Source of the DNA: Gemmatimonadota bacterium
GTDB taxonomy: Bacteria; Gemmatimonadota; Gemmatimonadetes; Gemmatimonadales; GWC2-71-9
Reading direction: 5' to 3'
DNA length: 64,000 nucleotides
Assembly (NCBI GenBank): GCA_025350665.1
Contig: JANXXJ010000131.1
Location: 7,262 to 71,261, forward strand
Within the stretch, counting starts at the first letter, position 1, and the number at the start of each line of letters is the position of its first letter. The notes under the pieces were generated by a model. That model did no database searches. It was not told the DNA's origin and saw nothing but the letters and a program-made list of their open reading frames with translations. The position numbers and the translations under genes are program-made. This document shows, one piece after another, positions 1 to 64,000 of this stretch.

Positions 1-622
1 TCGCGATGTCTGGAGCCGCCTCCTGTTCGGGGCCCGGATTTCCCTCGCCGTCGCGGCACTCGCCACGGTCGTGGCGGCGGTGGTGGGAATCGCCGTCGGG
101 GCCACCGCCGCTCTGGTGCGGCCGGCCGCGGGGTTCCTGCTCGGGCTCACGGATTTTTCGCTGGCCGTTCCCCGCGTCGTCCTGCTCCTGCTGCTCGCGT
201 CGCTCTGGCAGCCGAGCGCCCGGCTGGCGGTGCTCACGCTGGGGCTCACCGGCTGGATGCCGATTGCCCGGCTCGCCTACGCCGAAACCCGGGGCCAGCT
301 GGGCCGGGCTTACGTGGATGGGGCCCGGGCGCTGGGCGGCGGCCGGTTCCGGCTCTTCCGTTGTCACGTCCTGCCTAACGTTGCTCCGTCGCTCCTGGCC
401 GCGGCGACCCTGGGCCTCGGCAGCGCCGTCAGCCTCGAGGCGGGCCTGAGCTTCCTGGGCCTGGGCGTCCAGCCGCCGGCCGCTTCGTGGGGGACCATGA
501 TCGCTTCGGGGCGGGACACGGTCGTCAATGCACCGTGGGTGGGACTGGTACCGGGCATCGCCCTGGTGCTGGTCGTGCTCAGCGCGACCCTCGTCGCCGA
601 CGGACTGGAGCGGCGCCAATGA
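1..622 (+). CDS. ABC transporter permease, Dpp/Opp (peptide/nickel) type, C-terminal part; 5' end lies outside the window
   Basis: The frame of ORF 71..622 is open to the window edge. The translation ends with a typical DppC/OppC C-terminal membrane region (...SLEAGLSFLGLGVQPPAASWGTMIASGR...PWVGLVPGIALVLVVLS...). The stop overlaps the next start (ATGA at 619-622). Confidence 0.8.
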   Translation, partial: RDVWSRLLFGARISLAVAALATVVAAVVGIAVGATAALVRPAAGFLLGLTDFSLAVPRVVLLLLLASLWQPSARLAVLTLGLTGWMPIARLAYAETRGQLGRAYVDGARALGGGRFRLFRCHVLPNVAPSLLAAATLGLGSAVSLEAGLSFLGLGVQPPAASWGTMIASGRDTVVNAPWVGLVPGIALVLVVLSATLVADGLERRQ

Positions 623-1170
623 CGGCGAACGTGCGGGTGGCACTGCTCCGGGGCATCAACGTGGGCCGGGCCAAGCGGATCGCCATGGCGGATCTTCGCG
701 ACCTGGTCGAGAGCCTGGGCTACGAGCGGGTGTCCACGGCGCTCAACAGCGGGAACGTCATCTTCACGCTGGGTCCCAAATCGAAGGGCGATCCCGCGTT
801 CAGGATCGAGCGAGAGCTCGTGAAGAAACTGGGTGTGTCTTCACGGGTAACGATTCTGACCGTGGCGGACCTCGACCAGATGATGAGGGAGAACCCGCTG
901 GCCGCGATCGCCACCGATCTCAGCCGACTGCTCGCCGTCGTCCCCGCCACTCCAAAGGATCACGAGAAGCTCGCCCTGCTGGCGACCGAGAACTGGGCTC
1001 CGGAACGATTCGCGCTCGGCCAGAGCATGGCCTACATCTGGTGCCCCGAGGGCATCCTCGAGAGCCGCCTGGCGTCAGTCATCCTCGGCCGGATCTTCCG
1101 CGACTGCGTGACTACCCGGAACTGGAACACGATGACCAGACTCCACGAGCTGTCCCGGAGCCCGGGGTAG
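619..1170 (+). CDS. DUF1697 family protein
   Basis: Internal ATG at 619 of ORF 487..1170, coupled to the upstream stop. The N-terminus MTANVRVALLRGINVGRAKRIAMADLRDLVESLGY matches the DUF1697 signature as I remember it. Confidence 0.7.
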   Translation: MTANVRVALLRGINVGRAKRIAMADLRDLVESLGYERVSTALNSGNVIFTLGPKSKGDPAFRIERELVKKLGVSSRVTILTVADLDQMMRENPLAAIATDLSRLLAVVPATPKDHEKLALLATENWAPERFALGQSMAYIWCPEGILESRLASVILGRIFRDCVTTRNWNTMTRLHELSRSPG

Positions 1171-1277
1171 TCGACGCTCCCGACGACCTCGCCCAGCTGC
1201 CCCGGCCCGCGCCCTGGTGGTGGCGATTCACCGGGCCCGCCCGGTAACTTGGGGCCACCCTTTTCCGACGACGTCCC

Positions 1278-2264
1278 ATGCAGATCCGACTCCTCAACGC
1301 CGCCGCGGTCCGGGCTCTCCTTCCCGTAGATCAGTGCATCGGTCTCGCCCGTCAGGCGATGAAACTGGTGGCTACCGAAGGCGGCACCATTCAGCCCATC
1401 CGCCAGGCCGTCTTCCACCCCGACAAGCGCGGGCTCATGAGCATGATGCCCGGCTACACCGCCAACCCCGAGTGGCTCGGCATCAAGGTGATGTCGGTGT
1501 ACCCGGGCAACTTCGGAACCCAGCACGGCTCGCATCAGGGATTCGTCATCCTCTTTGAAACCGGAAACGGGATTCCCCGGGCGATCATGGACGGTCGGGA
1601 GATCACCGCCATCCGCACCGCCGCCGCGACCGCCGCCGGTACTGACGCCCTGGCCCGCCGCGATACCCGGACGCTGGCGATCTTCGGCTACGGAGAGCAG
1701 GCCCATACCCACCTCGAGGCCGTCCCGCGAGTGCGCCCCTTCGAGCGGGCCCTGGTCTGGGGCCGCGACTTCGAGAAGACGAAGGCGTTCTGCACCGCCG
1801 AGCAGGCCCATCACCCGTTCGAGATCGTCGCGGTCCGAGCCGCCAAGGAGGCGGCCGTCGAGGCGGACGTGCTCTGTACTACGACCGCGGCCAAGGAACC
1901 GTTCTTCGAAGCGGCCTGGCTCCGGCCCGGCCAGCACCTGAACGTGGTCGGCTCGAGCGTCCCCACGACATCCGAGATCGATGTTCAAACCGTGGCTCGC
2001 TGCCGGCTGTTCGTCGATTTCAAGGAGAGCGCCTTGGCCCTGGCCGGCGATTTCCGCCGCGCCAGGGAGGCCGGCGCGGTCGGCGATGATCACATCTTGG
2101 GGTCGATCGGGGACGTGCTGACCGGCCGGGTCGCCGGACGGACGTCGGACCAGGACATCACACTGTTTAAGTCGCTGGGCATGGTCTCGGAAGACCTCGT
2201 GTCCGCTGATTTCATTCTGGCCGAGGCGGAGCGACGCGGCGTGGGCCAACTGGTGGAATGGTGA
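1278..2264 (+). CDS. ornithine cyclodeaminase / mu-crystallin family protein
   Basis: 328 aa. Family-typical blocks are present: ...GIKVMSVYPGN..., ...DGREITAIRTAAATAAGTDALAR..LAIFGYGEQAHTHLEAV... (Rossmann NAD site). Confidence 0.85.
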   Translation: MQIRLLNAAAVRALLPVDQCIGLARQAMKLVATEGGTIQPIRQAVFHPDKRGLMSMMPGYTANPEWLGIKVMSVYPGNFGTQHGSHQGFVILFETGNGIPRAIMDGREITAIRTAAATAAGTDALARRDTRTLAIFGYGEQAHTHLEAVPRVRPFERALVWGRDFEKTKAFCTAEQAHHPFEIVAVRAAKEAAVEADVLCTTTAAKEPFFEAAWLRPGQHLNVVGSSVPTTSEIDVQTVARCRLFVDFKESALALAGDFRRAREAGAVGDDHILGSIGDVLTGRVAGRTSDQDITLFKSLGMVSEDLVSADFILAEAERRGVGQLVEW

Positions 2265-2268
2265 TCGC

Positions 2269-4575
2269 ATGACAACGCCGAGCCGGCCTGGTCGGTGGGG
2301 TTCCTCCTTGATCCTCGGTGCAATCTTCGCGGCCGCAATCGGCTACGCCGCCAAGGGGCCGCCCCGCGCTCTGCCGGCCACCGCACCCGACTCGGTGTTC
2401 TCAGCCGAGCGCGCCATGGCTCACGTCCGCGCAATGGCCGAGCGGCCTCATCCGCCCGGCACGGCGGACCACGCGCGCGTCCGGGACTACGTCGTCGGCC
2501 AGCTCAAGGCCCTTGGCGTCGAACCACAGATCCAGGCGACCACGGCAATCGGGACCCGGTTCCAGGAAGCCGGCCGGGTCGAGAATGTCATGGCGCGGCT
2601 CCCCGGAACGAAGCCGGGAGGTCCGGCCGTCATGCTGGCAGCGCACTACGATGGCGTCGGGGCCGGGCCGGCCGCCAGCGATGACGCCTCGGGCTCATCC
2701 GTTCTGCTGGAGACGTTGCGGGCCGTGAAGGCCGGCAGCCCGCTCGAGCACGATGTCATCTTTCTCTTTACCGATGGTGAAGAAGCCGGGCTGCTCGGTG
2801 CCGCCGCCTTCGTGGCTGAGCATCCCTGGGCCCGCGACGTCGAAGCGATCCTGAACTTCGAGGCCCGCGGCACCGGCGGCCAGGCGGTCATGTTCCAGAC
2901 CGGTCCCGGTAACCTCGACCAGATCCGGCTTCTCCGCCGGCTGCCCGACATCTCCGCCACCTCGCTCTCGGTGACGGTCTACCAGTTTCTGCCTAACGAC
3001 ACCGATCTGTCTGAATTCTTCACTCTCGCCAAGCCGGGACTCAATTTCGCCTTCGCGGATGGCGTGGAGCGGTATCACACATCCGAAGACGATGCGGCCC
3101 ACATCGACCCGGGCACCATTCAGCAGGAAGGCGCCGCGGCCCTTGGCATGACCCGGGCGTTCGGCCACGGCCCGCTGCCCCGACCGAAGACGGACAACGC
3201 GATCTTCGTCGACCTTCCGGTGTCCGGCCTCGTGGTCTATCCGGAAGGCTGGGCCCGGCCGCTCGCGATTCTGGCCGCGCTGCTGACGATCGCCGCTCTC
3301 GTGCGCACTGCCCGCCGGGAGCCGCGATGGCTCCTCGGGCTCGTGCTGGGTCTGGCCGGACTGGTCGTGGCCACGGCCCTGGGCGGCGCAGCGGCCTACG
3401 GATTCACCCGATCCGCGCCGGCGGGCGTTGCCGCGAGCGGGGCCCGCGGCACAATGGCGATTGGCCTCGGACTGCTCGGTTTGGGATTCTCGTTCGGTTG
3501 CTGGGCCATCGTCCGACGCTGGGTCGGGCCGGCCGCGGCGTCACTGGGACCGCTCCTGGTGTGGACCGGACTCGCCGTGGCGGCGAGCTGGAAGCTCCCG
3601 GGCCTGTCATTCGTTGTGGCCTGGCCGGCCATCGCGGCGGCGCTCGTGGTCGTGATCGGGACCGATGAACGATCGTCACTGGCCAGTCGCGTCCTCCAGT
3701 GGCTGCCCGCAGTGGTCACGGCGTTCCTGCTGATGCCCATCCTGTACGGCATGGGCCTGATTGCCCTCGGCATCGCGGGCCCGGGCGGGATCGCGATCGG
3801 CGCGCTGGTTCCCTTCATCGCCGGGCTCCTGGCGCCCGATCTCGAGGCCGTCGCCGGCGACCATCGGTGGCGAACCGCGTTGGCCGTTTTGGCCGTCGGA
3901 CTGATCGCGGCCGTGGCGGGTCGGGCCATGGGCAGCCGCGCAGCCTTCCCATCCCGGTCGCTGGTCGCCTACGCCCAGAGCGCCGACGCGGCCGACGCCT
4001 GGCTCGTCACCGCGGCTGGATACGCCGGCGCGGGGAGTTGGAACGCGGCTGCCATCGGTGCCGCCGCCCGGCGAGTGGAGCCGGACGGCGCGGATGTTCC
4101 CGGCAATCCACCGCACTGGCTCACCCGGGTCGGCGGGGGCCGGTTCCCGGTCGTGGCCGGCGCGGCGCCGCGGGTCACCCTCACCGCACCATCGGTCACC
4201 GTGACGACGGACACCATCACCGAGGCCGGCCGACGGATCACCCTCCACGTCGGCACGGCACCGGGAACGAACGCGGTGCTGCTCCATGTGACCGGGACCC
4301 CGGTACTCGCCGCGGCGGTCGACGGCCGCACAGTCGATCCGAGCCGCTATCGTTTCAAAACGCCCGAGTGGCAATTGACGTACTGGGGCCCGGCAGACTC
4401 AGGGTTTAGCCTGACCCTTACCGTCGCGAACGGTTCGCGACCGGTGCTCGAATTGGCGGCGCAGACGTCCGGGCTGCCGGTCCTGCCCGGGGTGACCATG
4501 CCGCCCCGGCCCGCCGGCGTGTTACCGAGCCAGACCGGCGACATGACCGTCGTCTACCGCCGGGTCGAATTCTGA
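2269..4575 (+). CDS. membrane-anchored M28 family metallopeptidase
   Basis: 768 aa. The N-terminal domain has the M28 motifs (MLAAHYDGV..GPAASDDASGSSVLLETLRA...VIFLFTDGEEAGLLGAAAF). It is followed by about 8 hydrophobic helices and a C-terminal soluble domain. Confidence 0.8.
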   Translation: MTTPSRPGRWGSSLILGAIFAAAIGYAAKGPPRALPATAPDSVFSAERAMAHVRAMAERPHPPGTADHARVRDYVVGQLKALGVEPQIQATTAIGTRFQEAGRVENVMARLPGTKPGGPAVMLAAHYDGVGAGPAASDDASGSSVLLETLRAVKAGSPLEHDVIFLFTDGEEAGLLGAAAFVAEHPWARDVEAILNFEARGTGGQAVMFQTGPGNLDQIRLLRRLPDISATSLSVTVYQFLPNDTDLSEFFTLAKPGLNFAFADGVERYHTSEDDAAHIDPGTIQQEGAAALGMTRAFGHGPLPRPKTDNAIFVDLPVSGLVVYPEGWARPLAILAALLTIAALVRTARREPRWLLGLVLGLAGLVVATALGGAAAYGFTRSAPAGVAASGARGTMAIGLGLLGLGFSFGCWAIVRRWVGPAAASLGPLLVWTGLAVAASWKLPGLSFVVAWPAIAAALVVVIGTDERSSLASRVLQWLPAVVTAFLLMPILYGMGLIALGIAGPGGIAIGALVPFIAGLLAPDLEAVAGDHRWRTALAVLAVGLIAAVAGRAMGSRAAFPSRSLVAYAQSADAADAWLVTAAGYAGAGSWNAAAIGAAARRVEPDGADVPGNPPHWLTRVGGGRFPVVAGAAPRVTLTAPSVTVTTDTITEAGRRITLHVGTAPGTNAVLLHVTGTPVLAAAVDGRTVDPSRYRFKTPEWQLTYWGPADSGFSLTLTVANGSRPVLELAAQTSGLPVLPGVTMPPRPAGVLPSQTGDMTVVYRRVEF

Positions 4576-4649
4576 ACCGTTTATGAAAGTCGCCTAACAG
4601 TCGGTCGGCATCTCTGGCGCTGCCGGGGCCCCGTTCGCACATTGGGGCC

Positions 4650-5189
4650 ATGGCGTTCCGATCCGGCATCTACATCGTGCCCACCAACCGGTGGTACATC
4701 GAACGAACGGTCTGGCTGATCGCCGGCGTCACCCTCCTCATCGGCACCTCCCTGGCTGCCTGGGTCCACCCGTATTTCGTGGTCCTCGTCATCGCGACCG
4801 GACTGACGTCCATCGTTGTCGCCCTGACCGGTTTCTGCCCGGTCGGCAACATCCTCCACCGGCTCGGCTTCAAGGGCATGCTGGACGCCCCGGCGCCGGA
4901 ACCGCGGCGGTGGTATCGGATGCGAACTGACAGCTGGTATCTGGAGCGCCGGATCTACCTGGCCGTCGGGATCAACCTGTCCATTGCTTCGGTCCTCTCG
5001 GTGCTGCACAGCCCATGGTGGCTCGCCTTCACCGGATTCGTCGGGGTCGCAATGGTCTGGTTCGCCGCGACTGGGTTCTGTATCATGGCGAACGGGCTCT
5101 ACTGGTTCGGCGCCGAGCCCCGCCTCAACCCCGAAACCAAAGTGGCCTGCCCGATCGGCCAGAGCAGGGACCGGCGCGCCGAAGCCTGA
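4650..5189 (+). CDS. membrane protein with two tandem DUF2892 (YgaP-like) repeats
   Basis: 179 aa. Two related halves each carry a W-Y-[IL]-ER..(helix)..TGFC motif (NRWYIERTVWL...LTGFCPVGNIL and DSWYLERRIYL...ATGFCIMANGL). Confidence 0.7.
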   Translation: MAFRSGIYIVPTNRWYIERTVWLIAGVTLLIGTSLAAWVHPYFVVLVIATGLTSIVVALTGFCPVGNILHRLGFKGMLDAPAPEPRRWYRMRTDSWYLERRIYLAVGINLSIASVLSVLHSPWWLAFTGFVGVAMVWFAATGFCIMANGLYWFGAEPRLNPETKVACPIGQSRDRRAEA

Positions 5190-5212
5190 CCCGCACCGGT
5201 TACATTCGGCCC

Positions 5213-5950
5213 ATGTCCACGGTCCTCCTCGATGTGACGGACGGTATTGCCACCGTCACCCTCAATCGCCCTGCCCGTCTGAATGCGATCAACACCGCGC
5301 TTGCCGCCGACCTCCACGCGGCACTCGCCGATGTCACCCGCGCCGCTTCGGTTCGGGCCGTTGTGTTGACTGGCGCCGGCCCTCGGGCGTTCTGCGCCGG
5401 AGACGATCTAAAGGAAAGCCTTGGTTCCGTTGAGGCCGAGGTCCGCCGCGTGATCGGCGTCGTCCAGGACATTACCCGCCTCATCCTCTTCGGCGACAAG
5501 CCCGTCGTGGCGGCGGTGAACGGCTGGGCGGTCGGCGGCGGTCTCGAGTGGGTGATGGACTGCGACCTGTCCGTCTGGGCGGAACATGCGCGGGGGTTCA
5601 TGCCGGAGGTGTCGCTCGGTCTCGGGGTGACGGGGGCGGTCACCTCGCTCCTGCCCCGGCTGGTCGGGTGGCAGCGGGCCCGGGCGTTGTTTTTTCTCGG
5701 GGAGAAGCATTCCGCGCAGGATTTTCTCACCATGGGCATCGCTCACGCGGTCGTTCCGGCCGACCAGGTGATGCCCGAGGCCCTCACGCTGGCCCGGCGT
5801 CTCGGCGACCTGCCGCGCCATGCGTTCGGCGCCCTCAAACGGGCCCTGGCGCAGGTCCACCGCGACGAGATCGAACAGGCCATGGCCGCGGAAACCGAGG
5901 CGCTCGTGCCTTTGATCCTCGCCCGCGGCCCGATCAGGGAACCGGCCTGA
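5213..5950 (+). CDS. enoyl-CoA hydratase/isomerase (crotonase) family protein
   Basis: Internal ATG 5213 of ORF 5015..5950. The N-terminus MSTVLLDVTDGIATVTLNRPARLNAIN and the blocks ...VLTGAGPRAFCAGDDLKE... and ...AAVNGWAVGGGLEW... are classic crotonase motifs. Confidence 0.85.
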   Translation: MSTVLLDVTDGIATVTLNRPARLNAINTALAADLHAALADVTRAASVRAVVLTGAGPRAFCAGDDLKESLGSVEAEVRRVIGVVQDITRLILFGDKPVVAAVNGWAVGGGLEWVMDCDLSVWAEHARGFMPEVSLGLGVTGAVTSLLPRLVGWQRARALFFLGEKHSAQDFLTMGIAHAVVPADQVMPEALTLARRLGDLPRHAFGALKRALAQVHRDEIEQAMAAETEALVPLILARGPIREPA

Positions 5951-5983
5951 CACCGGGCCCGGACCCGGTGTACCGTTAGAGCC

Positions 5984-6883
5984 ATGTCGATTCGACCCGT
6001 CAAACGCATCGTCGAAGCCAAACCGACCCTCGAGGGCGCCGGCGTCCATCTCCGCCGGGCCTTCGGGTTCGGCGACACCACGGAATTCGACCCCTTTCTC
6101 CTGTTCGACGACTTCCGGAATGATCGCCCGGCCGACTACCTGGCCGGCTTCCCGTGGCATCCGCACCGCGGGATCGAAACGATTACTTACGTCCTCGCGG
6201 GCACCGTGGCTCACGGCGACAGCCTTGGCAACACCGGAACGCTGGGCGCCGGTGACGTCCAGTGGATGACCGCGGGCAGCGGCATTCTTCACCACGAAAT
6301 GCCCCAGGGTGATCCGGTCGGCCGGATGCACGGCTTCCAGCTGTGGGCCAACCTGCCGTCATCGCTCAAGATGAAGCCGCCGCGTTATCAGGACGTCAAG
6401 GCGGGCCAGATCCCCGAGCTCACCGACGACGACGGTACCGTGGTTCGGGTGGTCTGCGGCGCCTTCTGGGGCCAGACCGGCCCGGTCGACGGGATCGCCA
6501 CCGAACCGATCTACCTCGATGTCTCGGTCCCTCCTGGCAAGCGGAAGACGCTGCCCGTGGAGACCTATCGGCACGCGTTCGCGTACGTGTTCGCGGGCAG
6601 TGGCGATTTCAGGGGCGCCTCCCGCCCATTCGGAGTCCTGACGGAAAAGGACGACGATAGCGTCGTGCGCGAAGCGACCGGGAACCGCTCCCTCGTGCTT
6701 TTCGACAGCGGCGACGAAGTGACCGTCCAGGCCGGCCCCGAAGGCATCCGGTTCCTGCTGGTGTCCGGCAAACCTCTCGAAGAGCCGGTGGCGTGGTACG
6801 GACCGATCGTCATGAACACCCATGATGAGCTGCGCCAGGCGATCAAGGAGTTGAACGACGGCACCTTCATCAAGCACGGCTGA
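5984..6883 (+). CDS. pirin family protein
   Basis: 299 aa. Shows the pirin N-terminal cupin signature ...FPWHPHRGIETITYVLAGTVAHGDSLGN.G.LGAGDVQWMTAGSGILHHEMP... Confidence 0.9.
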   Translation: MSIRPVKRIVEAKPTLEGAGVHLRRAFGFGDTTEFDPFLLFDDFRNDRPADYLAGFPWHPHRGIETITYVLAGTVAHGDSLGNTGTLGAGDVQWMTAGSGILHHEMPQGDPVGRMHGFQLWANLPSSLKMKPPRYQDVKAGQIPELTDDDGTVVRVVCGAFWGQTGPVDGIATEPIYLDVSVPPGKRKTLPVETYRHAFAYVFAGSGDFRGASRPFGVLTEKDDDSVVREATGNRSLVLFDSGDEVTVQAGPEGIRFLLVSGKPLEEPVAWYGPIVMNTHDELRQAIKELNDGTFIKHG

Positions 6884-6884
6884 C

Positions 6885-7346
6885 GTGGCGGCCGCCACCG
6901 CCCTCCGGGCCGTGGCGCTGTTCGAGGCGGGAAAAGGCCTCGTGGTCCTCGCGGCAGGCTCCGGCCTGCTGCTGCTTGTCCATCACGACATGCAGATCTT
7001 CGCCGATCGGCTGGTAGGGCACCTCCACCTGAACCCGGCCAGCCGTTACCCTCGGATCTTCATGCGGTTCGCGGAACAAGCCACGCCGGGACGCATCCGG
7101 CTGCTGGCACTCGGCGCGCTGATCTATGCCGTGGCCCGCCTGACGGAAGCGTGGGGGCTCTGGCGCGCTCGCACCTGGGCGGAGTGGCTCGGAGTCGCCA
7201 CGGCGGGGATTTACCTCCCGTTCGAACTGCGGGCCTCGCTCGTCCACCCGGCGGTCGAACCGATCGGGGCCCTGATCACCAACCTGGCCGTGATGGCTTT
7301 CCTGGGCTGGCAACTGCGGCGCCGCCGCTTGAACCGAGAGGCCTGA
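6885..7346 (+). CDS. DUF2127 family membrane protein
   Basis: 153 aa with a GTG start. Has the pattern LRAVALFEAGKGLVVLAAGSGLLLL and four hydrophobic segments. The stop overlaps the msrA start. Confidence 0.6.
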   Translation: MAAATALRAVALFEAGKGLVVLAAGSGLLLLVHHDMQIFADRLVGHLHLNPASRYPRIFMRFAEQATPGRIRLLALGALIYAVARLTEAWGLWRARTWAEWLGVATAGIYLPFELRASLVHPAVEPIGALITNLAVMAFLGWQLRRRRLNREA

Positions 7347-7957
7347 TGCGACTCGCTCGCTGGATCGGAATGGGAACCGTGGCGGTCGCGCTGGCCAGGA
7401 CGGGCCGCACCGAGGAGGTCGCGGTGTTCGCGGGCGGGTGCTTCTGGGGTGTGGAGTCGGTCTTCGAACATGTCCGTGGGGTCAGGGTCGCCGAGTCCGG
7501 CTACGCCGGTGGTTCGCTGGCGTCGCCCAGCTACGAACAGGTCGGCAGCGGCACTACCGGACACGCCGAGTCGGTTCGGGTCGCGTTCGATCCCGCGGTG
7601 ATCAGTTACCGTCAACTCCTCGAAGTGTTCTTCACCGTGGCCCACGATCCGACCTCACGGGATCGCCAGGGCCCGGACGCCGGAGCCGAATACCGGGCCA
7701 TCGTGTTCTACCGGACCGAAGCCCAGCGCCAGGCGGCCGAGACCTACGTCAGGGAAATCACCGCCGCCAAACGGTTCCCGGCCCTGATCGTCACCGAAGT
7801 CCGAGCCCTCCCCGTGTTCTATCCGGCCGAGGCCTACCACCAGGACTACGCGGCCCGCCATCCCGATCAAGGCTACATCGTCGTCAACGACCGCCCCAAG
7901 ATCGAGCACCTGCGGCGAGCCTTCCCGACCCTGTTCCGCGCCCTCCCCGGCGACTGA
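7346..7957 (+). CDS. msrA: peptide-methionine (S)-S-oxide reductase
   Basis: Internal ATG 7346 (TGATG overlap). Contains the MsrA active-site block AVFAGGCFWGVESVF and GYAGG...PSYEQVGSGTTGHAESV. The N-terminus looks like a signal or anchor peptide. Confidence 0.9.
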   Translation: MRLARWIGMGTVAVALARTGRTEEVAVFAGGCFWGVESVFEHVRGVRVAESGYAGGSLASPSYEQVGSGTTGHAESVRVAFDPAVISYRQLLEVFFTVAHDPTSRDRQGPDAGAEYRAIVFYRTEAQRQAAETYVREITAAKRFPALIVTEVRALPVFYPAEAYHQDYAARHPDQGYIVVNDRPKIEHLRRAFPTLFRALPGD

Positions 7958-7959
7958 GC

Positions 7960-10251
7960 CTAACGAGGGGCCGCGGCCAGCGCCGCCGCCCTGATCCAGA
8001 TCGGGATCGGTGCGCCGCCCGAAGCGCCGCCAAAGCGGATCCGGAACTCCACCACATGGCGCCCTCGTTCCTGCGCGTCCGGCGTTGGCATGGTCCAGCC
8101 GGCGTGGCCGCGGCGATTCCGCCCGTCGGCACGGGAAAGAATCCCGACGCCTCGACAAAGGGTGAGCGCCAGCCCACCGTCAGGTCGGTGTTCGTATTCG
8201 AAGAATCCGGGCCATTCGAGCCGGAACGGCCGTTCGGCGTCCGTCGATTCCACGAAGCCGTGGGCCGGGGCCGTCGGCAGTGACGCCTCCTCGGGCCACG
8301 ATCGATTGAGTCGCCCGGGGCCGCGACGCGCCGAGCCGAACGGTGTGCCCGTCAGCACCTCGGACGACAACACCCCCGGCAGCATGACCCGAAGCCGATG
8401 ATCGTTGGCCCAGTTGTCGAATTCCACCCGGACCCGGATGCCCGGGTCGCCGGCCTCGAGCCATGCGACGGTCCGGCCGCGGACCACGCCCCCGCTCGCC
8501 GGGGCAACCGTCCACGCCGTTTCGATCGCTCCCACCAGCGGCCCGGAGGCCGTCACGCGGCTCGAAGCGACCCGGGCCCGTCGTTGCTCCTGGCTCGCGA
8601 CGTCCGGCGTGTAGAGGTCACCCCGGTCCGGCTCGGACTCCACCAGGAGCTGGTGCCGGTGGACCCGGCCGTGGACCAGATCGTCGATACGAAAGACCCC
8701 ATCGAATTCGACGCCGAGCCGGACCAGGCCGTTCCCAAGACCGGACCCGGCGATCTCGACGGGATGCGGCGGGTCGATCATCGGTCCGGCGCCCTCGCCC
8801 ACCCGAACGACCGTCGTCTGCTGCCCCGCCAACTGGTCGACCCATGCAGCGACCCAGACCCGATCCACCCGATCGAGGTCGGGATAGTGCTCCGAGGCGT
8901 CAACCCGTTCGAACCCAGGCTCGAGCCGGAGCACCTGAACCGGCAATGAGTCCCCGTTAGGCGCTTTCAGATGAAAGGCCCGGTAGCCAAGGCCTTCGCG
9001 CGGCTCCCGGTCCCCGGACGGTCCCACCAGCTCATCGCGATCGAACCAGGTCGTGGCCGCAATGACAACCCCGGATCGAGCCCGGCGATCCGGATTCCAC
9101 ACCGCCAGAACCGGTTCGGTCTGATCGGGGTCACGCCGCGCCCGGTCGGCGTCGTGGCCAACCGCGTGGTGCACGGCTCGCCGAATGACATCGACGGCCA
9201 CGTCCGTGACCCCCGCCAGCCGAACGTCCTGCTCGGCGGCGACCGAATCGGCTGTGCAGCCGGCGATGGTATCGTGGAACTGGCTCTGGATCAGCTCGCG
9301 CCACAGCCGATCCACCACCGGGCTCGGGGCGATGCTGCCGGCCTCGACCACCAGCGACTCGGCGGCGGCGTGCCGCCGCTTCATCCGGCTCCTGGTGGAG
9401 TGGACGCCCTGCAGCGACCAGACGTATCCGGTCGAGTCTCGGAGTTCCCCCGCGATCCCGGGAGGCTCCACCCCTGAACGCTCGACGGCCCCGAAATATT
9501 CCGCCCAGCTGCTGAACCGGACCTGGGCCTTGGACTCAAGAGCGCCGAGGCGCGCCGCCAGCCCTGCGAGGTCCAAGGCCGGCGCATGATGATCCGCTCC
9601 CACCGGAATCGCGATCTCGGTACCAATCGCCCTCGCGACCAGCTGCGAACGCAACGTCGCCCACCGTCCCGCAAGACCACGCGAGTCCGCGAGGTCCACC
9701 CCGGCCTCGTATCCCTGCGGCGGAAGATGGTGGGTCAGTACGACCGCGCCCCCGTCGCCCCGCCAGCGGTAGAGATCCCGCTCGACGCCACCCGGCCGGC
9801 CGAGCCCGCGCCAGACCACCGCCCACCGAATTCCGAAACGAGCCGCCAGATCCGGAAGTCCGGCCGGGTGGCCAAATGCGTCCGGGCTGTAAAGGACTGG
9901 CGTGTCCGGCCCGAACTCACGGGACATCGCGAGCCCGATGGCGAGATTCCGGGCCAGTGACACGCCGGACGGAATCAGCTCGTCGGCCAGGACGTACCAT
10001 GGCCCGATCGCCAACTGGCCCCGCCGGACCAGCGCTTCAATCGTCCCGCGAGCCCCCGGAACGATTGAGAGATAGTCCTCGACCAGAATCATCTGACCGT
10101 CGAGATGGAATCGGAGTCCCGGCGCCGACTCGAGCAGCTCAAGCAGCCGATCCATGGTCGGAACCAGTCGCGCCGTGAATACGCTGCGGGTGAGGTACCA
10201 CTCCCGGTCCCAATGGACGTGCGGGATCAGATGAAACGTGAGCGGCGTCAT
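7960..10251 (-). CDS. glycoside hydrolase family 38 (alpha-mannosidase / mannosylglycerate hydrolase-like)
   Basis: 763 aa. The GH38 N-terminal signature is present: FHLIPHVHWDREWYLT...HLDGQMILVEDYL...GPWYVLADELIPSGVSLARNL. The start overlaps the upstream stop by 4 nt. Confidence 0.8.
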   Translation of the reverse strand: MTPLTFHLIPHVHWDREWYLTRSVFTARLVPTMDRLLELLESAPGLRFHLDGQMILVEDYLSIVPGARGTIEALVRRGQLAIGPWYVLADELIPSGVSLARNLAIGLAMSREFGPDTPVLYSPDAFGHPAGLPDLAARFGIRWAVVWRGLGRPGGVERDLYRWRGDGGAVVLTHHLPPQGYEAGVDLADSRGLAGRWATLRSQLVARAIGTEIAIPVGADHHAPALDLAGLAARLGALESKAQVRFSSWAEYFGAVERSGVEPPGIAGELRDSTGYVWSLQGVHSTRSRMKRRHAAAESLVVEAGSIAPSPVVDRLWRELIQSQFHDTIAGCTADSVAAEQDVRLAGVTDVAVDVIRRAVHHAVGHDADRARRDPDQTEPVLAVWNPDRRARSGVVIAATTWFDRDELVGPSGDREPREGLGYRAFHLKAPNGDSLPVQVLRLEPGFERVDASEHYPDLDRVDRVWVAAWVDQLAGQQTTVVRVGEGAGPMIDPPHPVEIAGSGLGNGLVRLGVEFDGVFRIDDLVHGRVHRHQLLVESEPDRGDLYTPDVASQEQRRARVASSRVTASGPLVGAIETAWTVAPASGGVVRGRTVAWLEAGDPGIRVRVEFDNWANDHRLRVMLPGVLSSEVLTGTPFGSARRGPGRLNRSWPEEASLPTAPAHGFVESTDAERPFRLEWPGFFEYEHRPDGGLALTLCRGVGILSRADGRNRRGHAGWTMPTPDAQERGRHVVEFRIRFGGASGGAPIPIWIRAAALAAAPR

Positions 10252-11627
10252 TCAGCCAGGATTTTCAGGTCCGACCGTTGACCCGCCGGCACGGCGCTGG
10301 GCCGGCCCAGCGCCGCCTGGACGAAGTCACCCCACCAGTCACGCTGCGCCTCGGTCTTGTAGCGGTCGAGCTCCGGCCAGGTACGCTGATGAATCAGGGC
10401 GGCGTGAACCGGGGCATCGGCCGGATCGATACCGCTGTGCCTGAGCCATCGCCGGCCGATCTGGGCATGAAGGACCTCGTCGGCCCAATCGAAATCATGG
10501 AAGTGCGCGGACAGTGTGTCGCCGGACTCGACGGCGGTCCGATACTCGAAACGTTTGCCCGTTTCTCCGGGCATCAATGACTGCTCGATTGCGAAGAGCA
10601 TCGTCTGACGCTCGGCCGCCGAGGCGTGATGATTGAGCCGCAGGCCGAACCCGACGTTGAGGGGAATGCCGGTCCAGTCGATGCCGCGGGCGTCGAGCGC
10701 CACGGTCCCCATCATGGCGTGCCGCGCCTCGTCCCACAGTTGCCGGGAGTAATCCCGATGGAATTCCCACGGGAGATCGGTGCGGTCGATCATGACCGAC
10801 GCCATCAGCTCTGGCACGTCCATTTCGAGCGCCCGCTTGCAGAGCAGCGCCAGGTTCCGTTCGTCGGCCGGCGCCCGGGGATCGTTGTAGATGACGTGTG
10901 GCGGAAATTCGAAGTTCCGCTGGCCTTTGAACCGGTCGTCGCGGCGCGGGGTGGTGCCAGGAACGAAGGGAGCGATGGCGCGCGGGGCCGGGAGCGAGTC
11001 ATCCGGAATCGCGTCGGCTCCCGACACCCCGCCCGCGGCGGCCAGATACCCGAGCAGGTGTTGGCGCCAGGCGGAGGCCCTTTCGGCTGCACGCGCCCCC
11101 CGGGCGGCGACGGCGGCCAGCGCGTCCTCGGCCCACCAGACCGCTTCTTCGAGTTCGACCAGGGCAAACCGGATCACCCGGCGGCCGGGATGATCCACCA
11201 GGAGATTGGCGCGACTCAGGTAGTCGCGGTACGCCCCGATCAGCGCCCGGAAGGCCACTTCGTACACGCCCACCAGCAGCTCCAGGGTGTCGCCCGCCCG
11301 CAGCAATTCCTCGCAGAAACGGTCCAGCGCGGGATCGGGAGCCTGATCGAGTGCCGGCAGCGGGCGGCGCATCTCTCCCACTCGCTGCCGCAATCCTTCC
11401 ACGTGCTCGGCACACTGCCATTGGTGCAATGCCGCGGCGCACTTCACTTCCCACTCGGGGGTCGCGATCAGATGCGACACCAGGGTCCGCATCACGGCCC
11501 GTTCGAGCCACTGATACCGCAAGAGCCGGCTGACGGTTTCGTCCACGCTGAACCCGATGCGAGCCGCCTCGGCGTAGGTGCCGAGGCCGGCGAGTTCAGG
11601 AATGCCGATCGATGGAGCCCGGGACAT
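10248..11627 (-). CDS. ferritin-like / diiron-carboxylate superfamily protein of unknown function (DUF455-like C-terminal half)
   Basis: I trimmed the 628-aa ORF to ATG 11627, because the upstream part overlaps the TauE gene. A strong RBS AAGGAGGGAA sits 3-12 nt upstream on the minus strand. Two ExxH motifs are present (WDEARHAMMG and DWADEVLHAQIG) in helical context. Confidence 0.6.
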   Translation of the reverse strand: MSRAPSIGIPELAGLGTYAEAARIGFSVDETVSRLLRYQWLERAVMRTLVSHLIATPEWEVKCAAALHQWQCAEHVEGLRQRVGEMRRPLPALDQAPDPALDRFCEELLRAGDTLELLVGVYEVAFRALIGAYRDYLSRANLLVDHPGRRVIRFALVELEEAVWWAEDALAAVAARGARAAERASAWRQHLLGYLAAAGGVSGADAIPDDSLPAPRAIAPFVPGTTPRRDDRFKGQRNFEFPPHVIYNDPRAPADERNLALLCKRALEMDVPELMASVMIDRTDLPWEFHRDYSRQLWDEARHAMMGTVALDARGIDWTGIPLNVGFGLRLNHHASAAERQTMLFAIEQSLMPGETGKRFEYRTAVESGDTLSAHFHDFDWADEVLHAQIGRRWLRHSGIDPADAPVHAALIHQRTWPELDRYKTEAQRDWWGDFVQAALGRPSAVPAGQRSDLKILAE

Positions 11628-11650
11628 CGGTTCCCTCCTTTGGGCCGGCG

Positions 11651-12520
11651 CTACGCCTTCTTCATGGCCGAGCGGAGCATCGTGACCGCCGTATACAGCA
11701 CGACGACCGTGACCAGCCACCGGACCGTGGTGAGCGGGAGCGATTTGACCAGGAGTGCGGCGATCAGCGCCGCCGGGACGCCGCCGATCGCGAGGCCCAA
11801 TGCCGCCCGCTGGCGGTAGGCGCCGGCCCGGAGGAATCGGATACCCGCGACGACCATCAGGAAGGCACAGGATCCCATCATGATGGGGAAGGCGGCCTTC
11901 GGATTCATCCCGAGAACGCTGATCATGATGAGCGATGGACCGTAGAGACCGATCCCCAGTGTCATCAATGCGCCCAAAAGGAAGTTGCCGCCGATGCCCA
12001 GCAGGAGCTTCGATCCCTCCAGGGTCAGCGCGTCGCCACCCCCAGCCACGATGCCAAGATTGGTGAGCGTGAACAGCACCGCGGCGACGATCAGGGCCAT
12101 GCCCATGCCGAGCTGAATGGTCCGCCGGGGCCACCCGGCCACGACGCCGGCGCCAAGCCAGGCGCCGAGAATCGACGCCAGGATCAGCAGCACCAGGGTT
12201 TTGAATTCCACCTGGACGACCGAAATGAACACAAAGGCTTGAGCAATCGTCGGCAGGGTATGGCCGATGTTCATCGTGCCCGGAATCCGCTCGTCCGGCA
12301 CCAGCTTGAGCAACCGGTACATCGCCGTGGTCGGCGCGAACGAACCGATGCCGAGGGTATCGAAGAAGTTGATCACGAACCCGAGTCCGATGTGCGTGGC
12401 CGTCGGGGGCCCCTTGTCATCCTCGGACTGGGGCCGCCCCAGGCGATACCAGGCCACCAGGAAGACCACCGCAAAGACGCCTAACGCCGCCAGCAGATAC
12501 AGCACCCGGGGATCGGACAT
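11651..12520 (-). CDS. sulfite exporter TauE/SafE family membrane protein
   Basis: 289 aa, with about 8 hydrophobic helices. The composition is typical of TauE/SafE (...GFVINFFDTLGIGSFAPTTA..., ...LGIGGNFLLGALMTLGIGLYGP...). Confidence 0.75.
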   Translation of the reverse strand: MSDPRVLYLLAALGVFAVVFLVAWYRLGRPQSEDDKGPPTATHIGLGFVINFFDTLGIGSFAPTTAMYRLLKLVPDERIPGTMNIGHTLPTIAQAFVFISVVQVEFKTLVLLILASILGAWLGAGVVAGWPRRTIQLGMGMALIVAAVLFTLTNLGIVAGGGDALTLEGSKLLLGIGGNFLLGALMTLGIGLYGPSLIMISVLGMNPKAAFPIMMGSCAFLMVVAGIRFLRAGAYRQRAALGLAIGGVPAALIAALLVKSLPLTTVRWLVTVVVLYTAVTMLRSAMKKA

Positions 12521-12537
12521 GGGAAGGCCCTTGGGGT

Positions 12538-13419
12538 TCAGGTGTGGGAAACGCCGAGACCGACGATTGCGTCACCCCGCCGCACGATGGGGTGGGTGAC
12601 GCGCCAGAGAATGTAGCCCGCTTCGGGAGCGGCGAGTGTAGCGATCGGCCGGCCGTGGGGGTCACACGCCACGGCGAGCGGCGTGCCCGCGTCGACCCGA
12701 TCGCCGGCTCGTGTCAGCGAGCGATACCAGCCGTCGGCCGCGGCCTCGAGGAACCGGTAGCCCGACAGTTCGATCGGGAGGTCCCGGTCACCGGCTGCCT
12801 CGATCATGCCGAGCATGCCCGCCACCCGCAGGATGCCCTCGGCATGAAAGTCCCGGTCCGCCGGCGTCAACCGGCCCTGAGAGCCGCCCTCGGCGAACAC
12901 GGCGTGCTGCCCCCGGGCGGCCCGGGCGGTGCAGCTCCGCCCCGGGCGCCCGAGATGTTCAGGGCCGAGCCGGACCAGGAAGTCGGCCCCGAACCCGCGG
13001 GCCAGCGCCAGATTGCGCTCGTCAAAGCCGGGACGGCCGGTCAGCTGACAGATCACGAACCGGCTCATCTCTTCGCGGAGGTCGCCGCCATGGAGATCGA
13101 TCAGGCAGACCGCATCCCGGGCCCAGAGCGACAGGATGCCATCCGCGATCGCTTCGCTGAACGAACCGTCCCGGCGACCGGGGAAACAGAAGTTGATATT
13201 CAGGCCATCGACCGGGCAGACATACTCGCTCCGGGACAGAGCCCCGGGCCCGTTCACCATCGGCAGCACCGATACGGTGCCCTTGAGGCGAGCGGGATCA
13301 AGATCTTCGAGCGCCCGGAACGCGCCGTCCACCGCGGCCACTTCGTTGGGATGGATCCCGGCGATCACGCACAACCGTGGGCCGGACCCCATCCCGACAA
13401 CGTCGATCACCGGCCACAC
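12538..13419 (-). CDS. succinylglutamate desuccinylase/aspartoacylase (AstE/AspA, M14-like) family zinc deacylase
   Basis: 293 aa. Has the block PRLCVIAGIHPNEVAAV (H-x-x-E zinc motif), ...NINFCFPGRRDGSFSE... and ...LIDLHGGDL... Confidence 0.8.
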   Translation of the reverse strand: MWPVIDVVGMGSGPRLCVIAGIHPNEVAAVDGAFRALEDLDPARLKGTVSVLPMVNGPGALSRSEYVCPVDGLNINFCFPGRRDGSFSEAIADGILSLWARDAVCLIDLHGGDLREEMSRFVICQLTGRPGFDERNLALARGFGADFLVRLGPEHLGRPGRSCTARAARGQHAVFAEGGSQGRLTPADRDFHAEGILRVAGMLGMIEAAGDRDLPIELSGYRFLEAAADGWYRSLTRAGDRVDAGTPLAVACDPHGRPIATLAAPEAGYILWRVTHPIVRRGDAIVGLGVSHT

Positions 13420-13478
13420 CTGACCGGCGAGGGCGGCGTGGGTGAAGGACAGTTCCCGACGGTAGACGCCAGGCGCCG

Positions 13479-15536
13479 TCAGACGGCCACTCCGGGTACC
13501 AGGCCCATGCGCCAGAGCACAAAGGCGTAGTCGGTGGCGATCTCGCGGAGCCGGTCGTACCGGCCCGAGGCACCGGAATGACCGGCGCCGAGATTGGTGT
13601 GAAGCAGGAGCGGCCGGTCATCCGTCTTGAGGGTGCGGAGCCGGGCGACATATTTTGCCGGCTCCCAGTACATCACCTGGCTGTCGTTCAGGGACGTCCG
13701 CACCAGCAAGGCCGGGTATTCACGGGCGGCGAGGTTGGTGTAGGGGCAGTAGGCCCGAATCCAGCGGTATTCAGCTTCGATCGTCGGGTTGCCCCACTCC
13801 TCGTATTCGCCCACCGTGAGTGGCAGGGTGGCGTCGAGCATCGTGTTGATCACGTCGACAAACGGCACCTGCAGCAATGCCGCCCCCACCAGATCCGGAC
13901 GAAGATTGAGCACCGCGCCGATCAGGAGTCCGCCGGCACTGCCGCCCTCGATCACCAGGCGAGGCCGGTCAGTTCGGCCGCCGTGAACAAGGCGGTCGGC
14001 GGCGGCGATGGAATCGGTGAACGTGTTCATTTTCGCGGCCATCCGGCCGGCGTCATGCCAGGGGCGGCCCATTTCACCGCCGCCCCGGATATGCGCCACC
14101 GCGAAGAGCACGCCGCGATCGAGGAGACTCAGGCGATTGGATGTGAATGAAATCGGGTACGGAATGCCGTACGCGCCATAGCCGGTGAGGTAGGTCGGCA
14201 TCGGGCCGGACTGAGCCCGGTCCCGCCGCCACACCAGCGACACCGGGATTCGGGTTCCATCCGCGGCAACGACCAACACCCGTTCGCTCTGGTAGCGGGC
14301 CGGCTCATAGTCGCCGAGGACCTCCTTCCGCTTGAGGAGCGTCGAGTGGCCGGTCGTCATGTCGTGGTCATACACCGAAGGCGACGTCACGAACGACTCG
14401 TACCGATACCGCAGCATCGTCGATTCCCATTCGACATTGGTGCCAGGACCGGCATCGTAGACCACCTCGGGAAAATCAACGTAGTGCACCGGTTCGCCGG
14501 CGTCCGCCGCAAACGGCGCGACCCGAATCCGGACCAGCCCGTCCCGACGTTCCCAGACCACCCAATGCCCGGCAAAACACTCCACACCCTCCAGGGCCAC
14601 GTCCTCGCGGGCCGGAATCACCTCGGACCAATTGGGGGGAGAGGGATCCAACAGCGGCGCAGTGACGATCCGGAAGTTCTTCGAGGTGTCGTTGATTCGA
14701 AGGAAGAAGCGGTCATCGTGATGATCGAGGTCGTACTCGCGGTCCTGCACTCGGGGCAGCACCGTTCGCCAGAGGCCCTCGGGTGCGGCCGCCTCGAGCA
14801 CCGCAACTTCCGACGTCGTGTGGCTCGCCGTGTAGAGCAGGAGGAAACGGCGGCTCCGGGTTCGGGCCACGAAGAACCGGAACCGCTCGTCCGGCTCTTC
14901 CCCCATCAGCACCGCGGTCTCGCCGATCCTCATGCGGAAGACCCGATAGTCCCGCTTGGTATCGTCTTCGACGGTGTAGACCAGCGTGCGGCTGTCTGCC
15001 GCCCAGACGGCGGATCCGACCTGCGGGATGGGATCGACCAACTGCCGGCCCGACCCGATTTCCCGGGCATAGAGGGTGTACTCCCGAAATCCCGTGACAT
15101 CGGTCGAATAAAGCAGTGTGCCGCCGTCGGGGCTGACCTGGAATACCCCCAGCCCAAGGTAGGGAAGCCCCTCCGCCATCGCGTTGAGGTCGAGCAGGAT
15201 CTCCTCGGCGGCACCGCCGGTCAACGGTCGCCGGCAATAGGTCGGATACTGTTTGCCTTCTTCCGTCCTGGTGAAGTACCAGTAGTCCCCGTCGCGATAC
15301 GGAACCGACAGATCGGTCTGCTTGATCCGGGCCAGCATCTCATCGTAGAGCGTGCCCTCAAGGCCCTGGAGTGGCGCCATCACCTGGGCGGTGTAGGCGT
15401 TCTCGGCCTCGAGGTAGCCGCGCACCGCCGGATCGTCCTTGTCGCGGAGCCAGTGATATTCGTCGACCAGCCGCTCACCGAAGATCTCAGTGACCTTCGG
15501 AGCGGTCGACGCGATGGGCGGGATGGGGCCGGTCAT
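13479..15536 (-). CDS. ptrB: S9A serine peptidase, oligopeptidase B (protease II)-like
   Basis: 685 aa. The N-terminus ...FGERLVDEYHWLRDKDDPAVRGYLEAENAYT and the catalytic block LVIEGGSAGGLLIGAV are typical of oligopeptidase B. Confidence 0.85.
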   Translation of the reverse strand: MTGPIPPIASTAPKVTEIFGERLVDEYHWLRDKDDPAVRGYLEAENAYTAQVMAPLQGLEGTLYDEMLARIKQTDLSVPYRDGDYWYFTRTEEGKQYPTYCRRPLTGGAAEEILLDLNAMAEGLPYLGLGVFQVSPDGGTLLYSTDVTGFREYTLYAREIGSGRQLVDPIPQVGSAVWAADSRTLVYTVEDDTKRDYRVFRMRIGETAVLMGEEPDERFRFFVARTRSRRFLLLYTASHTTSEVAVLEAAAPEGLWRTVLPRVQDREYDLDHHDDRFFLRINDTSKNFRIVTAPLLDPSPPNWSEVIPAREDVALEGVECFAGHWVVWERRDGLVRIRVAPFAADAGEPVHYVDFPEVVYDAGPGTNVEWESTMLRYRYESFVTSPSVYDHDMTTGHSTLLKRKEVLGDYEPARYQSERVLVVAADGTRIPVSLVWRRDRAQSGPMPTYLTGYGAYGIPYPISFTSNRLSLLDRGVLFAVAHIRGGGEMGRPWHDAGRMAAKMNTFTDSIAAADRLVHGGRTDRPRLVIEGGSAGGLLIGAVLNLRPDLVGAALLQVPFVDVINTMLDATLPLTVGEYEEWGNPTIEAEYRWIRAYCPYTNLAAREYPALLVRTSLNDSQVMYWEPAKYVARLRTLKTDDRPLLLHTNLGAGHSGASGRYDRLREIATDYAFVLWRMGLVPGVAV

Positions 15537-15549
15537 GGTACTCCGAAAT

Positions 15550-16302
15550 CTAGATTGGCAGTAGATCGGGCCAGGCGGCGCGCAGCAGCGCCGGCACGAT
15601 CTCGCCGGACAAGCCGGTCAGGTGGTGAATCCGCTCGCCGAAACGCTGGCCCTCGTCCGTGGTGTTGACGACCAGAACCACGGCCCCATGGCGAGCCGCG
15701 GTCCAGGGCAGCGACGCGGCCGGTTCGACAACGTTGGACGTCCCGATCGAGAGAAACACGTCGCACGACAGAGCCGCCTCTTGCGCCCGTGAGAGGGCCA
15801 GCGGCGGCAGAAACTCGCCGAACCAGACCACGTCCGGCCGGAGCATCCCGCCGCAGAAGCCGCAGTGACCAAGGGCCTCGGTATCGTCGAACCGGTCGGG
15901 AATGCGACTACAGTCGAAACACTTCACTCGCCCGATGTTCCCGTGCAGTTCGATGACGTCCCGACTGCCGGCCCGCTCGTGGAGGCCATCCACGTTCTGG
16001 GTGACCAGACTGAACCTGGGAACCACCCGCTCCATCGCCGCCAGCGCCCGATGGCCGGCATTGGGCACCGCCGTGCCGACCCTGAGGCGGCGCGTCCGAT
16101 ACCACGACCAGACCAATCGGGGATCGCGGCGAAACCCCTCAGGTGTCGCCAGATCCTCGGGCCGGTAGTTCTCCCACAGGCCGGTCAGGGCGTCACGAAA
16201 GGTGGGAATGCCGCTTTCGGCCGAGACCCCGGCCCCCGTCAGAACCGCCACGTGCTCCGCTGAGCGGAGCGCAGCGATCACCTCCGCGGGCCAGACCGGC
16301 AT
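15550..16302 (-). CDS. cobB: NAD-dependent protein deacylase, Sir2 family
   Basis: 250 aa. Has LTGAGVSAESGIPTFRD, QNVDGLHERAGS...ELHGN and the Zn ribbon C..C...C..CGG.LRPDVVWFGE. Confidence 0.9.
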   Translation of the reverse strand: MPVWPAEVIAALRSAEHVAVLTGAGVSAESGIPTFRDALTGLWENYRPEDLATPEGFRRDPRLVWSWYRTRRLRVGTAVPNAGHRALAAMERVVPRFSLVTQNVDGLHERAGSRDVIELHGNIGRVKCFDCSRIPDRFDDTEALGHCGFCGGMLRPDVVWFGEFLPPLALSRAQEAALSCDVFLSIGTSNVVEPAASLPWTAARHGAVVLVVNTTDEGQRFGERIHHLTGLSGEIVPALLRAAWPDLLPI

Positions 16303-16326
16303 GATGCGAGAGCGGAGCGAGGCGGA

Positions 16327-16917
16327 TCAGGCCCGGCCGAGAAGGCCGAGCAGCCGCTGCTTGACGGCAGGCCATTCCGGCTCAATCACGCTGTAATACA
16401 CCGTGTCCCGATAGACGCCGTCCCACGTCAGCCGGGTTCGCCTGAGCGTCCCTTCCTTCACCGCCCCCAGCCGCTCGATTGCCTGCTGCGAACGCGTGTT
16501 GCGGCCATCGGTCTTGAGCTGGACCCGCATGGCGCCGAGATCCTCGAACAAATGCCGCAGGAGAAGGAACTTGGCCTCGGTGTTGATCGCCGTCCGCTGG
16601 GCCTGGGTGCCGAGCCAGGTCCAGCCGATCTCGACCGCGCGGTCGATCCGGCGAATCTCGAGGAAACGAGTCGACCCGACGGCGCGATCGGTCTTGTCAT
16701 CGACGATCGCGAACGGGATCTCGTCACCGACGGCAGCGGCTTTCCAGGCCCGGTCGATGATGTCGTTCATCGCGGCCAGGTCCACCGGCCGACGCACCGG
16801 CATGAAGCGCCAGACATCGTCGTCGTTGGCGCCCTCGAGCAGGTCAGGCGCATGCTTGGGATCGAGCGGTTCGATCCGGACATGCTCGCCGTACAGAACG
16901 ACGGGGGTCGGATTCAT
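16327..16917 (-). CDS. GNAT family N-acetyltransferase (RimJ/RimL-like)
   Basis: Trimmed to ATG 16917 (196 aa). The sequence ...VGSTRFLEIRRIDRAVEIGWTWLGTQAQRTAINTEAKFLLLRHLFEDLGAMRVQLKTDGRNTRSQQAIERLGAVKEG is typical of this GNAT subgroup. Confidence 0.8.
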   Translation of the reverse strand: MNPTPVVLYGEHVRIEPLDPKHAPDLLEGANDDDVWRFMPVRRPVDLAAMNDIIDRAWKAAAVGDEIPFAIVDDKTDRAVGSTRFLEIRRIDRAVEIGWTWLGTQAQRTAINTEAKFLLLRHLFEDLGAMRVQLKTDGRNTRSQQAIERLGAVKEGTLRRTRLTWDGVYRDTVYYSVIEPEWPAVKQRLLGLLGRA

Positions 16918-17022
16918 CGGATGCGCTCGGCTCAGCGGTAGGGATGACCGGAAAACTATCACACCGGGGCGGGGCGGACCATCTTGCGATCCCATCGGCG
17001 GCGTCTCATCCTTCCCGTCCCG

Positions 17023-18546
17023 ATGCCCCATTCCCGTTTGAACGAGACCGATTCGGTCGAGCTGTTTGCCCGCGCCCGCACCGCACCGGACCGGGTCGCG
17101 GTCTGGACCAACGGCGAGCCCCGGACCTACGCCGATCTGCTCGACGCCGCCGACCGGATCAGCGGCTGGTTGCTCAGCGGCGCTCCGGACCTCGCCGAGG
17201 CCCGGGTGGCGTTTCTCGTAGCGCCGGGATTCGATCACGTCGGGACGCAGTGGGGCATCTGGAGGGCGGGCGGCATCGCCGTCCCCGTTGCCCTGAGCCA
17301 CCCCGCCCGGGAGGTCGAATACACCCTCGATGACGCCCAGGTAGCCATCGTCATCGCCTCGCCCGAATTGGCCGATCGGATCGAGCCGTTGGCCCGGGCC
17401 CGTGGGATCCGGTTTGGAACCACCGACGAAGCCTTCGCCCCGCGGGGCCGCGCCGGATTATTGCCTCCGCTGACCGCGGAACGCCGGGCCCAGGTGATCT
17501 ACACCAGCGGCACGACCGGTCGCCCCAAGGGCGTCGTCTCGACCCACGCCAATTTCGCCGCCATGGCCGGCACGCTGGCCGAGGCGTGGAGCTGGGTCCC
17601 GGCGGACCGAAGCCTCCACGTGCTGCCACTGCACCACGTCCATGGCATCATCAACGCCCTGACGTGCGCCTTCTGGGCCGGAGCCTCGGTGGAGTTCCTT
17701 CACCCCTTTGATCCGGTCCGATGCTGGGATCGTCTGGCGTCGGGAGAGATCACGTTCTTCACCGCGGTGCCAACCATCTACGCCCGCCTGACCGCCGCCT
17801 GGGAGGCGGCTGACCCCGCGACCCGGGCCCGATGGTCGGCGGGAAGCCGGGACTTGCGGGTCATGCTGTCCGGGTCGGCCGCGCTGCCCGTCGGGACCCT
17901 GGCCCGGTGGGAGGAACTGACCGGGCATCGCCTGCTCGAGCGCTACGGAATGACCGAGATCGGGATGGCGCTCTCGAATCCGTTGCACCAGGAGCGCCGC
18001 CCGGGGACCGTCGGGCAGCCGTTTCCCGGCGTTCAGGTCCGCCTGGTCGACGACGACGGCCGGCCGGTGACGCCCGGCACCCCCGGCCAGATCGAAGTCC
18101 GTGGCCCGCAGGTGTTCACCGAGTACTGGAATCGCCCGGAGGAAACCGCCAAGGCGTTCCGCGACGGATGGTTCATGACCGGAGATGTCGCCGTGCTCGA
18201 AGGGGGCTACTACCGGATCCTCGGCCGCCAGAGCATGGACATCATCAAGTCCGCCGGCTACAAGATCTCGGCGCTCGAGATTGAAGAACTGCTGCGGGAA
18301 CATCCCGGCATCAGCGATGCCGCCGTGGTCGCCGTGCCCGATCCCGACCTGGGCGAGCGAATTGCCGCGGCGGTGGTGGCCCGCGAACCTGCGCCAGACC
18401 TGGAGGCGCTCCGTGGCTGGCTGAAGGAACGCCTGGCGCCCTACAAGGTCCCGAAAGAGATTCGCCTGATCGCTGAATTGCCGCGCAACGCCATGGGCAA
18501 GGTGACCAAAGCGGAGGTCAAGGGGCTGTTCTCGGCTCCCGCCTGA
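17023..18546 (+). CDS. AMP-forming acyl-CoA synthetase (malonyl-CoA synthetase/ACSF3-like class I adenylating enzyme)
   Basis: ATG 17023. Contains the AMP-binding motifs IYTSGTTGRPKGV, ..GMTE.., ..FMTGDVAV and the C-terminal PRNAMGKVTK. Confidence 0.85.
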   Translation: MPHSRLNETDSVELFARARTAPDRVAVWTNGEPRTYADLLDAADRISGWLLSGAPDLAEARVAFLVAPGFDHVGTQWGIWRAGGIAVPVALSHPAREVEYTLDDAQVAIVIASPELADRIEPLARARGIRFGTTDEAFAPRGRAGLLPPLTAERRAQVIYTSGTTGRPKGVVSTHANFAAMAGTLAEAWSWVPADRSLHVLPLHHVHGIINALTCAFWAGASVEFLHPFDPVRCWDRLASGEITFFTAVPTIYARLTAAWEAADPATRARWSAGSRDLRVMLSGSAALPVGTLARWEELTGHRLLERYGMTEIGMALSNPLHQERRPGTVGQPFPGVQVRLVDDDGRPVTPGTPGQIEVRGPQVFTEYWNRPEETAKAFRDGWFMTGDVAVLEGGYYRILGRQSMDIIKSAGYKISALEIEELLREHPGISDAAVVAVPDPDLGERIAAAVVAREPAPDLEALRGWLKERLAPYKVPKEIRLIAELPRNAMGKVTKAEVKGLFSAPA

Positions 18547-19021
18547 TCAGCCACCAGCCCGCCACCGCCGCGCCGACCATCACTACCAGCCCAGCCACCC
18601 GGATCCGCCCCGCGATGATCTGATCCTGGCCCAGCAAATCCCACTCGGACAGCAGGAACGCCCAGTCATGCTCGCCACCGCCCACGAGCGGGAGCTCCTG
18701 GGCCCGGGCATCCGCGACGTACCGGGCGATGTTCCATCCGTTCTGGCCAATCCACCACGCCGGCACCGTGGCCGAGTGCCAGTCCCGCCTCAACGCGAAA
18801 TAGATGGCGAATGCCGCGGGCACCATCAACTGGAACAGCGTGCCGCCGAGGGCCGTGATTACTTCGCTGCCCCAGGCGAAAACCAGGTGGCCGGTCTCGT
18901 GAATTGGGAGGTCGACGGCATCGAGAAAGTGGTAGCCGTCCGGCGTCCGCATGATCCACAAGCCATAAAGGAGCAGGCCCACGCTCAGGGCCTGGCGGGA
19001 GGATCGCTCGGCATCGCTCAT
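18518..19021 (-). CDS. hypothetical membrane protein with HExxH motif
   Basis: 167 aa with 4-5 hydrophobic segments. The motif LPIHETGHLVF is HExxH. The 3' end overlaps the convergent acyl-CoA synthetase gene by 29 nt. Confidence 0.5.
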   Translation of the reverse strand: MSDAERSSRQALSVGLLLYGLWIMRTPDGYHFLDAVDLPIHETGHLVFAWGSEVITALGGTLFQLMVPAAFAIYFALRRDWHSATVPAWWIGQNGWNIARYVADARAQELPLVGGGEHDWAFLLSEWDLLGQDQIIAGRIRVAGLVVMVGAAVAGWWLIRREPRTAP

Positions 19022-19065
19022 CCCTGGATAATAGATTTCCCGCGCTCCCCTCCAAGGCCCGACTC

Positions 19066-22065
19066 ATGTTGAGGATGCCAGGCACGCTGGCCACCGTTCT
19101 GTTCCTCGCCGCCATGGCGCCCTCGCAACGACTGTCGGCCCAACAGGTCGACCCCGCCTTGCTGGGCGGTCTCAAGTGGCGCGGCATCGGCCCGCCTCGA
19201 GGCGGCCGGACCAAGGCCGCCGTCGGCGTGCCCGGTCAGCCCAACGTCTTCTACATCGGCGTCGTGAACGGCGGCGTGTTCAAGACCACCGATTACGGCC
19301 GGACCTGGAACCCCATCTTCGACGATCAGCCGACCGGATCGATCGGCGCCATTGCCGTCGCGCCATCGAACCCGGACATCCTCTACGTCGGCAGCGGCGA
19401 AGGGCTCCAACGACCCGACCTCTCTACCGGGGACGGGATCTACCGCTCCGCCGACGCCGGGCGGACATGGCAGCACCTGGGCCTCCGCGACGGCCAGCAG
19501 ATTCCCCAGATCGCGGTCGATCCCCGTGACCCCGATCGTCTGTTCGTGGCAGTCGAGGGCCACCCCTACGGGCCCAACGAAGAGCGCGGTCTGTTCCTCT
19601 CGACTGATGGCGGCACCACCTTCAGGAAGGTGCTCTACAAGGACGAGAACACCGGCGCGATCGACGTCGTGCTCGATCCGACGAATCCCGACATCATCTA
19701 TGCTGCCCTCTGGGAAGCCCGGCAGGCCCCATGGGAAAACGGCGCCTTCGACGGCCCGGGCACCGGGCTCTACAAGTCGACCGATGGCGGCCTCTCCTGG
19801 CGCCAACTCACCAGCGGGCTCCCGAGCTGGGAAAGAGATGGTCTCGGCCGCATGGGGATCGCGGTTGCCCCAAGCGACCCGAGCCGGCTCTATCTCACCA
19901 CCGATCTCAAGACCGGCGGCTACCTCTACCGGTCCGACGACGCCGGCGAACACTGGTCCCGGGCGAGCGGCGACCCCCGCGTCGTCTCCCGCGCATCCGA
20001 CTTTGCCGAGGTGAAGGTCCATCCCAAAAACCCCGACATCATCTTCACGGCCAGCGTCGTCACCTGGAAATCGGCCGACGGCGGCAAGACCTTCACCGCG
20101 CTGCGCGGCGCCCCCGGCGGCGACGACTACCACCGGATCTGGATCAACCCCGACAACCCGGACGTCATCCTGATCGCCGCGGACCAGGGCGCCATCGTCA
20201 CCGTGAACGGCGGTGAGACCTGGAGCTCCTGGTACAACCAGTCCTCGGCTCAGTTCTATCACGTCGCAACCGACAACGCGTTCCCTTACCGAGTCTGCGG
20301 CGGCCAGCAGGAAAGCGGCTCGGCCTGCGTTGCGAGCCGTGGCAACGACGGACAGATCACCTTCCGCGAATGGCACCCGGTGGGCGTCGAGGAGTACGGA
20401 TACGTCGCGCCCGATCCCCTCGATCCCGATCTGGTCTACGGCGGCAAGGTCACCCGGTACGACCGCCGCACCGGCCAGATCCAGGAGGTCGGGCCCCGTC
20501 TGTTCCGCGGGCCCGACTATCGCGCCCTCCGGACGGCGCCGGTACTGTTCTCGCCGATCAACCCCCACGCGCTGTACTTCGCCACCAACACCGTGTGGAC
20601 GACGTTGACTGGCGGCCAGAACTGGACCCGGATCAGTCCGGACCTGACCCGGACCGACTCGATCGTTCCGGCCAGCGTCGGGAAATACGCCTCAACCGCC
20701 TCCGCGGCAGCTCACCATCCCGGCGTCGTCTACACTGTGGCGCCGTCGTATCTCCGCGAAAATATCCTGTGGGCCGGGAGCGATGACGGCCTGATCCACG
20801 TCACCATGAACGGCGGCAGGACCTGGAAGAACGTGACGCCGCCGGAGCTCGAGCCGTGGGCCAAGGTGTCCCTGATCGACGCCTCCCACTTCGACACCCT
20901 CACGGCCTATGCCGCGATCAACCCCCTCCGGCTCGGCAAACTCGAGCCCCGGATCTACCGCACCCGTGACGGCGGCAAGAACTGGAGATCAATCGTGATC
21001 GGGTTGCCCGCCGGAGCCACGATCAACGCGGTTCGGGAAGATCCGAAACGGAAAGGGCTCCTCTTCGCCGGGTCCGAGCGGGCCGTCTCGGTGTCCTTTG
21101 ACGACGGCGACCACTGGCAGAGCCTCCGCCTCAACCTGCCGGCAACCTCGATTCGCGACCTCGTGATCAAGGACGACGACCTCGTCGCGGGAACCCACGG
21201 CCGCGGATTCTGGATTCTCGACAACATCACCCCGCTCCGGCAGATCACCCCGGCATCCGCCGCGGAACCGGTGGTGTTGATCGCGCCTCAAACCGCCACG
21301 CGCGTGCGCTGGAACATGAATCCGGACACCCCGGCCCAGCCGGACGAACCAGGCGCCCCGAACCCGCCCGACGGCGCCATCATCGACTACTGGCTCAAGG
21401 CGCCGGCATCCGGCATCGTCACGCTCGAGATCTTCGACGCTCACGGCGGACTGGTGCGAAAGTATGCCAGTGACGATCACGCCGATCCCGTCGACGACGA
21501 AGGCCAGGTCCCCCGCTACTGGCCTCGGCCCGCCCGGATTCTTTCGGCAGCCGCCGGCGCGCATCGATTCCTGTGGGACCTGAAATATCCGGTGCCCGCC
21601 GGGTTCACCCGGTCCTACCCGATCGCCGCCGTGGCGGGCCAGACGGAGAAGGAGCCTAACGGCGTGTGGGTCATGCCCGGCCGCTACCAGGCCCGGCTCA
21701 CCGTCGAGGGCCGTCGGTATCAGCGGTGGTTCGCGGTGCGGATGGATCCCAGGGTGAAGACCCCGGCAACCGCCCTGGCGAGGCAGTTCGCGCTCTCACG
21801 CGAAGTCGATCGCGCCGCCGGCCGGGTCGTAGCCGCCCGGGAAACCGTCGCGAAGGCGAGAGGCCCGTCGGCCAGTCCAGCCCTCGACGAACTCGACAAG
21901 GCATTCGGCGGTCTGCTGGGCGAACTCCAGCAGATCTACGGCGTGCTCCAGGCCGCCGACGGGGTTCCGACTCCGCAGGCGGCCGCCGCCCTGCGCGAAC
22001 GAATCGGCACGCTGGCCACGTTGGAACGACGAGTGGCCGCCGTCCGGCCGGGAGCATCACGCTGA
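19066..22065 (+). CDS. secreted BNR/Asp-box repeat protein, sortilin/VPS10-like glycosyl-hydrolase fold
   Basis: 999 aa with a signal peptide (..AMAPSQRLSAQQ). It has many Asp-box S/T-x-D-x-G-x-T/S-W/F repeats (STDGGTTF, STDGGLSW, SDDAGEHW, SADGGKTF, MNGGRTW, TRDGGKNW, FDDGDHW). Confidence 0.8.
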   Translation: MLRMPGTLATVLFLAAMAPSQRLSAQQVDPALLGGLKWRGIGPPRGGRTKAAVGVPGQPNVFYIGVVNGGVFKTTDYGRTWNPIFDDQPTGSIGAIAVAPSNPDILYVGSGEGLQRPDLSTGDGIYRSADAGRTWQHLGLRDGQQIPQIAVDPRDPDRLFVAVEGHPYGPNEERGLFLSTDGGTTFRKVLYKDENTGAIDVVLDPTNPDIIYAALWEARQAPWENGAFDGPGTGLYKSTDGGLSWRQLTSGLPSWERDGLGRMGIAVAPSDPSRLYLTTDLKTGGYLYRSDDAGEHWSRASGDPRVVSRASDFAEVKVHPKNPDIIFTASVVTWKSADGGKTFTALRGAPGGDDYHRIWINPDNPDVILIAADQGAIVTVNGGETWSSWYNQSSAQFYHVATDNAFPYRVCGGQQESGSACVASRGNDGQITFREWHPVGVEEYGYVAPDPLDPDLVYGGKVTRYDRRTGQIQEVGPRLFRGPDYRALRTAPVLFSPINPHALYFATNTVWTTLTGGQNWTRISPDLTRTDSIVPASVGKYASTASAAAHHPGVVYTVAPSYLRENILWAGSDDGLIHVTMNGGRTWKNVTPPELEPWAKVSLIDASHFDTLTAYAAINPLRLGKLEPRIYRTRDGGKNWRSIVIGLPAGATINAVREDPKRKGLLFAGSERAVSVSFDDGDHWQSLRLNLPATSIRDLVIKDDDLVAGTHGRGFWILDNITPLRQITPASAAEPVVLIAPQTATRVRWNMNPDTPAQPDEPGAPNPPDGAIIDYWLKAPASGIVTLEIFDAHGGLVRKYASDDHADPVDDEGQVPRYWPRPARILSAAAGAHRFLWDLKYPVPAGFTRSYPIAAVAGQTEKEPNGVWVMPGRYQARLTVEGRRYQRWFAVRMDPRVKTPATALARQFALSREVDRAAGRVVAARETVAKARGPSASPALDELDKAFGGLLGELQQIYGVLQAADGVPTPQAAAALRERIGTLATLERRVAAVRPGASR

Positions 22066-22091
22066 GCCCCCGCGCCACGTTCTGGCGGGTC

Positions 22092-22895
22092 ATGGCGCTG
22101 ACGTTCTTCTGCGCCGTGGTCGGGTTCGGAGCGATCATCGGATCCCGCCGCCCCACCAACGAACGGGTGTGGGCGATCGATCACGCCCGCCTGGCCGAGA
22201 TCGTTGCATCCGATTCTCTGGTCCGGATCGCCAACTTCCGCGACTTCCGCTATCGGAGCGAAACCGACTTCGATCCCCGCTACGAAACCCGCACGATCAA
22301 CCTGAACCAGGTTACCTCCGCCTGGCTCGTGCTGACCCCGTTCTCGCGGGCGTTCCGCGGCGCCGCCCACAGCTTCGTGAGTTTCGGCTTCGCCGACTCG
22401 TCCTACCTCGCGATTTCGATCGAGGCCCGCCGCGAAAAGGAAGAACACTACGGATTGCTCCCGGGACTCGGGCGAAACTTCGAACTGATCTATGTCCTCG
22501 GTGAAGAACGTGACCTGATCGGCCAGCGGGCGGCCTTCGGCGACCATGACGTCTACCTCTACCCGATCCGGACGACACCCGCCCGCGCCCGGGCCGTACT
22601 CGCCGACATGCTGAACCGCGCCATCAGTCTGGCCCGCCGGCCCGAGTTCTACAACACCCTCACCAACAACTGCACCTCGAATCTGGTTCGGCATGTCAAT
22701 CGGGTGGTGCCGAGCCGGATTCCGATGGGCCTCAAACTCCTGCTGCCCGGGTATGCCGACGAGGTCGCCCGGAGCCTGGGGCTGATCGACTCCACGATGT
22801 CGATCGAGCAGGCCCGCGCCCGTTACCGCATCAATGACCTGGCCCGGCGTTACCTTGACAGTGCCGATTTTTCGGCCCGCATCCGAACTCACTGA
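22092..22895 (+). CDS. DUF4105 (Lnb-like) domain protein
   Basis: Trimmed to ATG 22092, the first start after the upstream stop at 22063-22065. Has an N-terminal TM helix, then ...HSFVSFGF.D.SYLAISIEARREK...YNTLTNNCTSNLVRHVN, typical of DUF4105. Confidence 0.65.
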   Translation: MALTFFCAVVGFGAIIGSRRPTNERVWAIDHARLAEIVASDSLVRIANFRDFRYRSETDFDPRYETRTINLNQVTSAWLVLTPFSRAFRGAAHSFVSFGFADSSYLAISIEARREKEEHYGLLPGLGRNFELIYVLGEERDLIGQRAAFGDHDVYLYPIRTTPARARAVLADMLNRAISLARRPEFYNTLTNNCTSNLVRHVNRVVPSRIPMGLKLLLPGYADEVARSLGLIDSTMSIEQARARYRINDLARRYLDSADFSARIRTH

Positions 22896-22903
22896 GGCTT
22901 CTC

Positions 22904-23722
22904 ATGACCCGACGCGCCCTGGCCCTGACGGCCACCGCCATCCTGGCGATCACCGCGATCGCCGCCGCTCACGACATGTTCCTCAAGCCGGCCCAGTTTT
23001 TCGTGGCCCCAGGCTCGTCGCTGCCGGCCATCCTGCTGAACGGGACCTTCGACAAGAGCTCCAACTCGATCAACCGGACCCGGATCGCGGACTTGAGCAT
23101 GGTCGGTCCCGCCGGACGGACCCGGATCGACACGACCGCCTGGGGAACGGCCGGCGACACCAGCCGGATCGTCTACAAGACGGGGGCCGCCGGGACCTAC
23201 CTGTTCGCCGTCTCCACCCGGCCCAGCGAAATCGAGCTCGACGCCAAGGACTTCAACGGGTACCTGAAGGACGATGGCCTCCCCGACGAGCTCGCCCGGC
23301 GCACCAAGGCCGGCGAGCTCGGCCAGGACGCCAAGGAGCGGTATTCCAAGCACGTGAAGGCCATCGTGCAGGTCGGCGACCGACGAACCAACGACTTCGC
23401 CATGGTACTGGGCTACCCGGCCGAGATCGTGCCTGTCGACAACCCGTACGCCGTGCAGATCGGCGGTACGCTCGGCGTGAAGATGCTCGTTGATGGCAAG
23501 CAGGCGCCCGGCGTCAACGTGCTGTTCGGCTCGCGGTCCCCCTCCGGCAAGGCAACCGCCGAGCGGCACACCCGGGCGGGTGCCGACGGCGTCGCGCGTA
23601 TCCCGATCGATGGGCCCGGTGTCTGGTACGTGAAGTTCATCAGCATGACCCGTCTCGGAAAGACGACCGACGGCGTCACCCATGAATCGAAATGGGCGAC
23701 GCTGACCTTTGCCGTGAGGTGA
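22904..23722 (+). CDS. DUF4198 domain periplasmic protein (often linked to Ni/Co uptake)
   Basis: 272 aa. A signal peptide ends ..AIAAAHDMFLKP (the mature N-terminal H-D pattern of DUF4198). The rest is beta-rich. Confidence 0.7.
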   Translation: MTRRALALTATAILAITAIAAAHDMFLKPAQFFVAPGSSLPAILLNGTFDKSSNSINRTRIADLSMVGPAGRTRIDTTAWGTAGDTSRIVYKTGAAGTYLFAVSTRPSEIELDAKDFNGYLKDDGLPDELARRTKAGELGQDAKERYSKHVKAIVQVGDRRTNDFAMVLGYPAEIVPVDNPYAVQIGGTLGVKMLVDGKQAPGVNVLFGSRSPSGKATAERHTRAGADGVARIPIDGPGVWYVKFISMTRLGKTTDGVTHESKWATLTFAVR

Positions 23723-23810
23723 CACTGCCGTGAGGTGACGCCGTAGCTGTCGCGTGTTGGGCCGTAGGGCGCTATCGTACGGGGAAGATCCCGCCCCATG
23801 GAGTCATCGA

Positions 23811-25727
23811 ATGCATTCGACCCGCCTGCTGGCTCTGGCCCTGATATCCGCCACTCCGTGGCCGGCCGCATCGGCCCAGCCCGCCGCCACGGCCGACCAG
23901 ATCGTGTCGGTGAGTTCGCTGGTCGCAGGCGAAGGGCCGAGCTGGAGTCCCGACGGCCGCCGAGTCCTCTACGCCTCGCCGCTGGGTGGCGGGACACTCT
24001 GGGGCGTCCCGGCCGAAGGCGGAGCTCCGGTCCGTCTCACCCGCGAGATCGCCACCCAGTTGGTCCGTATGGCGCCCGCCGGCGACCGGATCGCCTATCT
24101 GAGCGACAAGAGCGGCAATCCCGAGATCTGGCTCGCCGACCTCGGCGCCGGCAACGAACGCCGCCTCACCAACCTTGGCGCCCGCATCAACGCGATGAGC
24201 TTTGCGCCGGACGGCCGGACCCTCGCGTTCTCGGCACTTCGCGAGGGACAGTTCGACATCTGGACCGTCGACGTCGCCACGGGCCGCGTCGCGCGTCTTA
24301 CCGCCGACCCCCGGTACGAAACCAACCCGAGCTGGAGTCCTGACGGCGGCTCCCTCTTCTTCATCCGGTCCGACGACCGTTGGGCCGACCACGAGTTCGT
24401 TCGCATCCCCCGGAACGGCGGCCCGGCCGTCGTGGTCGCCTCGGACCGGGACCTGTTCGACTACGGCACCATGGGGTCCCGATCGCGCTTCGGCTATCCG
24501 CTGATTTCGCCGGATGGGAAGTGGCTCGTGTTCAAGTCCCATCGGAGTGGCTGGGTGAACTACTGGCTCACGCCGACCTCGGGCGGAGCCCCCAGGGCGC
24601 TCGCCGCCGAACCCGCCGACCAGGGCGACGCCCGGTGGGCTCCGGACAGCCGGTCGGTGGTCTTCGCCTCATTGCACAACGGCACCCAGGACCTGCGCAT
24701 CGCGTCGCTTGAAGGCGGCAAGGTCCGGACGCTCACCACCGGCGCCACGGGCGTGGCGTCCACACCGGAATGGTCGCCGGACGGAACCCGGATCGCCTAC
24801 GCCTACGCGACCCTGACCGCACCCGCGGATCTCTGGGTGGTTGCGGCCGGGGGTGGAACCCCGGTCCGGCTGACCACGTCGGTGACCCCCGAGGTGGAAT
24901 CCGCGATGGTGGCGCCCGAGAAGATAAGCTATGCCAGCGGCCAGTTCACCATCAACGCCTATCTCTACCGCCCTGCGGGTCTCAGTCCCGGTGATCGAGC
25001 CCCCGGCATCCTCTACATCCACGGCGGGCCCACCGGACAGTTCAGCGACCAATTCATCCCCCAGGCCCAGTTCCTGGCCCGGATGGGCTACGTCGTTCTC
25101 GCCCCCAACATCCGGGGCAGCTCCGGCTACGGAAAAGGGTTCGAAGACGCCAATAATTCCTGCTGGACGATCTGCGACCTCCCGGACGTACTCGCGGGCG
25201 TGGCATATCTCAAGCACCAGGCGGCGGTCGACACCGCCAAGATCGGGATCACCGGTAACAGCTACGGCGGGATCATGACCATGGGAGCGATCGCCCGGGC
25301 CCCCGGCGTTTTCCAGGCAGCCGTCCCGCAGTCGGGCTACGCCGACTGGATCAGTTTCCAGAACTACAACACCGAACTCCAGCACGCCAAGCTCAACGCC
25401 TACGAATGGGGCCCCTATCCCGACAGCGCCGCGGTGTACCGGCGCAATTCGCCGCTCAGCCTTGCCAGCCAGGTCACGACGCCAACCTTCGTGGTCCAGG
25501 GCGAGGGCATCACGCCGGCCTGGCGGCCCGGCGTCTACCCGATCCCGGCCTCCCTGGAGTTCGTCCACGCCCTGGACCGGTACAACAAGGTGGTGAAGTA
25601 CAAGGTGTACCCCGGCGAGACGTACTATGTCACCTCACGGGACGGGTCCCGCCAGGTGCTGCTGGACATGCTGGAGTGGTTCGACCGGTACCTCAGGGAC
25701 GGCATCGCCCCGCCGCCGGGGAGTTAG
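23811..25727 (+). CDS. S9 family serine peptidase with N-terminal TolB-like beta-propeller
   Basis: ATG 23811 gives a signal peptide (MHSTRLLALALISATPWPAASAQ). Repeated ..SPDG...F/Y.. propeller blades are present, with catalytic GITGNSYGGIMT and a C-terminal hydrolase domain. Confidence 0.85.
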   Translation: MHSTRLLALALISATPWPAASAQPAATADQIVSVSSLVAGEGPSWSPDGRRVLYASPLGGGTLWGVPAEGGAPVRLTREIATQLVRMAPAGDRIAYLSDKSGNPEIWLADLGAGNERRLTNLGARINAMSFAPDGRTLAFSALREGQFDIWTVDVATGRVARLTADPRYETNPSWSPDGGSLFFIRSDDRWADHEFVRIPRNGGPAVVVASDRDLFDYGTMGSRSRFGYPLISPDGKWLVFKSHRSGWVNYWLTPTSGGAPRALAAEPADQGDARWAPDSRSVVFASLHNGTQDLRIASLEGGKVRTLTTGATGVASTPEWSPDGTRIAYAYATLTAPADLWVVAAGGGTPVRLTTSVTPEVESAMVAPEKISYASGQFTINAYLYRPAGLSPGDRAPGILYIHGGPTGQFSDQFIPQAQFLARMGYVVLAPNIRGSSGYGKGFEDANNSCWTICDLPDVLAGVAYLKHQAAVDTAKIGITGNSYGGIMTMGAIARAPGVFQAAVPQSGYADWISFQNYNTELQHAKLNAYEWGPYPDSAAVYRRNSPLSLASQVTTPTFVVQGEGITPAWRPGVYPIPASLEFVHALDRYNKVVKYKVYPGETYYVTSRDGSRQVLLDMLEWFDRYLRDGIAPPPGS

Positions 25728-25874
25728 GCGGCGGACCTCGCCCCTTGCGATTTTCGAGCGTTAGGATATGCAAAAAGAAGGGCCGGAAAATCCCCCCCTT
25801 CCGCATTGTGAAAAACGGGCGCATAATAGGGCCGGAACGTCAACCAACTCACCTAACCGTAGCGGAACTTCCAC

Positions 25875-26153
25875 ATGGCTACCCGTCGACCTTCGACCCG
25901 GTCTCGGACCACGAAGACTCGAACTCGTTCGACCTCGAAGATTCCGGGCATCTCCCGCATCGACCAGGCCAGCACCCGGACCTTCGGGTGGTTCTGTCGC
26001 TTCGGATACCGGCCCACCCCGAGCGGCACGCGGCCCAAGTTCACCGCGTTCTTCGGTGACGCCAGCAATGGCGGCAAGAAGAAGGCGTTCGACAAGGCGC
26101 TGCTGTGGCTCAAGGCGGTGCAGCGGACCGGCAAGCCGCCCAAGAAGAAGTAG
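25875..26153 (+). CDS. small basic protein (92 aa), possible AP2/integrase-type DNA-binding fold
   Basis: Third-codon positions are strongly G/C from codon ~23 onward in this frame. The motif GISRIDQASTRTFGWFCRFGYRP....KFTAFFGDASNGGKKKAFDKALLWLK resembles bacterial AP2-like proteins. It has a basic S/T/R N-tail and a K-rich C-tail, and a hairpin terminator follows. Confidence 0.45.
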   Translation: MATRRPSTRSRTTKTRTRSTSKIPGISRIDQASTRTFGWFCRFGYRPTPSGTRPKFTAFFGDASNGGKKKAFDKALLWLKAVQRTGKPPKKK

Positions 26154-26176
26154 GGACCGGCTCCGTAGTGCGCTCG

Positions 26177-26219
26177 CCGGCCGTGGCCTCCCTCGAGGCC
26201 GCGGCCGGTTTACGTTTCC
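26177..26219 (+). terminator. candidate rho-independent terminator
   Basis: CCGGCCGTGGCCTC-cctc-GAGGCCGCGGCCGG forms a 14-bp stem with one G.U pair and a 4-nt loop. It is followed by TTTACGTTTCC, 24 nt after the stop at 26153. Confidence 0.5.
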
Positions 26220-26246
26220 GGAAACCTCCTGGGTGGAATCACCGGT

Positions 26247-27602
26247 ATGGTCAGGAAATCCCTCATTGTCGTCGTCCTGGGCCTCGTTGTAGCCCTCGGC
26301 ACCGCCGGACTCTACGCCCGGTCCAGAGGCACCATCCTCCCCGGCCTCGGCGGCAAACCGGTCGAAGCGGTGGTCGAGCAGGCCGTCGCCAGCGGCGATT
26401 CCATCGCGGTCGCGACCCTCGCCGTCGCCCGCTGCAGATTCCTGCGTGGAAAGACCAAGCAATCCTGCTACGAAGAGATTCTCCTCGGCATGGTCGAGAA
26501 ATCGGCCGTCCGGTTGGCGATGGACGGCCTCTCGGTCCTGTCCCGTATGGACCCCGGCACCGTCCGGAACGGCCACGACCTGGCCCATGTGGTCGGGATC
26601 AACGCCTGGTCCCCCGAAAAAAACGTCTCCGCGGTCTACGAAACCTGCACCACCCTGTACCAATCCGGCTGCTACCACGGCGTGGTCCAGGCCTACCTCG
26701 ACGCCAAGGGCACCGACAGCGCGACCGTGTACGACCTCTGCCACCAGATCACCGTCACCCGGGCCGACATGTGGCTCCGGTTCCAGTGTGTGCACGGGAT
26801 CGGCCATGGTCTGGTGAATGCCCTGAACCACCATCTCCCGAAAGCACTCATGGGCTGCGATCAGCTGGTGGACAGCTGGGATGCCCAGTCCTGCTACGGC
26901 GGCGCCTTCATGGAGTTCATCGTGGAAGGCCGGGGCCAGGCCCATCACCCCCACAAACACCAGGCCGCGGCACCCGCGCAGGTAGCCGCCGCCACCGAGG
27001 AACACGACCACGGAGACCACGCCGCGAGCGAGCATGATCACGGAGCCATAGCCGACAGTTTTGCCATTCGCGACAAGACCGACCCGCTCTACCCCTGCAC
27101 GGCGATCGACACCAGGTACCAGTTCGCCTGTTATGGCATGCAGGCCGGCATCATCATTGAATTGACCGGCCCCGATTTCGGCAAGATTGCCCGGGCCTGC
27201 GATGACGCGCCGGACTCGATGAAGGCGTCCTGCTATCAGGGCATCGGAACCTACGTGAGCGGCTACACCGTCCGGAGCCCGGAGAAATCGATCGAACTCT
27301 GCGCCAAGGGAAACGGCAAGCTCCAGGCGTGGTGTTACATCGGGGTCGTGAAGAACTTCATCGACGTGACATCCAATCCTGAAGACGGATTCGCCTTCTG
27401 CCGCCGCCTCAGTGACCGGAACTATTCGGTGGCCTGCTACAATGCCGTCGGCGAAGAGATGGGCGTGCTCTACCGCAACCCGCCGGATCGCGCCCAGCAG
27501 TGCGCCAGGCTCCCGACCGACGAGGCCGCCGTCTGCCGCTACGGCGCCGGACTCGGCGGCACCCGGCCGAAAGAGCTGAGCTTCCTGTTCCCCGCCGCCT
27601 GA
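26247..27602 (+). CDS. secreted/anchored Cys-pair repeat protein with central His-rich segment (function unknown)
   Basis: 451 aa. Has an N-terminal hydrophobic anchor (LIVVVLGLVVALGTAGL), 18 Cys arranged as nine C-x(7-15)-C-[YVR] pairs, and a central HHPHKH...HDHGDH...HDHG stretch. Confidence 0.7.
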   Translation: MVRKSLIVVVLGLVVALGTAGLYARSRGTILPGLGGKPVEAVVEQAVASGDSIAVATLAVARCRFLRGKTKQSCYEEILLGMVEKSAVRLAMDGLSVLSRMDPGTVRNGHDLAHVVGINAWSPEKNVSAVYETCTTLYQSGCYHGVVQAYLDAKGTDSATVYDLCHQITVTRADMWLRFQCVHGIGHGLVNALNHHLPKALMGCDQLVDSWDAQSCYGGAFMEFIVEGRGQAHHPHKHQAAAPAQVAAATEEHDHGDHAASEHDHGAIADSFAIRDKTDPLYPCTAIDTRYQFACYGMQAGIIIELTGPDFGKIARACDDAPDSMKASCYQGIGTYVSGYTVRSPEKSIELCAKGNGKLQAWCYIGVVKNFIDVTSNPEDGFAFCRRLSDRNYSVACYNAVGEEMGVLYRNPPDRAQQCARLPTDEAAVCRYGAGLGGTRPKELSFLFPAA

Positions 27603-27613
27603 GGCGGCCTGGA

Positions 27614-28429
27614 TCAGCCGGACAGCCGCCGGAGGAATCGCGCGCGATCGGCCAGGAAATCGCGGGTCAGGCGGACATGGTTGAGATCGTCGTACTCGGC
27701 CCGCTCGATCCGTCCACCGTCAAACGAATAGATCAGCGCCCCCGGGTATCCCAGGATGATCGGGGAGTGCGTCGCAATCAGGAATTGACACTCCCGGGAC
27801 GTCATGTCCAGCAACATCGCCAGCAGACCGAGCTGGCTCTGCGGCGAGAGGGCGGCTTCGGGTTCGTCCAGGAGCACCAGGCTCCCGGGAGTGAACCGGG
27901 ACCCGAACAGATTCAGGAACGCCTCGCCGTGTGACCGGGCATCGGGATCCCGGCCGTACCGCCGCTCCATGTCCTTGAGGGAACTCGTCATCGGCCCCTT
28001 GGCCAACCCGAGCGCCTGTTCGGACCGCCCCTGGTCGCGGTATTCCCGGTCGATGTCGGTCAGGCGCGCTTCCAGCTCCGCCCGTTCCCGAACCAGCCGC
28101 CGCTGCCACCCGAAGAAATCCTCGGCCCGGAGGAAGAACCCCCGGTGGGTCCGCCGCCGCCAGGTCAGACCCAGCCCGGCGGCCAGTCGCCGCTGCTGCT
28201 GAAATGACGGATCCCGAAATCCCTCGTCGGCTCCGACGAAGGGGAGTCCCGCCGCCAACGCGATCGCCTCGAGCAGGGTCGACTTGCCCGACCCGTTCTC
28301 GCCGACGAAGCAGGTGACCGACGGACCGACCTCGAGGTCGGTGAACGAGCGAATCACCGGAACGCTGAACGGGAAACCGTCGTCCGAATCAGCGGTATAT
28401 TTGGCCCGGACTCGTTCAAGATGCGACAT
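27614..28429 (-). CDS. AAA/ABC-type ATPase (SMC-like 'predicted ATPase' family)
   Basis: 271 aa. Has Walker A GENGSGKSTLLEAIA, a coiled middle, Walker B LVLLDEPEAALSP and a D-loop/H-motif ..LIATHSP. Confidence 0.8.
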   Translation of the reverse strand: MSHLERVRAKYTADSDDGFPFSVPVIRSFTDLEVGPSVTCFVGENGSGKSTLLEAIALAAGLPFVGADEGFRDPSFQQQRRLAAGLGLTWRRRTHRGFFLRAEDFFGWQRRLVRERAELEARLTDIDREYRDQGRSEQALGLAKGPMTSSLKDMERRYGRDPDARSHGEAFLNLFGSRFTPGSLVLLDEPEAALSPQSQLGLLAMLLDMTSRECQFLIATHSPIILGYPGALIYSFDGGRIERAEYDDLNHVRLTRDFLADRARFLRRLSG

Positions 28430-28901
28430 GGAATACCTGCAGCGTTTGATCGATCATCTGGGCTGGGCCGACCAGCGCGTCTTCGAATCCGTCCGCGATG
28501 CCACGGCCGGTCCGCCCGCCGCCGCCGAGTTGCTGAGCCACCTGCTCGCCGCCGAGCACGTCTGGTACGTCCGGCTGGTCGGTCGGCCGGCCACAGTACC
28601 GGTCTGGCCCATCCTCTCCGTCGCCGACTGCCTGCGGCTGGCCGAGGACAACCTCGCCGGCCTCCGGCGCTATGTGGGAGAACTGGATCCCGTCGCGGCT
28701 CGGACCGGCATCACCTACACCAACTCAGCCGGTCAGACCTTCACGACCCCGGCAGAAGACATCCTGCTCCACGTCTGTCTCCACGGAGCCTACCACCGCG
28801 GGCAAATCGCCTTGATCCTGCGCAGCGGAGGTGCGATTCCAGCCGCAACCGACTACATCGCCTTCATTCGCGGCGCCCCCCCCGCAGGCCGAACGCCATG
28901 A
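28428..28901 (+). CDS. DinB family protein
   Basis: Internal ATG 28428. Has MEYLQRLIDHLGWADQRV...LLAAEHVW...HVCLHGAYHRGQIA, the DinB four-helix His triad pattern. The stop overlaps the next start (ATGA). Confidence 0.75.
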   Translation: MEYLQRLIDHLGWADQRVFESVRDATAGPPAAAELLSHLLAAEHVWYVRLVGRPATVPVWPILSVADCLRLAEDNLAGLRRYVGELDPVAARTGITYTNSAGQTFTTPAEDILLHVCLHGAYHRGQIALILRSGGAIPAATDYIAFIRGAPPAGRTP

Positions 28902-29809
28902 CCCTCCGCACCCCCGACGATCGATTCGCCACGCTGGAAGATTATCCGTTCGCCCCCAAGTACGTCGAGGTCCAGGGGCTCCGAATGCACTACGTGGACG
29001 AAGGGCCGCGCCATGGTCCGGTCGTGCTGCTGCTCCACGGCGAGCCGACCTGGTCGTACCTCTATCGGAAGATGATTCCTCCGCTCGTGGCCGCCGGCTT
29101 CCGCGCCATCGCGCCGGATCTGATCGGGTTTGGCCGATCCGACAAACTGGAACGGATCGACGACTATAGCTACGGCTCTCACGTGGCCTGGCTCGCCGGA
29201 TTCATCGCGACCCTCGACCCGCACGGCATCACGGTCTTCGCCCAGGATTGGGGCGGGCTCCTGGGGCTCAGGATCATCGCGGAACACCCCGATCGTTTTG
29301 CCCGGGTGGTGATCAGCAACACCGGCCTCCCAACCGGAAAGGGCATGGCAACACCCGGATTCCTGCAATGGCGGGAGTATGCCCGGACCGTACCCGATTT
29401 TCGGGCCGGGAAGATCGTGCACAAGGGCACGGTGAATGGAATCAGCGAAGCGACGGTCCGGGCCTATGACGCGCCGTTCCCCGATCCGTCATTCCAGGCC
29501 GGCGCCCGGGCGTTTCCGATGCTCGTACCGATCGATGTCGACAATCCCGCCGTGCCCGCGAACCGCGAAGCCTGGAACGTGCTCCGCAGCTGGACCAAGC
29601 CGTTCCTCACCCTCTTCGCAGACCGGGACCCGATCACAGCCGGTGGAGACCAGCCGTTCCAGACCCGCATTCCCGGGGCGGCAGGTCAGCCCCATCGGCT
29701 GGTCGAAGGGGCCGGCCACTTCATTCAGGAGGACTGCCCCGAACAGCTGGTCCGGGACATTCTGGATCTGGTGGCAAGAACGCCGAATGCCGGGGAGACT
29801 CGCCAATGA
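28898..29809 (+). CDS. haloalkane dehalogenase-type alpha/beta hydrolase
   Basis: Internal ATG 28898. Has ...MHYVDEGP..GPVVLLLHGEPTWSYLYRKMIP...VFAQDWGGLLGLR (nucleophile Asp-Trp)...GAGHFIQED. Confidence 0.85.
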   Translation: MTLRTPDDRFATLEDYPFAPKYVEVQGLRMHYVDEGPRHGPVVLLLHGEPTWSYLYRKMIPPLVAAGFRAIAPDLIGFGRSDKLERIDDYSYGSHVAWLAGFIATLDPHGITVFAQDWGGLLGLRIIAEHPDRFARVVISNTGLPTGKGMATPGFLQWREYARTVPDFRAGKIVHKGTVNGISEATVRAYDAPFPDPSFQAGARAFPMLVPIDVDNPAVPANREAWNVLRSWTKPFLTLFADRDPITAGGDQPFQTRIPGAAGQPHRLVEGAGHFIQEDCPEQLVRDILDLVARTPNAGETRQ

Positions 29810-30219
29810 GCCGGGCCGCCACGATCACCGCCCTGCTGATCGGCCTCGCTGCCTGCCGGCCCGCCGACACCAGCCAGCTGTCAGCCGACCAGGAGACCCG
29901 CTTCGCCAGGGAAGTGGTGCGCTTCCGGGCCGCGAACCAGAGCTTCCGTTTCACCCATGAGGCCGGCTGGGAGGAACGGATCGCGTCGATCATCGTGACC
30001 GACAGCACCGTCCTGGTCTACAAGAATGAAAAGATCGGGATCGAGATCACGCCGGCCAGTCGCCGGGTCTACGAAGTCCACCGCGACGGCGAGCGGGTCC
30101 GGATTACCGCCGGCAGCGGCAAGTCCCGCGAAACCTGGTCATTCACGCCGCCGGATAACCCCGATGGCTGGGCCACGGGCATCCGAGCCGTGATCACGAC
30201 ATCCGGCGGAGCCCGGTGA
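29806..30219 (+). CDS. hypothetical lipoprotein
   Basis: 137 aa. Has a lipobox LIGLAAC and an ATGA overlap with the upstream gene. I recognised no family motif. Confidence 0.55.
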   Translation: MSRAATITALLIGLAACRPADTSQLSADQETRFAREVVRFRAANQSFRFTHEAGWEERIASIIVTDSTVLVYKNEKIGIEITPASRRVYEVHRDGERVRITAGSGKSRETWSFTPPDNPDGWATGIRAVITTSGGAR

Positions 30220-30222
30220 TCG

Positions 30223-30663
30223 TCAGTTGAGTTCGTCGGTATCGACCTGGCCCGACAGCCGGCGGCTCACATGCGACCACGACATCCCGAGCCCCAGAAC
30301 GATCGCCAGACCCACCAGCACCAGATGACCGATGGCTCGGCTGCTGTCCGGACTGAAGACATGCCAGTCGATCAGGGCCCAGATCAGCGTCCCGAGGATC
30401 GCCAGGATCAGGACCACACCCTTCCAGCCAATCGCCCGGCGCGTGGTCTGCACCAGAAAGACCCACACGCCCACCAGGATCAGGCCGGCCAGCAGCTTGA
30501 TCGGGAGTTGCGCCCGCGCCGCCTCCATCCGGCCTCGAAAGACCGGATTGATGGCCCAGTGGAAGTAGGAATAGCCCTCAGGGTTGAAGGTAGCGTAGAC
30601 CAGCGCCAGCGCCCCCACGAACCGGCCGACAATACCCCTGCCCGTCAGCGTATCACCCTGCAT
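30223..30663 (-). CDS. hypothetical integral membrane protein
   Basis: 146 aa with four hydrophobic helices. Family unknown to me. Confidence 0.55.
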   Translation of the reverse strand: MQGDTLTGRGIVGRFVGALALVYATFNPEGYSYFHWAINPVFRGRMEAARAQLPIKLLAGLILVGVWVFLVQTTRRAIGWKGVVLILAILGTLIWALIDWHVFSPDSSRAIGHLVLVGLAIVLGLGMSWSHVSRRLSGQVDTDELN

Positions 30664-30781
30664 GCCCGACCCCGGTAATGGATCGGCCCAAGCTAGCCGC
30701 CGGTCCGATGGGTCGCCAGCGCAGCCGTAGGTGACGGGCCGTTTCCGGGCTATTTTTCATCCTCCTGCAACCGACGCTGGC

Positions 30782-32335
30782 ATGGCCGACCCCAGACGGC
30801 TGGGCATTCTCCTCGTCCGACCTGAGATCGTCGCACCTGATCTGCTTCGGCAGCAGGCCGCCGAGGCCTTGGTGGACCTGACCATCGAGGTAGTCGGATC
30901 GATCGCCGACGCCGCGGCCAGGGCGGCCCTGGCCGGCCCCGACGCCGTCGTCATCGGCGGGCCCGTCACGGTCGCCGAGGTGGCGCGGTTTCCAGCCCGC
31001 CTGCCCGTCTTCGTCGTGGCCGAGGTGACGGCGGCGGAAGAAAACGCGTTGATCCTCACCGGCGCGGCCGGCGTTTTTGCCCCAGGCCGGCTCTCCCGGC
31101 TCCCGACCGCGCTGGCCAGGGAATCGACCATCGCGGTGGAGCACGCGAGTCTGCTCCAGGCCGAGACCGACCGGACCCGGCTGCTGGCTCAGCTGGTCCA
31201 TGCCCAGAAGATGGAAGCGATCGGTACGTTGGCCGGAGGCCTCGCCCACGACCTCAACAACGTGCTCATGGGGATTCTCGGCAATGCGGAAATGGCGGCG
31301 GAGGACGTTGGAAGCAGCCACCCCGCCCAGGGCAATCTCGCCGACGTGATCCGCGCCGCGAATCGGGCCCGCGACGTGGTGCAGCGAGTCCTGACCTTCA
31401 GCCGGAAACGGGAACCAGCCCGCCGGAGCGACCAGCTGCCGCAGGTGGTCGACGACGCCGTGGTCCTGCTCCGCGCGACCCTGCCGGCCACGATCGAACT
31501 CGTGGTCCGCCACGAGCCCGATCCGCCGCCGGTGTCGATCGACGCCAACCAGATCAATCAGGTCATTACCAACCTGGCCACCAACGCCAGAGACGCGATT
31601 GGGAGCCGCCCCGGCACCATCACCATCTCGTCCGCGGTGATCGACGTGGACCGCACCCTGGCCCGGACTCATGTGAACCTTGCCGTGCGCCGCTACGTTC
31701 GGCTCTCGGTCGCCGACGACGGTCCGGGCATCGCCCCGGATATCCTGCCGCGAGTGTTCGAACCGTTCTTCACCACCAAAGCACCCGGAGCCGGTACCGG
31801 GCTTGGCCTGGCGGTAGCGCACGGCATCATCGAGGAGCATGACGGGGCCATCACCATGGAGTCCACGATGGGGCGTGGAACAACGGTGCGCCTCTACCTG
31901 CCCGCTCTCGAACCGGCCCGGACCAGCGACGACGCCGGGGCCGCCACGCCGCGAGGCGCCGGCGAAGCCGTCCTCCTCGTCGACGACGAAGCGATGGTCG
32001 TCCGGATTGGCGTCCGCATGCTCGAGCGTCTTGGCTATCGGGTGACCGCCGCCGACAGTGCAGCCGCGGCGCTCGAGCTCTTCCGGGCCGAGCCGTCCCG
32101 GTTCCAGGTCGTCATTTCCGATCTCACCATGCCCGGGCATACCGGTCTCGACCTCGCCCGCCGATTCCGGGCCCTGAATCCCCAGATCAAGTTCATCTTG
32201 ACCACCGGCCATCTGGGGGCGGAACAGCATGCCCTGCCCGATACCGACGCGCTGCTCACCAAGCCATTCGCGGCCTCCCGTCTGGCGCAGGTCCTGAACG
32301 AAGTCCTGCACCCGCATGAGAGCATCACCTCGTGA
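30782..32335 (+). CDS. cytoplasmic hybrid sensor histidine kinase (pseudo-receiver-like N-domain, HisKA, HATPase_c, C-terminal receiver)
   Basis: H-box LAGGLAHDLNNVLMGILGNAEM. ATPase boxes NLATNARDA, VADDGPGI and GTGLGLAVAHGI. Receiver VLLVDDE...VISDLTMPG...LTTGH...KPF. The start is either ATG 30782 or GTG 30731. Confidence 0.85.
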   Translation: MADPRRLGILLVRPEIVAPDLLRQQAAEALVDLTIEVVGSIADAAARAALAGPDAVVIGGPVTVAEVARFPARLPVFVVAEVTAAEENALILTGAAGVFAPGRLSRLPTALARESTIAVEHASLLQAETDRTRLLAQLVHAQKMEAIGTLAGGLAHDLNNVLMGILGNAEMAAEDVGSSHPAQGNLADVIRAANRARDVVQRVLTFSRKREPARRSDQLPQVVDDAVVLLRATLPATIELVVRHEPDPPPVSIDANQINQVITNLATNARDAIGSRPGTITISSAVIDVDRTLARTHVNLAVRRYVRLSVADDGPGIAPDILPRVFEPFFTTKAPGAGTGLGLAVAHGIIEEHDGAITMESTMGRGTTVRLYLPALEPARTSDDAGAATPRGAGEAVLLVDDEAMVVRIGVRMLERLGYRVTAADSAAAALELFRAEPSRFQVVISDLTMPGHTGLDLARRFRALNPQIKFILTTGHLGAEQHALPDTDALLTKPFAASRLAQVLNEVLHPHESITS

Positions 32336-33102
32336 GCCCCGACCGCAACCAAGGAACCCCTTCGCGTATGACCGGGAGCCCTCTCAGAACGGCGATCGTC
32401 GCCGGACTGGTCCGACACAAGAACGCCAAGCAGGCCGCCGCCGCGCGAGCCTATCTCAAGTCCGCGATGCCGTGCTACGGTGTCCAGGCACCCCTTCTCC
32501 GGGAAATCTGCACCGAAGTGTTCGGTCGTTTTCCGATCAGCATGGCCGCCGACTGGCGGCGCGCCGTCTCTGAACTGTGGGATCAAGCCACCCACCGCGA
32601 GGAACGGTACGCGGCGATTGAACTCGCGACCCACCCACCCTACCAGCGATTCATCTCCCTCGCCCTCTTGCCGGTATATCGGCGGATGATCCAGGAAGGC
32701 GGCTGGTGGGATCTGGTCGATCCGCTGGCCCATCGGGTCGCCGTACTCCTCGCCACCTACCCTGACCGGATCAAACCGACGCTGCGGGCCTGGGCCCGGT
32801 ACGACAATATCTGGCTCCGGCGGGTCGCGATCATCAGCCAGATCACGTTCAAGGACCAGACCGACACCACCCTGCTCTACGACTGCATCACCCCGTCGAT
32901 CGGCTCATCAGAGGTCTTCCTCCGGAAAGCCATCGGCTGGGCGCTCCGTGAATTCGCCCGGACCAACCCTGCCGAGGTCAAGCGATATCTCGCGGCCGAA
33001 GGCGCCGGTCTTTCACCCTTGTCCAAACGGGAAGCGCTAAAAGGCGCTGCGCCCTCGAAAAAACCAGGCCCCACCAAACGACCAGTCCGGAGAGCCAAAT
33101 GA
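32332..33102 (+). CDS. DNA alkylation repair (AlkD-like HEAT repeat) protein
   Basis: 256 aa. Has ...NAKQAAAARAYLKSAMPCYGVQAPLLREI...EERYAAIEL...WWDLVD...NIWLRRVAI..Q...FLRKAIGWALREFAR, typical of the family. The GTG start overlaps the HK stop (GTGA). Confidence 0.8.
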   Translation: MSPDRNQGTPSRMTGSPLRTAIVAGLVRHKNAKQAAAARAYLKSAMPCYGVQAPLLREICTEVFGRFPISMAADWRRAVSELWDQATHREERYAAIELATHPPYQRFISLALLPVYRRMIQEGGWWDLVDPLAHRVAVLLATYPDRIKPTLRAWARYDNIWLRRVAIISQITFKDQTDTTLLYDCITPSIGSSEVFLRKAIGWALREFARTNPAEVKRYLAAEGAGLSPLSKREALKGAAPSKKPGPTKRPVRRAK

Positions 33103-34712
33103 AACGACGTGAGTTTGTCGGGGCGACGATTGCCGGGGGCCTCGCCGCCAGCCCCAAATCCGGAAGAACCCCTGCCACCGCGGCCGCTCGGCCCGACACC
33201 GCCGTCCGCCAGGCGTTCGAGCTGGACGAAACCACCATCGCCGCGCTGCAGGATGGCATGCAGGCCGGCCGTTATTCCGCCCGGCGGATCACCGAGCTGT
33301 ACCTCGATCGGATCGAAGCCGTCGACCGTCGCGGGCCCAGGGTCAACTCGGTAATCGAGGTGAATCCAGACGCCCTCGCGATCGCCGAGACCGCCGATCA
33401 GGAGCGGACTGCCGGGCGCGTCCGCGGGCCCTTGCACGGCATTCCAATTCTGATCAAGGACAACATCGACACGGCCGACCGGATGCAAACCACGGCCGGC
33501 TCGCTCGCACTCGAGGGCTCGATTGCGCCCCGCGACGCCTTCATCGTGAGCCGGCTGCGCGAAGCCGGGGCCGTACTGCTTGGCAAGACCAACCTGAGCG
33601 AGTGGGCCAATTTCCGATCGAGTAGTTCCTCCAGCGGCTGGTCGGGTCGCGGCGGTCAGACCAGGAACCCATACGTTCTGGACCGGAGTCCCTGCGGCTC
33701 GAGCGCGGGTTCGGGGGCCGCCGGATCGGCCAACCTGGCGGCGATCACGATTGGCACCGAAACCGATGGCTCGATCGTCTGCCCGTCATCGTCCAACGGT
33801 CTGGTCGGCATCAAGCCTACCGTCGGACTATGGAGTCGATCCGGGATCATCCCGATTTCGTCGACCCAGGACACGGCCGGGCCCATGTGCCGGACCGTCA
33901 CGGATGCGGCCACCCTGCTCGGGCCGCTCACCGGCGCCGACCCGCGGGATGCCGCCACTCGCGGCAGTAGCGGCCATGCCCTCGCCGACTATCGCCGCTT
34001 CCTCGACGCCGGCAGTCTCAAAGGGGCCCGCCTCGGCGTGATGCGGAAACACCTGGGCGTCAGCGCCAAGACGGAAGCCGTATACGACGAGGCACTCAAA
34101 GCCCTCGCCGCCGCCGGGGCCGTCCTGGTCGACCCCGTGGACTTCGCCGCCCCGGAGCCACTCGGCGCCGCCGAATGGCAGGTCCTGGCCTACGAGTTCA
34201 AGGTCGGTGTCGAAGCCTACCTCGCGTCGCTGGGTGGCCGCGTACCCCATCGTACGCTCGCCGATTTGATCCGATTCAATGAGGAGCACCGCGATCGGGA
34301 GATGCCGTATTTCGGGCAGGAGACCTTCCTGCTGGCTGAAAAGGCGGGCGCGATGGGCACGGCGAAGTATCAGGCGTTGCTGGTAAAGTGTCGCCGGCTG
34401 GCACGCACCGAGGGCCTTGACGCCAGACTCGCCGGGCACCGGCTCGACGCGGTGGTCAGCGTCACCGCCGGCCCATCCTGGGCGATCGACCTCGCCAACG
34501 GCGATCGGTCCACCGGCGGAAGCTCGACCTACGCGGCCGTGGCGGGATATCCATCGATCACCGTACCGATGGGAAACGTCCACGGTCTCCCCGTCGGCCT
34601 CCTGTTCGCCGGACGAGCCTGGAACGAAGGGCGTCTGATTGGACTGGCGTTCGGCTTCGAGCAGGCCACGAAGGCTCGCAGGGCCCCGACTTTCCGCCCG
34701 ACCATCGGCTGA
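33099..34712 (+). CDS. amidase (amidase-signature family), TAT-type signal
   Basis: 537 aa. Has MKRREFVGATIAGGLAA, the AS motifs GPLHGIPILIKDNID and GGSSAGSGAAGSANLAAITIGTETDGSIVCPSS. Confidence 0.9.
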   Translation: MKRREFVGATIAGGLAASPKSGRTPATAAARPDTAVRQAFELDETTIAALQDGMQAGRYSARRITELYLDRIEAVDRRGPRVNSVIEVNPDALAIAETADQERTAGRVRGPLHGIPILIKDNIDTADRMQTTAGSLALEGSIAPRDAFIVSRLREAGAVLLGKTNLSEWANFRSSSSSSGWSGRGGQTRNPYVLDRSPCGSSAGSGAAGSANLAAITIGTETDGSIVCPSSSNGLVGIKPTVGLWSRSGIIPISSTQDTAGPMCRTVTDAATLLGPLTGADPRDAATRGSSGHALADYRRFLDAGSLKGARLGVMRKHLGVSAKTEAVYDEALKALAAAGAVLVDPVDFAAPEPLGAAEWQVLAYEFKVGVEAYLASLGGRVPHRTLADLIRFNEEHRDREMPYFGQETFLLAEKAGAMGTAKYQALLVKCRRLARTEGLDARLAGHRLDAVVSVTAGPSWAIDLANGDRSTGGSSTYAAVAGYPSITVPMGNVHGLPVGLLFAGRAWNEGRLIGLAFGFEQATKARRAPTFRPTIG

Positions 34713-34760
34713 AAATCGGTTGGGCTTTCCGGCCGCCGAAGACCCTGGCATCTTCGGAAC

Positions 34761-35405
34761 ATGATGATCGCTCGCGTCCGCCGAATCGGGAGCCTGGCCG
34801 CCGTCTTCTGCGGTCTGGCTGGAGCGCCCGCTGCCGGCCAACCCCCCGCTGGACGGCTGTCGAACGACGGCGTGGCCCGGGCCGCGTCACAGGTGGACTC
34901 CGTCTTCGTAGGGCGAACCAAGGCCGATGGACGGGTGGAAGGCGGGGACTGGGCCTCCTACCTGCTTGCCCGCCTCGGGACCGGCCGAATCCCCGACAGC
35001 CTCGGTATCCAGGTCGGCATCGATTCCACCCATATCGAGGTCCGGGGCCGGCTGCAGGACCTTCCCCATGAGGCCCGGGCACTATTGGGCCCGTTGGCCC
35101 ACATGGTCGATTCCGCCACGGTGGTCATCGCGGAGGTCGTGATGGAACGTACCGGCCGTCAAGTCGAGCGGTTCTGGCTTCGGGGACTGCGAGTCAACGG
35201 CTTTCTGTTGCCCGAATTTGTCCTTGGATCGATGATGGCGTCGGTCGGTCGGCAATACCCCGCCCTCACGGCCTCAGGCCGGGACCTGTATGTCCAGATT
35301 CCGACCGATGGACGCCTGACGCTCGGCGACGGCGCGCTCCTCATCGCGGTATCGCCGCCCGCACCCGATACCACCGACCGCCAGCCTCCGCCTAGGAAAC
35401 CCTGA
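34761..35405 (+). CDS. hypothetical secreted protein
   Basis: 214 aa with an N-terminal signal-like segment (IGSLAAVFCGLAGAPAAGQ). I recognised no family. Confidence 0.5.
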   Translation: MMIARVRRIGSLAAVFCGLAGAPAAGQPPAGRLSNDGVARAASQVDSVFVGRTKADGRVEGGDWASYLLARLGTGRIPDSLGIQVGIDSTHIEVRGRLQDLPHEARALLGPLAHMVDSATVVIAEVVMERTGRQVERFWLRGLRVNGFLLPEFVLGSMMASVGRQYPALTASGRDLYVQIPTDGRLTLGDGALLIAVSPPAPDTTDRQPPPRKP

Positions 35406-35932
35406 TGCCCGCCGATCTGCGCTATCCCATCGGCCCGTTCGTCTTCGCCGATACGTTCACCGAAAGCGACCGGCGCGAGGCCATTGGCAGGATCAAGACG
35501 GCGCCCGCTCGGTTTCGCGCGGCAGTCGCGGGCCTCGATGACCCGGCGCTCGACACGCCCTACCGGCCCGATGGCTGGACGGTGCGGCAAGTCGTTCACC
35601 ACGTTGTCGACAGCCACCTGAACGCCTACACTCGCTGCAAGCTGGCCCTCACCGAGGACCACCCGACCATCCGGCCATACGACGAGGCCAAATGGGCCGA
35701 ACTCCCCGACTCGCGACGCCCGCTCGTCGGCTCCCTCGGCCTGCTCGACTGGCTCCACGAGCGGTGGGTCAGTCTGCTCGAGGCTACGCCACCAGTCGAG
35801 TTCTCCCGCACGTTCTACCATCCGGAAGGGCGAATCTCGGTCAGTTTGGACCGCATGGTGGCCACCTACGCCTGGCACGGAGACCATCACCTTGCCCACA
35901 TCACCGACCTCCGCCGTCGCCAGGGCTGGTAA
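35405..35932 (+). CDS. YfiT/DinB-family putative metal-dependent hydrolase (bacillithiol-transferase-like)
   Basis: 175 aa. Has LRYPIGPF......Y.PDGWTVRQVVHHVVDSHLNAY.R.KLALTED.PTI.PYDE..WAEL...YAWHGDHHLAHI, the classic YfiT pattern. Confidence 0.8.
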   Translation: MPADLRYPIGPFVFADTFTESDRREAIGRIKTAPARFRAAVAGLDDPALDTPYRPDGWTVRQVVHHVVDSHLNAYTRCKLALTEDHPTIRPYDEAKWAELPDSRRPLVGSLGLLDWLHERWVSLLEATPPVEFSRTFYHPEGRISVSLDRMVATYAWHGDHHLAHITDLRRRQGW

Positions 35933-36551
35933 CGCGCTGCGAACCGGCCGCGGCTTGGCGGTGGTCCTCACGGCGGCAGCCCTGATGATGGTGGTCGGTG
36001 GAGATTGGGGCGGCCAGGTCGCAACCTATCTGCCCTGTCGGCGAAACTGGGGCTGGCTCCCGTCCTACCAGCCCCGAGTCAGCCCCATCCGGTCCGCAAC
36101 CACAAGTCTCGGGACCGTGCGGATCAAAGTGTGTTACGGGGCCCCGGAATCTCGGGGCAGGCGAATGCTTGGCGGCTCGCTCGTACCGTTCGGGCGGCTT
36201 TGGCGGACCGGGGCGAACGAACCCACCACCCTCAGACTAGGAGGGTCCATCGTTCTTGGCGGCATTACGATTGGCGCCGGCAAGGTTTCCCTCTACACCA
36301 TTCCTGGCCCAGAGACCTGGGAACTGATCATCAATCGCTCGACCAGTCAGTGGGGCCTCGAATCAGAGTACGTACCCTCGGTCGCAGCCCAGGAAATCGG
36401 CAGGGTCGTACTGCCCAGCCAAACCACCGAGGCGCCGGCCGAGGAACAACTGCGGTTCGCGTTCGAACCGGGCGCCAAACCTCACGAGGCCGTTCTCGTC
36501 ATGGCGTGGGAAACGACCCGCCTTCGGATTCCGGTCCGGCTCCCGCCCTGA
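35892..36551 (+). CDS. DUF2911 domain protein (start uncertain)
   Basis: Has ...KVCYGAPESRGRRMLGGSLVPFGRLWRTGANEPTTL.....GKVSLYTIPG.ETWELIINR. The TTG at 35892 overlaps the previous gene by 41 nt. The true start may be slightly downstream. Confidence 0.65.
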   Translation: MPTSPTSAVARAGNALRTGRGLAVVLTAAALMMVVGGDWGGQVATYLPCRRNWGWLPSYQPRVSPIRSATTSLGTVRIKVCYGAPESRGRRMLGGSLVPFGRLWRTGANEPTTLRLGGSIVLGGITIGAGKVSLYTIPGPETWELIINRSTSQWGLESEYVPSVAAQEIGRVVLPSQTTEAPAEEQLRFAFEPGAKPHEAVLVMAWETTRLRIPVRLPP

Positions 36552-36680
36552 CGTCGGCGACTGATCAGCCCGCAAAATCCAAAGCCGGGCCCTCCGGATT
36601 CTTGGCGTTTGCCCTGTCGGGATGGCTCGGACCGAGCCGGGTGAAAGAACCTGACTATCGCCGTTCGATTATCGTCTGCT

Positions 36681-36880
36681 CGACATGAGAATATTCACAA
36701 TACGACGTCGTTTACATTTGTTATATTGCTCAAATATATACAGTTACATGACTTTAACTAGCGATTTCAATGTTAGGAGTCTTAAACGCAACGTCGACTG
36801 AATATTTGTCGAATCAATTTAACATAATATCACGTTTCGTCTTCGATTTGCGCCAACCAGAAAAAACAAGCCCAAGATAT
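36681..36880 (+). promoter_or_regulatory. AT-rich island with palindromes and sigma70-like promoter (TTTACA-N18-TATATA at 36711-36740)
   Basis: I hand-counted 69 G/C in 200 nt. Palindromes are GAATATTC (36689-36696) and ACGACGTCGT (36702-36711). A partner arm lies at 36789-36807. The island sits directly upstream of the 36950 gene. Confidence 0.45.
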
Positions 36881-36949
36881 GCAATGCCTCGTCACGATGA
36901 CTCGCGCCCGCATATCGGGCTGCCCGGGATCAGCCAAGGATTTCTGAAG

Positions 36950-39874
36950 ATGGCGCAAGAGGCACGAACCGAAACGGCACCCCCCACCCCCTCCAAATCG
37001 GAGGCGAAGCGCCCGGCGAACCTCCGGCGCCGATTCCAGTTGCGGACCCTGCGCGACCGGCTGGTGGCCGCCGTAGTCGTTACCGGCGTGACGATCGCCC
37101 TCGGAGCGGCCTTCTTGCTCGGTCGCGCCGCGCTCGCCGTTCGTGATCTGGAACGCAACCAGTACGCTGGCATGGCTTCCGAAACCCGGATGCGCCTCGA
37201 TCGGCTGGTCAACCGCGATCGCTCGCGGTTGATCGAAGCCGCCTACTCGGACCAGCTCTACGCCCAAGTCGGTCGTGGCATCGCGCCTCCCGACTCCATG
37301 ATCCACCCGCCATTCGGCAATCAATTCCCCTCCCAGTTCGGAGACCGGTTCATCGCCGTCTACGACCTCGCCGGAAAGGCCCTGTACCGATGGACCGATG
37401 AGTCCCTGCCCGACGTCGAACACCTCGTCACCGGCAACGCCCTCTTTCGAATGCTCGACAATCGAGAGCCCACCATCGGCCTGGTCCGCAACGGCGAGGA
37501 GCTCTATTGGGTCGGGGGTGTCCCCGTCCTGCCGACCAATTTTACCGATCAGACCCAGCCGATTCGCGGCTATCTCGTCGTCGCCCAACGCTTCAATCCC
37601 GCCACGCTGGCCCCTGGCACCGGTGACCGCTCGGCTCGCTTCGAACTGGCTCCGCTCGCCAACTTGAAAACGCCGTTTCAGACCCGCGTCGACGCGGCTG
37701 GCAGTCGTGATAGTGTGCGCGTCACGTTCTCGCTCCCGGACGTCTTTGCTCAGCAAACGACGCTCGCCACGCTCACCACGGGCCGGGCCGAGTACCGAAC
37801 GATCGAATCGACCCTGCGCTGGCTGATGCTTGCGGCCGTGATCGGTGCTGCCGGGATCGCCGGCGGCCTGTTCGTCGCCGCCAGACGCTTCCTCGTCGAG
37901 CCGGTTTCTCGTCTGTCGGCGGCCATGGTCCCGTCCCAGAACAATCCATTCCCGTCGCTGATCGGTTCGGTCTCGACCGCCAAGGAATGGAACCGGCTGA
38001 CCGGCGCCATCAACCGGCTGTTGACCCACAGCCGAGGCAGTCAGGATCGGCTTGACCGCCTGACCGGGGTCACGGCGGACGGAGCGTTCGAACGGGACCT
38101 GAGCACCGGTGACTGGACCGTCAGTCCTCGATTCCGTCAAATGCTCGGCCTGGCAGGACCAGAGCCACTGCCTGCCGTCCTCGGCGAAAAACTCGCCCCG
38201 GACGAATCGATGAATGAGTTGATGGCCTGGCTCCAGGCGGAGTCCCCTGAGCCACGTTCGTTCGCGCGGACGATCATTCGCCGAGCCGGAGGCGAGCCCC
38301 TCCGGTTCGAAGCCACGGTCGGTACGGACACAGCCGGCGTACCCAACCGCATCACGGGACGGATCTCCGATCCAGGCGCGGAAGTCGCCTTGCAGGACAC
38401 GCTGGCCAAGGCTTCGGCCGAACGCGACGCCGGACGGGCTGCCCAGGGCCGCTTCCTCGCCGCGATCGCCGAATCGTGGGCCGCTAGGCCCACGCCACCC
38501 GCCGAAACCATCGAGCACCTCCGAACGATCGGCGCCGGGCTCGAAGGGACGCTCGCCGCCAAGGCCGAGGAATTCGACCTGTACGCGCTGCTCCAGGAGC
38601 TCGCGAACCTTGAGCCCGGCGCCGACCTGCGGATCGTACCGGGAGTTCCCGAGCAGGTCGCAGGCGATCGCCGGCTGCTGCGGTCAGCGATCCTGGCCTT
38701 CCTGGGCACCGCCGACCGAAGCACCCGGGCGGTCTTGCGAGCCGATCAGCCAAACCGACTCGCACCCGACCGCGTTCGAATTGCGGTCGAGGACCATCGG
38801 GTCATCCCGGTCGCTGAGGCGGCGGTGATCAGCCGCACCCTCGAGACCGGCGACGCCGGGGGGACGGATCCGCAGCTCGACTGGCGTGCCGTCCACTTCC
38901 TGGCCCAAGCCCTCGGTGGGACGGCCGCACTGACCATCGATGGCGACCTCGCGACCCGATCGCTCACGGTCCTTCTGCCTGAGGTGGCAGCAGCAGCGCC
39001 CGCTGCGCCGGAAACGGTCGACCCGGTAGCCGATCCCGTGTTGTGGGCCAGCGACAACGCCGACGCCACCTTTCAAGAACCGTCCCAGGGGTCCGATCGG
39101 CCGTCGCGGGCGGAACCCGTCATCCAACTGGTCGCCGACGCCACCGTCACGATCGATTTCGATCGCGACATGACCGTTGACGACGTCGCCATCGGCGCTC
39201 AATTCGCCGGCGACCTCGCAAAGGGAACGGATGACGCGGTCCGAACCGCCAGGATCGCTTTGGCCGAGATCCCGGCCCGTCTGCGCCAGCTGCGCGGCGG
39301 CGTCCAGGCGGGGGAAGCCCGCACCGCCATCGAGAACGCCATCGCCATCGAGCGCGTCGGTGTGCTCCTCGGCGCGACCGAACTGACGCATCGATGCCGC
39401 GATCTGATCGACGCTGCCGAGCACTCCTACCTCGACACGGCGGAGCAACTGCTGACAGGCCTCGACCAGGCCTGGAGTCGAACCGGTGATGCACTCGGCC
39501 CGATGTTCGCGTCGCCCGCGCCGGAATCGCCGGCCATTGACCCGGCCACGCTCGAACAATTGATGGCGTCGCTCGGCGAAGGCGCGCTCGGTACTCAGCT
39601 CGTCACGTTGTTCGTCGGCGAGGCCCCGGAACGAATCGAAGCCATCGGGCGCGCGGCGGCCGCAGGCAATCTGGTTGAAGTCGGCACCCTCGCCGAAGAC
39701 CTGAAGGGGATGTGTGGGCTCGTCGGCGCACTGCCGATGGCACGCCAGTGCGATCTGACCCGGTTGGCGAACGGCACCGGTGCTGTCGTCACCGCGGTCG
39801 GGGCCTTACGACACGAATGGGAACGAGTCCAGCGGGTACTGGATCAACTTACGAGCGCCCGGATTGGCGCCTGA
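36950..39874 (+). CDS. membrane sensor with degenerate histidine-kinase core (TM, CHASE4-like periplasmic domain, TM, HAMP-like, PAS, His-less DHp, degenerate HATPase, two His-less Hpt-like bundles)
   Basis: The start is ATG 36950, or alternatively 36884. The 36770 ATG lies in AT-rich sequence with atypical codons. TM1 is VAAVVVTGVTIALGAAFLLG. The periplasmic block ..IAVYDLAGKALY..ELYWVGGVPVLP..IRGYLVVAQRF is CHASE4-like. TM2 is LMLAAVIGAAGIAGGLFVAA. The PAS-like block is GAFERDLSTGDWTVSPRFRQMLGL. The H-box position reads GRFLAAIAESWAARPTP, with no His. Confidence 0.75.
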   Translation: MAQEARTETAPPTPSKSEAKRPANLRRRFQLRTLRDRLVAAVVVTGVTIALGAAFLLGRAALAVRDLERNQYAGMASETRMRLDRLVNRDRSRLIEAAYSDQLYAQVGRGIAPPDSMIHPPFGNQFPSQFGDRFIAVYDLAGKALYRWTDESLPDVEHLVTGNALFRMLDNREPTIGLVRNGEELYWVGGVPVLPTNFTDQTQPIRGYLVVAQRFNPATLAPGTGDRSARFELAPLANLKTPFQTRVDAAGSRDSVRVTFSLPDVFAQQTTLATLTTGRAEYRTIESTLRWLMLAAVIGAAGIAGGLFVAARRFLVEPVSRLSAAMVPSQNNPFPSLIGSVSTAKEWNRLTGAINRLLTHSRGSQDRLDRLTGVTADGAFERDLSTGDWTVSPRFRQMLGLAGPEPLPAVLGEKLAPDESMNELMAWLQAESPEPRSFARTIIRRAGGEPLRFEATVGTDTAGVPNRITGRISDPGAEVALQDTLAKASAERDAGRAAQGRFLAAIAESWAARPTPPAETIEHLRTIGAGLEGTLAAKAEEFDLYALLQELANLEPGADLRIVPGVPEQVAGDRRLLRSAILAFLGTADRSTRAVLRADQPNRLAPDRVRIAVEDHRVIPVAEAAVISRTLETGDAGGTDPQLDWRAVHFLAQALGGTAALTIDGDLATRSLTVLLPEVAAAAPAAPETVDPVADPVLWASDNADATFQEPSQGSDRPSRAEPVIQLVADATVTIDFDRDMTVDDVAIGAQFAGDLAKGTDDAVRTARIALAEIPARLRQLRGGVQAGEARTAIENAIAIERVGVLLGATELTHRCRDLIDAAEHSYLDTAEQLLTGLDQAWSRTGDALGPMFASPAPESPAIDPATLEQLMASLGEGALGTQLVTLFVGEAPERIEAIGRAAAAGNLVEVGTLAEDLKGMCGLVGALPMARQCDLTRLANGTGAVVTAVGALRHEWERVQRVLDQLTSARIGA

Positions 39875-39888
39875 CGGAAGCAACCACC

Positions 39889-42800
39889 ATGACTGACATC
39901 GAACGCGACTCGAAGCAGGCGACCCCCCGTCCGGGATCGACCCCGCAACGACCCGGAGTGAACGACTACCTGCTGGCGATGGGCCACGAGCTCCGGGCGC
40001 CGCTCAACGGCGTCATCGGCATGTCCGGACTCTTGCTGGACGGGGATCTGACGGCGCAGCAGCGGCAGTACGTCAAGAGCGTTCATTCCGCCGGCGAGAG
40101 CCTTGGCGCGATTCTCAACGACATCCTTGATCTGGCCCGGGTCGCTTCCTCCCGCCTGATCGTCGAGCCAATCCCCTATGATCTCAAATCGATGATCGAG
40201 GAAACCGCGAGCGTCCTGACCCCGCGAGCCGGCGAACGCGGTCTCGGCCTCCGCGTCGATCTCCGGCCCGAACTGCCCCGGCACGTGATCGGCGACCCGG
40301 GCCGGACCCGCCAAGTGCTCGGCAACCTCGTGGGCCACGCGGTCAACGCCACGAGTCAAGGTGAGATCGTCATCCGGGTCATGGCCGACGGCGAGAGTGG
40401 CGAGCACGCCTGGGTTCGATTCGTCGTCGAAGACACCGGCATCGGAATGTCCGCCGAGCGGTTGCAGCGGGTGTTCGATGAGTACGTCCAGGTCGATGCA
40501 TCGCCGTACCGATCGTTCGGCGTCACCGGCCTCGGGCTCCGCCTCTCGGCCGAACTGGTCCGCCTGATGGGCGGCGAGATCGGCGCCGAGAGTACGCCTG
40601 GAAAGGGCAGTCGGTTCTGGTTCACCCTTCCGCTCGTGGTCGCGGAACCGGCCGGCGGCCAGGCGCTTTCAAGTCGGAATCTGCTTCAGGGAGGGCGGGC
40701 CCTCATCGTCGAGGCCGATCCGGCCAGCCGGTCGCGCTTCGTTGAGCAATTCGACGCGGCCGACTGGGACGTCGCGTTTGTCGAGGATATCGACCGGGTG
40801 GTCGGCGAATTGCGCGAAGGCGCGGCCATCGGCAACCCGTACAACGCCTGCGTATTCTCGCACTACGCCGTCCGGCCGGTCCACGCGGAGATCGCGACCC
40901 GGCTCAAGGCCGACCCCGCGCTCGCGAAGGTCGCGCTGGTCATGATCACGGCGGTGGGCAGCCCGGGCGAAGGCAAGAAACTCTGGCATGCCGGGTTCAC
41001 GGCCTATCTTCGTCGCCCGGTTCCCGGTGAAGAAATCCGCGAGGCGCTTCAAGTCATCGAACGATCTGGACCCGATGGACGGGTGGACAACCTGGTGACC
41101 CGGCACTCACTCGCCGAGGCCCGGAACGCCCAGTCATTCGCGGTCGAAGGTATCGATCAGATGCTCGCCAGCCTCGGAACAGCGGAAGGCACCCGCCGGA
41201 CGCTCGTGATCCCGATCGCCGAACTCGGCACCGTATCCGAGCTGTTTGACCAGCGCGGGCTCGCGGCCGACACGGCGACGACGCTCGACCATGCACTCGC
41301 CCTGCTTGGTCAAGGCCGTTACGAATGCATCGTCCTCGACGTGAGGGGGCGGGCCGACCTGATCGGCGACGTGAAGTCGATTCGGGAGCGCCTGGCCGCG
41401 CAGGGCACGATCCCGATCGTCGCCGTTGCCGACGCCACGACCGACATCAACGCCCTGATCGGCATCGGCCTGGATGAGGTGTGGACCGCGCCGGTGGACG
41501 CCGAGCAGATTGACCGGGCACTGGCCCGCTGGCAGGAGGGCGGTCCGTCCCTTGAGATCGTCGCAGCCCCAGCAACCGAAACCGTGGAACCAGCCGTGGT
41601 CGCTGAGTCGGCGACGACAGTGGAACCGCCCGTCGAAGAACCTGCGTTGGTCGAGAGCCCGGTCGTGGCGGCGATCATCGAGCCACCGGTGCCGGAACCG
41701 GCAGCAGTGATCGAGAGCTGGCCGGCCGAAGCGGCCGCCGCCAAAGCCGCCCCCCGGTGGTTCACCGAAGTGCCGTTGTTCGCCGCGCCCGCGGCGGCGA
41801 CCCGGTCGCCGGACCCGGTCGCCGTGGTCGAGGCCCCCGCGCCTGTGGCGCCTGAGTGGGAGACGGTCGCCGCGGCGGAGCTGCCGGCGCTCACCCTGCC
41901 GGTGATCGAAGCACCGATCGTGGAGGCCATCGTGTTCGGGGCTCCCGCGGTGGAAGCAGCGGAGACGTCTCCCGTACCAACGGACGCGGCGCCGACGCCG
42001 CTCGACGGTCTGACGGACGCACAATGGGAGGCGCACGTCCCGGTTGCCGCCATCGATGGATTCCTCGCGACCGAGACGGACCAGATGTCCCCAGTCGCGG
42101 ACGCGATTATCGAAACGGTCGATGTCGCTCCGCCGGAAATCGTCCCAGGCGAGGCTCCAACTCCCGACGCCATCGTCGAGGCGATCGCCCTCGACTCGAT
42201 GATACCGATGGCGATCCCGGGCGAGCTGGCGGCCGATCTCGTGCCGCCCGCCGTGGACCCGGCCGAGCCGGCCATGGCACCAATCATCCTGCTGCAACCG
42301 GCGGCGGTCTTTGAGCCGGTGGCCGGGGTGGCGAACCCGGAGCCCGAACCGGTGGAGGTCACCCTTCTGGCCCCCGTCGAGGAGCCGGCCGTCGTGCCGG
42401 CCCTCAGTCAGGATCTCACAGCCTCAGGCGAGGCCGAGCTTGGTTTGACCGGCAACGAGCCTTCGGTTGAACCCAGGTCGGGACCTGCCGCACCGGCCGC
42501 GGAGCCGGACGCGTCGCTCGATGCCGTCAGCCCGGCGCTGCTCGAGCAGGCGCTTGCCGGCGGCGGGTTCTTCACCCAGTACCAGATCGCCAGTTTTTTG
42601 CGGGAAGTGCCATCGCGAATCACGGACATCGCGACGGCGGCCACCCGGGGCGACGGGGGCCGGGTCACGGAGCAGCTCACCCGCCTCCGACGCCTCGTGG
42701 CAGCCGTCGGCGCGACCCGGATCGACGCGGTCGCCGCACGCATGGAGGCTCTGGTGGCGGGTGAGCAGCTCGAAGCCGCGACGGCCCTGCTGGGTGGGAT

Positions 42801-43215
42801 CGAGCACGCCTTCCTCGACGCCCGCCAAGCCCTGGAATTGGCCTCACCGCACGGCCTGCCGACCGACGCGCCGGCGATTGGGATCAGTTTTGCCGAGCAG
42901 CTCTCGCCCGCAAAGGAGGGCGCTGCTCGCTCGCTGGCGCAGAAATTGGCCGCATCGTTCACCGCCGACGCGCCGAAACGACTTGCGGACCTGCGGCTCG
43001 CGGTCGCCGATGCGGATAGTGACGGGGTTCAGCGGGTGGCCCAGACCTTCAAGGGGATGTGCGGCTTGATCGGCGCCGAGTGGCTCGCCAAGCTGGTGGC
43101 GCTGGCCGAGGCGGATGCGCGGCTCAAGCGTGTCACCCACGCCGAACGGTATCTCGAGCACATCGACCTCGAGCTCGGGCGGGTACTCACGATGCTCGAA
43201 CGTCTCCAGGCCTGA
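39889..43215 (+). CDS. soluble histidine kinase (N-terminal HisKA and HATPase_c) with two degenerate receiver-like domains, a long P/E/V/A-rich linker and two His-less Hpt-like bundles
   Basis: ATG 39889, 14 nt after the upstream stop. The H-box is LLAMGHELRAPLNGVIGMSGLL. ATPase boxes are LGNLVGHAVNAT, VEDTGIGM and GLGLRLSAELVRLMGGEI. No TM or sensor domain precedes the H-box. Confidence 0.8.
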   Translation: MTDIERDSKQATPRPGSTPQRPGVNDYLLAMGHELRAPLNGVIGMSGLLLDGDLTAQQRQYVKSVHSAGESLGAILNDILDLARVASSRLIVEPIPYDLKSMIEETASVLTPRAGERGLGLRVDLRPELPRHVIGDPGRTRQVLGNLVGHAVNATSQGEIVIRVMADGESGEHAWVRFVVEDTGIGMSAERLQRVFDEYVQVDASPYRSFGVTGLGLRLSAELVRLMGGEIGAESTPGKGSRFWFTLPLVVAEPAGGQALSSRNLLQGGRALIVEADPASRSRFVEQFDAADWDVAFVEDIDRVVGELREGAAIGNPYNACVFSHYAVRPVHAEIATRLKADPALAKVALVMITAVGSPGEGKKLWHAGFTAYLRRPVPGEEIREALQVIERSGPDGRVDNLVTRHSLAEARNAQSFAVEGIDQMLASLGTAEGTRRTLVIPIAELGTVSELFDQRGLAADTATTLDHALALLGQGRYECIVLDVRGRADLIGDVKSIRERLAAQGTIPIVAVADATTDINALIGIGLDEVWTAPVDAEQIDRALARWQEGGPSLEIVAAPATETVEPAVVAESATTVEPPVEEPALVESPVVAAIIEPPVPEPAAVIESWPAEAAAAKAAPRWFTEVPLFAAPAAATRSPDPVAVVEAPAPVAPEWETVAAAELPALTLPVIEAPIVEAIVFGAPAVEAAETSPVPTDAAPTPLDGLTDAQWEAHVPVAAIDGFLATETDQMSPVADAIIETVDVAPPEIVPGEAPTPDAIVEAIALDSMIPMAIPGELAADLVPPAVDPAEPAMAPIILLQPAAVFEPVAGVANPEPEPVEVTLLAPVEEPAVVPALSQDLTASGEAELGLTGNEPSVEPRSGPAAPAAEPDASLDAVSPALLEQALAGGGFFTQYQIASFLREVPSRITDIATAATRGDGGRVTEQLTRLRRLVAAVGATRIDAVAARMEALVAGEQLEAATALLGGIEHAFLDARQALELASPHGLPTDAPAIGISFAEQLSPAKEGAARSLAQKLAASFTADAPKRLADLRLAVADADSDGVQRVAQTFKGMCGLIGAEWLAKLVALAEADARLKRVTHAERYLEHIDLELGRVLTMLERLQA

Positions 43216-43239
43216 CCGCCAGGCATCCGGATCGACGCC

Positions 43240-43276
43240 AACGGGGCGGCCGCGCGGGCCGCCCCGTTGTCTTTCC
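43240..43276 (+). terminator. candidate rho-independent terminator
   Basis: AACGGGGCGGCC-gcgcg-GGCCGCCCCGTT forms a perfect 12-bp stem with a 5-nt loop. It is followed by GTCTTTCC, 25 nt after the stop at 43215. Confidence 0.6.
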
Positions 43277-43370
43277 AGAGTGAAGGACTAGCCGAGCCCC
43301 GGGGAACGGTGTAGGGTAGTGGCAGCCCCCGTCCATAGTCGGCGGGGTCGCCTTCAGCGGAGAACCCACC

Positions 43371-46300
43371 GTGTCGATCCACCTCACGCCCAGTAGCGTT
43401 GCCACCCTGGCCATCCTTCTGGTTGGTTCCTCGGTTCAAGCACAGCGCAACCGTTCGACCGCGGCGCCGACGCCACTGGCTCCGGCTTTCAATGCCCTGC
43501 AGGGGCTCGAATGGCGCAACGTCGGACCGTTTCGGGGCGGGCGGGCCACGACGATTGCGGGCGTCGCCGGGCAACCGATGGTGTACTACATGGGCGCCAC
43601 CGGCGGCGGGATCTGGAAGACCACCGATGCCGGTGCCTCGTGGCGACCGATTGCCGACGGGCAGATCCAGATGGGCTCCGTCGGTTCGATAGCGGTCGCA
43701 CCCGACGACCCCAACGTGCTGTACGCCGGCATGGGGGAGGCGCCGGTCCGGGGCGTATCGTCCTCGTGGGGCGACGGGGTTTACAAATCGACGGACGCGG
43801 GAACGACCTGGCGACACATTGGGCTGGGACAGAGCCGGACCATTTCACGAGTGATTGTCCACCCGAAGAACGCGGAAATCGTTTACGTGGCCGCGCAGGG
43901 CAGCCGTTGGGGACCGAGTGCCGAACGCGGCGTCTACCGGAGCCAGGATGGTGGCAAGAGCTGGAATCTTCTGCTCAAAGGGGATTCGCTGACCGGTCCG
44001 AGCGACCTCGCCATGGACCCGACCAATCCCCGGATTCTCTACGCCGCGATGTGGGATGCGCAGCGCACGCCGTGGTACGCCCGGAGCGGCGGCCCCGGGA
44101 GCGGTATCTGGAAATCCAACGACGGTGGCGATACCTGGTCGCGCCTGACGAAGGGGCTGCCCGGGATCATGGGCAAGATCGGAGTGGCGGTGTCCGCCTC
44201 AAACCCGGCTCGGGTCTGGGCCAACATCGAAGCCGAGAACGGCGGTCTGTTCCGATCCGACGATGGAGGTCTGTCCTGGCAGCTGATCAACGGCGACCGA
44301 GTACTCCGCGCCCGGGCATGGTATTACACCAGGGTGACCGCGGATCCCAATAACGCTGACGTCGTCTATGTGATCAACGCGCCGGTGCTCAAATCGATCG
44401 ACGGCGGCAAGAGCTTCACACCACTGCCTGATCCCCATGGCGACAATCACGACCTCTGGATCAACCCGGCCAACTCGATGAATCTCGCCAAGGCCGATGA
44501 TGGCGGTGCGGTGATTTCATTTACCGGGGGGGCGCAATGGTCCTCGAACCAGAACCAGCCGACGGCCCAGTTCTATCGAGTCAGCGTGGATGACCGGTAC
44601 CCCTATTGGCTCTATAGCGGCCAGCAGGACAATTCATCCGTCGCCATCCCGAGCGCGACGGCCGGCCCGGGCATTCCCAACGAAGCCTTTCACGACGCGG
44701 GCGGATGCGAAAGCGCGCACGTGGCGTTCGACCCGGCCAATCCCCGATATCTCTACGCCAACTGCTATCACGGGATCCTCGGTGAGTACGATCAGGAGTT
44801 TCGGCTGGAACGCAACGTGATGGCGAACCCGATTCTGGGCCTGGCCGAACCTTCGGACCAACTCAAGTATCGCTGGAACTGGTCGAGCCCGATCATCACC
44901 TCGCCACACGACCGGACCGTGATCTACCACGGCGCGAACGTGCTGCTCAAGTCGAGTGACCGGGGCCAGAGCTGGACCGAGGTCAGCCCCGACCTGACCC
45001 GCAACGACAAGGCCCATCAGGGACTGGGTGGCGGGCCGATTACGAACGAGGGTGCCGGCGGCGAGGTCTATGGTACCATCTACTATATCGCGGAGTCGCC
45101 CCACGAGCCGGGTGTGATCTGGGTGGGCACCGATGACGGCCTGGTCCAGCTCACCCGGGATGGCGGCAAGACGTGGACCAACGTCACCCCGAAGGGCCTG
45201 CCTGAGTCCCTGGTCAACATGGTGGAAGTCTCGCCGTTCGATAAAGCCACGGCCTACGTCGCCGTCAGCCGGCACAAATGGAACGACAACGCGGCGTACA
45301 TCTTCCGGACCACCGACTACGGCGCGACCTGGACCCGCCTGATCGGCGGGCTGCCGGACGGCGACGTCGTGAGGGTGGTCCGGGAGGACCCGAAACGGCG
45401 AGGCCAGTTGTATGCCGGCACCGAGACCGGTTTCTGGATCTCGACCAATGATGGCGCCGACTGGCAACGGTTGCAGTTGAATCTGCCGCACGTGCCGATC
45501 ACTGACATCCGGATCCACCATGGAGATCTCGTGATCTCGACCGAAGGCCGAGCCTTCTGGATCCTCGACGACATCGCACCGATCCGCGAGATCTCGAGCG
45601 ACATCGCCCGGGCGGCGCTGCATCTCTTCCAGCCCAGGACCGCTGTCCGTTCGAATCTCGGCAGTGATGCCGCGGTCCCGGGCATGGGCCGGAATCCACC
45701 GCAAGGAGCCGTCTTCAGTTTCCTGATCCAAGCGGTGGACACTGCCACGGCGTCGAAGCTCGAGATTCTGGGACCGACCGGCGCAGCGATTCGGACCTAC
45801 TCGTCTACCGCCAAGCCGAATGAGGGGTCGAAGCTCGTCGTGAAGGCGGGCTTCAACCGGGTTGGGTGGGACCTCAAGGGCGAGGCACCGACCCGGGTGG
45901 CCGGGATTCTGGCAGGCGAGGGCGGCGGCCCCGGGGGCTACCGGGTCGCGCCCGGACACTATCAAGCCAGGCTGACGGTCGGAACCGAGAGTCGAACGGC
46001 GAGCTTCGACGTCGTCGCGGATCCACGGACCCATCCTTCCGAGGCCGACCTGCGCGGCCAGCAGGAATGGCTCGGCCGGATCTGGAATCGGGTCGACGAC
46101 ATCGATCGGAGGGCCGTGACGTTGCGCGGCGTCCGCGATCAGCTGAAGGCGCTGATCGACCGGACCCGGGAACCGACCGATTCGATCGTCGTGGCAGGCA
46201 AGGTCCTGGTCGCGGCGATCGATTCAATCGAAGCGGTCATGATCAGCACCAAGGCCAAGACGTTCCAGGACGTGATCAATTTCAGGCACGGCATTGCGGA

Positions 46301-46517
46301 CCAGTATACCAATCTTCAAGCGGCGATCGACGGCACCGACGCACCAGTGACCCAGGGCATGAAGAACCGCCATGGCGACTTGGAAAAAGCCTGGGCGCCG
46401 ATGGCGGTCCGGGTGGACCGGATTCTCGGTACCGATATCAACCGGTTCAATGACTTGATCCGGTCGCGCAACGTGCCAGCCATCCTGGTGCCCGTGGTGC
46501 CGCCACCCACGACCTGA
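43371..46517 (+). CDS. secreted BNR/Asp-box repeat protein, sortilin/VPS10-like (paralogue of 19066..22065)
   Basis: 1048 aa with a GTG start and a GGAGA RBS. The signal peptide is ..LLVGSSVQAQ. Asp-boxes include TTDAGASW, STDAGTTW, SQDGGKSW, SNDGGDTW, SDDGGLSW, SIDGGKSF, SSDRGQSW, TRDGGKTW, TTDYGATW and TNDGADW. Confidence 0.8.
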   Translation: MSIHLTPSSVATLAILLVGSSVQAQRNRSTAAPTPLAPAFNALQGLEWRNVGPFRGGRATTIAGVAGQPMVYYMGATGGGIWKTTDAGASWRPIADGQIQMGSVGSIAVAPDDPNVLYAGMGEAPVRGVSSSWGDGVYKSTDAGTTWRHIGLGQSRTISRVIVHPKNAEIVYVAAQGSRWGPSAERGVYRSQDGGKSWNLLLKGDSLTGPSDLAMDPTNPRILYAAMWDAQRTPWYARSGGPGSGIWKSNDGGDTWSRLTKGLPGIMGKIGVAVSASNPARVWANIEAENGGLFRSDDGGLSWQLINGDRVLRARAWYYTRVTADPNNADVVYVINAPVLKSIDGGKSFTPLPDPHGDNHDLWINPANSMNLAKADDGGAVISFTGGAQWSSNQNQPTAQFYRVSVDDRYPYWLYSGQQDNSSVAIPSATAGPGIPNEAFHDAGGCESAHVAFDPANPRYLYANCYHGILGEYDQEFRLERNVMANPILGLAEPSDQLKYRWNWSSPIITSPHDRTVIYHGANVLLKSSDRGQSWTEVSPDLTRNDKAHQGLGGGPITNEGAGGEVYGTIYYIAESPHEPGVIWVGTDDGLVQLTRDGGKTWTNVTPKGLPESLVNMVEVSPFDKATAYVAVSRHKWNDNAAYIFRTTDYGATWTRLIGGLPDGDVVRVVREDPKRRGQLYAGTETGFWISTNDGADWQRLQLNLPHVPITDIRIHHGDLVISTEGRAFWILDDIAPIREISSDIARAALHLFQPRTAVRSNLGSDAAVPGMGRNPPQGAVFSFLIQAVDTATASKLEILGPTGAAIRTYSSTAKPNEGSKLVVKAGFNRVGWDLKGEAPTRVAGILAGEGGGPGGYRVAPGHYQARLTVGTESRTASFDVVADPRTHPSEADLRGQQEWLGRIWNRVDDIDRRAVTLRGVRDQLKALIDRTREPTDSIVVAGKVLVAAIDSIEAVMISTKAKTFQDVINFRHGIADQYTNLQAAIDGTDAPVTQGMKNRHGDLEKAWAPMAVRVDRILGTDINRFNDLIRSRNVPAILVPVVPPPTT

Positions 46518-46530
46518 CGGGAGTCATACC

Positions 46531-46689
46531 ATGGATCGACGGGACGTTGCGAAAGCCGGGATCTCCTTCGGGACGGCGCTCGCCATTGCCATTTCGTGGT
46601 CGGCCAACAAGTCCGTTCTCTGGGCGATTCTCCATGGCGTGTGCTCATGGGGATACGTGATTTACTACCTGATCCGCTACGGGAGCTGA
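46531..46689 (+). CDS. small membrane protein (52 aa), below the ORF-track cutoff
   Basis: ATG 46531 follows a GGGAG RBS 8-12 nt upstream. The translation is MDRRDVAKAGISFGTALAIAISWSANKSVLWAILHGVCSWGYVIYYLIRYGS, with two hydrophobic helices. Third codon positions are mostly G/C. Confidence 0.5.
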   Translation: MDRRDVAKAGISFGTALAIAISWSANKSVLWAILHGVCSWGYVIYYLIRYGS

Positions 46690-46693
46690 GCCG

Positions 46694-47515
46694 CTGACCG
46701 ACCCGAACCCGTTCGCGTTCACCGACCAAGCCGTCTCCCGGAAGTACGATGAGCTTCTGGTCCCGCGGCTGTTTCAGCCGTGGGCCGAGGCCCTCGTAGA
46801 CCTCGTCGATCCAGCAGGGCGGATTCGGGCACTCGACGTCGCGACCGGGCCCGGAACCGTGGCTCGCGTCCTGGCCCGGCGCCTTGGGCCCGGCGGGATG
46901 GTTGCCGCCTGCGACGCGTCCCCGGCCATGATCGCGCAAGCCGAATCGCATGGCGGGGTCATGAACGGTTCGCCGATCGCGTACACGGTCGCACCGGCGG
47001 CGCCGCTGCCCTACCCCGACCAGACTTTCGACCTGGTCACCTGCCAGCAGGGCCTTCAGTTCTTCGGCGATGCGGGAGCCGCCCTCGGCGAAATGGCCCG
47101 CGTCCTGGTGCCCGGCGGGCGCTTGGTGGCGAGCGTCTGGTGTCCGCCGGAAGACTGCTCCGTCTTTCATGCGTTCATGTTGGCCTTGCGTAACGCCGGG
47201 CTGCCTGAACTCGCCGACCTGATGACGACGCCGTTTCCTCGCTGGACCGCAGACGAACTTGTCGCCCGAACTCGGCAACGCGGCTTTCGGGAGGCGGCTG
47301 TAACCGCAGTGACTCGCGATCTCGTCTTCCCGGGCGGCCTCGCCGAGACGATGGCCGCCTTCGGCGGCACACCGCTCGGGCCCAGGCTCGGCCAACTGGA
47401 CGCCGAGGCCTCGCGGGCGCTCGTCGCCGCCGCCGAACGGACCTTCGCTCCCCTCCGGGCCGGCTCCAGTATCCAGGGGCCAATGCGGTCCTGGATTCTC
47501 CTCGCCACCGTCTGA
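46694..47515 (+). CDS. class I SAM-dependent methyltransferase (start codon unresolved)
   Basis: The track starts at GTG 46859. The frame is open back to 46673 and encodes ..DPNPFAFTDQAVSRKYDELLVPRLFQPWAEALVDL...IRALDVATGPGTV, which is the family N-terminus plus SAM motif I. The only start-like codon there is CTG 46694. Confidence 0.65.
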   Translation: MTDPNPFAFTDQAVSRKYDELLVPRLFQPWAEALVDLVDPAGRIRALDVATGPGTVARVLARRLGPGGMVAACDASPAMIAQAESHGGVMNGSPIAYTVAPAAPLPYPDQTFDLVTCQQGLQFFGDAGAALGEMARVLVPGGRLVASVWCPPEDCSVFHAFMLALRNAGLPELADLMTTPFPRWTADELVARTRQRGFREAAVTAVTRDLVFPGGLAETMAAFGGTPLGPRLGQLDAEASRALVAAAERTFAPLRAGSSIQGPMRSWILLATV

Positions 47516-47517
47516 TC

Positions 47518-48042
47518 GTGTTGCGCCGACTTGCCGTTTTCGCCAGCCATGACGAGTTGGCCCAGCCGGACGAGTTGATCGCGGCTCACCAGATCGGCAA
47601 TCTTCTGGGCGAGAACGCCATCGCGTTGATCCATGGACCGGTTGCGACCGGACCACTCGGGACCGTGGCCGAAACCATTCGCCGGATCGGTGGACAGCTG
47701 CATCCGATTGACACGACGCCACTCGAACGATGGCAGGCCGAGGTTGGCGCGGTCGCCGACGGATTCCTCGGACTCCCCGGTGGTTTTGGCTCCCTCGAGG
47801 CGGCCTTCGACGTCTGGACCTGGGGGCCCGTGGGCCGCGAGCAGCCTCTGGGGCTCCTCGATCAGGGTGACTACTACTCGGCCCTGCTCCGCCATGCGAC
47901 GGATGAGGCGGTGGATCGCTTCGTGCTGGAGTCACAGCGAGGACGGTTGATCCTGACCAAGGACGCCGCTGACCTGTTGCGACGAATGTCTGAATATCGT
48001 CCGCCGGAAACCCGTCGTGACGCCCCCTTCGACGACGACTGA
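47518..48042 (+). CDS. LOG/TIGR00730-family (nucleotide N-glycosidase-like) protein, divergent
   Basis: 174 aa with a GTG start 2 nt after the upstream stop. The motif LPGGFGSLEAAFDVWTW corresponds to PGGxGTxxE. The N-terminal GGG motif is degenerate (LIHGPVATGPLG). Confidence 0.6.
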   Translation: MLRRLAVFASHDELAQPDELIAAHQIGNLLGENAIALIHGPVATGPLGTVAETIRRIGGQLHPIDTTPLERWQAEVGAVADGFLGLPGGFGSLEAAFDVWTWGPVGREQPLGLLDQGDYYSALLRHATDEAVDRFVLESQRGRLILTKDAADLLRRMSEYRPPETRRDAPFDDD

Positions 48043-48049
48043 CCTGGAG

Positions 48050-48787
48050 ATGACGATGCTCACGCTGATCGCGACCCTTGCGGTACTTGGCACTCCGGCC
48101 GAGGTCGCTCCGCCGGTCTATCAGGCCGTGATGATGCGCGCCGCGCCGGGCCGGCTCCTCGACCTGGTGGAACTCGTCAAGAGCCGGCAACCGGTCTACC
48201 GGGCGGCCGGCGAGGCGGCTCCGGTCCTGATGCGCCACGCGCAGGGCGACCAGTGGGACCTGCTGGTGCTGACCCCGATCGGGAGCATCGCCGAGCATTT
48301 CGGAGCCGAGCAACAGATTCGCTGGCGATCGGCGGTAAGGCGAGCGGGATTCGACGACGAAAGCTTCGCCCGGCGGCTGGATGAATGGGTGTCATGGCGC
48401 GAAGAGCTCTATGTCACCGGGCCACCAGTCGCCGATGTCGAAGCTGCCGCCGCTACGTCCGGCTACTTCCACCTGGAGATCTTTCAGGCCCTGGCCGGAA
48501 TGCGGGATTCGCTGATGGCCGAGCGAGCGATGGAGAACGATTTCCTCGCTCGTACCGGCAAGCCGGTCAACTTCATCTTCAGGAAGGTGACCGGGTCAGC
48601 CTGGGATGCGTTCACGATCGGGTTCTACCGGGATCTCCAGCACTACGCGGAACCGGCCCGGGTGTCGCCCGACGACGAAGACCGGGCCGCTCGAGCCGCG
48701 GGGTTCCAGAGCCGGAACCACATCGGAGCCCATCTTCGGCGGTACCTCCAAAGCCACCACGACACGCTTGGTTCGGTTGTGCGATGA
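48050..48787 (+). CDS. hypothetical protein (245 aa)
   Basis: ATG 48050 with a GGAGA RBS. The N-terminus looks like a signal (MTMLTLIATLAVLG). I recognised no family. The stop overlaps the pnuC start (ATGA). Confidence 0.55.
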   Translation: MTMLTLIATLAVLGTPAEVAPPVYQAVMMRAAPGRLLDLVELVKSRQPVYRAAGEAAPVLMRHAQGDQWDLLVLTPIGSIAEHFGAEQQIRWRSAVRRAGFDDESFARRLDEWVSWREELYVTGPPVADVEAAAATSGYFHLEIFQALAGMRDSLMAERAMENDFLARTGKPVNFIFRKVTGSAWDAFTIGFYRDLQHYAEPARVSPDDEDRAARAAGFQSRNHIGAHLRRYLQSHHDTLGSVVR

Positions 48788-49344
48788 ATCTGGTCGAAAG
48801 CATTGCGGTCGTCTTTGGTATCGGGTCCGTCTGGCTCAATGCCAGGCAGAACGTGCTCGGCTGGCCCACCGGCCTGATCAACGTCGGGCTGTACACGCTG
48901 ATCTTCTTCAAGGGCCAGCTGTACGCCATGATGGGCCTGCAGGTGTTGTTCTTCGCCATCTCTCTCTACGGATGGTACCAGTGGCTGCGAGGCGGCCAGC
49001 AGCATGCCGGGATCGCCGTGTCGAAGATTCCAGTCCGGCTCGGGGTGGCCCTGGCTGCCGGATCGTTGGTGGGGGCTGCCGGGCTGGGCTGGGCGCTCCA
49101 CGTCCACACCGGCGATCAGCAGCCATTTGTCGATGCCGGAGTCTCGGTGGTGTCGATGGTGGCGCAATGGATGATGGCCAGAAAGTATCTCGAGACCTGG
49201 TGGATCTGGATCGCGGTGAACCTCGTCTCGGTCCCGCTGTTTCTGGTGCGGGCGGAATATCCGACCGCCCTCCAGTACACGGTGTTTCTCGGCCTCGCGG
49301 TCAGCGGATTGCTGCAATGGCGCCGGTCCCTCGCCTCGTCCTGA
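48784..49344 (+). CDS. pnuC: nicotinamide riboside transporter PnuC family
   Basis: Internal ATG 48784. Has VFGIGSVWLNARQNVLGWPTGLINVGLY...LQVLFFAISLYGWYQW...MVAQWMMARKYLE.WWIWI.VN, the PnuC signature. Confidence 0.85.
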   Translation: MNLVESIAVVFGIGSVWLNARQNVLGWPTGLINVGLYTLIFFKGQLYAMMGLQVLFFAISLYGWYQWLRGGQQHAGIAVSKIPVRLGVALAAGSLVGAAGLGWALHVHTGDQQPFVDAGVSVVSMVAQWMMARKYLETWWIWIAVNLVSVPLFLVRAEYPTALQYTVFLGLAVSGLLQWRRSLASS

Positions 49345-49862
49345 CCGGCTCGGAGGCGACCGGCAAAACCACGCTGGCCTCCGGGTTGGCCGCTCACTAC
49401 CGGACATCCTGGGTTCCCGAGTTCGCGCGGGCGTACGCCGAAGCACGAGGCGGCGTCCTCACGGCGGCGGATGTCGAACCGATTGCCCTGGGCCAGCGGG
49501 CCGCCGAGGATGCGCCGTCAGTGAAGGCCGGGCTGATCGTGCTCGACACCAACCTCCTGAGCACCGCCGTCTACGCCCGCCATTACTATGGCATGACAGT
49601 GGGCTGGCTCGAGGCCGCCCTCACGCCGCCGCCACCGGCATTCTATCTGCTGTGCGATATCGATCTTCCCTGGACCGCTGACGGCATCCGCGATCGGGGC
49701 GACGATCGTCAGGCGATGCAGAGTCGGTTTCGGGTCGCCCTGGAACAAAGGCACTTGCCGTTCGCCCTGGTCGGCGGAACCGGACCGGACCGGCTCGCCA
49801 GGGCGATCGCCGCCGCCGATCAATGGCTGGGCCGGCTGGCCCCGGACGTCAGGCGCCGGTAG
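49317..49862 (+). CDS. NadR-type ribosylnicotinamide kinase-like P-loop ATPase (kinase domain only)
   Basis: Internal ATG 49317, overlapping pnuC by 28 nt. Has LVLTGSEATGKTTLASGLAAHYRTSWVPEFARAY...LDTNLLSTAVYARHYYG, typical of the NadR C-terminal domain. Confidence 0.7.
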   Translation: MAPVPRLVLTGSEATGKTTLASGLAAHYRTSWVPEFARAYAEARGGVLTAADVEPIALGQRAAEDAPSVKAGLIVLDTNLLSTAVYARHYYGMTVGWLEAALTPPPPAFYLLCDIDLPWTADGIRDRGDDRQAMQSRFRVALEQRHLPFALVGGTGPDRLARAIAAADQWLGRLAPDVRRR

Positions 49863-51213
49863 CCGCTCGGCGCGACCAGTACCAGTACACTGGAACGCCG
49901 AGCCCGATCAGCCCGATGCCGCAGGCCGCGTTCCCCGGGTTGGAGGCGACGGAGCCCGCCACCACATAGATCGCCGCCGCGATGAACAGGAGTTCCGGAA
50001 TCGGGGAACCCGGGGTCTGGAAGGCAGGCGGTGCCTCGTTGGCTCGCCGGCTCCGGGCTCGAAGGAACAGGAGAGCGGCGGCCGTCGAGCCGAAGAAGAT
50101 CCAGTCGGCGAACACCACATAGTCGAGGAGATGGCCATAGCTGCCGCTGGACAGCAGAACGACCGACCAGGCGCCCTGAAAGAGGATGGCCACGACCGGC
50201 GTCCGCCATCGCGGGTGCAGACGCGCAAACGACTCGAGAAACAATCCATCTCGCGCCAGCGCCTGATAGACGCGGGGCGAAAGCAGGGTGATGGCATTGA
50301 GGAAGCCGCCGGTCGAGATCACCACGCCCAGCGCGATCAGCTTCCGGCCCAGCGGACCCATCACCGCTCCGAGCGTTTCGGCGGCCGGAGCGGTACTCGC
50401 CGCCAATCCCCCGACCCCGAGTACTCGGAGGTAGGCGGCATTCGCCGACAGGTAGACAAGGACCACTACCGCGACACCAAGGAGCAGGGCACGGGGAAGA
50501 TTGCGCTCCGGCGCGATGATCTCCTCCGCGATGAAATTGGTCTGCTGCCAGCCGCCATAGGCGAACAGCACGGGCACGAAAGCCGTGGCCATGGCAAGGA
50601 CAGTCCCCGCCAGACTGGCGGGCGCCGCCACGGTGCAGTGATCACAAACCACCGGAAGGACGCCGCTCGCCGGGCTGAGCCACAGGCCGGCCCGGATCAG
50701 CAGGGCGAGCGCCCCCAGTTTGAGCAGTACGAACACATTTTGAGTCCAGGCACCCAACTGGACCCCGAAGAGGTTGACGACCGTAAAGATTCCAATGGCA
50801 CCGATCGCAAGTGGAGTCCGGAAGGAGGGAGCCAGCCCGAACAAATCGGCGGCGTAGGATGCGAAGGTGTAGCTCACCGCGGCCCCGGCCCCCGTCGCCA
50901 TGATGAGCAGAAGGGCCCAGGCATACAGAAACCCGGCCAGCGGATGAATGCCGGCCCGGAGGTAGGCGTATGGTCCCCCGGCCTTCGGGAGCCGGCATCC
51001 CAACTCGGCATAAATGAACCCGCCGAGAATGGCGACGACGCCGCCCAGGACCCAAGCCAGCAAGGTGAGCGATGCGGTGCCGACCCGCTGGGCCACGATC
51101 GCCGGATTGAGGAAGATCCCCGATCCGATGATCCCGCCGATGACCGACATGGTACCACTGAACAGGCCGAGACGCCGGGCGTAGCTGACCGGCTCGGCCG
51201 GGGGACTGGTCAC
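49849..51213 (-). CDS. APC superfamily amino acid permease
   Basis: I trimmed the 939-aa fused ORF to GTG 51213 (GGAGA-N5-GTG). It has the family-typical N-terminus ..RRLGLFSGTMSVIGGIIGSGIFLNPA and about 12 helices. The upstream part of the ORF is antisense to the aminotransferase gene. Confidence 0.85.
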   Translation of the reverse strand: MTSPPAEPVSYARRLGLFSGTMSVIGGIIGSGIFLNPAIVAQRVGTASLTLLAWVLGGVVAILGGFIYAELGCRLPKAGGPYAYLRAGIHPLAGFLYAWALLLIMATGAGAAVSYTFASYAADLFGLAPSFRTPLAIGAIGIFTVVNLFGVQLGAWTQNVFVLLKLGALALLIRAGLWLSPASGVLPVVCDHCTVAAPASLAGTVLAMATAFVPVLFAYGGWQQTNFIAEEIIAPERNLPRALLLGVAVVVLVYLSANAAYLRVLGVGGLAASTAPAAETLGAVMGPLGRKLIALGVVISTGGFLNAITLLSPRVYQALARDGLFLESFARLHPRWRTPVVAILFQGAWSVVLLSSGSYGHLLDYVVFADWIFFGSTAAALLFLRARSRRANEAPPAFQTPGSPIPELLFIAAAIYVVAGSVASNPGNAACGIGLIGLGVPVYWYWSRRAATGA

Positions 51214-51357
51214 AGGTTTCTCCAGGAATCGAGACGGCAGGCCCCTCAATAGTGGCGCCGATTCGGGCCCAAGGCGAGGTGCCTTGGGGCTGGGCGCCTG
51301 GCTCGCCCAGCCGGGTTGGGATACAATTGCATATCGTTCCTCTTCCCGGAGCCGCCA

Positions 51358-52695
51358 ATGGATTCCATCGCCACGCTCGAAGCCGACCTTCTCCACCGCT
51401 ACCAGCACAAGACGCCCCGTTCGGCCGGGCTCCATCAAGGGGCAACCAAAGTCATGCCCGGCGGCGACACCCGGACCGGAACCTTCCACCTGCCCTATCC
51501 GATCTACGTTTCGCGTGGGCACGGCTGTCGCCTCTGGGACGCCGACGGCAATGAATACCGCGACTTCCTGAACAACTTCACGTCGCTGCTGCACGGACAC
51601 GCTCATCCAGTGGTACACGAGGCGCTGGTGACGCAGGCTGCCCGGGGTACGGTGCACGGAACAGCCAACGAGCTGCAGGTCGAGCTGGCCGAGCTGCTGT
51701 GCGACCGCGTTCCGTCGGTGGAGCGGCTGCGGTTCTGCAATTCGGGCACCGAGGCCACGCTGTTTGCGCTCAGGGCCGCGAAAGCGTTCACGGGGCGCGC
51801 CAAGATCATGAAGATGGGCGGCGGTTACCACGGGTCGCACGACCAGGTGGCCGTTGCCATGGCGCCCCCCTACGGCACCACCGCAAACCTGGGTCTCTCG
51901 CCCGGCGCCCTGAACGAGGTCGTGCTCGGTTCGTTCAACGACCTCGACCACACGGCCGACTTGATCCGTCGTCATCGGAACGAACTGGCCGCGGTCATCG
52001 TGGAGCCGATGATGGGCTCGGCTGGAGCTTTGCCGGCCGAACCGGCGTTCCTCCGGGGGCTTCGAACCGTGACCGAGGAATGCGGCGTCCTGCTGATTCT
52101 CGATGAAATCATCACCTTTCGGCTCGGCTTTGGCGGCCTCCAGGAGCACTACGGAATCCGCCCGGACCTCACCACCTTCGGCAAGATCATCGGTGGCGGC
52201 CTGCCGGTCGGGGCCTTTGGTGGACGGGCCGACATCATGGCCGCGTACGATCCGGCAAGTGGGACCCCGATCGTGCACTCCGGGACCTACAACGGCAACG
52301 CCGTCACCATGGCCGCGGGCCTCGCCACGCTCAAGCTCTACGATCGGGGATCGGTCGACCGGCTCAACGGCACCGGCGACCGGCTTCGGGCCCAGCTCAA
52401 CCAGACCATTGCGGCCTCCGGACTCGAGGCCACGGTCGCGGGGTTCGGCAGCGTCATGCAGCTGCATTTCCTCAACGGGCCCCTCCACACCGCCGACCAG
52501 GCGGCCCGAGGTGACAAACGACTCCTGCGCCTGGTCCATCTCTCTCTGCTGGTCGACGGCATCTTCACCGCCGGCCGGCAGATGTATGTGCTGTCCACGG
52601 CGATGACGCCGCAGGTGCTGGACGAATTCCACGACCGGTTTGCGACCGCCCTCGAAGCGATCACCCACCTATCCGCGCAGAGCGCGGGGAGATGA
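51358..52695 (+). CDS. class III (GSA-aminomutase-like) PLP-dependent aminotransferase
   Basis: ATG 51358. Has ...MPGGDTR...GHGCRLWDADGNEYRDF...RFCNSGTEATLFALRAAKAFTGR..I.K..GGYHG...ILDEIITFR...FGKIIGGGLPVGAFGG. Confidence 0.85.
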   Translation: MDSIATLEADLLHRYQHKTPRSAGLHQGATKVMPGGDTRTGTFHLPYPIYVSRGHGCRLWDADGNEYRDFLNNFTSLLHGHAHPVVHEALVTQAARGTVHGTANELQVELAELLCDRVPSVERLRFCNSGTEATLFALRAAKAFTGRAKIMKMGGGYHGSHDQVAVAMAPPYGTTANLGLSPGALNEVVLGSFNDLDHTADLIRRHRNELAAVIVEPMMGSAGALPAEPAFLRGLRTVTEECGVLLILDEIITFRLGFGGLQEHYGIRPDLTTFGKIIGGGLPVGAFGGRADIMAAYDPASGTPIVHSGTYNGNAVTMAAGLATLKLYDRGSVDRLNGTGDRLRAQLNQTIAASGLEATVAGFGSVMQLHFLNGPLHTADQAARGDKRLLRLVHLSLLVDGIFTAGRQMYVLSTAMTPQVLDEFHDRFATALEAITHLSAQSAGR

Positions 52696-52699
52696 CCCT

Positions 52700-53662
52700 A
52701 TGACCAGGTTGCACGGGTTCCTGTTGCTCGGTTGTCTGATCGGATCCAAGCCGCTACACGGACAAACTCTCGATGCCGACATCACCCGGATGCTCGACGG
52801 CCTCAAGGCCCGAAGCTCGCTGTATGCGAAGCATCTGCCGTCGGGACGGACCATCGCCATCCGGGCCGACCAGCCGATGAACACCCTCAGCGTGATCAAG
52901 CTGCCGGTCATGATCCAGGTTTTTCGGGACGTTGAGGCGGGACGTCTCAAGCTCACCGACCGGTATCAGATCCGGCCGGAAGACCGCCGCCGTGGGAGCG
53001 GGCTGATCCAGGGATTCGACGTGGGGCTGAACCCCACGATCCGCGATCTCGTGCAGCAGATGGTCGTCACCAGCGACAACACCGCCACCGACATTCTCAT
53101 CGGCAAAGTCGGGATTGCCCGGGTCAATGCCACGCTGGCTCAATTCGGTTTCAAGGAGACCCGTCTCCGGTCCACCACCGGTGACCTCTTCCGGGAGGTC
53201 TGGATTCAGTACGACCCGAAGAACGCCTCCATGACCAATGCCGAGGTGTTCGACCGGGGGTTCCCGACCGACACCGGCGGTGCCAGCCGGACCTTCAAGC
53301 TCGAAGGCGATTCCACCAGGTGGCTGGGCCGTACCACGGCCCGTGAAATCGCGCAGCTGCTCGAGGGTATGCAGACCGCGAAGTACACGTCGAAGGAACA
53401 CAGCCAGATGATGATCAACATCATGCTGGAGCAATTCTACAGTTCGCGCCTGCCGCAGCGTCTGGCATGGAAACCCGGGGTCTCGATCGCCCACAAGACC
53501 GGGGACTGGCCGCCGTACGCCGGCAACGACGTGGGAATCATCTTCTACAAGGGTGGGCCAATGATCGTCGCGGTATTCACCGGCCAGAATACCGGGGACT
53601 TCTTCGAGCTCGAAGCCACCGAGGGGCGGATCGCCGAACGCCTGGTCCGGGATTGGAAGTAG
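52700..53662 (+). CDS. class A beta-lactamase-related serine hydrolase
   Basis: ATG 52700 with a signal peptide. Has the SxxK (LSVIK), SDN (VTSDNTATD) and KTG (AHKTGDW) motifs. Confidence 0.8.
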   Translation: MTRLHGFLLLGCLIGSKPLHGQTLDADITRMLDGLKARSSLYAKHLPSGRTIAIRADQPMNTLSVIKLPVMIQVFRDVEAGRLKLTDRYQIRPEDRRRGSGLIQGFDVGLNPTIRDLVQQMVVTSDNTATDILIGKVGIARVNATLAQFGFKETRLRSTTGDLFREVWIQYDPKNASMTNAEVFDRGFPTDTGGASRTFKLEGDSTRWLGRTTAREIAQLLEGMQTAKYTSKEHSQMMINIMLEQFYSSRLPQRLAWKPGVSIAHKTGDWPPYAGNDVGIIFYKGGPMIVAVFTGQNTGDFFELEATEGRIAERLVRDWK

Positions 53663-53715
53663 GCGTGGGAGCGGCCTTCGATCGCCACCTTCGCTTGTTC
53701 GAGGGATGAGGCCCG

Positions 53716-55821
53716 GTGCAGAACGTTCTCGCGGCTTTGGGCCGGATTGCCATGCTGGCCACCGCCTGGTTCACGACCCTGTCCGCGCAGGGGGCCGAGC
53801 CGAAGAGGGGCCGCCCCGAGGTGATCCGGACTGCGTACGGCGTTCCTCATGTCTACGCTGATGATTTCTGGCAGGCCGGCTACGGCCTGGCCTGGGTGGA
53901 GCTCGAGGACTATGGCGCCCGGGTAGCGATCGCCCTGGTGGATGGACGAGGCGAGCGGGGTCTCGTCTTTGGACACGACAGCATCGAGGCGGATTTTGGC
54001 GGCCGGCAGACGAACGCCCGCGCCCGGGCGATGTGGCCCCAGTTGAGCCCGGCGACGCGCGACATGTACCAGGGATTCGCCGCGGCGGTCAATGACTACA
54101 TCGCGGGCCACCGTCAGGAATTCGTCCCGACGATCCGGACCGGCTTCAATGGCTGGGACGTCCTCGCGAACGAAATCCCGACCGCCAACGTCCGCGCGGC
54201 CGCCAGGCTGCTCGAACGCCGGCGGCCCGAGCCGGCCACCAGCCATTCCTCCGAGGATGGCTCCAACGCCTGGGCCCTCGCGCCAAGCCGGACCAAAGCC
54301 GGCCACGCGATTTTGCTCCGGAATCCCCACCTCGACTGGGACGCCGGTTACTACGAGGCGCACCTCGTCGTTCGGGACCAGCTCGATTTCTACGGAGATT
54401 TTCGGATCGGTGGCGCCTTTGCTGTCGTGGGCGGTTTCAACCACGACCTGGGCTGGGCCACGACCAACAACGCCGTCGATACGGACGAACTCTACCAGAT
54501 TCCACTCGCCAAGGGTCGGAATGATCGCATCGTCCTCGACGGGCGATCGATCGCGCTGACTCGACGCCGGGTGACCGTTCCGTTCCGGACCAGGACCGGC
54601 GTGAGCCAGGAGACCCGGGAGTTCTGGTCGTCACCGTTCGGCCCGGTCGTTGATCGACGCCATGGCCGGGCCTTTGTCCTCAAAGCCGCGGGAGCAGGAG
54701 AGTATCGCGGTGGCGAACAATTCCTCCGAATGATGCGGGCCCGGTCGTTTGCGGAATGGGAAAGCGCCATGAAGCTCCGGGCCCGCATCACCTCGAACCT
54801 GACCTACGCCGATCGGGCCGGGAACATCTTCTACGTCTGGAACGGTGCCTTACCGGCGCTCCCGCATCCTCCCGGTCGCGATTCAACCATCATCCAGGTG
54901 CGATCCGAACGCGACATGTGGCAACACCTGGTCCCCTGGGATTCACTGCCCCAGATCAGGAACCCGCCCGGCGGATACCTCCACAACGAGAACGACTCCC
55001 CCCACTTTGCCTCGCTCGAGGCTCCGCTCGATCCGGCTCGGCTCCCTGCCAACGTGGAAGCGCCAAGCCTGGGGTTGCGGGGCCAGCATGCGCTCGACCT
55101 GATCGGCCATGCCGAGGATCGCTTCTCCCTGGAGGACGTGGTCCGCCTCAAGCACAGCTATCGGATGCTGTTGGCCGAGAGGATCCTGCCGGACCTCCTG
55201 GCAGCCTCGATCCATCACCTGCCGGCCCCGCCTGAGGATGCGATGCTGACCCTGCGGAACTGGGACCGGACCTCGGCGCCGAATTCACGCGGTGGCGTCC
55301 TGTTCGAGACCTGGTGGCGGCTGTATCAGGCCAACGTCCAGCAACCGTTCGCCACACCCTGGTCGATCCGACTCCCGACCACCACGCCCTCGGGCCTCGC
55401 GAATCCGGGCGAAGCGGTGAACCTGATTCGAGTCGCGGCCGACTCGGTGCGGCACAGATTCAGCCGAATCGATGTCTCGTGGGGAGAAGCCCACCGGATC
55501 CGGATTGGGACGAGGGACATGCCGGTCGGTGGCTGCCGCGGTGACCTCGGGTGTTTCCGGGTTCTCTGGTACCGGGACGAGGCCGACGGCAAGCTGGCGG
55601 CTCAGGGTGGCGATGGCTGGATACTGGCGGTCGAATTCGGCGACGTGCCCAGGGCCTATTCTGTCCTGGCCTATGGAGAGAGCAGCCGGCCCGACTCTCC
55701 CTGGTTCGGGGACCAGGCCAAGCGGTTTGCCGAAGGAGACCTGAAGTCGGTCCCCCTCGACCGGGCAACGGTGGAGCAACAGGCGGTTCGTCGGTACCAC
55801 CCCGGAGCGAAGAGCCAATGA
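53716..55821 (+). CDS. penicillin acylase family Ntn-hydrolase (penicillin/AHL acylase-like)
   Basis: 701 aa with a GTG start and a signal peptide. Has ..IRTAYGVPHVYADD... and the autoprocessing/nucleophile site ..EDGSNAWALAPSRT..G.AILLRNPHL.W. Confidence 0.85.
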   Translation: MQNVLAALGRIAMLATAWFTTLSAQGAEPKRGRPEVIRTAYGVPHVYADDFWQAGYGLAWVELEDYGARVAIALVDGRGERGLVFGHDSIEADFGGRQTNARARAMWPQLSPATRDMYQGFAAAVNDYIAGHRQEFVPTIRTGFNGWDVLANEIPTANVRAAARLLERRRPEPATSHSSEDGSNAWALAPSRTKAGHAILLRNPHLDWDAGYYEAHLVVRDQLDFYGDFRIGGAFAVVGGFNHDLGWATTNNAVDTDELYQIPLAKGRNDRIVLDGRSIALTRRRVTVPFRTRTGVSQETREFWSSPFGPVVDRRHGRAFVLKAAGAGEYRGGEQFLRMMRARSFAEWESAMKLRARITSNLTYADRAGNIFYVWNGALPALPHPPGRDSTIIQVRSERDMWQHLVPWDSLPQIRNPPGGYLHNENDSPHFASLEAPLDPARLPANVEAPSLGLRGQHALDLIGHAEDRFSLEDVVRLKHSYRMLLAERILPDLLAASIHHLPAPPEDAMLTLRNWDRTSAPNSRGGVLFETWWRLYQANVQQPFATPWSIRLPTTTPSGLANPGEAVNLIRVAADSVRHRFSRIDVSWGEAHRIRIGTRDMPVGGCRGDLGCFRVLWYRDEADGKLAAQGGDGWILAVEFGDVPRAYSVLAYGESSRPDSPWFGDQAKRFAEGDLKSVPLDRATVEQQAVRRYHPGAKSQ

Positions 55822-57872
55822 AAGCGGTCGGGTTCGCCTCAATCGCCCTCCTGGCCCGGGGCACCGGATGCAGTGGGCCCATTCCCGCCCCGACCTCGGC
55901 GCCCGTCCGCTTGCTTCCGCTGCAGACCTTGCTCGCCCCGGCCACCAATCTGGCACCCGCGATCAGCCCCGACGGGCGCTGGATCAGCTTCCTCCGCCCG
56001 GTGGATGGGGCCATGAACCTGTTCGTCGCGCCGGCCGAATCGATCGGGGCGGCGCGTCCGATCACCAATCGGCGCGGGCGGGGGCTCCAGCCGTTCGACG
56101 TGAGCGGCAACGTTCTCTATCGGTGGACGCACGACAGCCGCAGAATCGTCTTTCCGCAGGACAACAATGGCGACGAGAAGTGGAACCTCCACGTCGTGGA
56201 CATTGCGACCGGGAATGAGCGCAATCTCACCCCGCTGCCTGGCGTCGAGGTCACCTTTCTCGCCTTCTCGGAATCGGATCCGAATCAGGCCGCGGTGGCG
56301 GTCAAGGACCGAAGCCCGTACTTCCCTGATCTGTACCGTCTGGACCTCACGACCGGCGATCGGACCCTGATTCTCCGCAACGACAAGATGGTCGCCGTGC
56401 TGCCGGATCATGAACTGAGACCCCGGGTCGGCATCGCGATTGCCGCCGACGGCACCCTCGATCTCTATCGCCCGACCGGCGACAGTGGTTGGGCCATGTT
56501 GTGGGACATCGGACCCGACGACGTGGCGGCACTGAACGCCACCAGCTACCAACGGGCCTGGGAGTTCGATCGCGAGAACCGTCATCTGATCATGTACGAC
56601 ACCGAGGGACGCGACCTGACCGCGCTGGTCACCGTCGACCTCGAGTCGGGGCGGCGTGCGGTGATCGCGGAGAACCCGGAAAGCGATCTGGCGGGGGTCC
56701 TCTATCACCCGACCACCCATCAGCTGCAGGCGTACGCTACGATGTGGACCCGGACGATCTGGCATCCACTCGACCCGTCCGTCGGGTCGGATTTCGCCCG
56801 CCTCGCCAAGGTCGCGGATGGCGACGTCAAGGTTCTGGGCCGTTCCGACGATCTGACGCGGTGGATCGTGGAATACACCCTCTCGGACGCGCCGATCGCC
56901 TATTACCTCTACGAAAGAACCACCGGGCGGACGACCCGCTTGTTTACCGGAACCCCGGCGCTCGAAGGCCTGAAGCTCTCGAAGTTGCACCCGTTCGAAA
57001 TCCGGACGCCCGACGGACTCCGTTTCGTGTCGTATTACCTGCTCCCGCCCTGGTCGGACCCGGATGGCGATGGTCGGCCCGATCGGCCGCAGCCGACCGT
57101 CGTCCTGGTCCACGGGGGTCCCAGCGACGAGCGAGCGCAGTGGGCCTACGGTCCGTTCGTGCACTGGCTCGCCAACCGTGGCTACGCCATCCTCTACGTG
57201 AACTACCGAGGCTCCCCCGGTTTCGGAAAGAGGTTCATCAACGCCCAGAACCTGGAATGGGGCGGCCGGATGCATGCCGATGTCCTCCAGCAGGTCGACT
57301 GGGCGATCGAGAAGGGCATTGCCGCGCCGGGCCGGGTCGCTCTCATTGGCGGGAGCTATGGCGGGTACGAAACCCTGGTGGGGATGACCATGACGCCCGA
57401 CCGGTTTGCCTGCGGGGTCGACCTGGTCGGGCCGTCGAACCTCGAGCGGTTCATGCCCCATTGGAATGTGGATCGGATGTCGAAAGTGGTCGGTGATCCC
57501 CGCACGGCCGAGGGACGCGCGCTGCTGCGGTCGCGGTCGCCGATCAATTTTGCGGCCCAGACCAGACATCCGGTGCTGATCGGTCAGGGCGCCAACGACG
57601 CCAGGGTACCGAAATACCAGTCCGATACCGTCGTCGCGGCGATGCAAGGTGCCGGTGTGCCGGTGATCTACGCCGTCTATCCTGACGAAGGCCACGGCCT
57701 GCTCCGCCCCGCCAACAGCTTTTCCTTCTGGGCCATGGGAGAACAATTCCTCGCCCGCTGCCTGGGCGGCCGGGCGGCGCCGTTCGGCGATGCACTGGCC
57801 GGATCCAGCGTGCGAATCGAAGCGGGCGCCGATTACATCCCCGGCCTGACCGAAGCACTCAAGGCCCGCTGA
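55818..57872 (+). CDS. S9 family serine peptidase (prolyl oligopeptidase family) with beta-propeller
   Basis: Internal ATG 55818 (ATGA overlap). Has a lipoprotein-like signal (..LLARGTGC), SPDG propeller blades, and catalytic ALIGGSYGGYETL with ...DEGHG. Confidence 0.85.
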   Translation: MKAVGFASIALLARGTGCSGPIPAPTSAPVRLLPLQTLLAPATNLAPAISPDGRWISFLRPVDGAMNLFVAPAESIGAARPITNRRGRGLQPFDVSGNVLYRWTHDSRRIVFPQDNNGDEKWNLHVVDIATGNERNLTPLPGVEVTFLAFSESDPNQAAVAVKDRSPYFPDLYRLDLTTGDRTLILRNDKMVAVLPDHELRPRVGIAIAADGTLDLYRPTGDSGWAMLWDIGPDDVAALNATSYQRAWEFDRENRHLIMYDTEGRDLTALVTVDLESGRRAVIAENPESDLAGVLYHPTTHQLQAYATMWTRTIWHPLDPSVGSDFARLAKVADGDVKVLGRSDDLTRWIVEYTLSDAPIAYYLYERTTGRTTRLFTGTPALEGLKLSKLHPFEIRTPDGLRFVSYYLLPPWSDPDGDGRPDRPQPTVVLVHGGPSDERAQWAYGPFVHWLANRGYAILYVNYRGSPGFGKRFINAQNLEWGGRMHADVLQQVDWAIEKGIAAPGRVALIGGSYGGYETLVGMTMTPDRFACGVDLVGPSNLERFMPHWNVDRMSKVVGDPRTAEGRALLRSRSPINFAAQTRHPVLIGQGANDARVPKYQSDTVVAAMQGAGVPVIYAVYPDEGHGLLRPANSFSFWAMGEQFLARCLGGRAAPFGDALAGSSVRIEAGADYIPGLTEALKAR

Positions 57873-57892
57873 CCTACCCGAAAGGATTCCCG

Positions 57893-59536
57893 ATGGAACG
57901 CCGACAATTTGTCACGGCAATGAGTGGCGCCGCCGCGATTGGCCTCGGCCTGAGGCAGCCGACCCTGGTGCTCCTGAACGGCAACATCGTCACCATGGAC
58001 CCGGCCCATCCCCGGGCTCAGGCGGTGGCCATCTGGGAGGGTCGCTTTCTCGCGGTGGGAACCAACACCGATGTCATTCGGCTCGCCGGACCCCTCACCC
58101 GCCGCATTGACCTGGCCCACCGAACCGTGGTCCCGGGCTTTATCGACGCGCACTCCCATCCAGCCAGCTCGGGCCTCATGCACCTGACCCAGATCGACTG
58201 TGACCTCCGGTCGATCGAGGCGATTCAGGCCGCGGTCAGGGAGCGCGCGGCTCGAACGCCCCTGGGCGAATGGGTCCTGGGGTTCAAGTACGACGACACC
58301 AAAACGAAAGAGGGCCGAGCCCTCCTCAAGGCCGACCTCGACCAGGCCGCACCGAACCATCCCGTGCTGATCGCCCATCGGGGCGGCCATACGGCCTACG
58401 GCAATTCCCTGGCGTTTGCCAAGGCTGGCCTGACCGCGGCAACGCCCGACCCCAAGGGCGGGAAGATCGACCGCGACGGGTCCGGCGGTCCCGCCGGCCG
58501 CCTGGCAGAGACCGCGGTCGACCTGGTCCAGCGACTCGTCCCGGTTCGGGAAACCGCAGCCGATCGCCAGGAGGGGGTGAAGATCATCTCGCGGATGCTG
58601 GCGAAGACCGGGATCACGTCCGTGCACGACGCGAGCGCATCGGTGGCCGATTTCACGGCCTACCAGGATGCCAGGGCCGCCGGCGACCTCGGCACCCGGG
58701 TGTACTCCCTCATCTTCGCGGCCGAGATCGATCAGATCATCTCGGCCGGCATGCGGCAGGGCATGGGGGATGAATGGGTTCGCTTCGGTGGCATGAAGGC
58801 GATCTGCGACGGATCGATCTCGGAGCGGACGGCCCGGCTGTCGCAGGCCTACATCGGCCGCCCGAACGATTTTGGCATCATCGTCACCCAGCCCGAAGAG
58901 CTCTGGCCCCAACTGGAGAAGGCGCACCGCGCCGGGCTCCAGATCGGCGTGCATGCCAACGGCGATGTGGGCATCGGCATCGTCGTCGGGCTCTATGAGC
59001 GGCTCCAGCAGGAGCACCCCCGCAAAGATCCCCGGTTCCGGCTCGAACATTGTACCGTCATCAACGACGATCTGGTTCGCCGCATCAAAGCCCTCGGCGC
59101 GATCCCGACCCCGTTCTCCACCTACGTGTACTGGCATGGCGAGAAGATGCGGGAGTATGGCGCCGACCGGCTCGAGCGAATGTTCGCGCTCCGAACGTTC
59201 CTCGATGCCGGGATCCGGGCCACGTTCGCGTCCGATTATCCGCCCGGGCCGTTTGAACCGATGATGGGCCTCCAGTCCATGGTCACCCGGACCGACATGA
59301 AGGGTACGACCTGGGGCGGAAGCCAGCGGATCACCATCGACGAGGCGATTCGGGTAGCGACGCTACACGGCGCGTACGCCTCCTACGAAGAGCGTGACAA
59401 AGGATCGATCGAAGTCGGCAAACTTGCCGATCTGGTGGTCCTGGGAAGAGATCCCTATCGGGAACCGCCCGCGACCCTGGTGTCGATTCCGATCGAACGA
59501 ACGATGGTTGGGGGCGGTTGGGTATACGAGTGTTGA
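57893..59536 (+). CDS. amidohydrolase family protein (YtcJ-like metal-dependent hydrolase), TAT signal
   Basis: 547 aa. Has MERRQFVTAMSGAAAIGLG, ...VVPGFIDAHSHP..., ...HANGD... and ..FASDYP... Confidence 0.85.
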   Translation: MERRQFVTAMSGAAAIGLGLRQPTLVLLNGNIVTMDPAHPRAQAVAIWEGRFLAVGTNTDVIRLAGPLTRRIDLAHRTVVPGFIDAHSHPASSGLMHLTQIDCDLRSIEAIQAAVRERAARTPLGEWVLGFKYDDTKTKEGRALLKADLDQAAPNHPVLIAHRGGHTAYGNSLAFAKAGLTAATPDPKGGKIDRDGSGGPAGRLAETAVDLVQRLVPVRETAADRQEGVKIISRMLAKTGITSVHDASASVADFTAYQDARAAGDLGTRVYSLIFAAEIDQIISAGMRQGMGDEWVRFGGMKAICDGSISERTARLSQAYIGRPNDFGIIVTQPEELWPQLEKAHRAGLQIGVHANGDVGIGIVVGLYERLQQEHPRKDPRFRLEHCTVINDDLVRRIKALGAIPTPFSTYVYWHGEKMREYGADRLERMFALRTFLDAGIRATFASDYPPGPFEPMMGLQSMVTRTDMKGTTWGGSQRITIDEAIRVATLHGAYASYEERDKGSIEVGKLADLVVLGRDPYREPPATLVSIPIERTMVGGGWVYEC

Positions 59537-59599
59537 AGCGGAGGAAGGAGGCCAGCCGCCCAGTGGAGAGCGACTGGCCCGGTGTGGAAGGTCGGTAGG

Positions 59600-60004
59600 T
59601 CAGCCCTGCTTGAGCTTGGCGATCGTTTCCTGATTGAGGCGACCGGTCGGCTTGAGGTTGTTCTGTTTCTGGTACTCGGTCAACGCGGCCTTGAGGTCCT
59701 TGTTGAGGCGGCCGCTCACGGCACCCTTGTAGAGCCCCTTGGCGGTCAGCGCCTTCTGGGCATCCTTGATCTGATCGACGGTGGCCGTCGTGCCGTCAGC
59801 GCGCCGCGGGGCAGCTGCGGTCGCCGGCTTCGGAGCAGCTGCTGCCGCAGCCGCCGCTGGGGCAACTTTCTTTTGCTCCGGCTTGGCCACCGCTACGGCC
59901 GCTTTGGGTTTTTCCTGAACCGGCGGCTTGGCCGGCGTCGCCTGGGCCAGCAGGCTCGACGCCGCCAGCACCGACAAGAATGAGCTCACGAAGATTTTTG
60001 CCAC
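59600..60004 (-). CDS. secreted protein with C-terminal peptidoglycan-binding-like (PG_binding_1) domain
   Basis: Trimmed to GTG 60004 (GGGGAGGGAACT-GTG). The signal is AKIFVSSFLSVLAASSLLAQA, followed by an A/P/K-rich linker. The C-terminus AQKALTAKGLYKGAVSGRLNKDLKAALTEYQKQNNLKPTGRLNQETIAKL matches the PG-binding repeat pattern. Confidence 0.65.
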   Translation of the reverse strand: MAKIFVSSFLSVLAASSLLAQATPAKPPVQEKPKAAVAVAKPEQKKVAPAAAAAAAAPKPATAAAPRRADGTTATVDQIKDAQKALTAKGLYKGAVSGRLNKDLKAALTEYQKQNNLKPTGRLNQETIAKLKQG

Positions 60005-60194
60005 AGTTCCCTCCCCGATCAGTGTCTTGGACCATCGACTCCGAAGCACAGGAAGCAAGCCGGGGACCAGACGTACGATGCCGACGGCGAGGTCGGCATC
60101 TGATTGGGCCAGAATCACTTGGGTGAAGGGACCGGAATTCCGGTCTGGCGACCGGGACGCTGAACTGGACAGACTGTCCGGACAGTGCCGTCCG

Positions 60195-61595
60195 TTAGGC
60201 CAGACCGGCCGGCGGAGGACTCGCCGCGATCCGCCACCGCTGAAGCATTCTGGTGAGCGTCCGACGGGAGATCTTGAGGACCTGAGACGCCTGGTCACGA
60301 TTGCCGGCGCAGGCGGCCAGCACGGCGAGCACGTGCTGCCGCTCGACTTGCGCGAGCGGAACCATCGGAACCGCCTGACCGCCGGCCGCGACAGTCTCCG
60401 ATCCGGACTGATCGGCGGCTCGGAATTCCGCGCTCAGGTGCTCGGGCCCGATGACGTCCTGGGCCGCGAGCACCAGCGCCCGCTCGAGCACATTGAGCAA
60501 CTGCCGCACGTTGCCGGGCCAGTCGAACTCGAGGAGCATCGCCTCGGCATCCTCGTCCAGAGCCACCGGACCCCGCCCGTGCTTGACCGCCAGGACCCTC
60601 AGGAAGTGATCGATCAGCAATGGGATGTCCTGCCGCCTCGCCCTGAGCGGAGGCAGGGTGATCGAAATGACGTTCAGCCGGTAATAGAGATCCTCGCGGA
60701 ACCGGCCGAGGCGAACCAGCGCGGCCAGGTCCTGATGGGTGGCAGCGATCACCCGCACATCCACCGGAACCACCGTGTCGGATCCAACCGGCTGCACCTC
60801 GCGTTCCTGGAGCGTGCGGAGCAGCTTGGCCTGGAGCGCGGCCGAAATATCGCCAATTTCGTCGAGGAACACGGTTCCCCGGTCCGCCTCGCGGAACAGG
60901 CCTGGCCTGGCCGTGACCGCCCCGGTGAATGCACCACGCACGTGGCCGAAGAGTTCGCTTTCGAGAATTCCTTCCGCCAGGGCCGAACAGTTCACTCCGA
61001 CGAATCGGCCCCGGCTTCGCTCGGAAAAACGGTGCAGGGTTCGAGCGACCAGTTCCTTGCCGGTCCCCGTCTCGCCAAGGATGAGCACCGACGCCTGCGA
61101 CGGCGCGACTCGCGCCACCGTCTTCATGACGTCGATGATCGCCGGACTGCGGCCGACGAGGAGGTCGGTTTCGGCCGGACCGACATCCGCTGATGGTTTG
61201 ATCGGATCGGACGCCAGCCGACGACGCGACAGGGCCCGGGCGAGCATCTGGCGAAACTCGACCAGGTTGTACGGTTTGCTGATGAAGTCGTAGGCACCGG
61301 CCCGGATGGCCTCGCCCGCCGCCGCGGCCTCGCCGAACGCCGTCAGGACGATCACGATCGTGTCCGGCGAACGGTCCCGCACCACCCGCAGCAGGTCGAG
61401 GCCCGATGCTCCGGGCATTCGGAGATCGGTCAGCACGAGGTCGAAGGCACCGTGCTCCGCCATCTGTTTGAGGGCGTGAGGCACGGACGTCGCGGTCACC
61501 ACCTGATACCGCTCGCGTTCGAGTACTTCAGCGAGCAGCGCGACCGCTGCTTCATCGTCATCGACCAGCAGAACCTGGGGGCGGCGATCGGTCAT
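60195..61595 (-). CDS. sigma54-dependent response regulator (NtrC/Fis family enhancer-binding protein)
   Basis: Trimmed to ATG 61595 (466 aa). Receiver is VLLVDDDE..LVLTDLRMPG..KPY. AAA+ motifs are GETGTGKELVAR, GAFTGA (GAFTGA loop) and FLDEIG. A C-terminal HTH is present. The start overlaps the HK stop (ATGA). Confidence 0.9.
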   Translation of the reverse strand: MTDRRPQVLLVDDDEAAVALLAEVLERERYQVVTATSVPHALKQMAEHGAFDLVLTDLRMPGASGLDLLRVVRDRSPDTIVIVLTAFGEAAAAGEAIRAGAYDFISKPYNLVEFRQMLARALSRRRLASDPIKPSADVGPAETDLLVGRSPAIIDVMKTVARVAPSQASVLILGETGTGKELVARTLHRFSERSRGRFVGVNCSALAEGILESELFGHVRGAFTGAVTARPGLFREADRGTVFLDEIGDISAALQAKLLRTLQEREVQPVGSDTVVPVDVRVIAATHQDLAALVRLGRFREDLYYRLNVISITLPPLRARRQDIPLLIDHFLRVLAVKHGRGPVALDEDAEAMLLEFDWPGNVRQLLNVLERALVLAAQDVIGPEHLSAEFRAADQSGSETVAAGGQAVPMVPLAQVERQHVLAVLAACAGNRDQASQVLKISRRTLTRMLQRWRIAASPPPAGLA

Positions 61596-63028
61596 GCGGA
61601 AGCCCTCGGCGGTACGGCAGCCAGCAGGAGGCGCCAGGTGGTCCCGAGCTCGGTCGGCACGAGTTCCAGATCGCCCCCCATCGCCCGGGCGAGGCGTCGG
61701 CTGATCACCAGGCCAAGGCCCGTGCCGGCAACACCCTTGGTGCTGTTGAACGGCTGGAAGAGACCGGCCCGGGCATCGACCGAAAGGCCGGGCCCATTGT
61801 CGGCGATGTCGATCCAGCTGATTGCCTCCGACCGACCTACTGCCACGCGAACCATCCCGCCCCGCGGCATTGCCTCGGTCGCGTTCTTGAAGAGATTGAC
61901 GAGGATCTGTTCCAGGATGCTCGTATCGCAGAGAGCGTGATGGGGAGACGCCCCGTTCGGAGTGTCCAGCCCGATCCCGACGTTCGCCTCGCGGAAAGTC
62001 GGCTCCATGAACGCCGCCACGCTCCGAACCTCGGCGGACAGGTCGGTCGGCTCGAGTTTGAGGTCCATCCACCGACCGCGAGCCTGATTGGCCCGGACAA
62101 TGGCACTCAGGCGATCGACCTGCTTCAAGACCGCTTCGACCCGGTTGACGGACCCGGCGGTTGCGCCGACCGATGTCAGGTCTTCACGCAGCAACTGGAG
62201 GTGCCCGTTCACCGTGCTGAGGGGCGTCCCCACCTCGTGCGCGAACTCCGCGGCCGCCTGTTCGGCGAGGGCCAGGTGCTCGAGTCCCCGGGTTCGCTCC
62301 TCGAGCGCCATCTCCCGCTGCCGGGCTCGCAGCGTGTCCTCGAGTTCCTGATAGCGCTCAGCCACTCGCTGGAGCTCCGACGATCCGGTCGCCACGATAA
62401 CCCGGGGAACCGGACCCAGGCCATGACGACGGGTTTCCTCCATCGCTGCCTCCAGGGCCTTCAGCGGATCGCCAACCCAGCGCCGCACCAGAATCCCGAT
62501 ACCGAGGGCGAGCGCGCCAGCGGCGAAGACCCCGAACAGGTACGCCCGCCGCCGCTCAGCCCGCGCTTGATTGTCCAGCGTTCGGGTCGACACGGAGATG
62601 CTCAGGATGGAATGGCTCCCGACCGGCGTGGCCACCCGCCAGCTCGGTATGGGATCATCGACGCGCCAGACCTCGGTCTGTTTGGTGAAGAAGGCCGTGC
62701 TGTCATGGAGGCCGGCCGTGAGAATGAGCGAATCACTGCTGGCGAGCCGAAGAAATTTACTCCCCGATCGGGAGAACAACGTGGCCGAGGTGGAGGTCAG
62801 GTGTCTGGTTGGCCAGGAGCCGAGCAGTTGCGCCGCGGTCGTTGGATCGGTCGGCGCTTCGGCGCGACCGAGGTACGCCCCCCAGGCCTCCGCCAATGCC
62901 TCCGACTCCAGGCGCAGGTCGTTGAGCCGCGAGGACCGGGTCCACCAGAGCGTCAGCTCGGTGGTGCCGAGCACCAGGACGATCGCCATCGCCGCCGCCA
63001 ACGCCGCGAGCCGCTGCGCCAGGGTCAC
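61592..63028 (-). CDS. membrane sensor histidine kinase (NtrB/AtoS-like partner of the sigma54 regulator)
   Basis: 478 aa with a GTG start and two TM helices flanking a periplasmic domain. The H-box is EFAHEVGTPLSTVNGHLQLL. ATPase boxes are LFKNATEA, IADNGPGL and GTGLGLVISRRLA. Confidence 0.85.
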   Translation of the reverse strand: MTLAQRLAALAAAMAIVLVLGTTELTLWWTRSSRLNDLRLESEALAEAWGAYLGRAEAPTDPTTAAQLLGSWPTRHLTSTSATLFSRSGSKFLRLASSDSLILTAGLHDSTAFFTKQTEVWRVDDPIPSWRVATPVGSHSILSISVSTRTLDNQARAERRRAYLFGVFAAGALALGIGILVRRWVGDPLKALEAAMEETRRHGLGPVPRVIVATGSSELQRVAERYQELEDTLRARQREMALEERTRGLEHLALAEQAAAEFAHEVGTPLSTVNGHLQLLREDLTSVGATAGSVNRVEAVLKQVDRLSAIVRANQARGRWMDLKLEPTDLSAEVRSVAAFMEPTFREANVGIGLDTPNGASPHHALCDTSILEQILVNLFKNATEAMPRGGMVRVAVGRSEAISWIDIADNGPGLSVDARAGLFQPFNSTKGVAGTGLGLVISRRLARAMGGDLELVPTELGTTWRLLLAAVPPRASA

Positions 63029-63081
63029 ACTTTCCCACCCTTCGATGCCATCGAATCGAATCTAGTCCGTCCGACAGTCAA

Positions 63082-63097
63082 TGGCATAAGTGGTGCC
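63082..63097 (+). promoter_or_regulatory. candidate sigma54 (-24/-12) promoter TGGCAT-N5-GTGCC
   Basis: GG (63083-84) and GC (63095-96) sit at the canonical 12-nt register. About 9 of 12 consensus positions of TGGCAC-N5-TTGCA match. It is oriented toward the HAD gene, 133 nt upstream of ATG 63230. Confidence 0.3.
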
Positions 63098-63229
63098 GCC
63101 ATCAGAGGGTCAGGAACGACCCGGCTGACAGGTAAGTGGCCGACAGCAAACGACTTTAGATTTGGAACCGGACGCTCGCGGTCGCGACACAATGTCCGCG
63201 AAGGACAGGTTGTCGCCAAAGGGGGTACG

Positions 63230-63904
63230 ATGAGATCCGGAATTCTTTTCGACTTTGGGGGAACGCTCGACGCCGACGGCATCCCGTGGGTGGAGCGCTT
63301 CTTCTCCCACTACCACTCCCTCGGCGGCCGCCTGGGCGAAATCCAGTTCCGATCCGTGTTTCAGGCCAGCGATCGCGCGCTGGATGCCGGGATCATCGGA
63401 CCGCGCGACGGGTTTTTCGAAACGCTGGACCAGCAGACCCGACTGCTAGTCGGGCTCCTGCCGGATGGACGATTGGTCGACCGAACCGCGTGGACGAACC
63501 GGGTCCACCAGGACGCGCTGCAGGCCGTGCGTCGCAACGGTCCGGTGCTCGACGTGTTGAGCGACCGGTTTACCCTGGGCGTCGTTTCCAATTTCTTCGG
63601 GAACCTGCGCGCGGTGCTCGACGAGCTCGGACTCCTCGGCTACTTTCGCTGTGTCACCGACTCGGCCATCGTCGGATTCCAGAAGCCCGACGCGCGAGCC
63701 TTCGAACTCACCTGCGCCGGCGTCGGGCTTCCGCCAGTTGAGTGTATCATGGTAGGCGACAACCCATTCGCTGACATCCAGGGTGCAGGCGCGGTTGCCA
63801 TGGAAACCTGCTGGCTGGCCCCAACCGACCGGTCAATGCCGGCGGGCGTCCGGCCCACTCTCCGCATTGCCCGCCTCGACGAACTCCTCGAGGTGCTGCC
63901 GTGA
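63230..63904 (+). CDS. HAD superfamily hydrolase
   Basis: Internal ATG 63230 of the fused ORF 61937..63904, with RBS AAGGGGG. HAD motif I is ILFDFGGTLD, motif II is LGVVSN, and motifs III/IV are KPD...VGDNPFADI. Confidence 0.8.
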   Translation: MRSGILFDFGGTLDADGIPWVERFFSHYHSLGGRLGEIQFRSVFQASDRALDAGIIGPRDGFFETLDQQTRLLVGLLPDGRLVDRTAWTNRVHQDALQAVRRNGPVLDVLSDRFTLGVVSNFFGNLRAVLDELGLLGYFRCVTDSAIVGFQKPDARAFELTCAGVGLPPVECIMVGDNPFADIQGAGAVAMETCWLAPTDRSMPAGVRPTLRIARLDELLEVLP

Positions 63905-64000
63905 ACCTGCTGGGCCTGGTCCTCGCCGGCGGCGAGGGCAGCCGACTCGCGAAGGAGGGCGTCGCGACGCCCAAGGCCTTCCTGCCCATCGGCGGACGGC
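63901..64000 (+). CDS. nucleotidyltransferase (sugar-phosphate NTP-transferase family), N-terminal fragment running off the window
   Basis: The GTG at 63901 overlaps the HAD stop (GTGA). The sequence LLGLVLAGGEGSRLAKEGVATPKAFLPIGGR is the G-x-G-x-R-L nucleotide-binding signature. Confidence 0.7.
   Translation, partial: MNLLGLVLAGGEGSRLAKEGVATPKAFLPIGGR

Follow-up and report, generated by a model that had tools for sequence, protein, structure and literature searches.

A deeply conserved A+T-rich non-coding region of fixed length, with a likely regulatory role, precedes a CHASE4-HPt sensor gene in Gemmatimonadota

Comparison of orthologous loci indicates that a non-coding stretch preceding a signalling-sensor gene in Gemmatimonadota is deeply conserved and of fixed length. 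It carries an A+T-rich island, and its conservation upstream of the sensor gene makes a regulatory role likely. The island most likely controls transcription of the sensor gene, but not through the palindromes and the promoter proposed in a preliminary description of this DNA. We see an approximately even chance that it forms the core of a locus-specific, multi-site control region of ~380 bp for the sensor/hybrid-kinase operon, and this putative control region is kept throughout a clade of Gemmatimonadota. The phylum is widespread in soil and freshwater and has few cultured members. To our knowledge, almost nothing is known about its transcription signals and gene regulation, and a literature search on Gemmatimonadota promoters, RNA motifs or the CHASE4-HPt sensor found nothing relevant.

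The island was delimited within the window, i.e. the whole 64-kb stretch of DNA that was analysed, by means of GC profiles calculated in sliding windows of 100, 200 or 300 nt. The window as a whole has 66.8% GC, and in the 100-nt profile positions 36620-36921 are its sole stretch below 50%, in agreement with the preliminary description, which had presented the island as unique. The minimum (30% GC at 36685 in 100-nt windows, 34% in 200-nt windows) lies ~7-9 SD under the mean of the window, and in a 40-nt profile of the entire window values of 35% or less occur at 36680-36856 alone. The earlier hand count of 69 G/C in the 200 nt at 36681-36880 proved exact. The island is located inside a 398-nt gap between a DUF2911 gene (Pfam E 1.4e-33) and the CHASE4-HPt sensor gene, and the GC content of the flanking genes is 63-72%. 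The dip in composition far exceeds what chance would give and is seen again in each of the orthologous loci examined.

The A+T-rich patch is real and non-coding. The sensor gene starts at ATG 36950, as shown by the database copy P0001 (974 aa, 100% identical) and by its homologues, all of which align from this codon. Because the sensor starts there, 36770-36949 is untranslated and does not encode the N-terminus of the sensor; the preliminary description had named such translation as evidence that would speak against its reading. No conserved ORF or leader peptide was found in the orthologues, each of which has stops in all frames and no peptide in common with the others. Two small ORFs, one of 38 aa (36685-36801) and a mini-ORF ATG-CAA-stop at box 5, were rejected as genes since neither is conserved; the codon following ATGCAAT is TAA, TAG, TGA, TGC, TGG or TAC, depending on the locus. 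Scans detected no tRNA or tmRNA in the window and the orthologous loci, and no terminator in 36300-37200. The features of the region are as follows.

35892-36551, plus strand: DUF2911 gene, the upstream neighbour, outside the element (stop codon 36549-36551; start codon uncertain).
36572-36584, plus strand: box 1, GCAAAATCCAAAG (consensus GCAAAATYCAAG), the distal boundary of the element.
36620-36921, no strand assigned: the A+T-rich island, with a core of 35% GC or less at 36680-36856.
36689-36711, no strand assigned: palindromes GAATATTC and ACGACGTCGT, present and not conserved.
36711-36740, plus strand: promoter candidate TTTACA-N18-TATATA, not conserved.
36775-36796, plus strand: box 3, AGGAGT-N8-CAACGTCG, conserved as AGT..CAACnnCG; proposed activator/regulator site.
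36818-36830, plus strand: box 4, TTTAACATAATAT, with the core AACATAA, at the A+T maximum of the island; proposed -10-like element.
36831-36859, plus strand: spacer from box 4 to the A-run, variable and GC-richer; the proposed transcription start lies inside it.
36860-36886, plus strand: box 5 and the A-run, GAAAAAACAAGCCCAAGATATGCAATG (pattern GCCCnAnnnATGCAAT), the most conserved block.
36887-36949, plus strand: leader of variable length and sequence, with the Shine-Dalgarno sequence AAGGA at 36936-36940.
36950-39874, plus strand: CHASE4-HPt sensor gene, 974 aa (Pfam CHASE4 and Hpt), always accompanied by the element.
From ~39889: hybrid histidine kinase gene with an HPt domain, the next gene after the sensor gene.

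The comparison was based on 17 distinct orthologous loci from Gemmatimonadota MAGs, with sensor identities of 35-80%. All 17 show the same A+T dip, and no locus has another real stretch below 50% GC (an apparent second island in L002 was a run of N), and in all of them five boxes are kept upstream of the sensor gene together with the island and its A+T content. The island is present even where the sensors are only 35-49% identical. It lies directly upstream of the sensor gene in a fixed orientation in 17/17 loci, with box 5 on the sensor strand and the boxes in the same order. Gene order is kept in most loci, and the DUF2911 gene is found upstream in all except L017 and the P0015 locus. Because L017 retains box 1 despite having no DUF2911 gene, the element is tied to the sensor and not to the upstream gene. 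No gene for a DNA-binding regulator belongs to the conserved neighbourhood.

The spacing of the boxes is strikingly constrained. Boxes 1 and 5 are 296-298 nt apart in 16/17 loci, and the distances from box 3 and box 4 to box 5 are fixed at 92/93 nt and 48/49 nt, respectively; between groups A and B of the loci, compensating 1-nt indels bring the total length back. Most loci have 61-81 nt between box 5 and the ATG, and L017 has 107 nt. Identity between the boxes (0.35-0.6) is no better than at 4-fold degenerate sites (0.47-0.68), and selection therefore acts on the boxes, their spacing and the base composition. Between -160 and -40, counted from box 5, mean A+T over the orthologues amounts to 0.55-0.81, and it is lower after box 4. 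Ordinary looping would tolerate indels of ~10 bp, almost none of which were seen, and this counts against the control region proposed here.

The core of box 1 is invariant in all orthologues and that of box 4 in 16/17 loci; each occurs once in the window. Box 3 is placed ~33 nt upstream of box 4 and has invariant G, T, A, C and C columns; pairing of its GGAGT and ACnnC parts is possible, with no compensatory change detected. At box 4 the A+T content reaches 0.81 across the orthologues and drops directly downstream. The adjoining spacer (36831-36859) has an A+T content of 0.31-0.46 and an identity of mostly 0.2-0.6, which does not exceed the neutral proxy, and no conserved helix was found in it. 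The box 5 pattern has exactly one match each, on the sensor strand, in the window and in all 17 loci of a first set; L022 matches as well, and L024 carries the variant TTATGCACC. Pairwise identity of box 5 is 0.81-1.0 in most pairs (4-fold sites 0.4-0.68), and 0.59-0.67 in comparisons with L013 and L015. Since box 5 lies within the presumed transcript, its invariance would fit an RNA-level role equally well.

There is no sign that the element belongs to a MITE or other repeat family. PWM scans with boxes 1, 4 and 5 revealed no second copy in the 64 kb, the pattern occurs once per locus, and a metagenome search with a composite pattern gave, among the matches listed, only sensor-linked copies and one chance match. 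The core of box 5 (GATATGCAA) occurs three times in the window against ~0.1 expected. It was rejected as a regulon or promoter motif because relatives do not keep its TATG part at the amino-acid permease locus. The block conserved at that locus is a TACAAT -10-like hexamer of the divergent aminotransferase gene, which has no good -35; this single example suggests that -10-dominated sigma-70-type promoters are used in this lineage.

The strings quoted in the preliminary description all exist in the sequence: GAATATTC at 36689-36696, ACGACGTCGT at 36702-36711, CAACGTCGACTGAATATTT at 36789-36807 and TTTACA-N18-TATATA at 36711-36740, along with the 8-nt inverted pair AATATTCA/TGAATATT. The two palindromes, however, do not exceed the chance estimate for 220 nt of 65% A+T (~1 perfect 8-bp and ~0.3 perfect 10-bp palindromes). 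They are missing in the orthologues, including the closest relative (80% sensor identity); the alignment shows no counterpart of them in L006, L002, L007 and group B, and they are probably due to chance. The imperfect inverted repeat whose arms had been described as ~80 bp apart is likewise absent even from the closest relative, and alignment of the orthologous loci showed that its arms are not conserved. What remains of the second arm is the part CAACGTCG (36789-36796), which coincides with a truly conserved box. The sigma-70-like promoter found no support: TATATA lacks the final T of a -10 hexamer, a consensus scan of 36300-37200 gave no sigma-70-type site, and unrelated sequence is aligned with this candidate in L006, L002, L007 and group B. 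Four orthologues scanned in the same way had no consensus sites at a common position. Of the suggested operator pair for a looping repressor, only an altered form is left, in which boxes 1, 3, 4 and 5 would take the place of the arms.

In the mechanism that we propose for the control region, RNA polymerase would take box 4 (AACATAAT), with its overlapping nAACAT and CATAAT hexamers, as a -10-like element. As a -35 hexamer is absent, initiation would need a sequence-specific activator. This protein would bind box 3 (AGT..CAACnnCG), which lies at about -46 to -38 from the inferred start, as well as further AACAT/ACAAC-type sites upstream, all facing the same side of the helix. Upstream of box 4, the A+T-rich DNA (120-150 bp) could serve as an easily bent or melted, UP-element-like spacer, and box 1 (~-260) and box 5 (~+30 to +50, in the leader) as extra protein contact points. 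If exact distances between boxes 1 and 5 and to boxes 3 and 4 are needed, the length would be frozen while the sequence drifts. A natural candidate for the regulator would be a response regulator fed by the same phosphorelay, i.e. autoregulation.

Several observations are consistent with this mechanism. AACAT (40 observed, 11.7 expected) and ACAAC (34 and 11.1) are both enriched ~3-fold, and plus-strand copies are found at 0, -33, ~-84, -147 and -187 from box 4. Their spacing is near multiples of 10.5 bp, with a Rayleigh R of 0.50 at this period, a statistic that comes from ~4 independent positions, mostly of one subgroup. The A+T peak at box 4 and the subsequent fall are what would be expected at a promoter/transcript boundary. 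Other observations count against it. CATAAT reads CATAAC in L009, L011 and L015, where the overlapping nAACAT hexamer must serve, the sigma-70 scans gave nothing at a conserved position, and the conserved neighbourhood has no gene for a DNA-binding regulator. Intrinsic DNA curvature was rejected as well, since the 10-11 bp WW or AA/TT periodicity that usually marks intrinsic bending was not found in the island or its orthologues. A sigma-54 promoter is defined by GG at -24 and GC at -12 (TGGCAC-N5-TTGCW). No match to TGG[CT][AC]-N6-[TCA]GC[AT] occurred in 15 elements, and box 5 was discarded as a sigma-54 site because it has AG or CG where GG is required. Provisionally, we would class the element as an activator-dependent promoter with a multi-site upstream region.

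The island might instead be transcribed and act as RNA, either as a long (~120-380 nt), A/U-rich, weakly structured leader or as a separate small RNA. Its invariant single-stranded boxes (e.g. AAAAACAAGCCC..UAUGCAAU) would offer binding sites to an RNA-binding protein or a small RNA, which would control the translation, the stability or the premature termination of the sensor mRNA. We regard this as rather unlikely, although a weakly structured leader RNA is possible. Box 5, the best conserved of the boxes, is only 61-81 nt from the start codon and thus inside any plausible transcript, all boxes have one orientation relative to the gene, and the A-run of box 5 plus CAAG resembles what we take to be (ARN)n Hfq-type motifs. 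In addition, CAAGCCC of box 5 is complementary to the ribosome-binding-site sequence GGGCUUG in four close relatives (L010, L014, L016 and L020), and in L013, L015 and L017 the 7-8 nt just before box 5 are a perfect complement of box 1. Each of these complementarities, however, is limited to a minority of lineages, and anti-SD pairing of box 5 was rejected on this ground. A minus-strand intrinsic terminator at box 1 (a hairpin followed by AUUUUGC) was also discarded, as the hairpins lie away from the T-run in most orthologues. The structured leader of the preliminary description finds no counterpart in the folding data. RNAalifold (MAFFT and gap-free alignments, both strands) gave weak or empty consensus structures, with no pairs from box 3 to box 5 and a weak consensus energy for the whole element on either strand. 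Compensatory changes are absent in every named helix, three hand-picked helices having no double-sided pair changes or doing no better than slid controls, and the global MFE folds are not comparable between orthologues. Mean folding z-scores in 15 orthologues are only -0.65 (plus strand) and -0.88 (minus strand) for the A+T core, -0.15 for the leader and -0.37 for the box 1 region, within -0.15 to -0.9 overall. The Rfam scan that had been proposed matched no family: in Rfam 15, searched with the island, the whole window and orthologous loci, the sole match was a eukaryotic snoRNA (17 bits against a gathering score of 95), the window and seven loci gave no match at the gathering threshold, and the L014 element gave none at E<=1. 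Unstructured RNA would, moreover, leave unexplained why 297 nt of drifting sequence keep a fixed length beside a variable leader.

A different emphasis would make the A+T patch mainly a predicted landing pad for an AT-preferring nucleoid-associated silencer (H-NS-, Lsr2- or MvaT-like), with the operon kept off until counter-silenced. In every lineage it is A+T richness, and not sequence, that is held over ~150 bp against a 67% GC background (30-34% GC in the island, 66.8% for the window), and a TCGAT core, which presumably resembles the H-NS nucleation motif TCGATAAATT, recurs near -205/-208. Binding driven by composition, however, needs no five invariant boxes with spacing fixed to the single nucleotide, and we know of no such silencer in Gemmatimonadota; we consider silencing improbable as the main function, and it can coexist with the proposed control region as one layer. 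The preliminary description had linked silencing to horizontally acquired genes and had also suggested a scar of foreign DNA. Both ideas conflict with the data, as these genes were not acquired recently: the element is found in each of the orthologous loci examined, mostly in the same gene order, in deeply diverged lineages (35-49% sensor identity) and between flanks of 63-72% GC. That the region is a functionless leftover, an old insertion scar or a decayed gene, could be argued from the approximately neutral evolution of the sequence between the boxes and from the failure to detect an ORF, RNA family or repeat family. Neutral DNA, however, would lose its A+T richness, length and boxes at 35-49% sensor identity, and all three are kept in 17/17 loci; the comparative data effectively refute this idea, which we give next to no credence. 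It is also very improbable that the element is a site-specific recombination device, i.e. a fimS-like invertible promoter or an Xer/tyrosine-recombinase target, bounded by boxes 1 and 5 or by boxes 4 and 5. The ~297-bp A+T-rich element is similar in size to the fim switch, which is reportedly 314 bp, and box 5 (TTATGCAAT), invariant in all loci, forms an inverted partner of box 4 (CATAA/TTATG). Furthermore, the 3' end of E. coli dif (PMC3025954), when reverse-complemented, is identical to box 4 (ATTTAACATAATAT) at 14/14 positions, including the full XerD arm: the reverse complement of 36816-36826 is TTATGTTAAAT (11/11; 14/14 with the adjoining bases). The arms, however, are 49-50 bp apart, the distance from box 4 to the inverted TTATGC, instead of 6-8 bp, and no XerC-type arm was found across a 6-8 bp central region, the flank of box 4 being GAAGACGAAAC|GTGATA, which is unconserved. 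Outside group A, only TTATGTT of the XerD-like arm is retained, as in group B. The best inverted repeats at the ends differ in position and sequence from locus to locus and are mostly at chance level, so terminal repeats at conserved positions are absent, as is a recombinase gene from the conserved neighbourhood. An invertible switch was rejected on account of the inconsistent end repeats and of the single orientation in all 17 assemblies.

The five invariant boxes, with their nucleotide-exact spacing in front of a conserved phosphorelay, offer a concrete handle on the cognate regulator, and the element could be used to define a promoter type for Gemmatimonadota. The pattern of conservation is unusual in that the sequence drifts approximately neutrally at a fixed length and base composition. 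We would speculate, while considering it unlikely, that the stretch from box 1 to box 5 is an undescribed 'measured' regulatory cassette, consisting of ~297 bp of drifting, obligatorily A+T-rich sequence of exact length and specific in either form to the CHASE4-HPt phosphorelay in Gemmatimonadota. It would then be DNA wrapped or looped round an oligomeric regulator, possibly derived from a recombinase and recognising dif-like CATAA/TTATG half-sites, or a novel class of long leader RNA, rich in A/U and constrained in length. If the constraint is architectural, i.e. wrapping or looping, the element would provide a clean natural case of selection on the geometry of DNA and not on its sequence; if it is only a complex promoter, its interest is local.

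Among known systems, the element shares several features with activator-dependent sigma-70 promoters (PhoB/OmpR-type, UP-element-assisted): a putative -10-like A+T block (box 4) with no recognisable -35, a conserved box (box 3) centred ~35-45 bp upstream of box 4, short motifs repeated along one side of the helix, a change from A+T-rich DNA upstream to GC-normal DNA downstream, and a place before a two-component operon, a class that is often autoregulated. Unlike these promoters, it has an architecture of ~300 bp with boxes out to ~-260 and ~+40, its spacing is frozen to the nucleotide over very deep divergence, which is far stricter than usual, and its motif corresponds to no known pho, OmpR or other box. 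With long leader RNAs and riboswitch-like 5' UTRs it has in common a long conserved non-coding region upstream of the start codon, with invariant blocks in a single orientation. It differs from them in showing no consensus structure, covariation or Rfam match and near-random folding energy, and in being A/U-rich in a GC-rich genome, the opposite of the usual structured RNAs.

Like the islands bound by xenogeneic silencers (H-NS/Lsr2/MvaT), it is a sharp A+T-rich island over a promoter region in a high-GC genome, but it is ancient, occupies an orthologous position, extends over only ~250 bp between genes of normal GC content, and contains invariant boxes with fixed spacing. The similarity to fimS-type switches (E. 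coli fim, Bacteroides invertons) comprises a ~300-bp A+T-rich element directly upstream of the regulated gene, a constrained length, which in fimS is related to IHF/Lrp-assisted synapsis, and motifs resembling tyrosine-recombinase half-sites; in contrast to these switches, the element has neither an adjacent recombinase gene nor inverted repeats that flank it at conserved positions. With dif/Xer sites, finally, it shares box 4, which equals the XerD arm plus 3 nt of the E. coli dif central region, and the inverted TTATGC provided by box 5. The gap between the arms is 49-50 bp here and 6 bp in dif, no XerC arm lies beside box 4, conservation of the XerD-like flank is limited to group A, and the element is tied to a particular gene, not to the replication terminus.

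The composition dip is real and far beyond chance. Sliding windows of 100, 200 and 300 nt were used, with 40-nt windows for finer resolution. The preliminary description had counted 69 G/C in 36681-36880 and seen no other AT-rich island; the recount gave exactly the same number, and with 100-nt windows the sole region below 50% GC in the 64 kb (66.8% GC overall) was 36620-36921. The GC minimum was 30% (100-nt window) and 34% (200-nt window), both windows starting at 36685, and 40-nt windows of ≤35% GC occurred nowhere except in 36680-36856. The genes flanking the island have a normal GC content (63-72%).

The island sits in a 398-nt intergenic gap between a DUF2911 gene and a CHASE4-HPt sensor gene. 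The features of this region are as follows:

36549-51, stop codon of the DUF2911 gene, the upstream neighbour of the island
36572-84, box 1, GCAAAATYCAAG, invariant block in alignments
36775-96, box 3, AGT..CAACnnCG, invariant block in alignments
36821-27, core of box 4, AACATAA, invariant block in alignments
36860-86, sensor strand, box 5, an A-run then GCCCnAnnnATGCAAT, invariant block in alignments
36950, start ATG of the CHASE4-HPt sensor gene, downstream of the island
directly after the sensor gene, a hybrid histidine kinase gene with an HPt domain

A long ORF (36770-39874) was rejected as the sensor gene. The database protein P0001, which is the window's own sensor (974 aa, 100% identical), puts the start codon at ATG 36950, which is also where the alignments of all homologues begin; 36770-36949, raised earlier as a possible N-terminus of the sensor, is therefore untranslated.

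Orthologous sensors (35-80% amino-acid identity) were compared on contigs from Gemmatimonadota MAGs and metagenomes. The gene order amidase – hypothetical – DinB – DUF2911 – sensor – kinase – BNR/sortilin protein is kept in most loci. The DUF2911 gene is missing in two divergent lineages, represented by locus L017 (2805-3460) and the locus of sensor protein P0015, where the sensor comes after the DinB gene with a gap of 470-500 nt; the sensor homologue of the P0015 lineage has extra Pfam matches to HATPase_c domains. Every locus has a single genuine stretch with less than 50% GC, immediately 5' of the sensor gene. A second low-GC region in locus L002 (7161-7260) was discarded as an AT island, being a scaffold gap of 100 consecutive N within the kinase gene. 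The alignments consist of a few invariant blocks within otherwise diverged sequence. Counted from box 5, orthologue-mean A+T is 0.55-0.7 between -160 and -50, reaches a maximum of 0.81 on box 4 and is 0.3-0.45 directly downstream.

Distances between boxes in the orthologous elements.
box 1 to box 5: 296-298 nt in all but one of the 17 distinct elements (the exception, L017, has 284 nt)
box 3 to box 5: 92 or 93 nt
box 4 to box 5: 48 or 49 nt
leader, from box 5 to the start codon: 61-81 nt, with L017 at 107 nt

Two 1-nt indels separate the two main sequence groups and offset each other, restoring the total length. Pairwise identity is 0.81-1.0 for box 5 in most pairs; between the boxes it is 0.35-0.6, not higher than the 0.47-0.68 found for the same pairs at 4-fold degenerate positions of the sensor gene. 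Since lengths are fixed while inter-box identity does not exceed that of 4-fold sites, the targets of selection are the boxes, the distances between them and A+T richness itself, not the intervening sequence. Fixed length and composition with drifting sequence is the most striking property of the element.

The window and each of the 17 loci scanned contain exactly one match to the box 5 pattern, which is on the sensor strand. In a metagenome-wide scan with a composite of boxes 3, 4 and 5, the matches listed were all sensor-linked copies except for one chance match inside an AT-rich ferredoxin gene, and position-weight scans found no second site for box 1, 4 or 5 in the 64 kb. With no unlinked copies but this single match, the element is specific to the sensor locus. 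It belongs to the sensor and not to the upstream gene, because L017, which has lost DUF2911, retains box 1. In the three divergent loci L013, L015 and L017, (A)TTTTGCG (e.g., L013 3827-3836) takes the place of the A-run that precedes box 5 (AAAAACAA); it is a perfect 7-8 nt reverse complement of box 1 of the same locus (GCAAAAT). Elsewhere, the A-run together with CAAG resembles a direct repeat of box 1.

The core of box 5, GATATGCAA, occurs three times in the 64 kb (25766-25774 and 36877-36885 on the plus strand, 51339-51331 on the minus strand; ∼0.1 expected). All three are followed, at 70-120 nt, by the start of a gene in the same orientation: respectively, a small ORF beginning at 25875, the sensor gene and an amino-acid permease gene (GTG 51213). 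A shared function of the copies seems doubtful, because the TATG part at the permease locus is not conserved in relatives. The small ORF (25875-26153, plus strand; MATRRPSTRSRTTKTRTRSTSKIPGISRIDQASTRTFGWFCRFGY...) would encode a very basic product of 92 aa, has the high GC3 expected of a real gene and, judged by eye, resembles AP2-type DNA-binding domains.

All strings quoted in the preliminary description were found in the window at their reported places. At aligned positions of the orthologues, even in L006 and L001 (sensor 80% identical), there is no counterpart of the palindromes GAATATTC and ACGACGTCGT, of the proposed inverted repeat with arms ∼80 bp apart, or of the proposed TTTACA-N18-TATATA promoter. 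Of these features, only CAACGTCG, a part of the repeat's second arm, overlaps a conserved block, box 3. The individual palindromes are not beyond chance (an estimated ∼1 perfect 8-bp palindrome per 220 nt at island composition). Between box 1 and the A+T core lies a GC-rich near-perfect palindrome, GGCTCGGACCGAGCC (36624-36638), which is not conserved in orthologues. A generic scan of 36300-37200 found no sigma-70-type promoter or terminator, and the orthologues have no sigma-70 consensus promoter at one shared position. The sigma-54 -24/-12 motif is absent, box 5 having AG or CG where GG is obligatory. DNA curvature, another suggested check, yielded no 10-11 bp AA/TT periodicity.

The pentamers AACAT (40 observed vs 11.7 expected) and ACAAC (34 vs 11.1) are both ∼3-fold over-represented. 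Their plus-strand copies lie at 0, -33, ∼-84, -147 and -187 from box 4, near multiples of 10.5 bp; the Rayleigh R is 0.50 at period 10.5, 0.11 at 11 and 0.30 at 10, values inflated by shared ancestry, with ∼4 independent positions.

The invariant boxes, their exact spacing, the obligatory A+T richness upstream of box 4 with GC-normal sequence downstream, the repeats on one face and the lack of RNA structure are best fitted by a nucleoprotein control region upstream of the sensor gene, a reading to which we give about an even chance of being correct. Box 4 would then be a -10-like element with overlapping nAACAT and CATAAT hexamers, in a promoter devoid of a -35 hexamer; in every locus at least one of these hexamers has the A of position 2 and the T of position 6. 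Box 3, ∼33 nt upstream, may be an activator site at ∼-46 to -38 from the start, the usual place for activators that replace the -35 contact. Further AACAT/ACAAC copies and box 1 could serve as auxiliary sites, while box 5, which would fall in the leader at ∼+30 to +50, might be an operator or an RNA-level site. Two findings count against the control-region reading: three loci have CATAAC variants of the box 4 hexamer, and length variants of ∼10 bp, which simple looping would tolerate, are nearly absent. A conserved TACAAT hexamer (three relatives) without a good -35, listed here, suggests, as a single example, that -10-dominated sigma-70-type promoters are used in this lineage:

51300-51345, plus-strand reading GGGATACAATTGCATATC, TACAAT -10-like hexamer ∼30 nt upstream of a class-III aminotransferase ATG

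It lies in the divergent gap common to the aminotransferase and permease genes and is conserved in the related loci L028 and L025.

A role as leader RNA was also considered. The island, the window and seven orthologous loci were searched against Rfam without a family match, and no conserved ORF exists in the island among orthologues; the codon after the ATG within box 5 is stop or sense indiscriminately, by locus. Mean folding z-scores over 15 orthologues (minimum free energy vs dinucleotide shuffles) were -0.65 (plus strand) and -0.88 (minus strand) for the A+T core, -0.15 for the stretch between box 4 and the start codon, and -0.37 in the region of box 1. RNAalifold predicted zero pairs between boxes 3 and 5, the 120 nt that align best, and its consensus folds of the whole element were weak and inconsistent on either strand. 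Three helices chosen by eye were put to pair counts, which none of them passed: GGAGT/ACnnC (80% paired, two variable pairs broken in about half of the sequences, no both-side changes), CAUAA/UUAUG of boxes 4 and 5 (invariant, hence uninformative on pairing) and a hairpin after box 3 including the earlier reported CGAC..GTCG (48% of cells paired, no better than the -3 slid control). A minus-strand hairpin with a U-run at box 1 was dismissed, its position being inconsistent among orthologues. Given these negative tests, a stable structured RNA, whether leader or sRNA as first proposed, is not supported, and an unstructured RNA role is the less probable reading, although the strongest of the rivals. 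A nucleoid-silencer pad as the main function is improbable. A recombination device is more improbable still: an invertible switch was rejected, as terminal inverted repeats are lacking at conserved positions and all assemblies have one orientation. In L017, the most divergent locus, a 13/14 inverted repeat (CAAACGCGGCTGGA at 3482-3495, TCCCGCCGCGTTTG at 3727-3740; an estimated ∼0.006 expected by chance) flanks the A+T core; it is not at these positions elsewhere. Neutral DNA is hardly credible. That the element is real and selected is well supported; the mechanism is a proposal.

Box 4 with its flank, ATTTAACATAATAT (36816-29), matches, at 14/14 positions, the 3' end of E. coli dif in reverse complement; the match takes in the complete XerD arm TTATGTTAAAT (dif sequence from PMC3025954), and an inverted TTATGC lies in box 5 (36877-36885). 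However, the arms are 49-50 bp apart, compared to 6 bp in dif, and no XerC arm adjoins box 4. The dif-like flank is conserved only in group A, the sequence group closest to the window; elsewhere just TTATGTT is retained. Box 4 was rejected as a dif site on these three grounds; a recombinase-like DNA-binding protein might conceivably use the dif-like half-sites of boxes 4 and 5. The searchable literature yielded no description of the element, of Gemmatimonadota promoters or of the sensor, and there is no Rfam family either. What is unusual is nucleotide-exact conservation of length and composition over ∼300 bp across very deep divergence. The element is new and lineage-specific; its general kind, the complex upstream control region, is known.

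What the first reader, a model, noticed from the sequence alone, without database searches (positions are those of the whole stretch)
38441..38960. The kinase core of the sensor protein lacks the phospho-His and the ATP-binding boxes
A normal HisKA reads ..FLAN[MV]SHELRTPLN.. at the H-box. This protein reads AAQGRFLAAIAESWAARPTPPAETIEHL (nt 38441-38520). The helix context is kept (GRFLAAI.), but the S-H-E triplet is replaced by E-S-W.

In the following HATPase-like region:
- the N-box Asn position reads RLLRSAILAFLGTADRS, with no Asn
- the D-x-G-x-G box reads IAVEDHRVIPV
- the G2 box GLGL is missing before ..FLAQALGGTAALTIDG

The fold appears retained while catalysis looks lost, which is the definition of a pseudokinase.
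Basis: partly seen in the sequence, partly recalled or inferred. Interest (0 to 1): 0.6.

Follow-up and report, generated by a model that had tools for sequence, protein, structure and literature searches.

The report
Membrane sensor with a dead kinase core
A membrane sensor protein of an uncultured Gemmatimonadota bacterium keeps the fold of a histidine kinase but has lost the phospho-accepting histidine and the ATP-binding motifs, so it most likely signals by contact with the kinase-like protein encoded next to it; such "pseudokinases" are known, but this family is undescribed.

Summary
Window 36950-39874 (+) encodes a 974-aa protein: TM, periplasmic CHASE4, TM, PAS, helical hairpin, alpha/beta domain, then two Hpt-like bundles. 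Pfam finds no HisKA or HATPase_c in it.

The hairpin plus alpha/beta domain (nt 38375-38974) is nevertheless a diverged kinase core:
- Family profile against solved structures: RetS 1e-10, GacS 3e-7, DivL.
- hhalign to canonical cores: 98.7%, E=2e-16.
- AlphaFold pLDDT 89; Foldseek top hits RetS, DivL, GacS, HK853.

Residue mapping shows the losses. The Mg-binding Asn is Thr. DxGxG reads D-H-R-V-I. GxGLG reads P-Q-L-D-W. No hairpin column holds His in more than 3 of 17 orthologues.

Divergent orthologues keep the Asn and GLGL, which gives an evolutionary gradient. dN/dS is about 0.25, so the domain is still under selection.

Both Hpt-like domains also lack the His. The gene always sits directly upstream of a paralogous GacS-like gene (16 of 16 loci). 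That partner's Mg-Asn is never Asn, and its receiver and Hpt domains are degenerate too.

Verdict: a real histidine pseudokinase, a new variant of a known kind (RcsD, RetS, DivL, PsmA). Its mechanism is inferred, not shown.

The parts
36950..39874 (+). Gene 1: a 974-aa membrane sensor pseudokinase (identical to P0001). The ORF is open from 36770, but the orthologues start at MAQEART.
37049..37129 (+). Transmembrane helix 1 (aa 34-60)
   Evidence: Kyte-Doolittle peak of 2.45; long helix in the full-length model
37244..37786 (+). Periplasmic CHASE4 sensor domain (aa 99-279)
   Evidence: Pfam PF05228, 5.9e-8, above its cut-off, and hit in 17 of 17 orthologues. It is the most conserved domain (pairwise identity 0.60; dN/dS 0.085).
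37814..37885 (+). Transmembrane helix 2 (aa 289-312)
38081..38368 (+). Cytoplasmic PAS domain (aa 378-473)
   Evidence: PAS_3 is hit in 12 of 17 orthologues; alpha/beta fold in the model
38375..38545 (+). DHp-like helical hairpin without a phospho-acceptor His (helix 1 aa 476-511, helix 2 aa 518-532). It is about 30 residues shorter than a canonical DHp.
   Evidence: helices; no column has His in more than 3 of 17; only the end of helix 2 can be aligned
38567..38974 (+). CA-like (HATPase_c-like) alpha/beta domain with the ATP-binding boxes lost. T587 sits at the Mg-Asn position (38708-38710). D615-H-R-V-I replaces DxGxG (38792-38806). P641-Q-L-D-W replaces GxGLG (38870-38884).
39125..39163 (+). 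Invariant linear motif (Q/E)LVADATVTIDFD inside an otherwise disordered linker (aa 685-743)
   Evidence: Present in 27 of 27 family members and 0 of 51 gene-2 orthologues; pLDDT below 50 around it
39197..39508 (+). Hpt-like four-helix bundle A (aa 750-853). The His position is Ile.
   Evidence: collinear with Hpt-like 1 of gene 2
39542..39868 (+). Hpt-like bundle B (aa 865-973). It hits Pfam Hpt, but HxxKG reads E916-D-L-K-G (39695-39709).
39889..43215 (+). Gene 2: a cytoplasmic GacS/BarA-like hybrid kinase homologue (identical to P0018), starting 14 nt after the gene 1 stop. The H-box His is present (39985-39987). The N-box reads NLVGHAVNAT, with the Mg-Asn replaced by His. G1 and G2 are intact. 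The first receiver-like domain has Ser at the phospho-Asp site. A long Pro/Ala/Glu-rich linker follows, then two Hpt-like domains without His.

Best explanation
Nt 38375-38974 encode the degenerate dimerisation (DHp) and catalytic (CA) module of a histidine pseudokinase.

The protein is a two-pass membrane sensor. A periplasmic CHASE4 domain is followed in the cytoplasm by PAS, the dead kinase core, a disordered linker carrying an invariant LVADATVTI motif, and two Hpt-like helical bundles that also lack the phospho-His.

It cannot autophosphorylate or relay phosphate. That is inferred from the missing His, Mg-binding Asn and G1/G2 glycines.

Proposed mechanism, all of it inferred:
1. Ligand binding to CHASE4 changes the conformation of the cytoplasmic dimer.
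2. That change is passed by direct protein contact to the product of the co-transcribed downstream gene, a paralogous cytoplasmic GacS-like protein.
3. The contact could be a DHp/DHp heterodimer of the RetS-GacS type. It could instead be docking of the Hpt-like bundles or the linker motif on the partner's pseudo-receiver or Hpt-like domains.

The pseudokinase core would then act as a conformational transmitter and dimer scaffold, not as an enzyme.

Evolutionary order, read from the family gradient: a tandem duplicate of a hybrid kinase lost the acceptor His first, then lost its ATP-binding boxes in most lineages, including this one.
For: Homology to the kinase core:
- The family profile hits RetS 1.1e-10, GacS 3.2e-7 and DivL 0.015.
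- hhalign against canonical cores gives 98.7%, E=1.8e-16 over 157 columns.
- One orthologue, P0016, still hits Pfam HATPase_c at 7e-15 at the aligned position.

Fold:
- AlphaFold pLDDT 89, pTM 0.81, showing a hairpin plus an alpha/beta sandwich.
- Foldseek: RetS 6e-12, DivL 5e-11, GacS 5e-10, HK853 about 1e-9 to 1e-8.

Loss of catalytic residues in the window and in 16 of 17 orthologues, and in further loci. Divergent members keep the Asn and GLGL, but none has a conserved His.

Still under selection: dN/dS is 0.25-0.28 against the 80%-identical orthologue, compared with 0.085 for CHASE4.

Partner gene:
- Gene 1 is directly followed by gene 2 in 16 of 16 loci. In the window the gap is 14 nt.
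- The C-terminal tandem Hpt-like pairs of the two proteins are collinear homologues (29% identity, E=1e-10).
- Both kinase cores match GacS and RetS best.

Precedents for kinase-dead HK homologues that signal by contact: DivL (PMC4211667), PsmA (PMC12963549), and RcsD with its inactive HATPase domain (PMC7418988).
Against: No interaction has been shown or modelled.

The gene order of the whole 15-kb neighbourhood is conserved in these genomes. Adjacency therefore partly reflects vertical inheritance. The tight spacing or overlap still argues for co-transcription.

The DHp-like and CA-like parts are the least conserved folded parts of the protein (pairwise identity 0.32 and 0.42). They could be little more than a spacer.

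The partner's own catalytic competence is doubtful. Its Mg-Asn is never Asn, and its His is missing in 11 of 51 orthologues. The final output of the pair is unknown, and no response regulator gene lies nearby.

The AlphaFold model rests on only 15 sequences.
Confidence: 0.6

Rival explanations
1. Structural relic or spacer. The dead kinase core has no signalling role of its own. It only holds the dimer together and links PAS to the C-terminal Hpt-like output domains, which together with the LVADATVTI motif do the real work.
For: The DHp-like and CA-like parts are the least conserved folded regions (identity 0.32 and 0.42, against 0.51-0.60 for CHASE4 and the Hpt-like domains). Their dN/dS is 2-3 times that of CHASE4 and Hpt-like B. 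The hairpin is truncated. The linker motif is invariant in 27 of 27 members.
Against: dN/dS of 0.25 is still clearly purifying. Family-specific motifs sit where the lid and N-box region used to be: PGVP..V.GD, LRAEQPDR, LETGE and VHHLA.ALGG. That suggests a conserved surface rather than free drift.
Confidence: 0.2
2. Repurposed ligand-binding domain. The CA-like pocket binds a nucleotide or second messenger as an allosteric input. The precedent, from my own knowledge, is c-di-GMP binding to the CA domain of CckA.
For: Divergent orthologues (P0016, P0148, P0149, P0153 and the L016 gene) keep the N-box Asn and a GLGL-like G2. P0016 and the L016 gene still hit Pfam HATPase_c. They may therefore still bind ATP even though no acceptor His exists.
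Against: In the window protein and its clade the Asn and all G1/G2 glycines are gone, and the lid is 5 residues shorter. There is no direct evidence for any ligand.
Confidence: 0.1
3. Cryptic active enzyme. The protein still autophosphorylates or shuttles phosphate through a non-canonical residue, for example H523 in ETIEHL, or acts as a Spo0B/ChpT-type phosphotransferase.
For: A His lies in the second hairpin helix of the window protein. One divergent orthologue, P0153, has a His exactly at the E508 position. One member gives a weak hit to the ChpT-type HPTransfase family (E=0.17).
Against: H523 is present in 2 of 17 orthologues and aligns to DHp helix 2. No hairpin column has His in more than 3 of 17. 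The ATP-binding residues are missing. Both Hpt-like domains lack the His as well.
Confidence: 0.04
4. Decaying pseudogene or mis-called ORF.
For: A GC-rich genome gives many long spurious ORFs, and several overlap this one on the minus strand.
Against: Full-length orthologues at 37-80% identity occur in at least 16 loci, with intact frames and Pfam domains at both ends. Whole-gene dN/dS is 0.165.
Confidence: 0.02

Closest known systems
RcsD (YojN) of the enterobacterial Rcs phosphorelay
   Same: An inner-membrane protein with a periplasmic domain, a PAS-like domain, a kinase-like region with an inactive HATPase domain and no acceptor His, and a C-terminal Hpt domain. It works together with a hybrid kinase (RcsC) (PMC7418988, and my own knowledge).
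   Different: The Hpt domain of RcsD is functional (His present) and relays phosphate to RcsB. Here both Hpt-like domains lack the His. There is no detectable sequence relationship (no RcsD model hit in NCBIfam). The sensor domain here is CHASE4, and the partner's receiver is degenerate.
RetS, which acts on GacS (Pseudomonas aeruginosa)
   Same: It is the best sequence and structure match of the dead core. RetS is a sensor-kinase homologue that acts on another kinase (GacS) by direct contact, including DHp heterodimerisation (PDB 7N0E; PMC12148439 describes this as non-canonical crosstalk). The partner gene here is GacS-like (E=4e-55).
   Different: RetS keeps its H-box His and most ATP-box residues. 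It has two receiver domains and no Hpt, and it is not encoded next to gacS. The protein here has lost every catalytic motif, and its DHp is truncated.
DivL (Caulobacter crescentus)
   Same: A histidine-kinase homologue without the acceptor His that signals by protein contacts to a hybrid kinase (CckA). It is the second-best fold match (PMC4211667, PMC5361649).
   Different: DivL has Tyr at the His position and an otherwise recognisable HisKA/HATPase_c. It has no CHASE4 and no Hpt-like domains, and it belongs to a different phylum.
PsmA (Streptomyces venezuelae)
   Same: A conserved hybrid-kinase-like protein lacking both the H-box His and the ATP-binding residues. The residue at the His position varies among orthologues. 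It was shown experimentally not to autophosphorylate (PMC12963549).
   Different: PsmA is cytoplasmic, binds DivIVA at hyphal tips, has a receiver domain and no Hpt, and has no paired kinase gene.
Pseudo-HPt proteins such as Arabidopsis AHP6
   Same: An Hpt fold in which the phospho-accepting His is replaced, acting without phosphotransfer. This rests on my own knowledge; the term also appears in PMC7402358.
   Different: AHP6 is a plant stand-alone protein. Here the pseudo-Hpt domains come as tandem pairs fused to kinase-like proteins in a bacterium.

Membership tests
Canonical HisKA-type sensor histidine kinase | Phospho-accepting His in the H-box of DHp helix 1 | tested here: not met
No column of aa 470-540 has His in more than 3 of 17 orthologues. 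HisKA is not hit at E<=1.
Canonical HisKA-type sensor histidine kinase | N-box Asn that binds Mg-ATP | tested here: not met
   It aligns to T587. Only P0016 of the 17 has Asn.
Canonical HisKA-type sensor histidine kinase | G1 (DxGxG) and G2 (GxGxG) boxes of the ATP lid | tested here: not met
   The window reads D-H-R-V-I and P-Q-L-D-W. HATPase_c is not hit at E<=1.
Canonical HisKA-type sensor histidine kinase | DHp hairpin plus Bergerat alpha/beta sandwich fold | tested here: met
   AlphaFold pLDDT 89. Foldseek hits RetS, DivL, GacS and HK853 with E from 6e-12 to 1e-8. The hairpin is about 30 residues short.
Histidine pseudokinase (DivL / RcsD / PsmA kind) | Demonstrable homology to the histidine-kinase core | tested here: met
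   hhalign 98.7%, E=1.8e-16. Profile against PDB: RetS 1.1e-10. P0016 is an intermediate that still hits Pfam HATPase_c.
Histidine pseudokinase (DivL / RcsD / PsmA kind) | Catalytic residues lost, yet the gene is conserved under purifying selection | tested here: met
   (residue losses); dN/dS 0.25-0.28 in the core and 0.165 over the whole gene; at least 16 loci
Histidine pseudokinase (DivL / RcsD / PsmA kind) | No autophosphorylation and no ATP binding in vitro | not testable with these tools
   This needs purified protein.
Spo0B / ChpT-type histidine phosphotransferase | DHp-like bundle with a conserved phospho-His, joined to a degenerate CA domain | tested here: not met
   A degenerate CA domain is present but there is no conserved His. 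HPTransfase is hit only at E=0.17, in 1 of 17 members.
Hpt domain (PF01627) | Profile match above the Pfam gathering score | tested here: met
   34.6 bits against a cut-off of 24.6, aa 943-999 of the ORF; hit in 17 of 17 orthologues
Hpt domain (PF01627) | Phospho-accepting His in HxxKG | tested here: not met
   Aligned to the Hpt of 7C1I (AHSFKG), the window reads A-E-D-L-K-G. The position varies across orthologues (E, D, A, G, T, N, S). Bundle A has Ile at that position.
CHASE4-containing receptor | Extracytoplasmic CHASE4 domain between two transmembrane helices | tested here: met
   PF05228, 33.4 bits against a cut-off of 26.2. Two hydrophobic helices flank it.
RetS-type kinase inhibitor | Direct DHp-DHp heterodimer with the target kinase | not testable with these tools
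   No multimer prediction or binding assay was available. Only the resemblance and the gene pairing are shown.

The most novel reading that the evidence does not exclude
The two genes together may be a complete phosphorelay (kinase core, receiver and Hpt, spread over two paralogous proteins) that has given up phosphotransfer altogether and signals only by conformational change and domain docking.

Gene 1 has lost every phospho-site.

In gene 2:
- The Mg-binding Asn is replaced in 51 of 51 orthologues.
- The first receiver's Asp is Ser in 51 of 51.
- Neither Hpt-like domain keeps the His: the last one never has it (Gln in 43 of 51), and the first has it in only 6 of 51.
- The last remaining acceptor His is gone in 11 of 51.
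- One clade has also lost the neighbouring Glu and a G1 glycine.

Despite this, all domains stay conserved.
Probability: 0.3. Interest if true: 0.7.

Novelty: new variant of a known kind. Interest (0 to 1): 0.45.

Why it matters
Histidine pseudokinases are a small but growing class (DivL, RcsD, RetS-like proteins, PsmA). This family adds an extracytoplasmic CHASE4 receptor in which the kinase core and both Hpt domains are dead.

The receptor is strictly paired with a paralogue that is itself half-degenerate. Across the family there is a natural gradient from "ATP boxes kept, His lost" to "everything lost".

That gradient could be used to ask three questions:
- In what order are catalytic features shed?
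- Which surfaces are retained once a phosphorelay turns into a contact-based switch?
- How does a periplasmic signal cross the membrane without phosphorylation?

On the practical side, automatic annotation calls these proteins "Hpt domain-containing" or "histidine kinase". Both names mislead about what they do.

Tried and rejected
- BLASTP of the region against the kinase core of gene 2 found nothing (E>3).
- Single-sequence phmmer against PDB found nothing relevant. Only profiles revealed the homology.
- hhalign restricted to the hairpin gave 23% probability and a register that does not put the H-box on helix 1.
- The Spo0B/ChpT phosphotransferase reading was rejected because there is no conserved His.
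- The pseudogene or spurious-ORF reading was rejected on conservation and dN/dS.
- A first MAFFT run timed out because the protein file held 150 records; it was rerun on a subset.
- Sigma-70 promoter and terminator scans of the AT-rich upstream region found nothing. Only a weak terminator-like hairpin lies after gene 2.
- A search for a nearby response regulator found only a hybrid kinase 4.6 kb upstream and an unrelated HK/RR pair about 20 kb away.
- The dN/dS comparisons with L004 and L005 are saturated (dS>1) and were not used.
- The contig carrying P0016 gave no DNA, and its gene 2 has no Pfam record. I did not interpret this.
Full report
**What is at the coordinates**

They lie in a long plus-strand ORF, 36770-39874. 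The orthologues all begin at the equivalent of ATG 36950 (MAQEART...), so the gene is most likely 36950-39874, 974 aa, identical to database protein P0001. The minus-strand ORFs that overlap it are the usual shadows of a 67% GC genome.

Pfam finds CHASE4 and a C-terminal Hpt domain in the protein. It finds no HisKA or HATPase_c even at E<=1, and NCBIfam adds nothing.

**Is the region really a kinase core?**

Single-sequence comparisons see nothing. Three independent profile or structure tests do.

- A profile of aa 475-704 from 15 orthologues, searched against all PDB sequences, hits RetS (1.1e-10), GacS (3.2e-7), CusS and DivL. The match covers the CA domain.
- hhalign of the same profile against canonical cores (gene 2 of the window and two orthologues, plus an unrelated hybrid kinase) gives 98.7% probability, E=1.8e-16. 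It runs over 157 columns, from the end of DHp helix 2 to the end of the CA domain.
- AlphaFold2 on the 15-sequence alignment gives pLDDT 89 and pTM 0.81. The model has a helical hairpin (residues 2-37 and 44-58 of the fragment) followed by an alpha/beta sandwich. Foldseek against the PDB returns only histidine-kinase cores: RetS 6e-12, DivL 5e-11, GacS 5e-10, HprS, CusS, ZraS, HK853.
- In addition, one orthologue (P0016, 40% identical) still scores 7e-15 against Pfam HATPase_c at the aligned position.

The fold and the homology are therefore established as far as computation allows.

**Which catalytic residues are gone**

From the alignments to GacS, RetS and gene 2, and from the family columns:

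| Canonical feature | Window protein | Family |
|---|---|---|
| Mg-binding Asn (NLxxNAxKFT) | T587 | T, S, Q, E, L, M or A elsewhere; Asn only in P0016 |
| G1 box DxGxG | D615-H-R-V-I | Asp kept in 10 of 17; glycines lost |
| G2 box GxGLG | P641-Q-L-D-W | GLGL only in P0016 |
| ATP lid length | 5 residues shorter | not counted in the other members |

In the hairpin, no alignment column holds His in more than 3 of 17 sequences. The His in ETIEHL occurs in 2 of 17 and aligns to DHp helix 2, not to the H-box.

- With FLA anchored on FLAN, S-H-E corresponds to A-E-S, not E-S-W.
- That anchoring is itself unproven. hhalign restricted to the hairpin gives only 23% probability and a different register.

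Helix 2 is 15 residues long against about 33 in a canonical core. The distance from the putative H-box to the first CA strand is 34 residues rather than about 64. The lower half of the four-helix bundle, which is where response regulators dock, therefore seems to have been deleted.

The most divergent orthologue, P0153, has a His exactly at the E508 position.

**Family and evolution**

The family is small. There are 17 clusters at 90% identity. Among 1.84 billion representatives there are about 16 full-length representatives at 50% identity, after which scores drop to PAS-only hits. All named sources are Gemmatimonadota MAGs.

The divergent members P0016, P0148, P0149, P0151, P0153 and the L016 gene keep the N-box Asn and a GLGL-like G2, but none has a conserved hairpin His. 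The likely order is His first, then the ATP boxes. The window's clade sits at the fully degenerate end.

The dead core is the least conserved folded part of the protein. Pairwise identity is 0.32 for the hairpin and 0.42 for the CA-like domain, against 0.60 for CHASE4 and 0.55 for Hpt-like B. It is still under purifying selection, though. Against the 80%-identical orthologue, dN/dS is 0.28 and 0.25, compared with 0.085 for CHASE4. Family-specific motifs also persist (PGVP..V.GD, LRAEQPDR, LETGE, VHHLA.ALGG).

**Whole-protein anatomy**

The full-length model (pLDDT 75.6) and hydropathy give this order:
- disordered N-terminus
- TM1
- CHASE4
- TM2
- a poorly modelled segment, then a helix
- PAS
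- hairpin
- CA-like domain
- a disordered linker (aa 685-743) containing the motif (E/Q)LVADATVTIxLD, invariant in 27 of 27 members
- two Hpt-like helical bundles

The last bundle passes the Pfam Hpt threshold, but its HxxKG reads E-D-L-K-G (alignment to the Hpt of 7C1I). The His position varies across the family, while the adjacent D-L-K-G-M-C-G-L is invariant. Bundle A has Ile at the His position. This protein therefore carries no recognisable phospho-site at all.

**Surroundings**

Gene 2 starts 14 nt after the stop of gene 1 (39889-43215). It has no hydrophobic segment resembling a membrane helix, so it is probably cytoplasmic. It is a GacS/BarA-like protein (GacS E=4e-55) with Pfam HisKA, HATPase_c, a sub-threshold receiver and Hpt hits.

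Gene 1 is directly followed by gene 2 in every locus examined, 16 of 16. The loci are the window, L001, L002, eleven further species-representative genomes, and three loci reached from the gene 2 side.

The C-terminal tandem Hpt-like pairs of the two proteins are collinear homologues (29% identity over 206 aa, E=1e-10). Both cores also resemble GacS and RetS best. The pair therefore looks like a tandem duplication of a hybrid kinase.

Gene 2 is itself unusual. Among 51 orthologues:
- The Mg-binding Asn is never Asn: His in 43, Tyr in 7, Gln in 1. The following Lys is Asn.
- G1 and G2 are invariant.
- The H-box His is present in only 40 of 51. One clade has also lost the adjacent Glu and a G1 glycine.
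- The first receiver-like domain has Ser at the phospho-Asp position in 51 of 51.
- The last Hpt-like domain has Gln at the His position in 43 of 51.

No response-regulator gene lies nearby. The only other two-component genes in the window are a hybrid kinase at 30731-32335 and an HK/RR pair near 60-63 kb.

**Most likely mechanism**

Shown:
- The region is a kinase-core homologue without catalytic residues.
- It is conserved.
- It sits in a CHASE4 membrane receptor.
- It is strictly paired with a paralogous kinase-like gene.

Inferred:
- The protein is a sensor pseudokinase that converts periplasmic ligand binding into a conformational change of its cytoplasmic dimer.
- It passes that change on by contact to the gene 2 product. 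The contact could be a RetS-GacS-like DHp heterodimer. It could instead be docking of the Hpt-like bundles or linker motif on the partner's pseudo-receiver or Hpt-like domains. These are the surfaces that normally mediate Hpt-receiver recognition.

I put about 0.9 on "non-catalytic kinase-core homologue" and about 0.6 on the partner-contact mechanism as a whole.

The rivals, each scored in the rival list, are:
- a mere spacer
- a repurposed ligand pocket, plausible mainly for the P0016-type members
- a cryptic enzyme
- a pseudogene

**Comparison with what is known**

Histidine pseudokinases are established:
- DivL (PMC4211667, PMC5361649).
- PsmA, shown not to autophosphorylate and with a variable residue at the His position (PMC12963549).
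- RcsD, with an inactive HATPase domain plus a working Hpt (PMC7418988).
- RetS, which acts on GacS by contact (PMC12148439; PDB 6DK7/8, 7N0E).

The present family works most like RcsD or RetS, but it fails membership of either:
- The Hpt His that defines RcsD's function is absent.
- The RetS motifs are not retained.
- There is no family-level sequence relationship beyond the generic kinase core.

It is best filed as a new variant of the pseudokinase kind. What sets it apart is the CHASE4 input, the truncated DHp, the tandem pseudo-Hpt output and the obligate pairing with a half-degenerate paralogue.

**Verdict**

Interest is moderate (0.45). The kind is known, and nothing can be tested in culture yet. 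Even so, the two-gene module may be a phosphorelay that has abandoned phosphorylation altogether. That reading would be considerably more interesting (probability about 0.3).

Noticed in passing
window 39889-43215 (+), gene 2; orthologues P0018-P0068: The partner "kinase" is itself non-canonical. The Mg-binding Asn of the N-box is never Asn in 51 orthologues (His 43, Tyr 7, Gln 1; NLVGHAVNAT against GacS NLVGNAIKFT). The H-box His is missing in 11 of 51, and one clade also loses the adjacent Glu and a G1 glycine. G1 and G2 are otherwise invariant.
   Followed up: partly
window 40696-41043 and 41233-41520 (+), receiver-like domains of gene 2: The first receiver-like domain has Ser at the phospho-Asp position in 51 of 51 orthologues (C-x-x-S-[HD]-Y-A-V-R-P). 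The second is present in only about two thirds of orthologues and lacks the conserved Lys and acidic pocket. Both look like pseudo-receivers.
   Followed up: partly
window 42571-43212 (+), the two Hpt-like domains of gene 2: Both Hpt-like domains of gene 2 lack the phospho-His: T-R-L-R-R in the first and A-Q-T-F-K-G-M-C-G-L in the second, with Gln in 43 of 51 orthologues. The K-G-M-C-G-L signature is shared with the last bundle of gene 1.
   Followed up: partly
window 39125-39163 (+): An invariant 13-residue motif (E/Q)LVADATVTIxLD lies inside an otherwise disordered, poorly conserved linker of gene 1. It occurs in 27 of 27 members and in none of the gene 2 orthologues. It resembles the first strand of a receiver domain (compare ALIVEADP in gene 2). 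It may be a docking peptide or the remnant of a deleted receiver.
   Followed up: partly
window 36690-36949 (intergenic, upstream of gene 1): This roughly 260-bp stretch is strikingly AT-rich for a 67% GC genome. Two short islands are invariant in the window, L001 and L002: AACATAATA (36821-36829) and TATGCAATG (36878-36886). No sigma-70-type promoter was found by the simple scan.
   Followed up: partly
P0015, P0017, L012, L014 (gene 1 orthologues of about 860-890 aa): One clade of gene 1 orthologues has deleted the whole first Hpt-like bundle (about 100 residues) but keeps the second bundle and the linker motif.
   Followed up: no
window 30731-36551 and 43371-52668: Gene order around the pair is conserved in distant orthologous loci: hybrid kinase, DNA-alkylation repair, amidase, DinB_2 and DUF2911 upstream; Sortilin/BNR protein, AAA_28 and amino-acid permease downstream. 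Adjacency alone is therefore weak evidence for functional linkage beyond the tightly spaced gene 1 and gene 2 pair.
   Followed up: partly
contig of P0016 (JGI 3300048101, no DNA available): In the genome whose gene 1 still has a recognisable HATPase_c, the 1064-aa downstream gene has no Pfam hit on record. This may be a gap in the precomputed table, since P0059 has the same length and does carry kinase domains. It could not be checked.
   Followed up: no

What the first reader, a model, noticed from the sequence alone, without database searches (positions are those of the whole stretch)
39150..43215. Four Hpt-like four-helix bundles across the two proteins, none with the phospho-accepting histidine
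The canonical Hpt core is a-H-x-L-K-G-s-a-a-x-l-G-A. The four domains read as follows:

| Protein | Bundle | Sequence | Residue at the His position | Approx. nt |
|---|---|---|---|---|
| Gene 1 | first | AIAIERVGVLLGATEL | Ile | ~39340-39390 |
| Gene 1 | second | TLAEDLKGMCGLVGALPMA | Glu | 39691-39730 |
| Gene 2 | first | EQLTRLRRLVAAVGATRI | Thr | ~42670-42720 |
| Gene 2 | second | RVAQTFKGMCGLIGAEWLA | Gln | 43036-43077 |

The surrounding helices fit the Hpt pattern (..F..EAPERIEAIGRAAAAGNLVEV.. and ..F.ADAPKRLADLRLAVADADSDGVQRV..).

His-less Hpt relatives are known. Arabidopsis AHP6 is a pseudo-HPt inhibitor, and P. aeruginosa ChpA carries Ser- and Thr-containing Xpt domains. I am not aware of a bacterial pair in which every Hpt is His-less. 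They may act as docking or scaffold modules, or as decoys. The Thr variant may be an alternative acceptor.
Basis: partly seen in the sequence, partly recalled or inferred. Interest (0 to 1): 0.7.

Follow-up and report, generated by a model that had tools for sequence, protein, structure and literature searches.

The report
Four histidine-less Hpt domains, degenerate phosphorelay
Two adjacent, co-conserved signalling genes of a Gemmatimonadota bacterium each end in two phosphotransfer (Hpt) domains that have lost the phosphate-carrying histidine, and most other catalytic residues of the relay are also lost or dispensable, yet the proteins are under strong purifying selection, so they probably signal by binding rather than by passing phosphate.

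Summary
All four segments are Hpt domains. HHalign against a canonical Hpt profile gives 97.5-99.2% probability. Three of the four pass Pfam's threshold. The AlphaFold models (pLDDT 92-97) hit only solved Hpt structures.

This is not strain decay. About 65 orthologues, all from Gemmatimonadota, keep the gene pair adjacent. Neither C-terminal bundle ever carries His at the acceptor position (16 gene 1 and 50 gene 2 proteins). dN/dS on the tandems is 0.07-0.23. There is no conserved substitute His. The Thr is not conserved (4 of 50), so an alternative acceptor is unlikely.

The degeneracy goes beyond Hpt.
- Gene 1 (CHASE4-TM-PAS) has no H-box His and a RetS-like dead ATPase domain.
- In gene 2 the Mg-binding N-box Asn is His/Tyr/Gln in 51 of 51, and the H-box phosphatase Thr is Ala.
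- Gene 2's DHp His is lost in 11 of 51.
- The receiver-1 Asp is His here, and receiver 2 lacks Thr and Lys.

Best reading: a phosphorelay architecture converted to largely phosphate-independent signalling, with the paralogous tandem pseudo-Hpt units acting as docking modules. The mechanism is inferred, not shown. It is a new variant of known pseudo-two-component proteins (AHP6, RetS, DivL, RcsD).

The parts
36950..39874 (+). Gene 1: membrane sensor pseudo-kinase (974 aa from M61 of the ORF that opens at 36770). Order of parts: TM1, CHASE4, TM2, PAS, pseudo-DHp, pseudo-CA, pseudo-Hpt, pseudo-Hpt.
   Evidence: ORF. A 100%-identical 974-aa protein, P0001, plus 15 orthologues. Pfam CHASE4 and Hpt. 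The family profile hits PAS 3mr0, the RetS CA domain 6dk8 and Hpt 7c1i.
37238..37609 (+). CHASE4 periplasmic sensor domain of gene 1, flanked by hydrophobic segments at 37061-37135 and 37814-37894.
   Evidence: Pfam PF05228, 33.4 bits, ORF residues 157-280. The hydrophobic stretches were read directly from the sequence.
38045..38377 (+). PAS domain of gene 1.
   Evidence: The family profile matches PAS domain 3mr0 at E=1.3e-16. PAS_3 is precomputed or found in orthologues.
38378..38986 (+). Degenerate kinase core of gene 1. The DHp-like segment has no conserved His. The CA-like domain has no N, G1 or G2 boxes.
   Evidence: No HisKA or HATPase_c hit in the window protein. The family profile aligns to the degenerate CA domain of RetS at E=5e-9. 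Deeper-branching relatives still score HATPase_c. No His column is visible in the alignment.
39242..39502 (+). Gene 1 pseudo-Hpt bundle 1. Ile858 (39341-39343) sits at the phospho-His position.
   Evidence: HHalign 97.5% to the canonical Hpt profile. Colinear with gene 2 bundle 1. Four helices in the AF2 model. Not detected by Pfam. Two orthologues (P0014, P0016) lack this bundle entirely.
39533..39871 (+). Gene 1 pseudo-Hpt bundle 2. Glu976 (39695-39697) sits at the phospho-His position, followed by the motif D-L-K-G-M-C-G-L-V-G-A.
   Evidence: Pfam Hpt 37.4 bits. HHalign 98.1%. D, L, K, G and G-A are invariant and M-C is nearly invariant, while the His column reads E/D/A/G/T/N/S in 16 sequences.
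39889..43215 (+). Gene 2: soluble hybrid-kinase-like protein (1108 aa). Order of parts: DHp, CA, REC1, REC2, long linker, pseudo-Hpt, pseudo-Hpt.
   Evidence: ORF and start. Pfam HisKA 56.6 bits, HATPase_c 86.5 bits, Hpt 51.8 bits, Response_reg 24.9 bits (below threshold). 50 orthologues with a sharp score break (587 bits or more versus 336 or less).
39958..40641 (+). DHp and CA core of gene 2.
- His33 is present (39985-39987), but the H-box reads HELRA, with no phosphatase Thr.
- The N-box reads GNLVGHAVNAT: His150 (40336-40338) replaces the Mg-binding Asn, and Asn replaces Lys.
- The G1 and G2 boxes are intact.
   Evidence: Alignments to four solved kinases place His150 opposite the NA-Asn (7z8n, 7p8e, 6qrj, 6dk8). 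Family tallies are H43/Y7/Q1 at that site and DHp His in 40 of 51.
40693..41061 (+). REC1 pseudo-receiver. His325 (40861-40863) is at the acceptor Asp position and Arg376 (41014-41016) at the conserved Lys position.
   Evidence: Alignment to receiver 6xvu_A puts h opposite d, and r opposite k. The family reads D24/H26/N1 and K41/R10.
41194..41535 (+). REC2, a degenerate receiver. Asp484 is kept but the conserved Thr and Lys are missing. It is present only in part of the family.
   Evidence: Pfam Response_reg 24.9 bits, below the 30.2 cut-off. Alignments to 7lz9, 7qz2 and 6qrj. Absent from many orthologues.
41536..42525 (+). 330-aa linker rich in Ala, Pro, Glu and Val, of variable length.
   Evidence: Composition A73, P55, E41, V40 of 330 residues. 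It aligns poorly and its length varies across orthologues. No tandem DNA repeat of note.
42526..42846 (+). Gene 2 pseudo-Hpt bundle 1. Thr931 (42679-42681) sits at the phospho-His position.
   Evidence: Pfam Hpt 27.5 bits. HHalign 99.2%. AF2 pLDDT above 94.
42877..43212 (+). Gene 2 pseudo-Hpt bundle 2. Gln1052 (43042-43044) sits at the phospho-His position, within the motif AQTFKGMCGLIGAE.
   Evidence: Pfam Hpt 41.1 bits. HHalign 99.2%. Aligns to HptB 7c1i. The family reads Q43/P6/R1 and never His.

Best explanation
The two genes form a conserved bicistronic unit, specific to Gemmatimonadota, that descends from a sensor kinase/phosphorelay but no longer depends on passing phosphate down the relay.

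Gene 1 is a membrane sensor: a periplasmic CHASE4 domain, then PAS, with a dead kinase core. Gene 2 is a soluble hybrid-kinase-like protein. Both end in the same paralogous tandem of two Hpt four-helix bundles that cannot accept phosphate on the canonical site.

The proposed mechanism is inferred, not shown. The tandem pseudo-Hpt units keep the Hpt surface that normally docks a receiver domain; the Lys-Gly after the missing His is conserved in both C-terminal bundles. They would act as phosphate-independent docking or partner-switch modules, coupling the ligand state of gene 1 to the conformation or associations of gene 2. One possibility is that gene 1's tandem competes with gene 2's own tandem for gene 2's (pseudo-)receiver. 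This resembles how the pseudo-HPt AHP6, RetS and DivL act by binding rather than by catalysis.

Shown: domain identities, missing residues, conservation, purifying selection and gene linkage. Inferred: loss of kinase activity, the docking function, the partners and the output.
For: - All four bundles are Hpt, and the acceptor column reads I, E, T, Q.
- The acceptor columns are free to vary while the neighbouring motifs are fixed. Gene 1 bundle 2 reads x-DLKGMCGLVGA with x = E/D/A/G/T/N/S. Gene 2 bundle 2 reads Q43/P6/R1.
- No alternative His column exceeds 56%, and none lies at the active site.
- dN/dS is 0.07-0.23 on the tandems and 0.06-0.11 on the kinase-like core.
- The gene 1 and gene 2 tandems are colinear paralogues: 29% identity over 206 aa, E=3e-11.
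- The gene 2 tandem is predicted as one rigid unit, pTM 0.90.
- The pair is adjacent, 17-65 nt apart, in all 12 species-level genome loci and in 3 further loci. All are Gemmatimonadota.
- Other catalytic residues are missing. The gene 2 N-box Asn is replaced in 51 of 51. The H-box reads HELRA. The DHp His was lost in 11 of 51, with five different replacement residues in scattered members. REC1 has Asp to His and Lys to Arg here. REC2 lacks Thr and Lys.
- Gene 1 has no HisKA match, and its CA domain matches the degenerate RetS CA.
- A neighbouring hybrid kinase in the same window keeps every canonical residue, so the losses are specific to this pair.
- Precedents for binding-only two-component relatives: RetS (PMC5992135), DivL (PMC12471899), AHP6 (PMC5853337).
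Against: - No interaction was tested and no output domain or partner was identified. The neighbouring genes are unrelated housekeeping genes.
- Gene 2 in this window keeps the DHp His, as do 40 of 51 orthologues. It has intact G1 and G2 boxes, and its CA domain is the most conserved part of the protein (76% mean pairwise identity). It may therefore still bind ATP and autophosphorylate, with His150 substituting for Asn.
- Half of the family keeps the REC1 Asp, Thr and Lys, so some phosphochemistry may persist in relatives.
- Six orthologues (P0026, P0027, P0029-P0032) and two deeper relatives (P0150, P0153) do carry His at an acceptor column.
- Retention of Lys-Gly could reflect helix packing rather than receiver docking.
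Confidence: 0.55

Rival explanations
1. Gene 2 is still a working histidine kinase that phosphorylates an unlinked response regulator directly from His33. The four His-less Hpt bundles and the dead receivers are only regulatory or autoinhibitory appendages, and gene 1 is its sensor partner.
For: Strong HisKA and HATPase_c matches. His33 is present here and in 40 of 51 orthologues, and G1 and G2 are intact in 43 and 51 of 51. The CA domain is the most conserved region. The closest solved relatives are active GacS-type cores.
Against: The Mg-binding N-box Asn is His/Tyr/Gln in every member, and the adjacent Lys is Asn. The acceptor His was lost in 11 of 51 orthologues, replaced by five different residues in scattered members, which is hard to reconcile with an essential autophosphorylation site. 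The phosphatase Thr of HExxT is Ala. No response regulator is linked.
Confidence: 0.25
2. The bundles are AHP6-like decoys. They bind the phosphorylated receiver of a true relay elsewhere and block or read it. A candidate is the intact hybrid kinase without Hpt about 4.6 kb upstream, at 30731-32335.
For: All four bundles are His-less, and the Lys-Gly of the docking helix is conserved in both C-terminal bundles. AHP6 is a precedent. The upstream kinase is intact, lacks an Hpt domain of its own and is syntenic in two other genomes.
Against: The synteny covers a long block of unrelated housekeeping genes, so it probably reflects shared ancestry and not function. A decoy does not explain why the bundles are fused to a 900-residue sensor and a kinase-like protein. 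Nothing was tested.
Confidence: 0.13
3. The bundles transfer phosphate on a non-His acceptor (Thr931, Glu976 or another residue), as proposed for the Ser/Thr 'Xpt' domains of ChpA.
For: ChpA is described as carrying Hpt, Spt and Tpt domains (PMC10896506). Thr occupies the site in gene 2 bundle 1 of this window.
Against: The Thr is present in 4 of 50 orthologues. The gene 1 sites vary among seven or more residue types. The only conserved occupant, Gln in 43 of 50, cannot be phosphorylated. There is no conserved substitute His. The upstream donors (receiver Asp residues) are themselves degenerate.
Confidence: 0.04
4. Recent decay: the genes are pseudogenes or relaxed remnants in this strain.
For: Many catalytic residues are missing at once.
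Against: The reading frames are intact at about 1000 codons each. dN/dS is 0.06-0.23. The same His-less state is found in about 65 orthologues across at least 12 species-level genomes. Motifs next to the lost residues are invariant.
Confidence: 0.02

Closest known systems
Arabidopsis AHP6 (pseudo-HPt)
   Same: An Hpt fold lacking the conserved His. [quoted passage not shown]
   Different: AHP6 is a free-standing single-domain plant protein that competes within an otherwise active relay. Here the four bundles are fused in tandem to two bacterial kinase-like proteins whose own relay residues are also degenerate. Full-text searches found pseudo-HPt described only in plants.
Pseudomonas aeruginosa ChpA Hpt/Spt/Tpt domains
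   Same: A bacterial protein with several Hpt-fold domains, some with Ser or Thr in place of His (PMC10896506).
   Different: According to the literature as I recall it, most ChpA domains keep His and sit in an active CheA-type kinase. Here no bundle keeps His, and the replacing residue is not conserved, except Gln in gene 2 bundle 2.
RcsC/RcsD of enterobacteria
   Same: A two-protein arrangement in which a membrane protein with a His-less pseudo-kinase core and a C-terminal Hpt (RcsD/YojN) works with a hybrid kinase (RcsC). This is from my own knowledge. The YojN Hpt structure 1sr2 is among the fold hits.
   Different: The RcsD Hpt carries the functional His and relays phosphate to RcsB. Gene 1 has two Hpt bundles, neither with His. 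Gene 2 also carries two, and it lacks the N-box Asn.
RetS-GacS multikinase control in P. aeruginosa
   Same: [quoted passage not shown] It regulates another kinase partly by direct binding (PMC5992135). RetS is the best solved match to gene 1's CA-like domain and a top match to gene 2's core.
   Different: RetS keeps its H-box with the HExxT phosphatase motif and a phospho-accepting receiver Asp, and it has no Hpt domain. Here the H-box Thr is Ala, the receivers are degenerate and tandem pseudo-Hpt units are present.
DivL pseudokinase of Caulobacter
   Same: A kinase-fold protein without the acceptor His that signals by binding a two-component partner (DivK) to control CckA (review PMC12471899).
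   Different: DivL uses its DHp-CA core as the binding module and has no Hpt. The binding role of the pseudo-Hpt tandems here is only inferred.

Membership tests
Hpt domain (Pfam PF01627) | Sequence-profile match to the family | tested here: met
   Pfam scores of 37.4, 27.5 and 41.1 bits against a cut-off of 24.6 for three bundles. The fourth, gene 1 bundle 1, is missed by Pfam but matches a canonical Hpt profile by HHalign at 97.5%. The other three match at 98.1-99.2%.
Hpt domain (Pfam PF01627) | Four-helix-bundle Hpt fold | tested here: met
   AF2 models have pLDDT 97.1 and 91.8. Foldseek PDB top hits are HptB, Shewanella Hpt, BarA, ArcB, YojN, AHP1/2, Ypd1 and CheA P1, with target TM-scores up to 0.86. 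The Foldseek E-values are weak (0.006 or worse), as is usual for small helical bundles. The output does not show which bundle of each tandem was matched.
Hpt domain (Pfam PF01627) | Phospho-accepting His in the a-H-x-x-K-G motif | tested here: not met
   The residues are I858, E976, T931 and Q1052. Neither C-terminal bundle ever has His in 16 and 50 family sequences. By contrast, 159 of 176 stretches in unrelated Hpt proteins have His at the same column.
Hpt domain (Pfam PF01627) | Lys and Gly at +3 and +4 from the His (phosphotransfer and receiver-docking helix) | tested here: inconclusive
   Kept in both C-terminal bundles: DLKG is invariant, and TFKG has K in 50 of 50 and G in 48 of 50. Lost in both N-terminal bundles: Glu-Arg (E861, R862) in gene 1 and Arg-Arg (R934, R935) in gene 2.
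Active HisKA-type histidine kinase (gene 2) | H-box acceptor His | tested here: met
   His33 lies in LLAMGHELRAPLN. However, only 40 of 51 orthologues keep it.
Active HisKA-type histidine kinase (gene 2) | N-box Asn that binds Mg-ATP (N-L-x-x-N-A-x-K) | tested here: not met
   GNLVGHAVNAT: His150 aligns to the NA-Asn of four solved kinases, and Asn replaces the Lys. The family reads H43/Y7/Q1.
Active HisKA-type histidine kinase (gene 2) | G1 (DxGxG) and G2 (GxGLGL) boxes | tested here: met
   EDTGIGM and GVTGLGL are present. The second Gly of G1 is lost in 8 orthologues.
Active HisKA-type histidine kinase (gene 2) | ATP-dependent autophosphorylation | not testable with these tools
   Requires biochemistry.
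Receiver domain, phospho-accepting (gene 2 REC1 and REC2) | Acceptor Asp plus conserved Thr/Ser and Lys | tested here: not met
   REC1 has His325 for Asp and Arg376 for Lys, with Thr kept. REC2 keeps Asp484 but Thr and Lys are absent, and Pfam scores it 24.9 bits, below the 30.2 cut-off.
Pseudo-HPt of the AHP6 type | Hpt fold without His that still binds receivers and inhibits a relay | not testable with these tools
   The fold and the missing His are shown. Receiver binding and inhibition need experiments or complex modelling.
RcsD-like phosphotransfer protein (gene 1) | Pseudo-kinase core followed by a functional, His-bearing Hpt | tested here: not met
   The pseudo-kinase core is present, but both Hpt bundles lack His.

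The most novel reading that the evidence does not exclude
A complete multi-step phosphorelay architecture (sensor, DHp-CA, two receivers, four Hpt) has been converted as a whole into a phosphate-free allosteric or partner-switch device. This has been maintained across an order of bacteria. The tandem pseudo-Hpt units would serve as a new kind of dedicated receiver-binding (reader or docking) module shared by both partners.
Probability: 0.3. Interest if true: 0.75.

Novelty: new variant of a known kind. Interest (0 to 1): 0.6.

Why it matters
Pseudo-kinases, pseudo-receivers and one plant pseudo-HPt show that two-component folds can be reused as binding modules. In the papers I could search, His-less Hpt domains are described only for plants, apart from a passing mention of the Ser/Thr (Spt/Tpt) domains of ChpA.

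Here there is a clean natural case:
- about 40 sequence clusters (at 50% identity) in Gemmatimonadota;
- every Hpt of a conserved two-gene unit is His-less;
- the acceptor column drifts freely while the flanking helix is frozen;
- most other phosphoryl-handling residues are lost or dispensable.

If binding is confirmed, this would define what an Hpt surface does when freed from chemistry. It would give a sequence signature (x-[DT]-[LF]-K-G-M-C-G-L-[IV]-G-A) for annotating such domains, which are currently labelled simply 'Hpt domain-containing' or 'ATP-binding protein'. It would also caution against inferring phosphorelays from domain architecture alone.

Tried and rejected
- Single-sequence phmmer of gene 1 bundle 2 against PDB gave only chance hits. 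The family profile and HHalign were needed.
- Pfam does not see gene 1 bundle 1. It was accepted as Hpt only through HHalign and its colinearity with gene 2.
- A special redox or metal role for the conserved Cys residues (KGMCG and the following helix) was considered and dropped. Cys or small residues occur at the same positions in canonical His-bearing Hpt domains, for example HTLKGSCGLLGA and MAEICARLE.
- A conserved substitute His was looked for and not found.
- A linked response regulator or output gene was looked for. The neighbours are DUF2911, a sortilin/BNR protein, an amidase, a DNA-alkylation repair protein and a methyltransferase, in a long syntenic block.
- The linker was checked for tandem repeats and has none of note.
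Taxonomy rests on the orthologous MAGs.
- Literature searches for bacterial pseudo-HPt or degenerate Hpt returned only plant papers and general two-component reviews.
- The promoter scan found nothing. One weak terminator-like hairpin follows gene 2.
- The list of 42 representatives at E<=1e-30 includes five unrelated multi-Hpt proteins with canonical His (P0147, P0157, P0158, P0161, P0162), whose scores sum over several domains. They are not family members.

Full report
**1. What is there**

The region holds two long same-strand ORFs.

Gene 1 opens at 36770, but all orthologues start at its Met61 (nt 36950). A 100%-identical 974-aa protein is on record. It ends with TGA at 39872-39874.

Gene 2 most likely starts at ATG 39889, 14 nt later, and ends at 43215. 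A weak terminator-like hairpin follows at 43254, and none lies between the genes.

Whole-protein Pfam results:
- Gene 1: CHASE4 plus one Hpt.
- Gene 2: HisKA, HATPase_c, a sub-threshold Response_reg, and Hpt with two stretches.

**2. Are the four segments Hpt domains, and what sits at the His position?**

Scanned one by one, gene 1 bundle 2, gene 2 bundle 1 and gene 2 bundle 2 pass Pfam's Hpt threshold: 37.4, 27.5 and 41.1 bits against a cut-off of 24.6. Gene 1 bundle 1 is not detected.

I built a canonical Hpt alignment from 32 unrelated hybrid kinases that carry H-x-x-K-G. I then compared family alignments of each bundle with it by HHalign. All four match, at 97.5, 98.1, 99.2 and 99.2% probability.

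The residue opposite the canonical His is Ile858, Glu976, Thr931 and Gln1052. The solved HptB chain 7c1i aligns AHSFKG to AQTFKG of gene 2.

AlphaFold2 models built from the family alignments are confident:
- Gene 2 tandem: pLDDT 97.1, pTM 0.90.
- Gene 1 tandem: pLDDT 91.8, pTM 0.56.

Their best Foldseek matches in the PDB are Hpt proteins throughout: HptB at TM 0.86 and rmsd 2.1 A, then Shewanella Hpt, BarA, ArcB, YojN, AHP1/2, Ypd1, ShpA and CheA P1. The E-values are modest, as is usual for small helical bundles.

The two tandems are colinear paralogues, 29% identical over 206 residues with E=3e-11. This also ties gene 1 bundle 1 to the Hpt family.

**3. Strain-specific decay, or a family trait?**

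Gene 1 has 15 orthologues at 37-80% identity. Gene 2 has 50, separated from ordinary hybrid kinases by a sharp score break: 587 bits or more versus 336 or less. All named sources are Gemmatimonadota or Gemmatimonadales.

A scan of one genome per species found 12 loci, all Gemmatimonadota MAGs. In every locus long enough to judge, gene 2 begins 17-65 nt after gene 1.

The acceptor columns across the families read as follows:

| Bundle | Residues at the His column | Flanking motif | Source |
|---|---|---|---|
| Gene 1 bundle 2 (16 seqs) | E1, D2, A2, G4, T3, N3, S1 | DLKG and G-A invariant; M-C nearly invariant | |
| Gene 2 bundle 2 (50 seqs) | Q43, P6, R1 | K 50/50, G 48/50 | |
| Gene 2 bundle 1 (50 seqs) | A11, H6, G6, Q5, T4, S4, R4, D3, K3, L2, E2 | variable | |
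| Gene 1 bundle 1 | I/V/E/Q/L/G | variable | |

No other column in either tandem has His in more than 56% of sequences.

dN/dS between the window and its two closest relatives is 0.07-0.23 for the tandems, and 0.06-0.11 for the kinase-like core.

I searched 1.84 billion representative proteins with a profile of both tandems. It returned 42 proteins at E<=1e-30. Five of these are unrelated multi-Hpt proteins with canonical His. The rest carry the family signature without His.

Among lower-scoring, unrelated Hpt domains, 159 of 176 stretches have His at exactly that profile column. This validates the register.

There are exceptions inside the family:
- Six gene 2 orthologues (P0026, P0027, P0029-P0032) have His in bundle 1.
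- Two deeper relatives have one His-bearing bundle each (P0150 in bundle 1, P0153 in bundle 2).

So the loss is ancient, maintained and selected around. It is not decay. The Thr is not a conserved alternative acceptor.

**4. The degeneracy extends to the rest of the relay**

Gene 1:
- No HisKA match and no conserved His between the PAS domain and the CA-like domain.
- Its family profile matches a PAS domain (3mr0, E=1e-16). It also matches the CA domain of RetS (6dk8, E=5e-9), which is itself a degenerate ATPase, with none of the N, G1 or G2 motifs.
- Deeper-branching relatives still score HATPase_c and share the CHASE4-PAS-CA-Hpt-Hpt order.

Gene 2 kinase core:
- The N-box reads QVLGNLVGHAVNAT. 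Four solved kinases align their Mg-binding Asn (N-A-x-K) to His150 and their Lys to Asn.
- The family reads H43/Y7/Q1 at that site, and never Asn.
- The H-box reads HELRA, without the Thr of the HExxT phosphatase motif (motif as described in PMC5992135).
- The DHp His itself is replaced in 11 of 51 orthologues by A, P, Q, N or R, in scattered members. This suggests repeated loss.

Gene 2 receivers:
- REC1 aligns His325 to the acceptor Asp and Arg376 to the conserved Lys.
- About half of the family keeps the REC1 Asp, and most keep the Lys.
- REC2 is present only in some members. It keeps an Asp but lacks the Thr and Lys.

Gene 2 linker:
- A 330-residue linker rich in Ala, Pro, Glu and Val, of variable length, precedes the tandem.

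A hybrid kinase about 4.6 kb upstream in the same window has every canonical residue. The losses are therefore specific to this pair and are not a compositional artefact.

**5. How it most likely works**

Shown:
- A conserved two-gene unit.
- Four Hpt folds that cannot take phosphate on the canonical site.
- Free drift of the acceptor column next to frozen helices.
- Strong purifying selection.
- Loss or dispensability of the kinase Asn, the phosphatase Thr, the DHp His, and the receiver Asp and Lys.

Inferred: the pair signals mainly by conformational coupling and binding. The CHASE4 sensor (gene 1) would control the soluble protein (gene 2) through the shared tandem pseudo-Hpt units. These keep the Lys-Gly helix that normally faces a receiver. 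A partner switch, in which the two paralogous tandems compete for gene 2's receiver, is one concrete version.

I give this reading 0.55.

**6. Rival readings**

- **Working kinase (0.25).** Gene 2 still works as a kinase towards an unlinked regulator. His33, G1 and G2 are present and the CA domain is the most conserved region, at 76% identity. The bundles would then be regulatory appendages.
- **AHP6-like decoy (0.13).** The bundles act on another relay, for example the upstream Hpt-less hybrid kinase.
- **Non-His phosphotransfer (0.04).**
- **Decay (0.02).**

**7. Comparison with known systems**

It works most like the known binding-only relatives of two-component proteins:
- AHP6, a His-less pseudo-HPt.
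- RetS, with a degenerate ATPase, which controls GacS partly by binding.
- DivL, a pseudokinase that reads DivK.

The architecture of gene 1 plus gene 2 recalls RcsD plus RcsC. That comparison is from my own knowledge, and RcsD's Hpt is functional.

ChpA has Ser/Thr-type Hpt-fold domains next to His-bearing ones.

The four bundles belong to the Hpt fold and sequence family but fail its functional hallmark. Gene 2 fails the N-box test for an active kinase. The receivers fail the acceptor-pocket test.

Full-text searches found pseudo-HPt described only in plants. That is absence from the searchable literature, not proof of novelty.

**8. Verdict**

This is a new variant of a known kind: pseudo-two-component signalling proteins. 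It is notable for being complete (all four Hpt domains plus most other catalytic sites) and conserved at order level.

Interest is 0.6.

Noticed in passing
window 40336-40338 (gene 2 His150): The Mg-ATP-binding Asn of the kinase N-box is His here and His/Tyr/Gln in all 51 family members. The adjacent conserved Lys is Asn. The G1 and G2 boxes and the rest of the CA domain are highly conserved (76% mean pairwise identity).
   Followed up: yes
window 40861-40863 and 41014-41016 (gene 2 REC1): The receiver acceptor Asp is replaced by His (H26/D24/N1 across the family), and the conserved Lys by Arg (R in 10 of 51). The D-to-H swap divides the family roughly in half.
   Followed up: yes
gene 2 orthologues P0024, P0028, P0029, P0032, P0033, P0050, P0054, P0056, P0062, P0065, P0067: The DHp phospho-accepting His is replaced by A, P, Q, N or R in 11 of 51 orthologues, apparently several independent times, although the surrounding H-box (ELRAPLN) stays conserved.
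   Followed up: partly
gene 2 orthologues P0026-P0033: One subclade has a degenerate G1 box (DTGVA/DTGAT). Six of its members (P0026, P0027, P0029-P0032) carry His at the acceptor column of bundle 1 (ESLHGLERTSDSIGA). Whether this is a retention or a reversion is not resolved.
   Followed up: partly
P0150 (998 aa) and P0153 (272 aa), from the representative search: These two deeper-branching relatives each have one bundle with His at the acceptor column (ALAHHLGGMAALVGA and ALAHDLRGICALLGA). They may be intermediates in the loss.
   Followed up: partly
window 41536-42525: A 330-residue linker rich in Ala, Pro, Glu and Val lies between REC2 and the tandem. Its length and sequence vary widely among orthologues. 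The long antisense ORFs listed at 41134-42362 are most likely by-products of this GC-rich, low-complexity stretch.
   Followed up: partly
window 30731-32335 (+): An intact hybrid histidine kinase (HisKA-HATPase_c-REC with canonical H, N, G1, G2, DD, D, T and K) that has no Hpt domain of its own. It is syntenic upstream of the pair in at least two other genomes (L001, L003). A functional link to the pseudo-Hpt pair is possible but unsupported.
   Followed up: partly
gene 1 orthologues P0014 and P0016 (alignment A1): These two gene 1 orthologues lack the first pseudo-Hpt bundle altogether but keep the second, so bundle 1 is dispensable in some lineages.
   Followed up: no
P0172, P0192, P0217, P0147 (unrelated multi-Hpt proteins): Several unrelated proteins carry an Hpt-like domain with Tyr at the His column (for example RFAYLIKGSAGQLGG) upstream of a canonical Hpt. 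This suggests other recurrent His-less Hpt variants exist in bacteria.
   Followed up: no
window 36770-36949: The gene 1 ORF extends 60 codons upstream of the start used by all orthologues and by the identical database protein. The upstream part is probably not translated.
   Followed up: yes
gene 2 residues about 396-440 (window about 41074-41208): A strongly conserved segment after REC1 (GR...LITRHSLAE.RNAQ.F...IDEMLASL, 60% mean pairwise identity) has no domain assignment.
   Followed up: no
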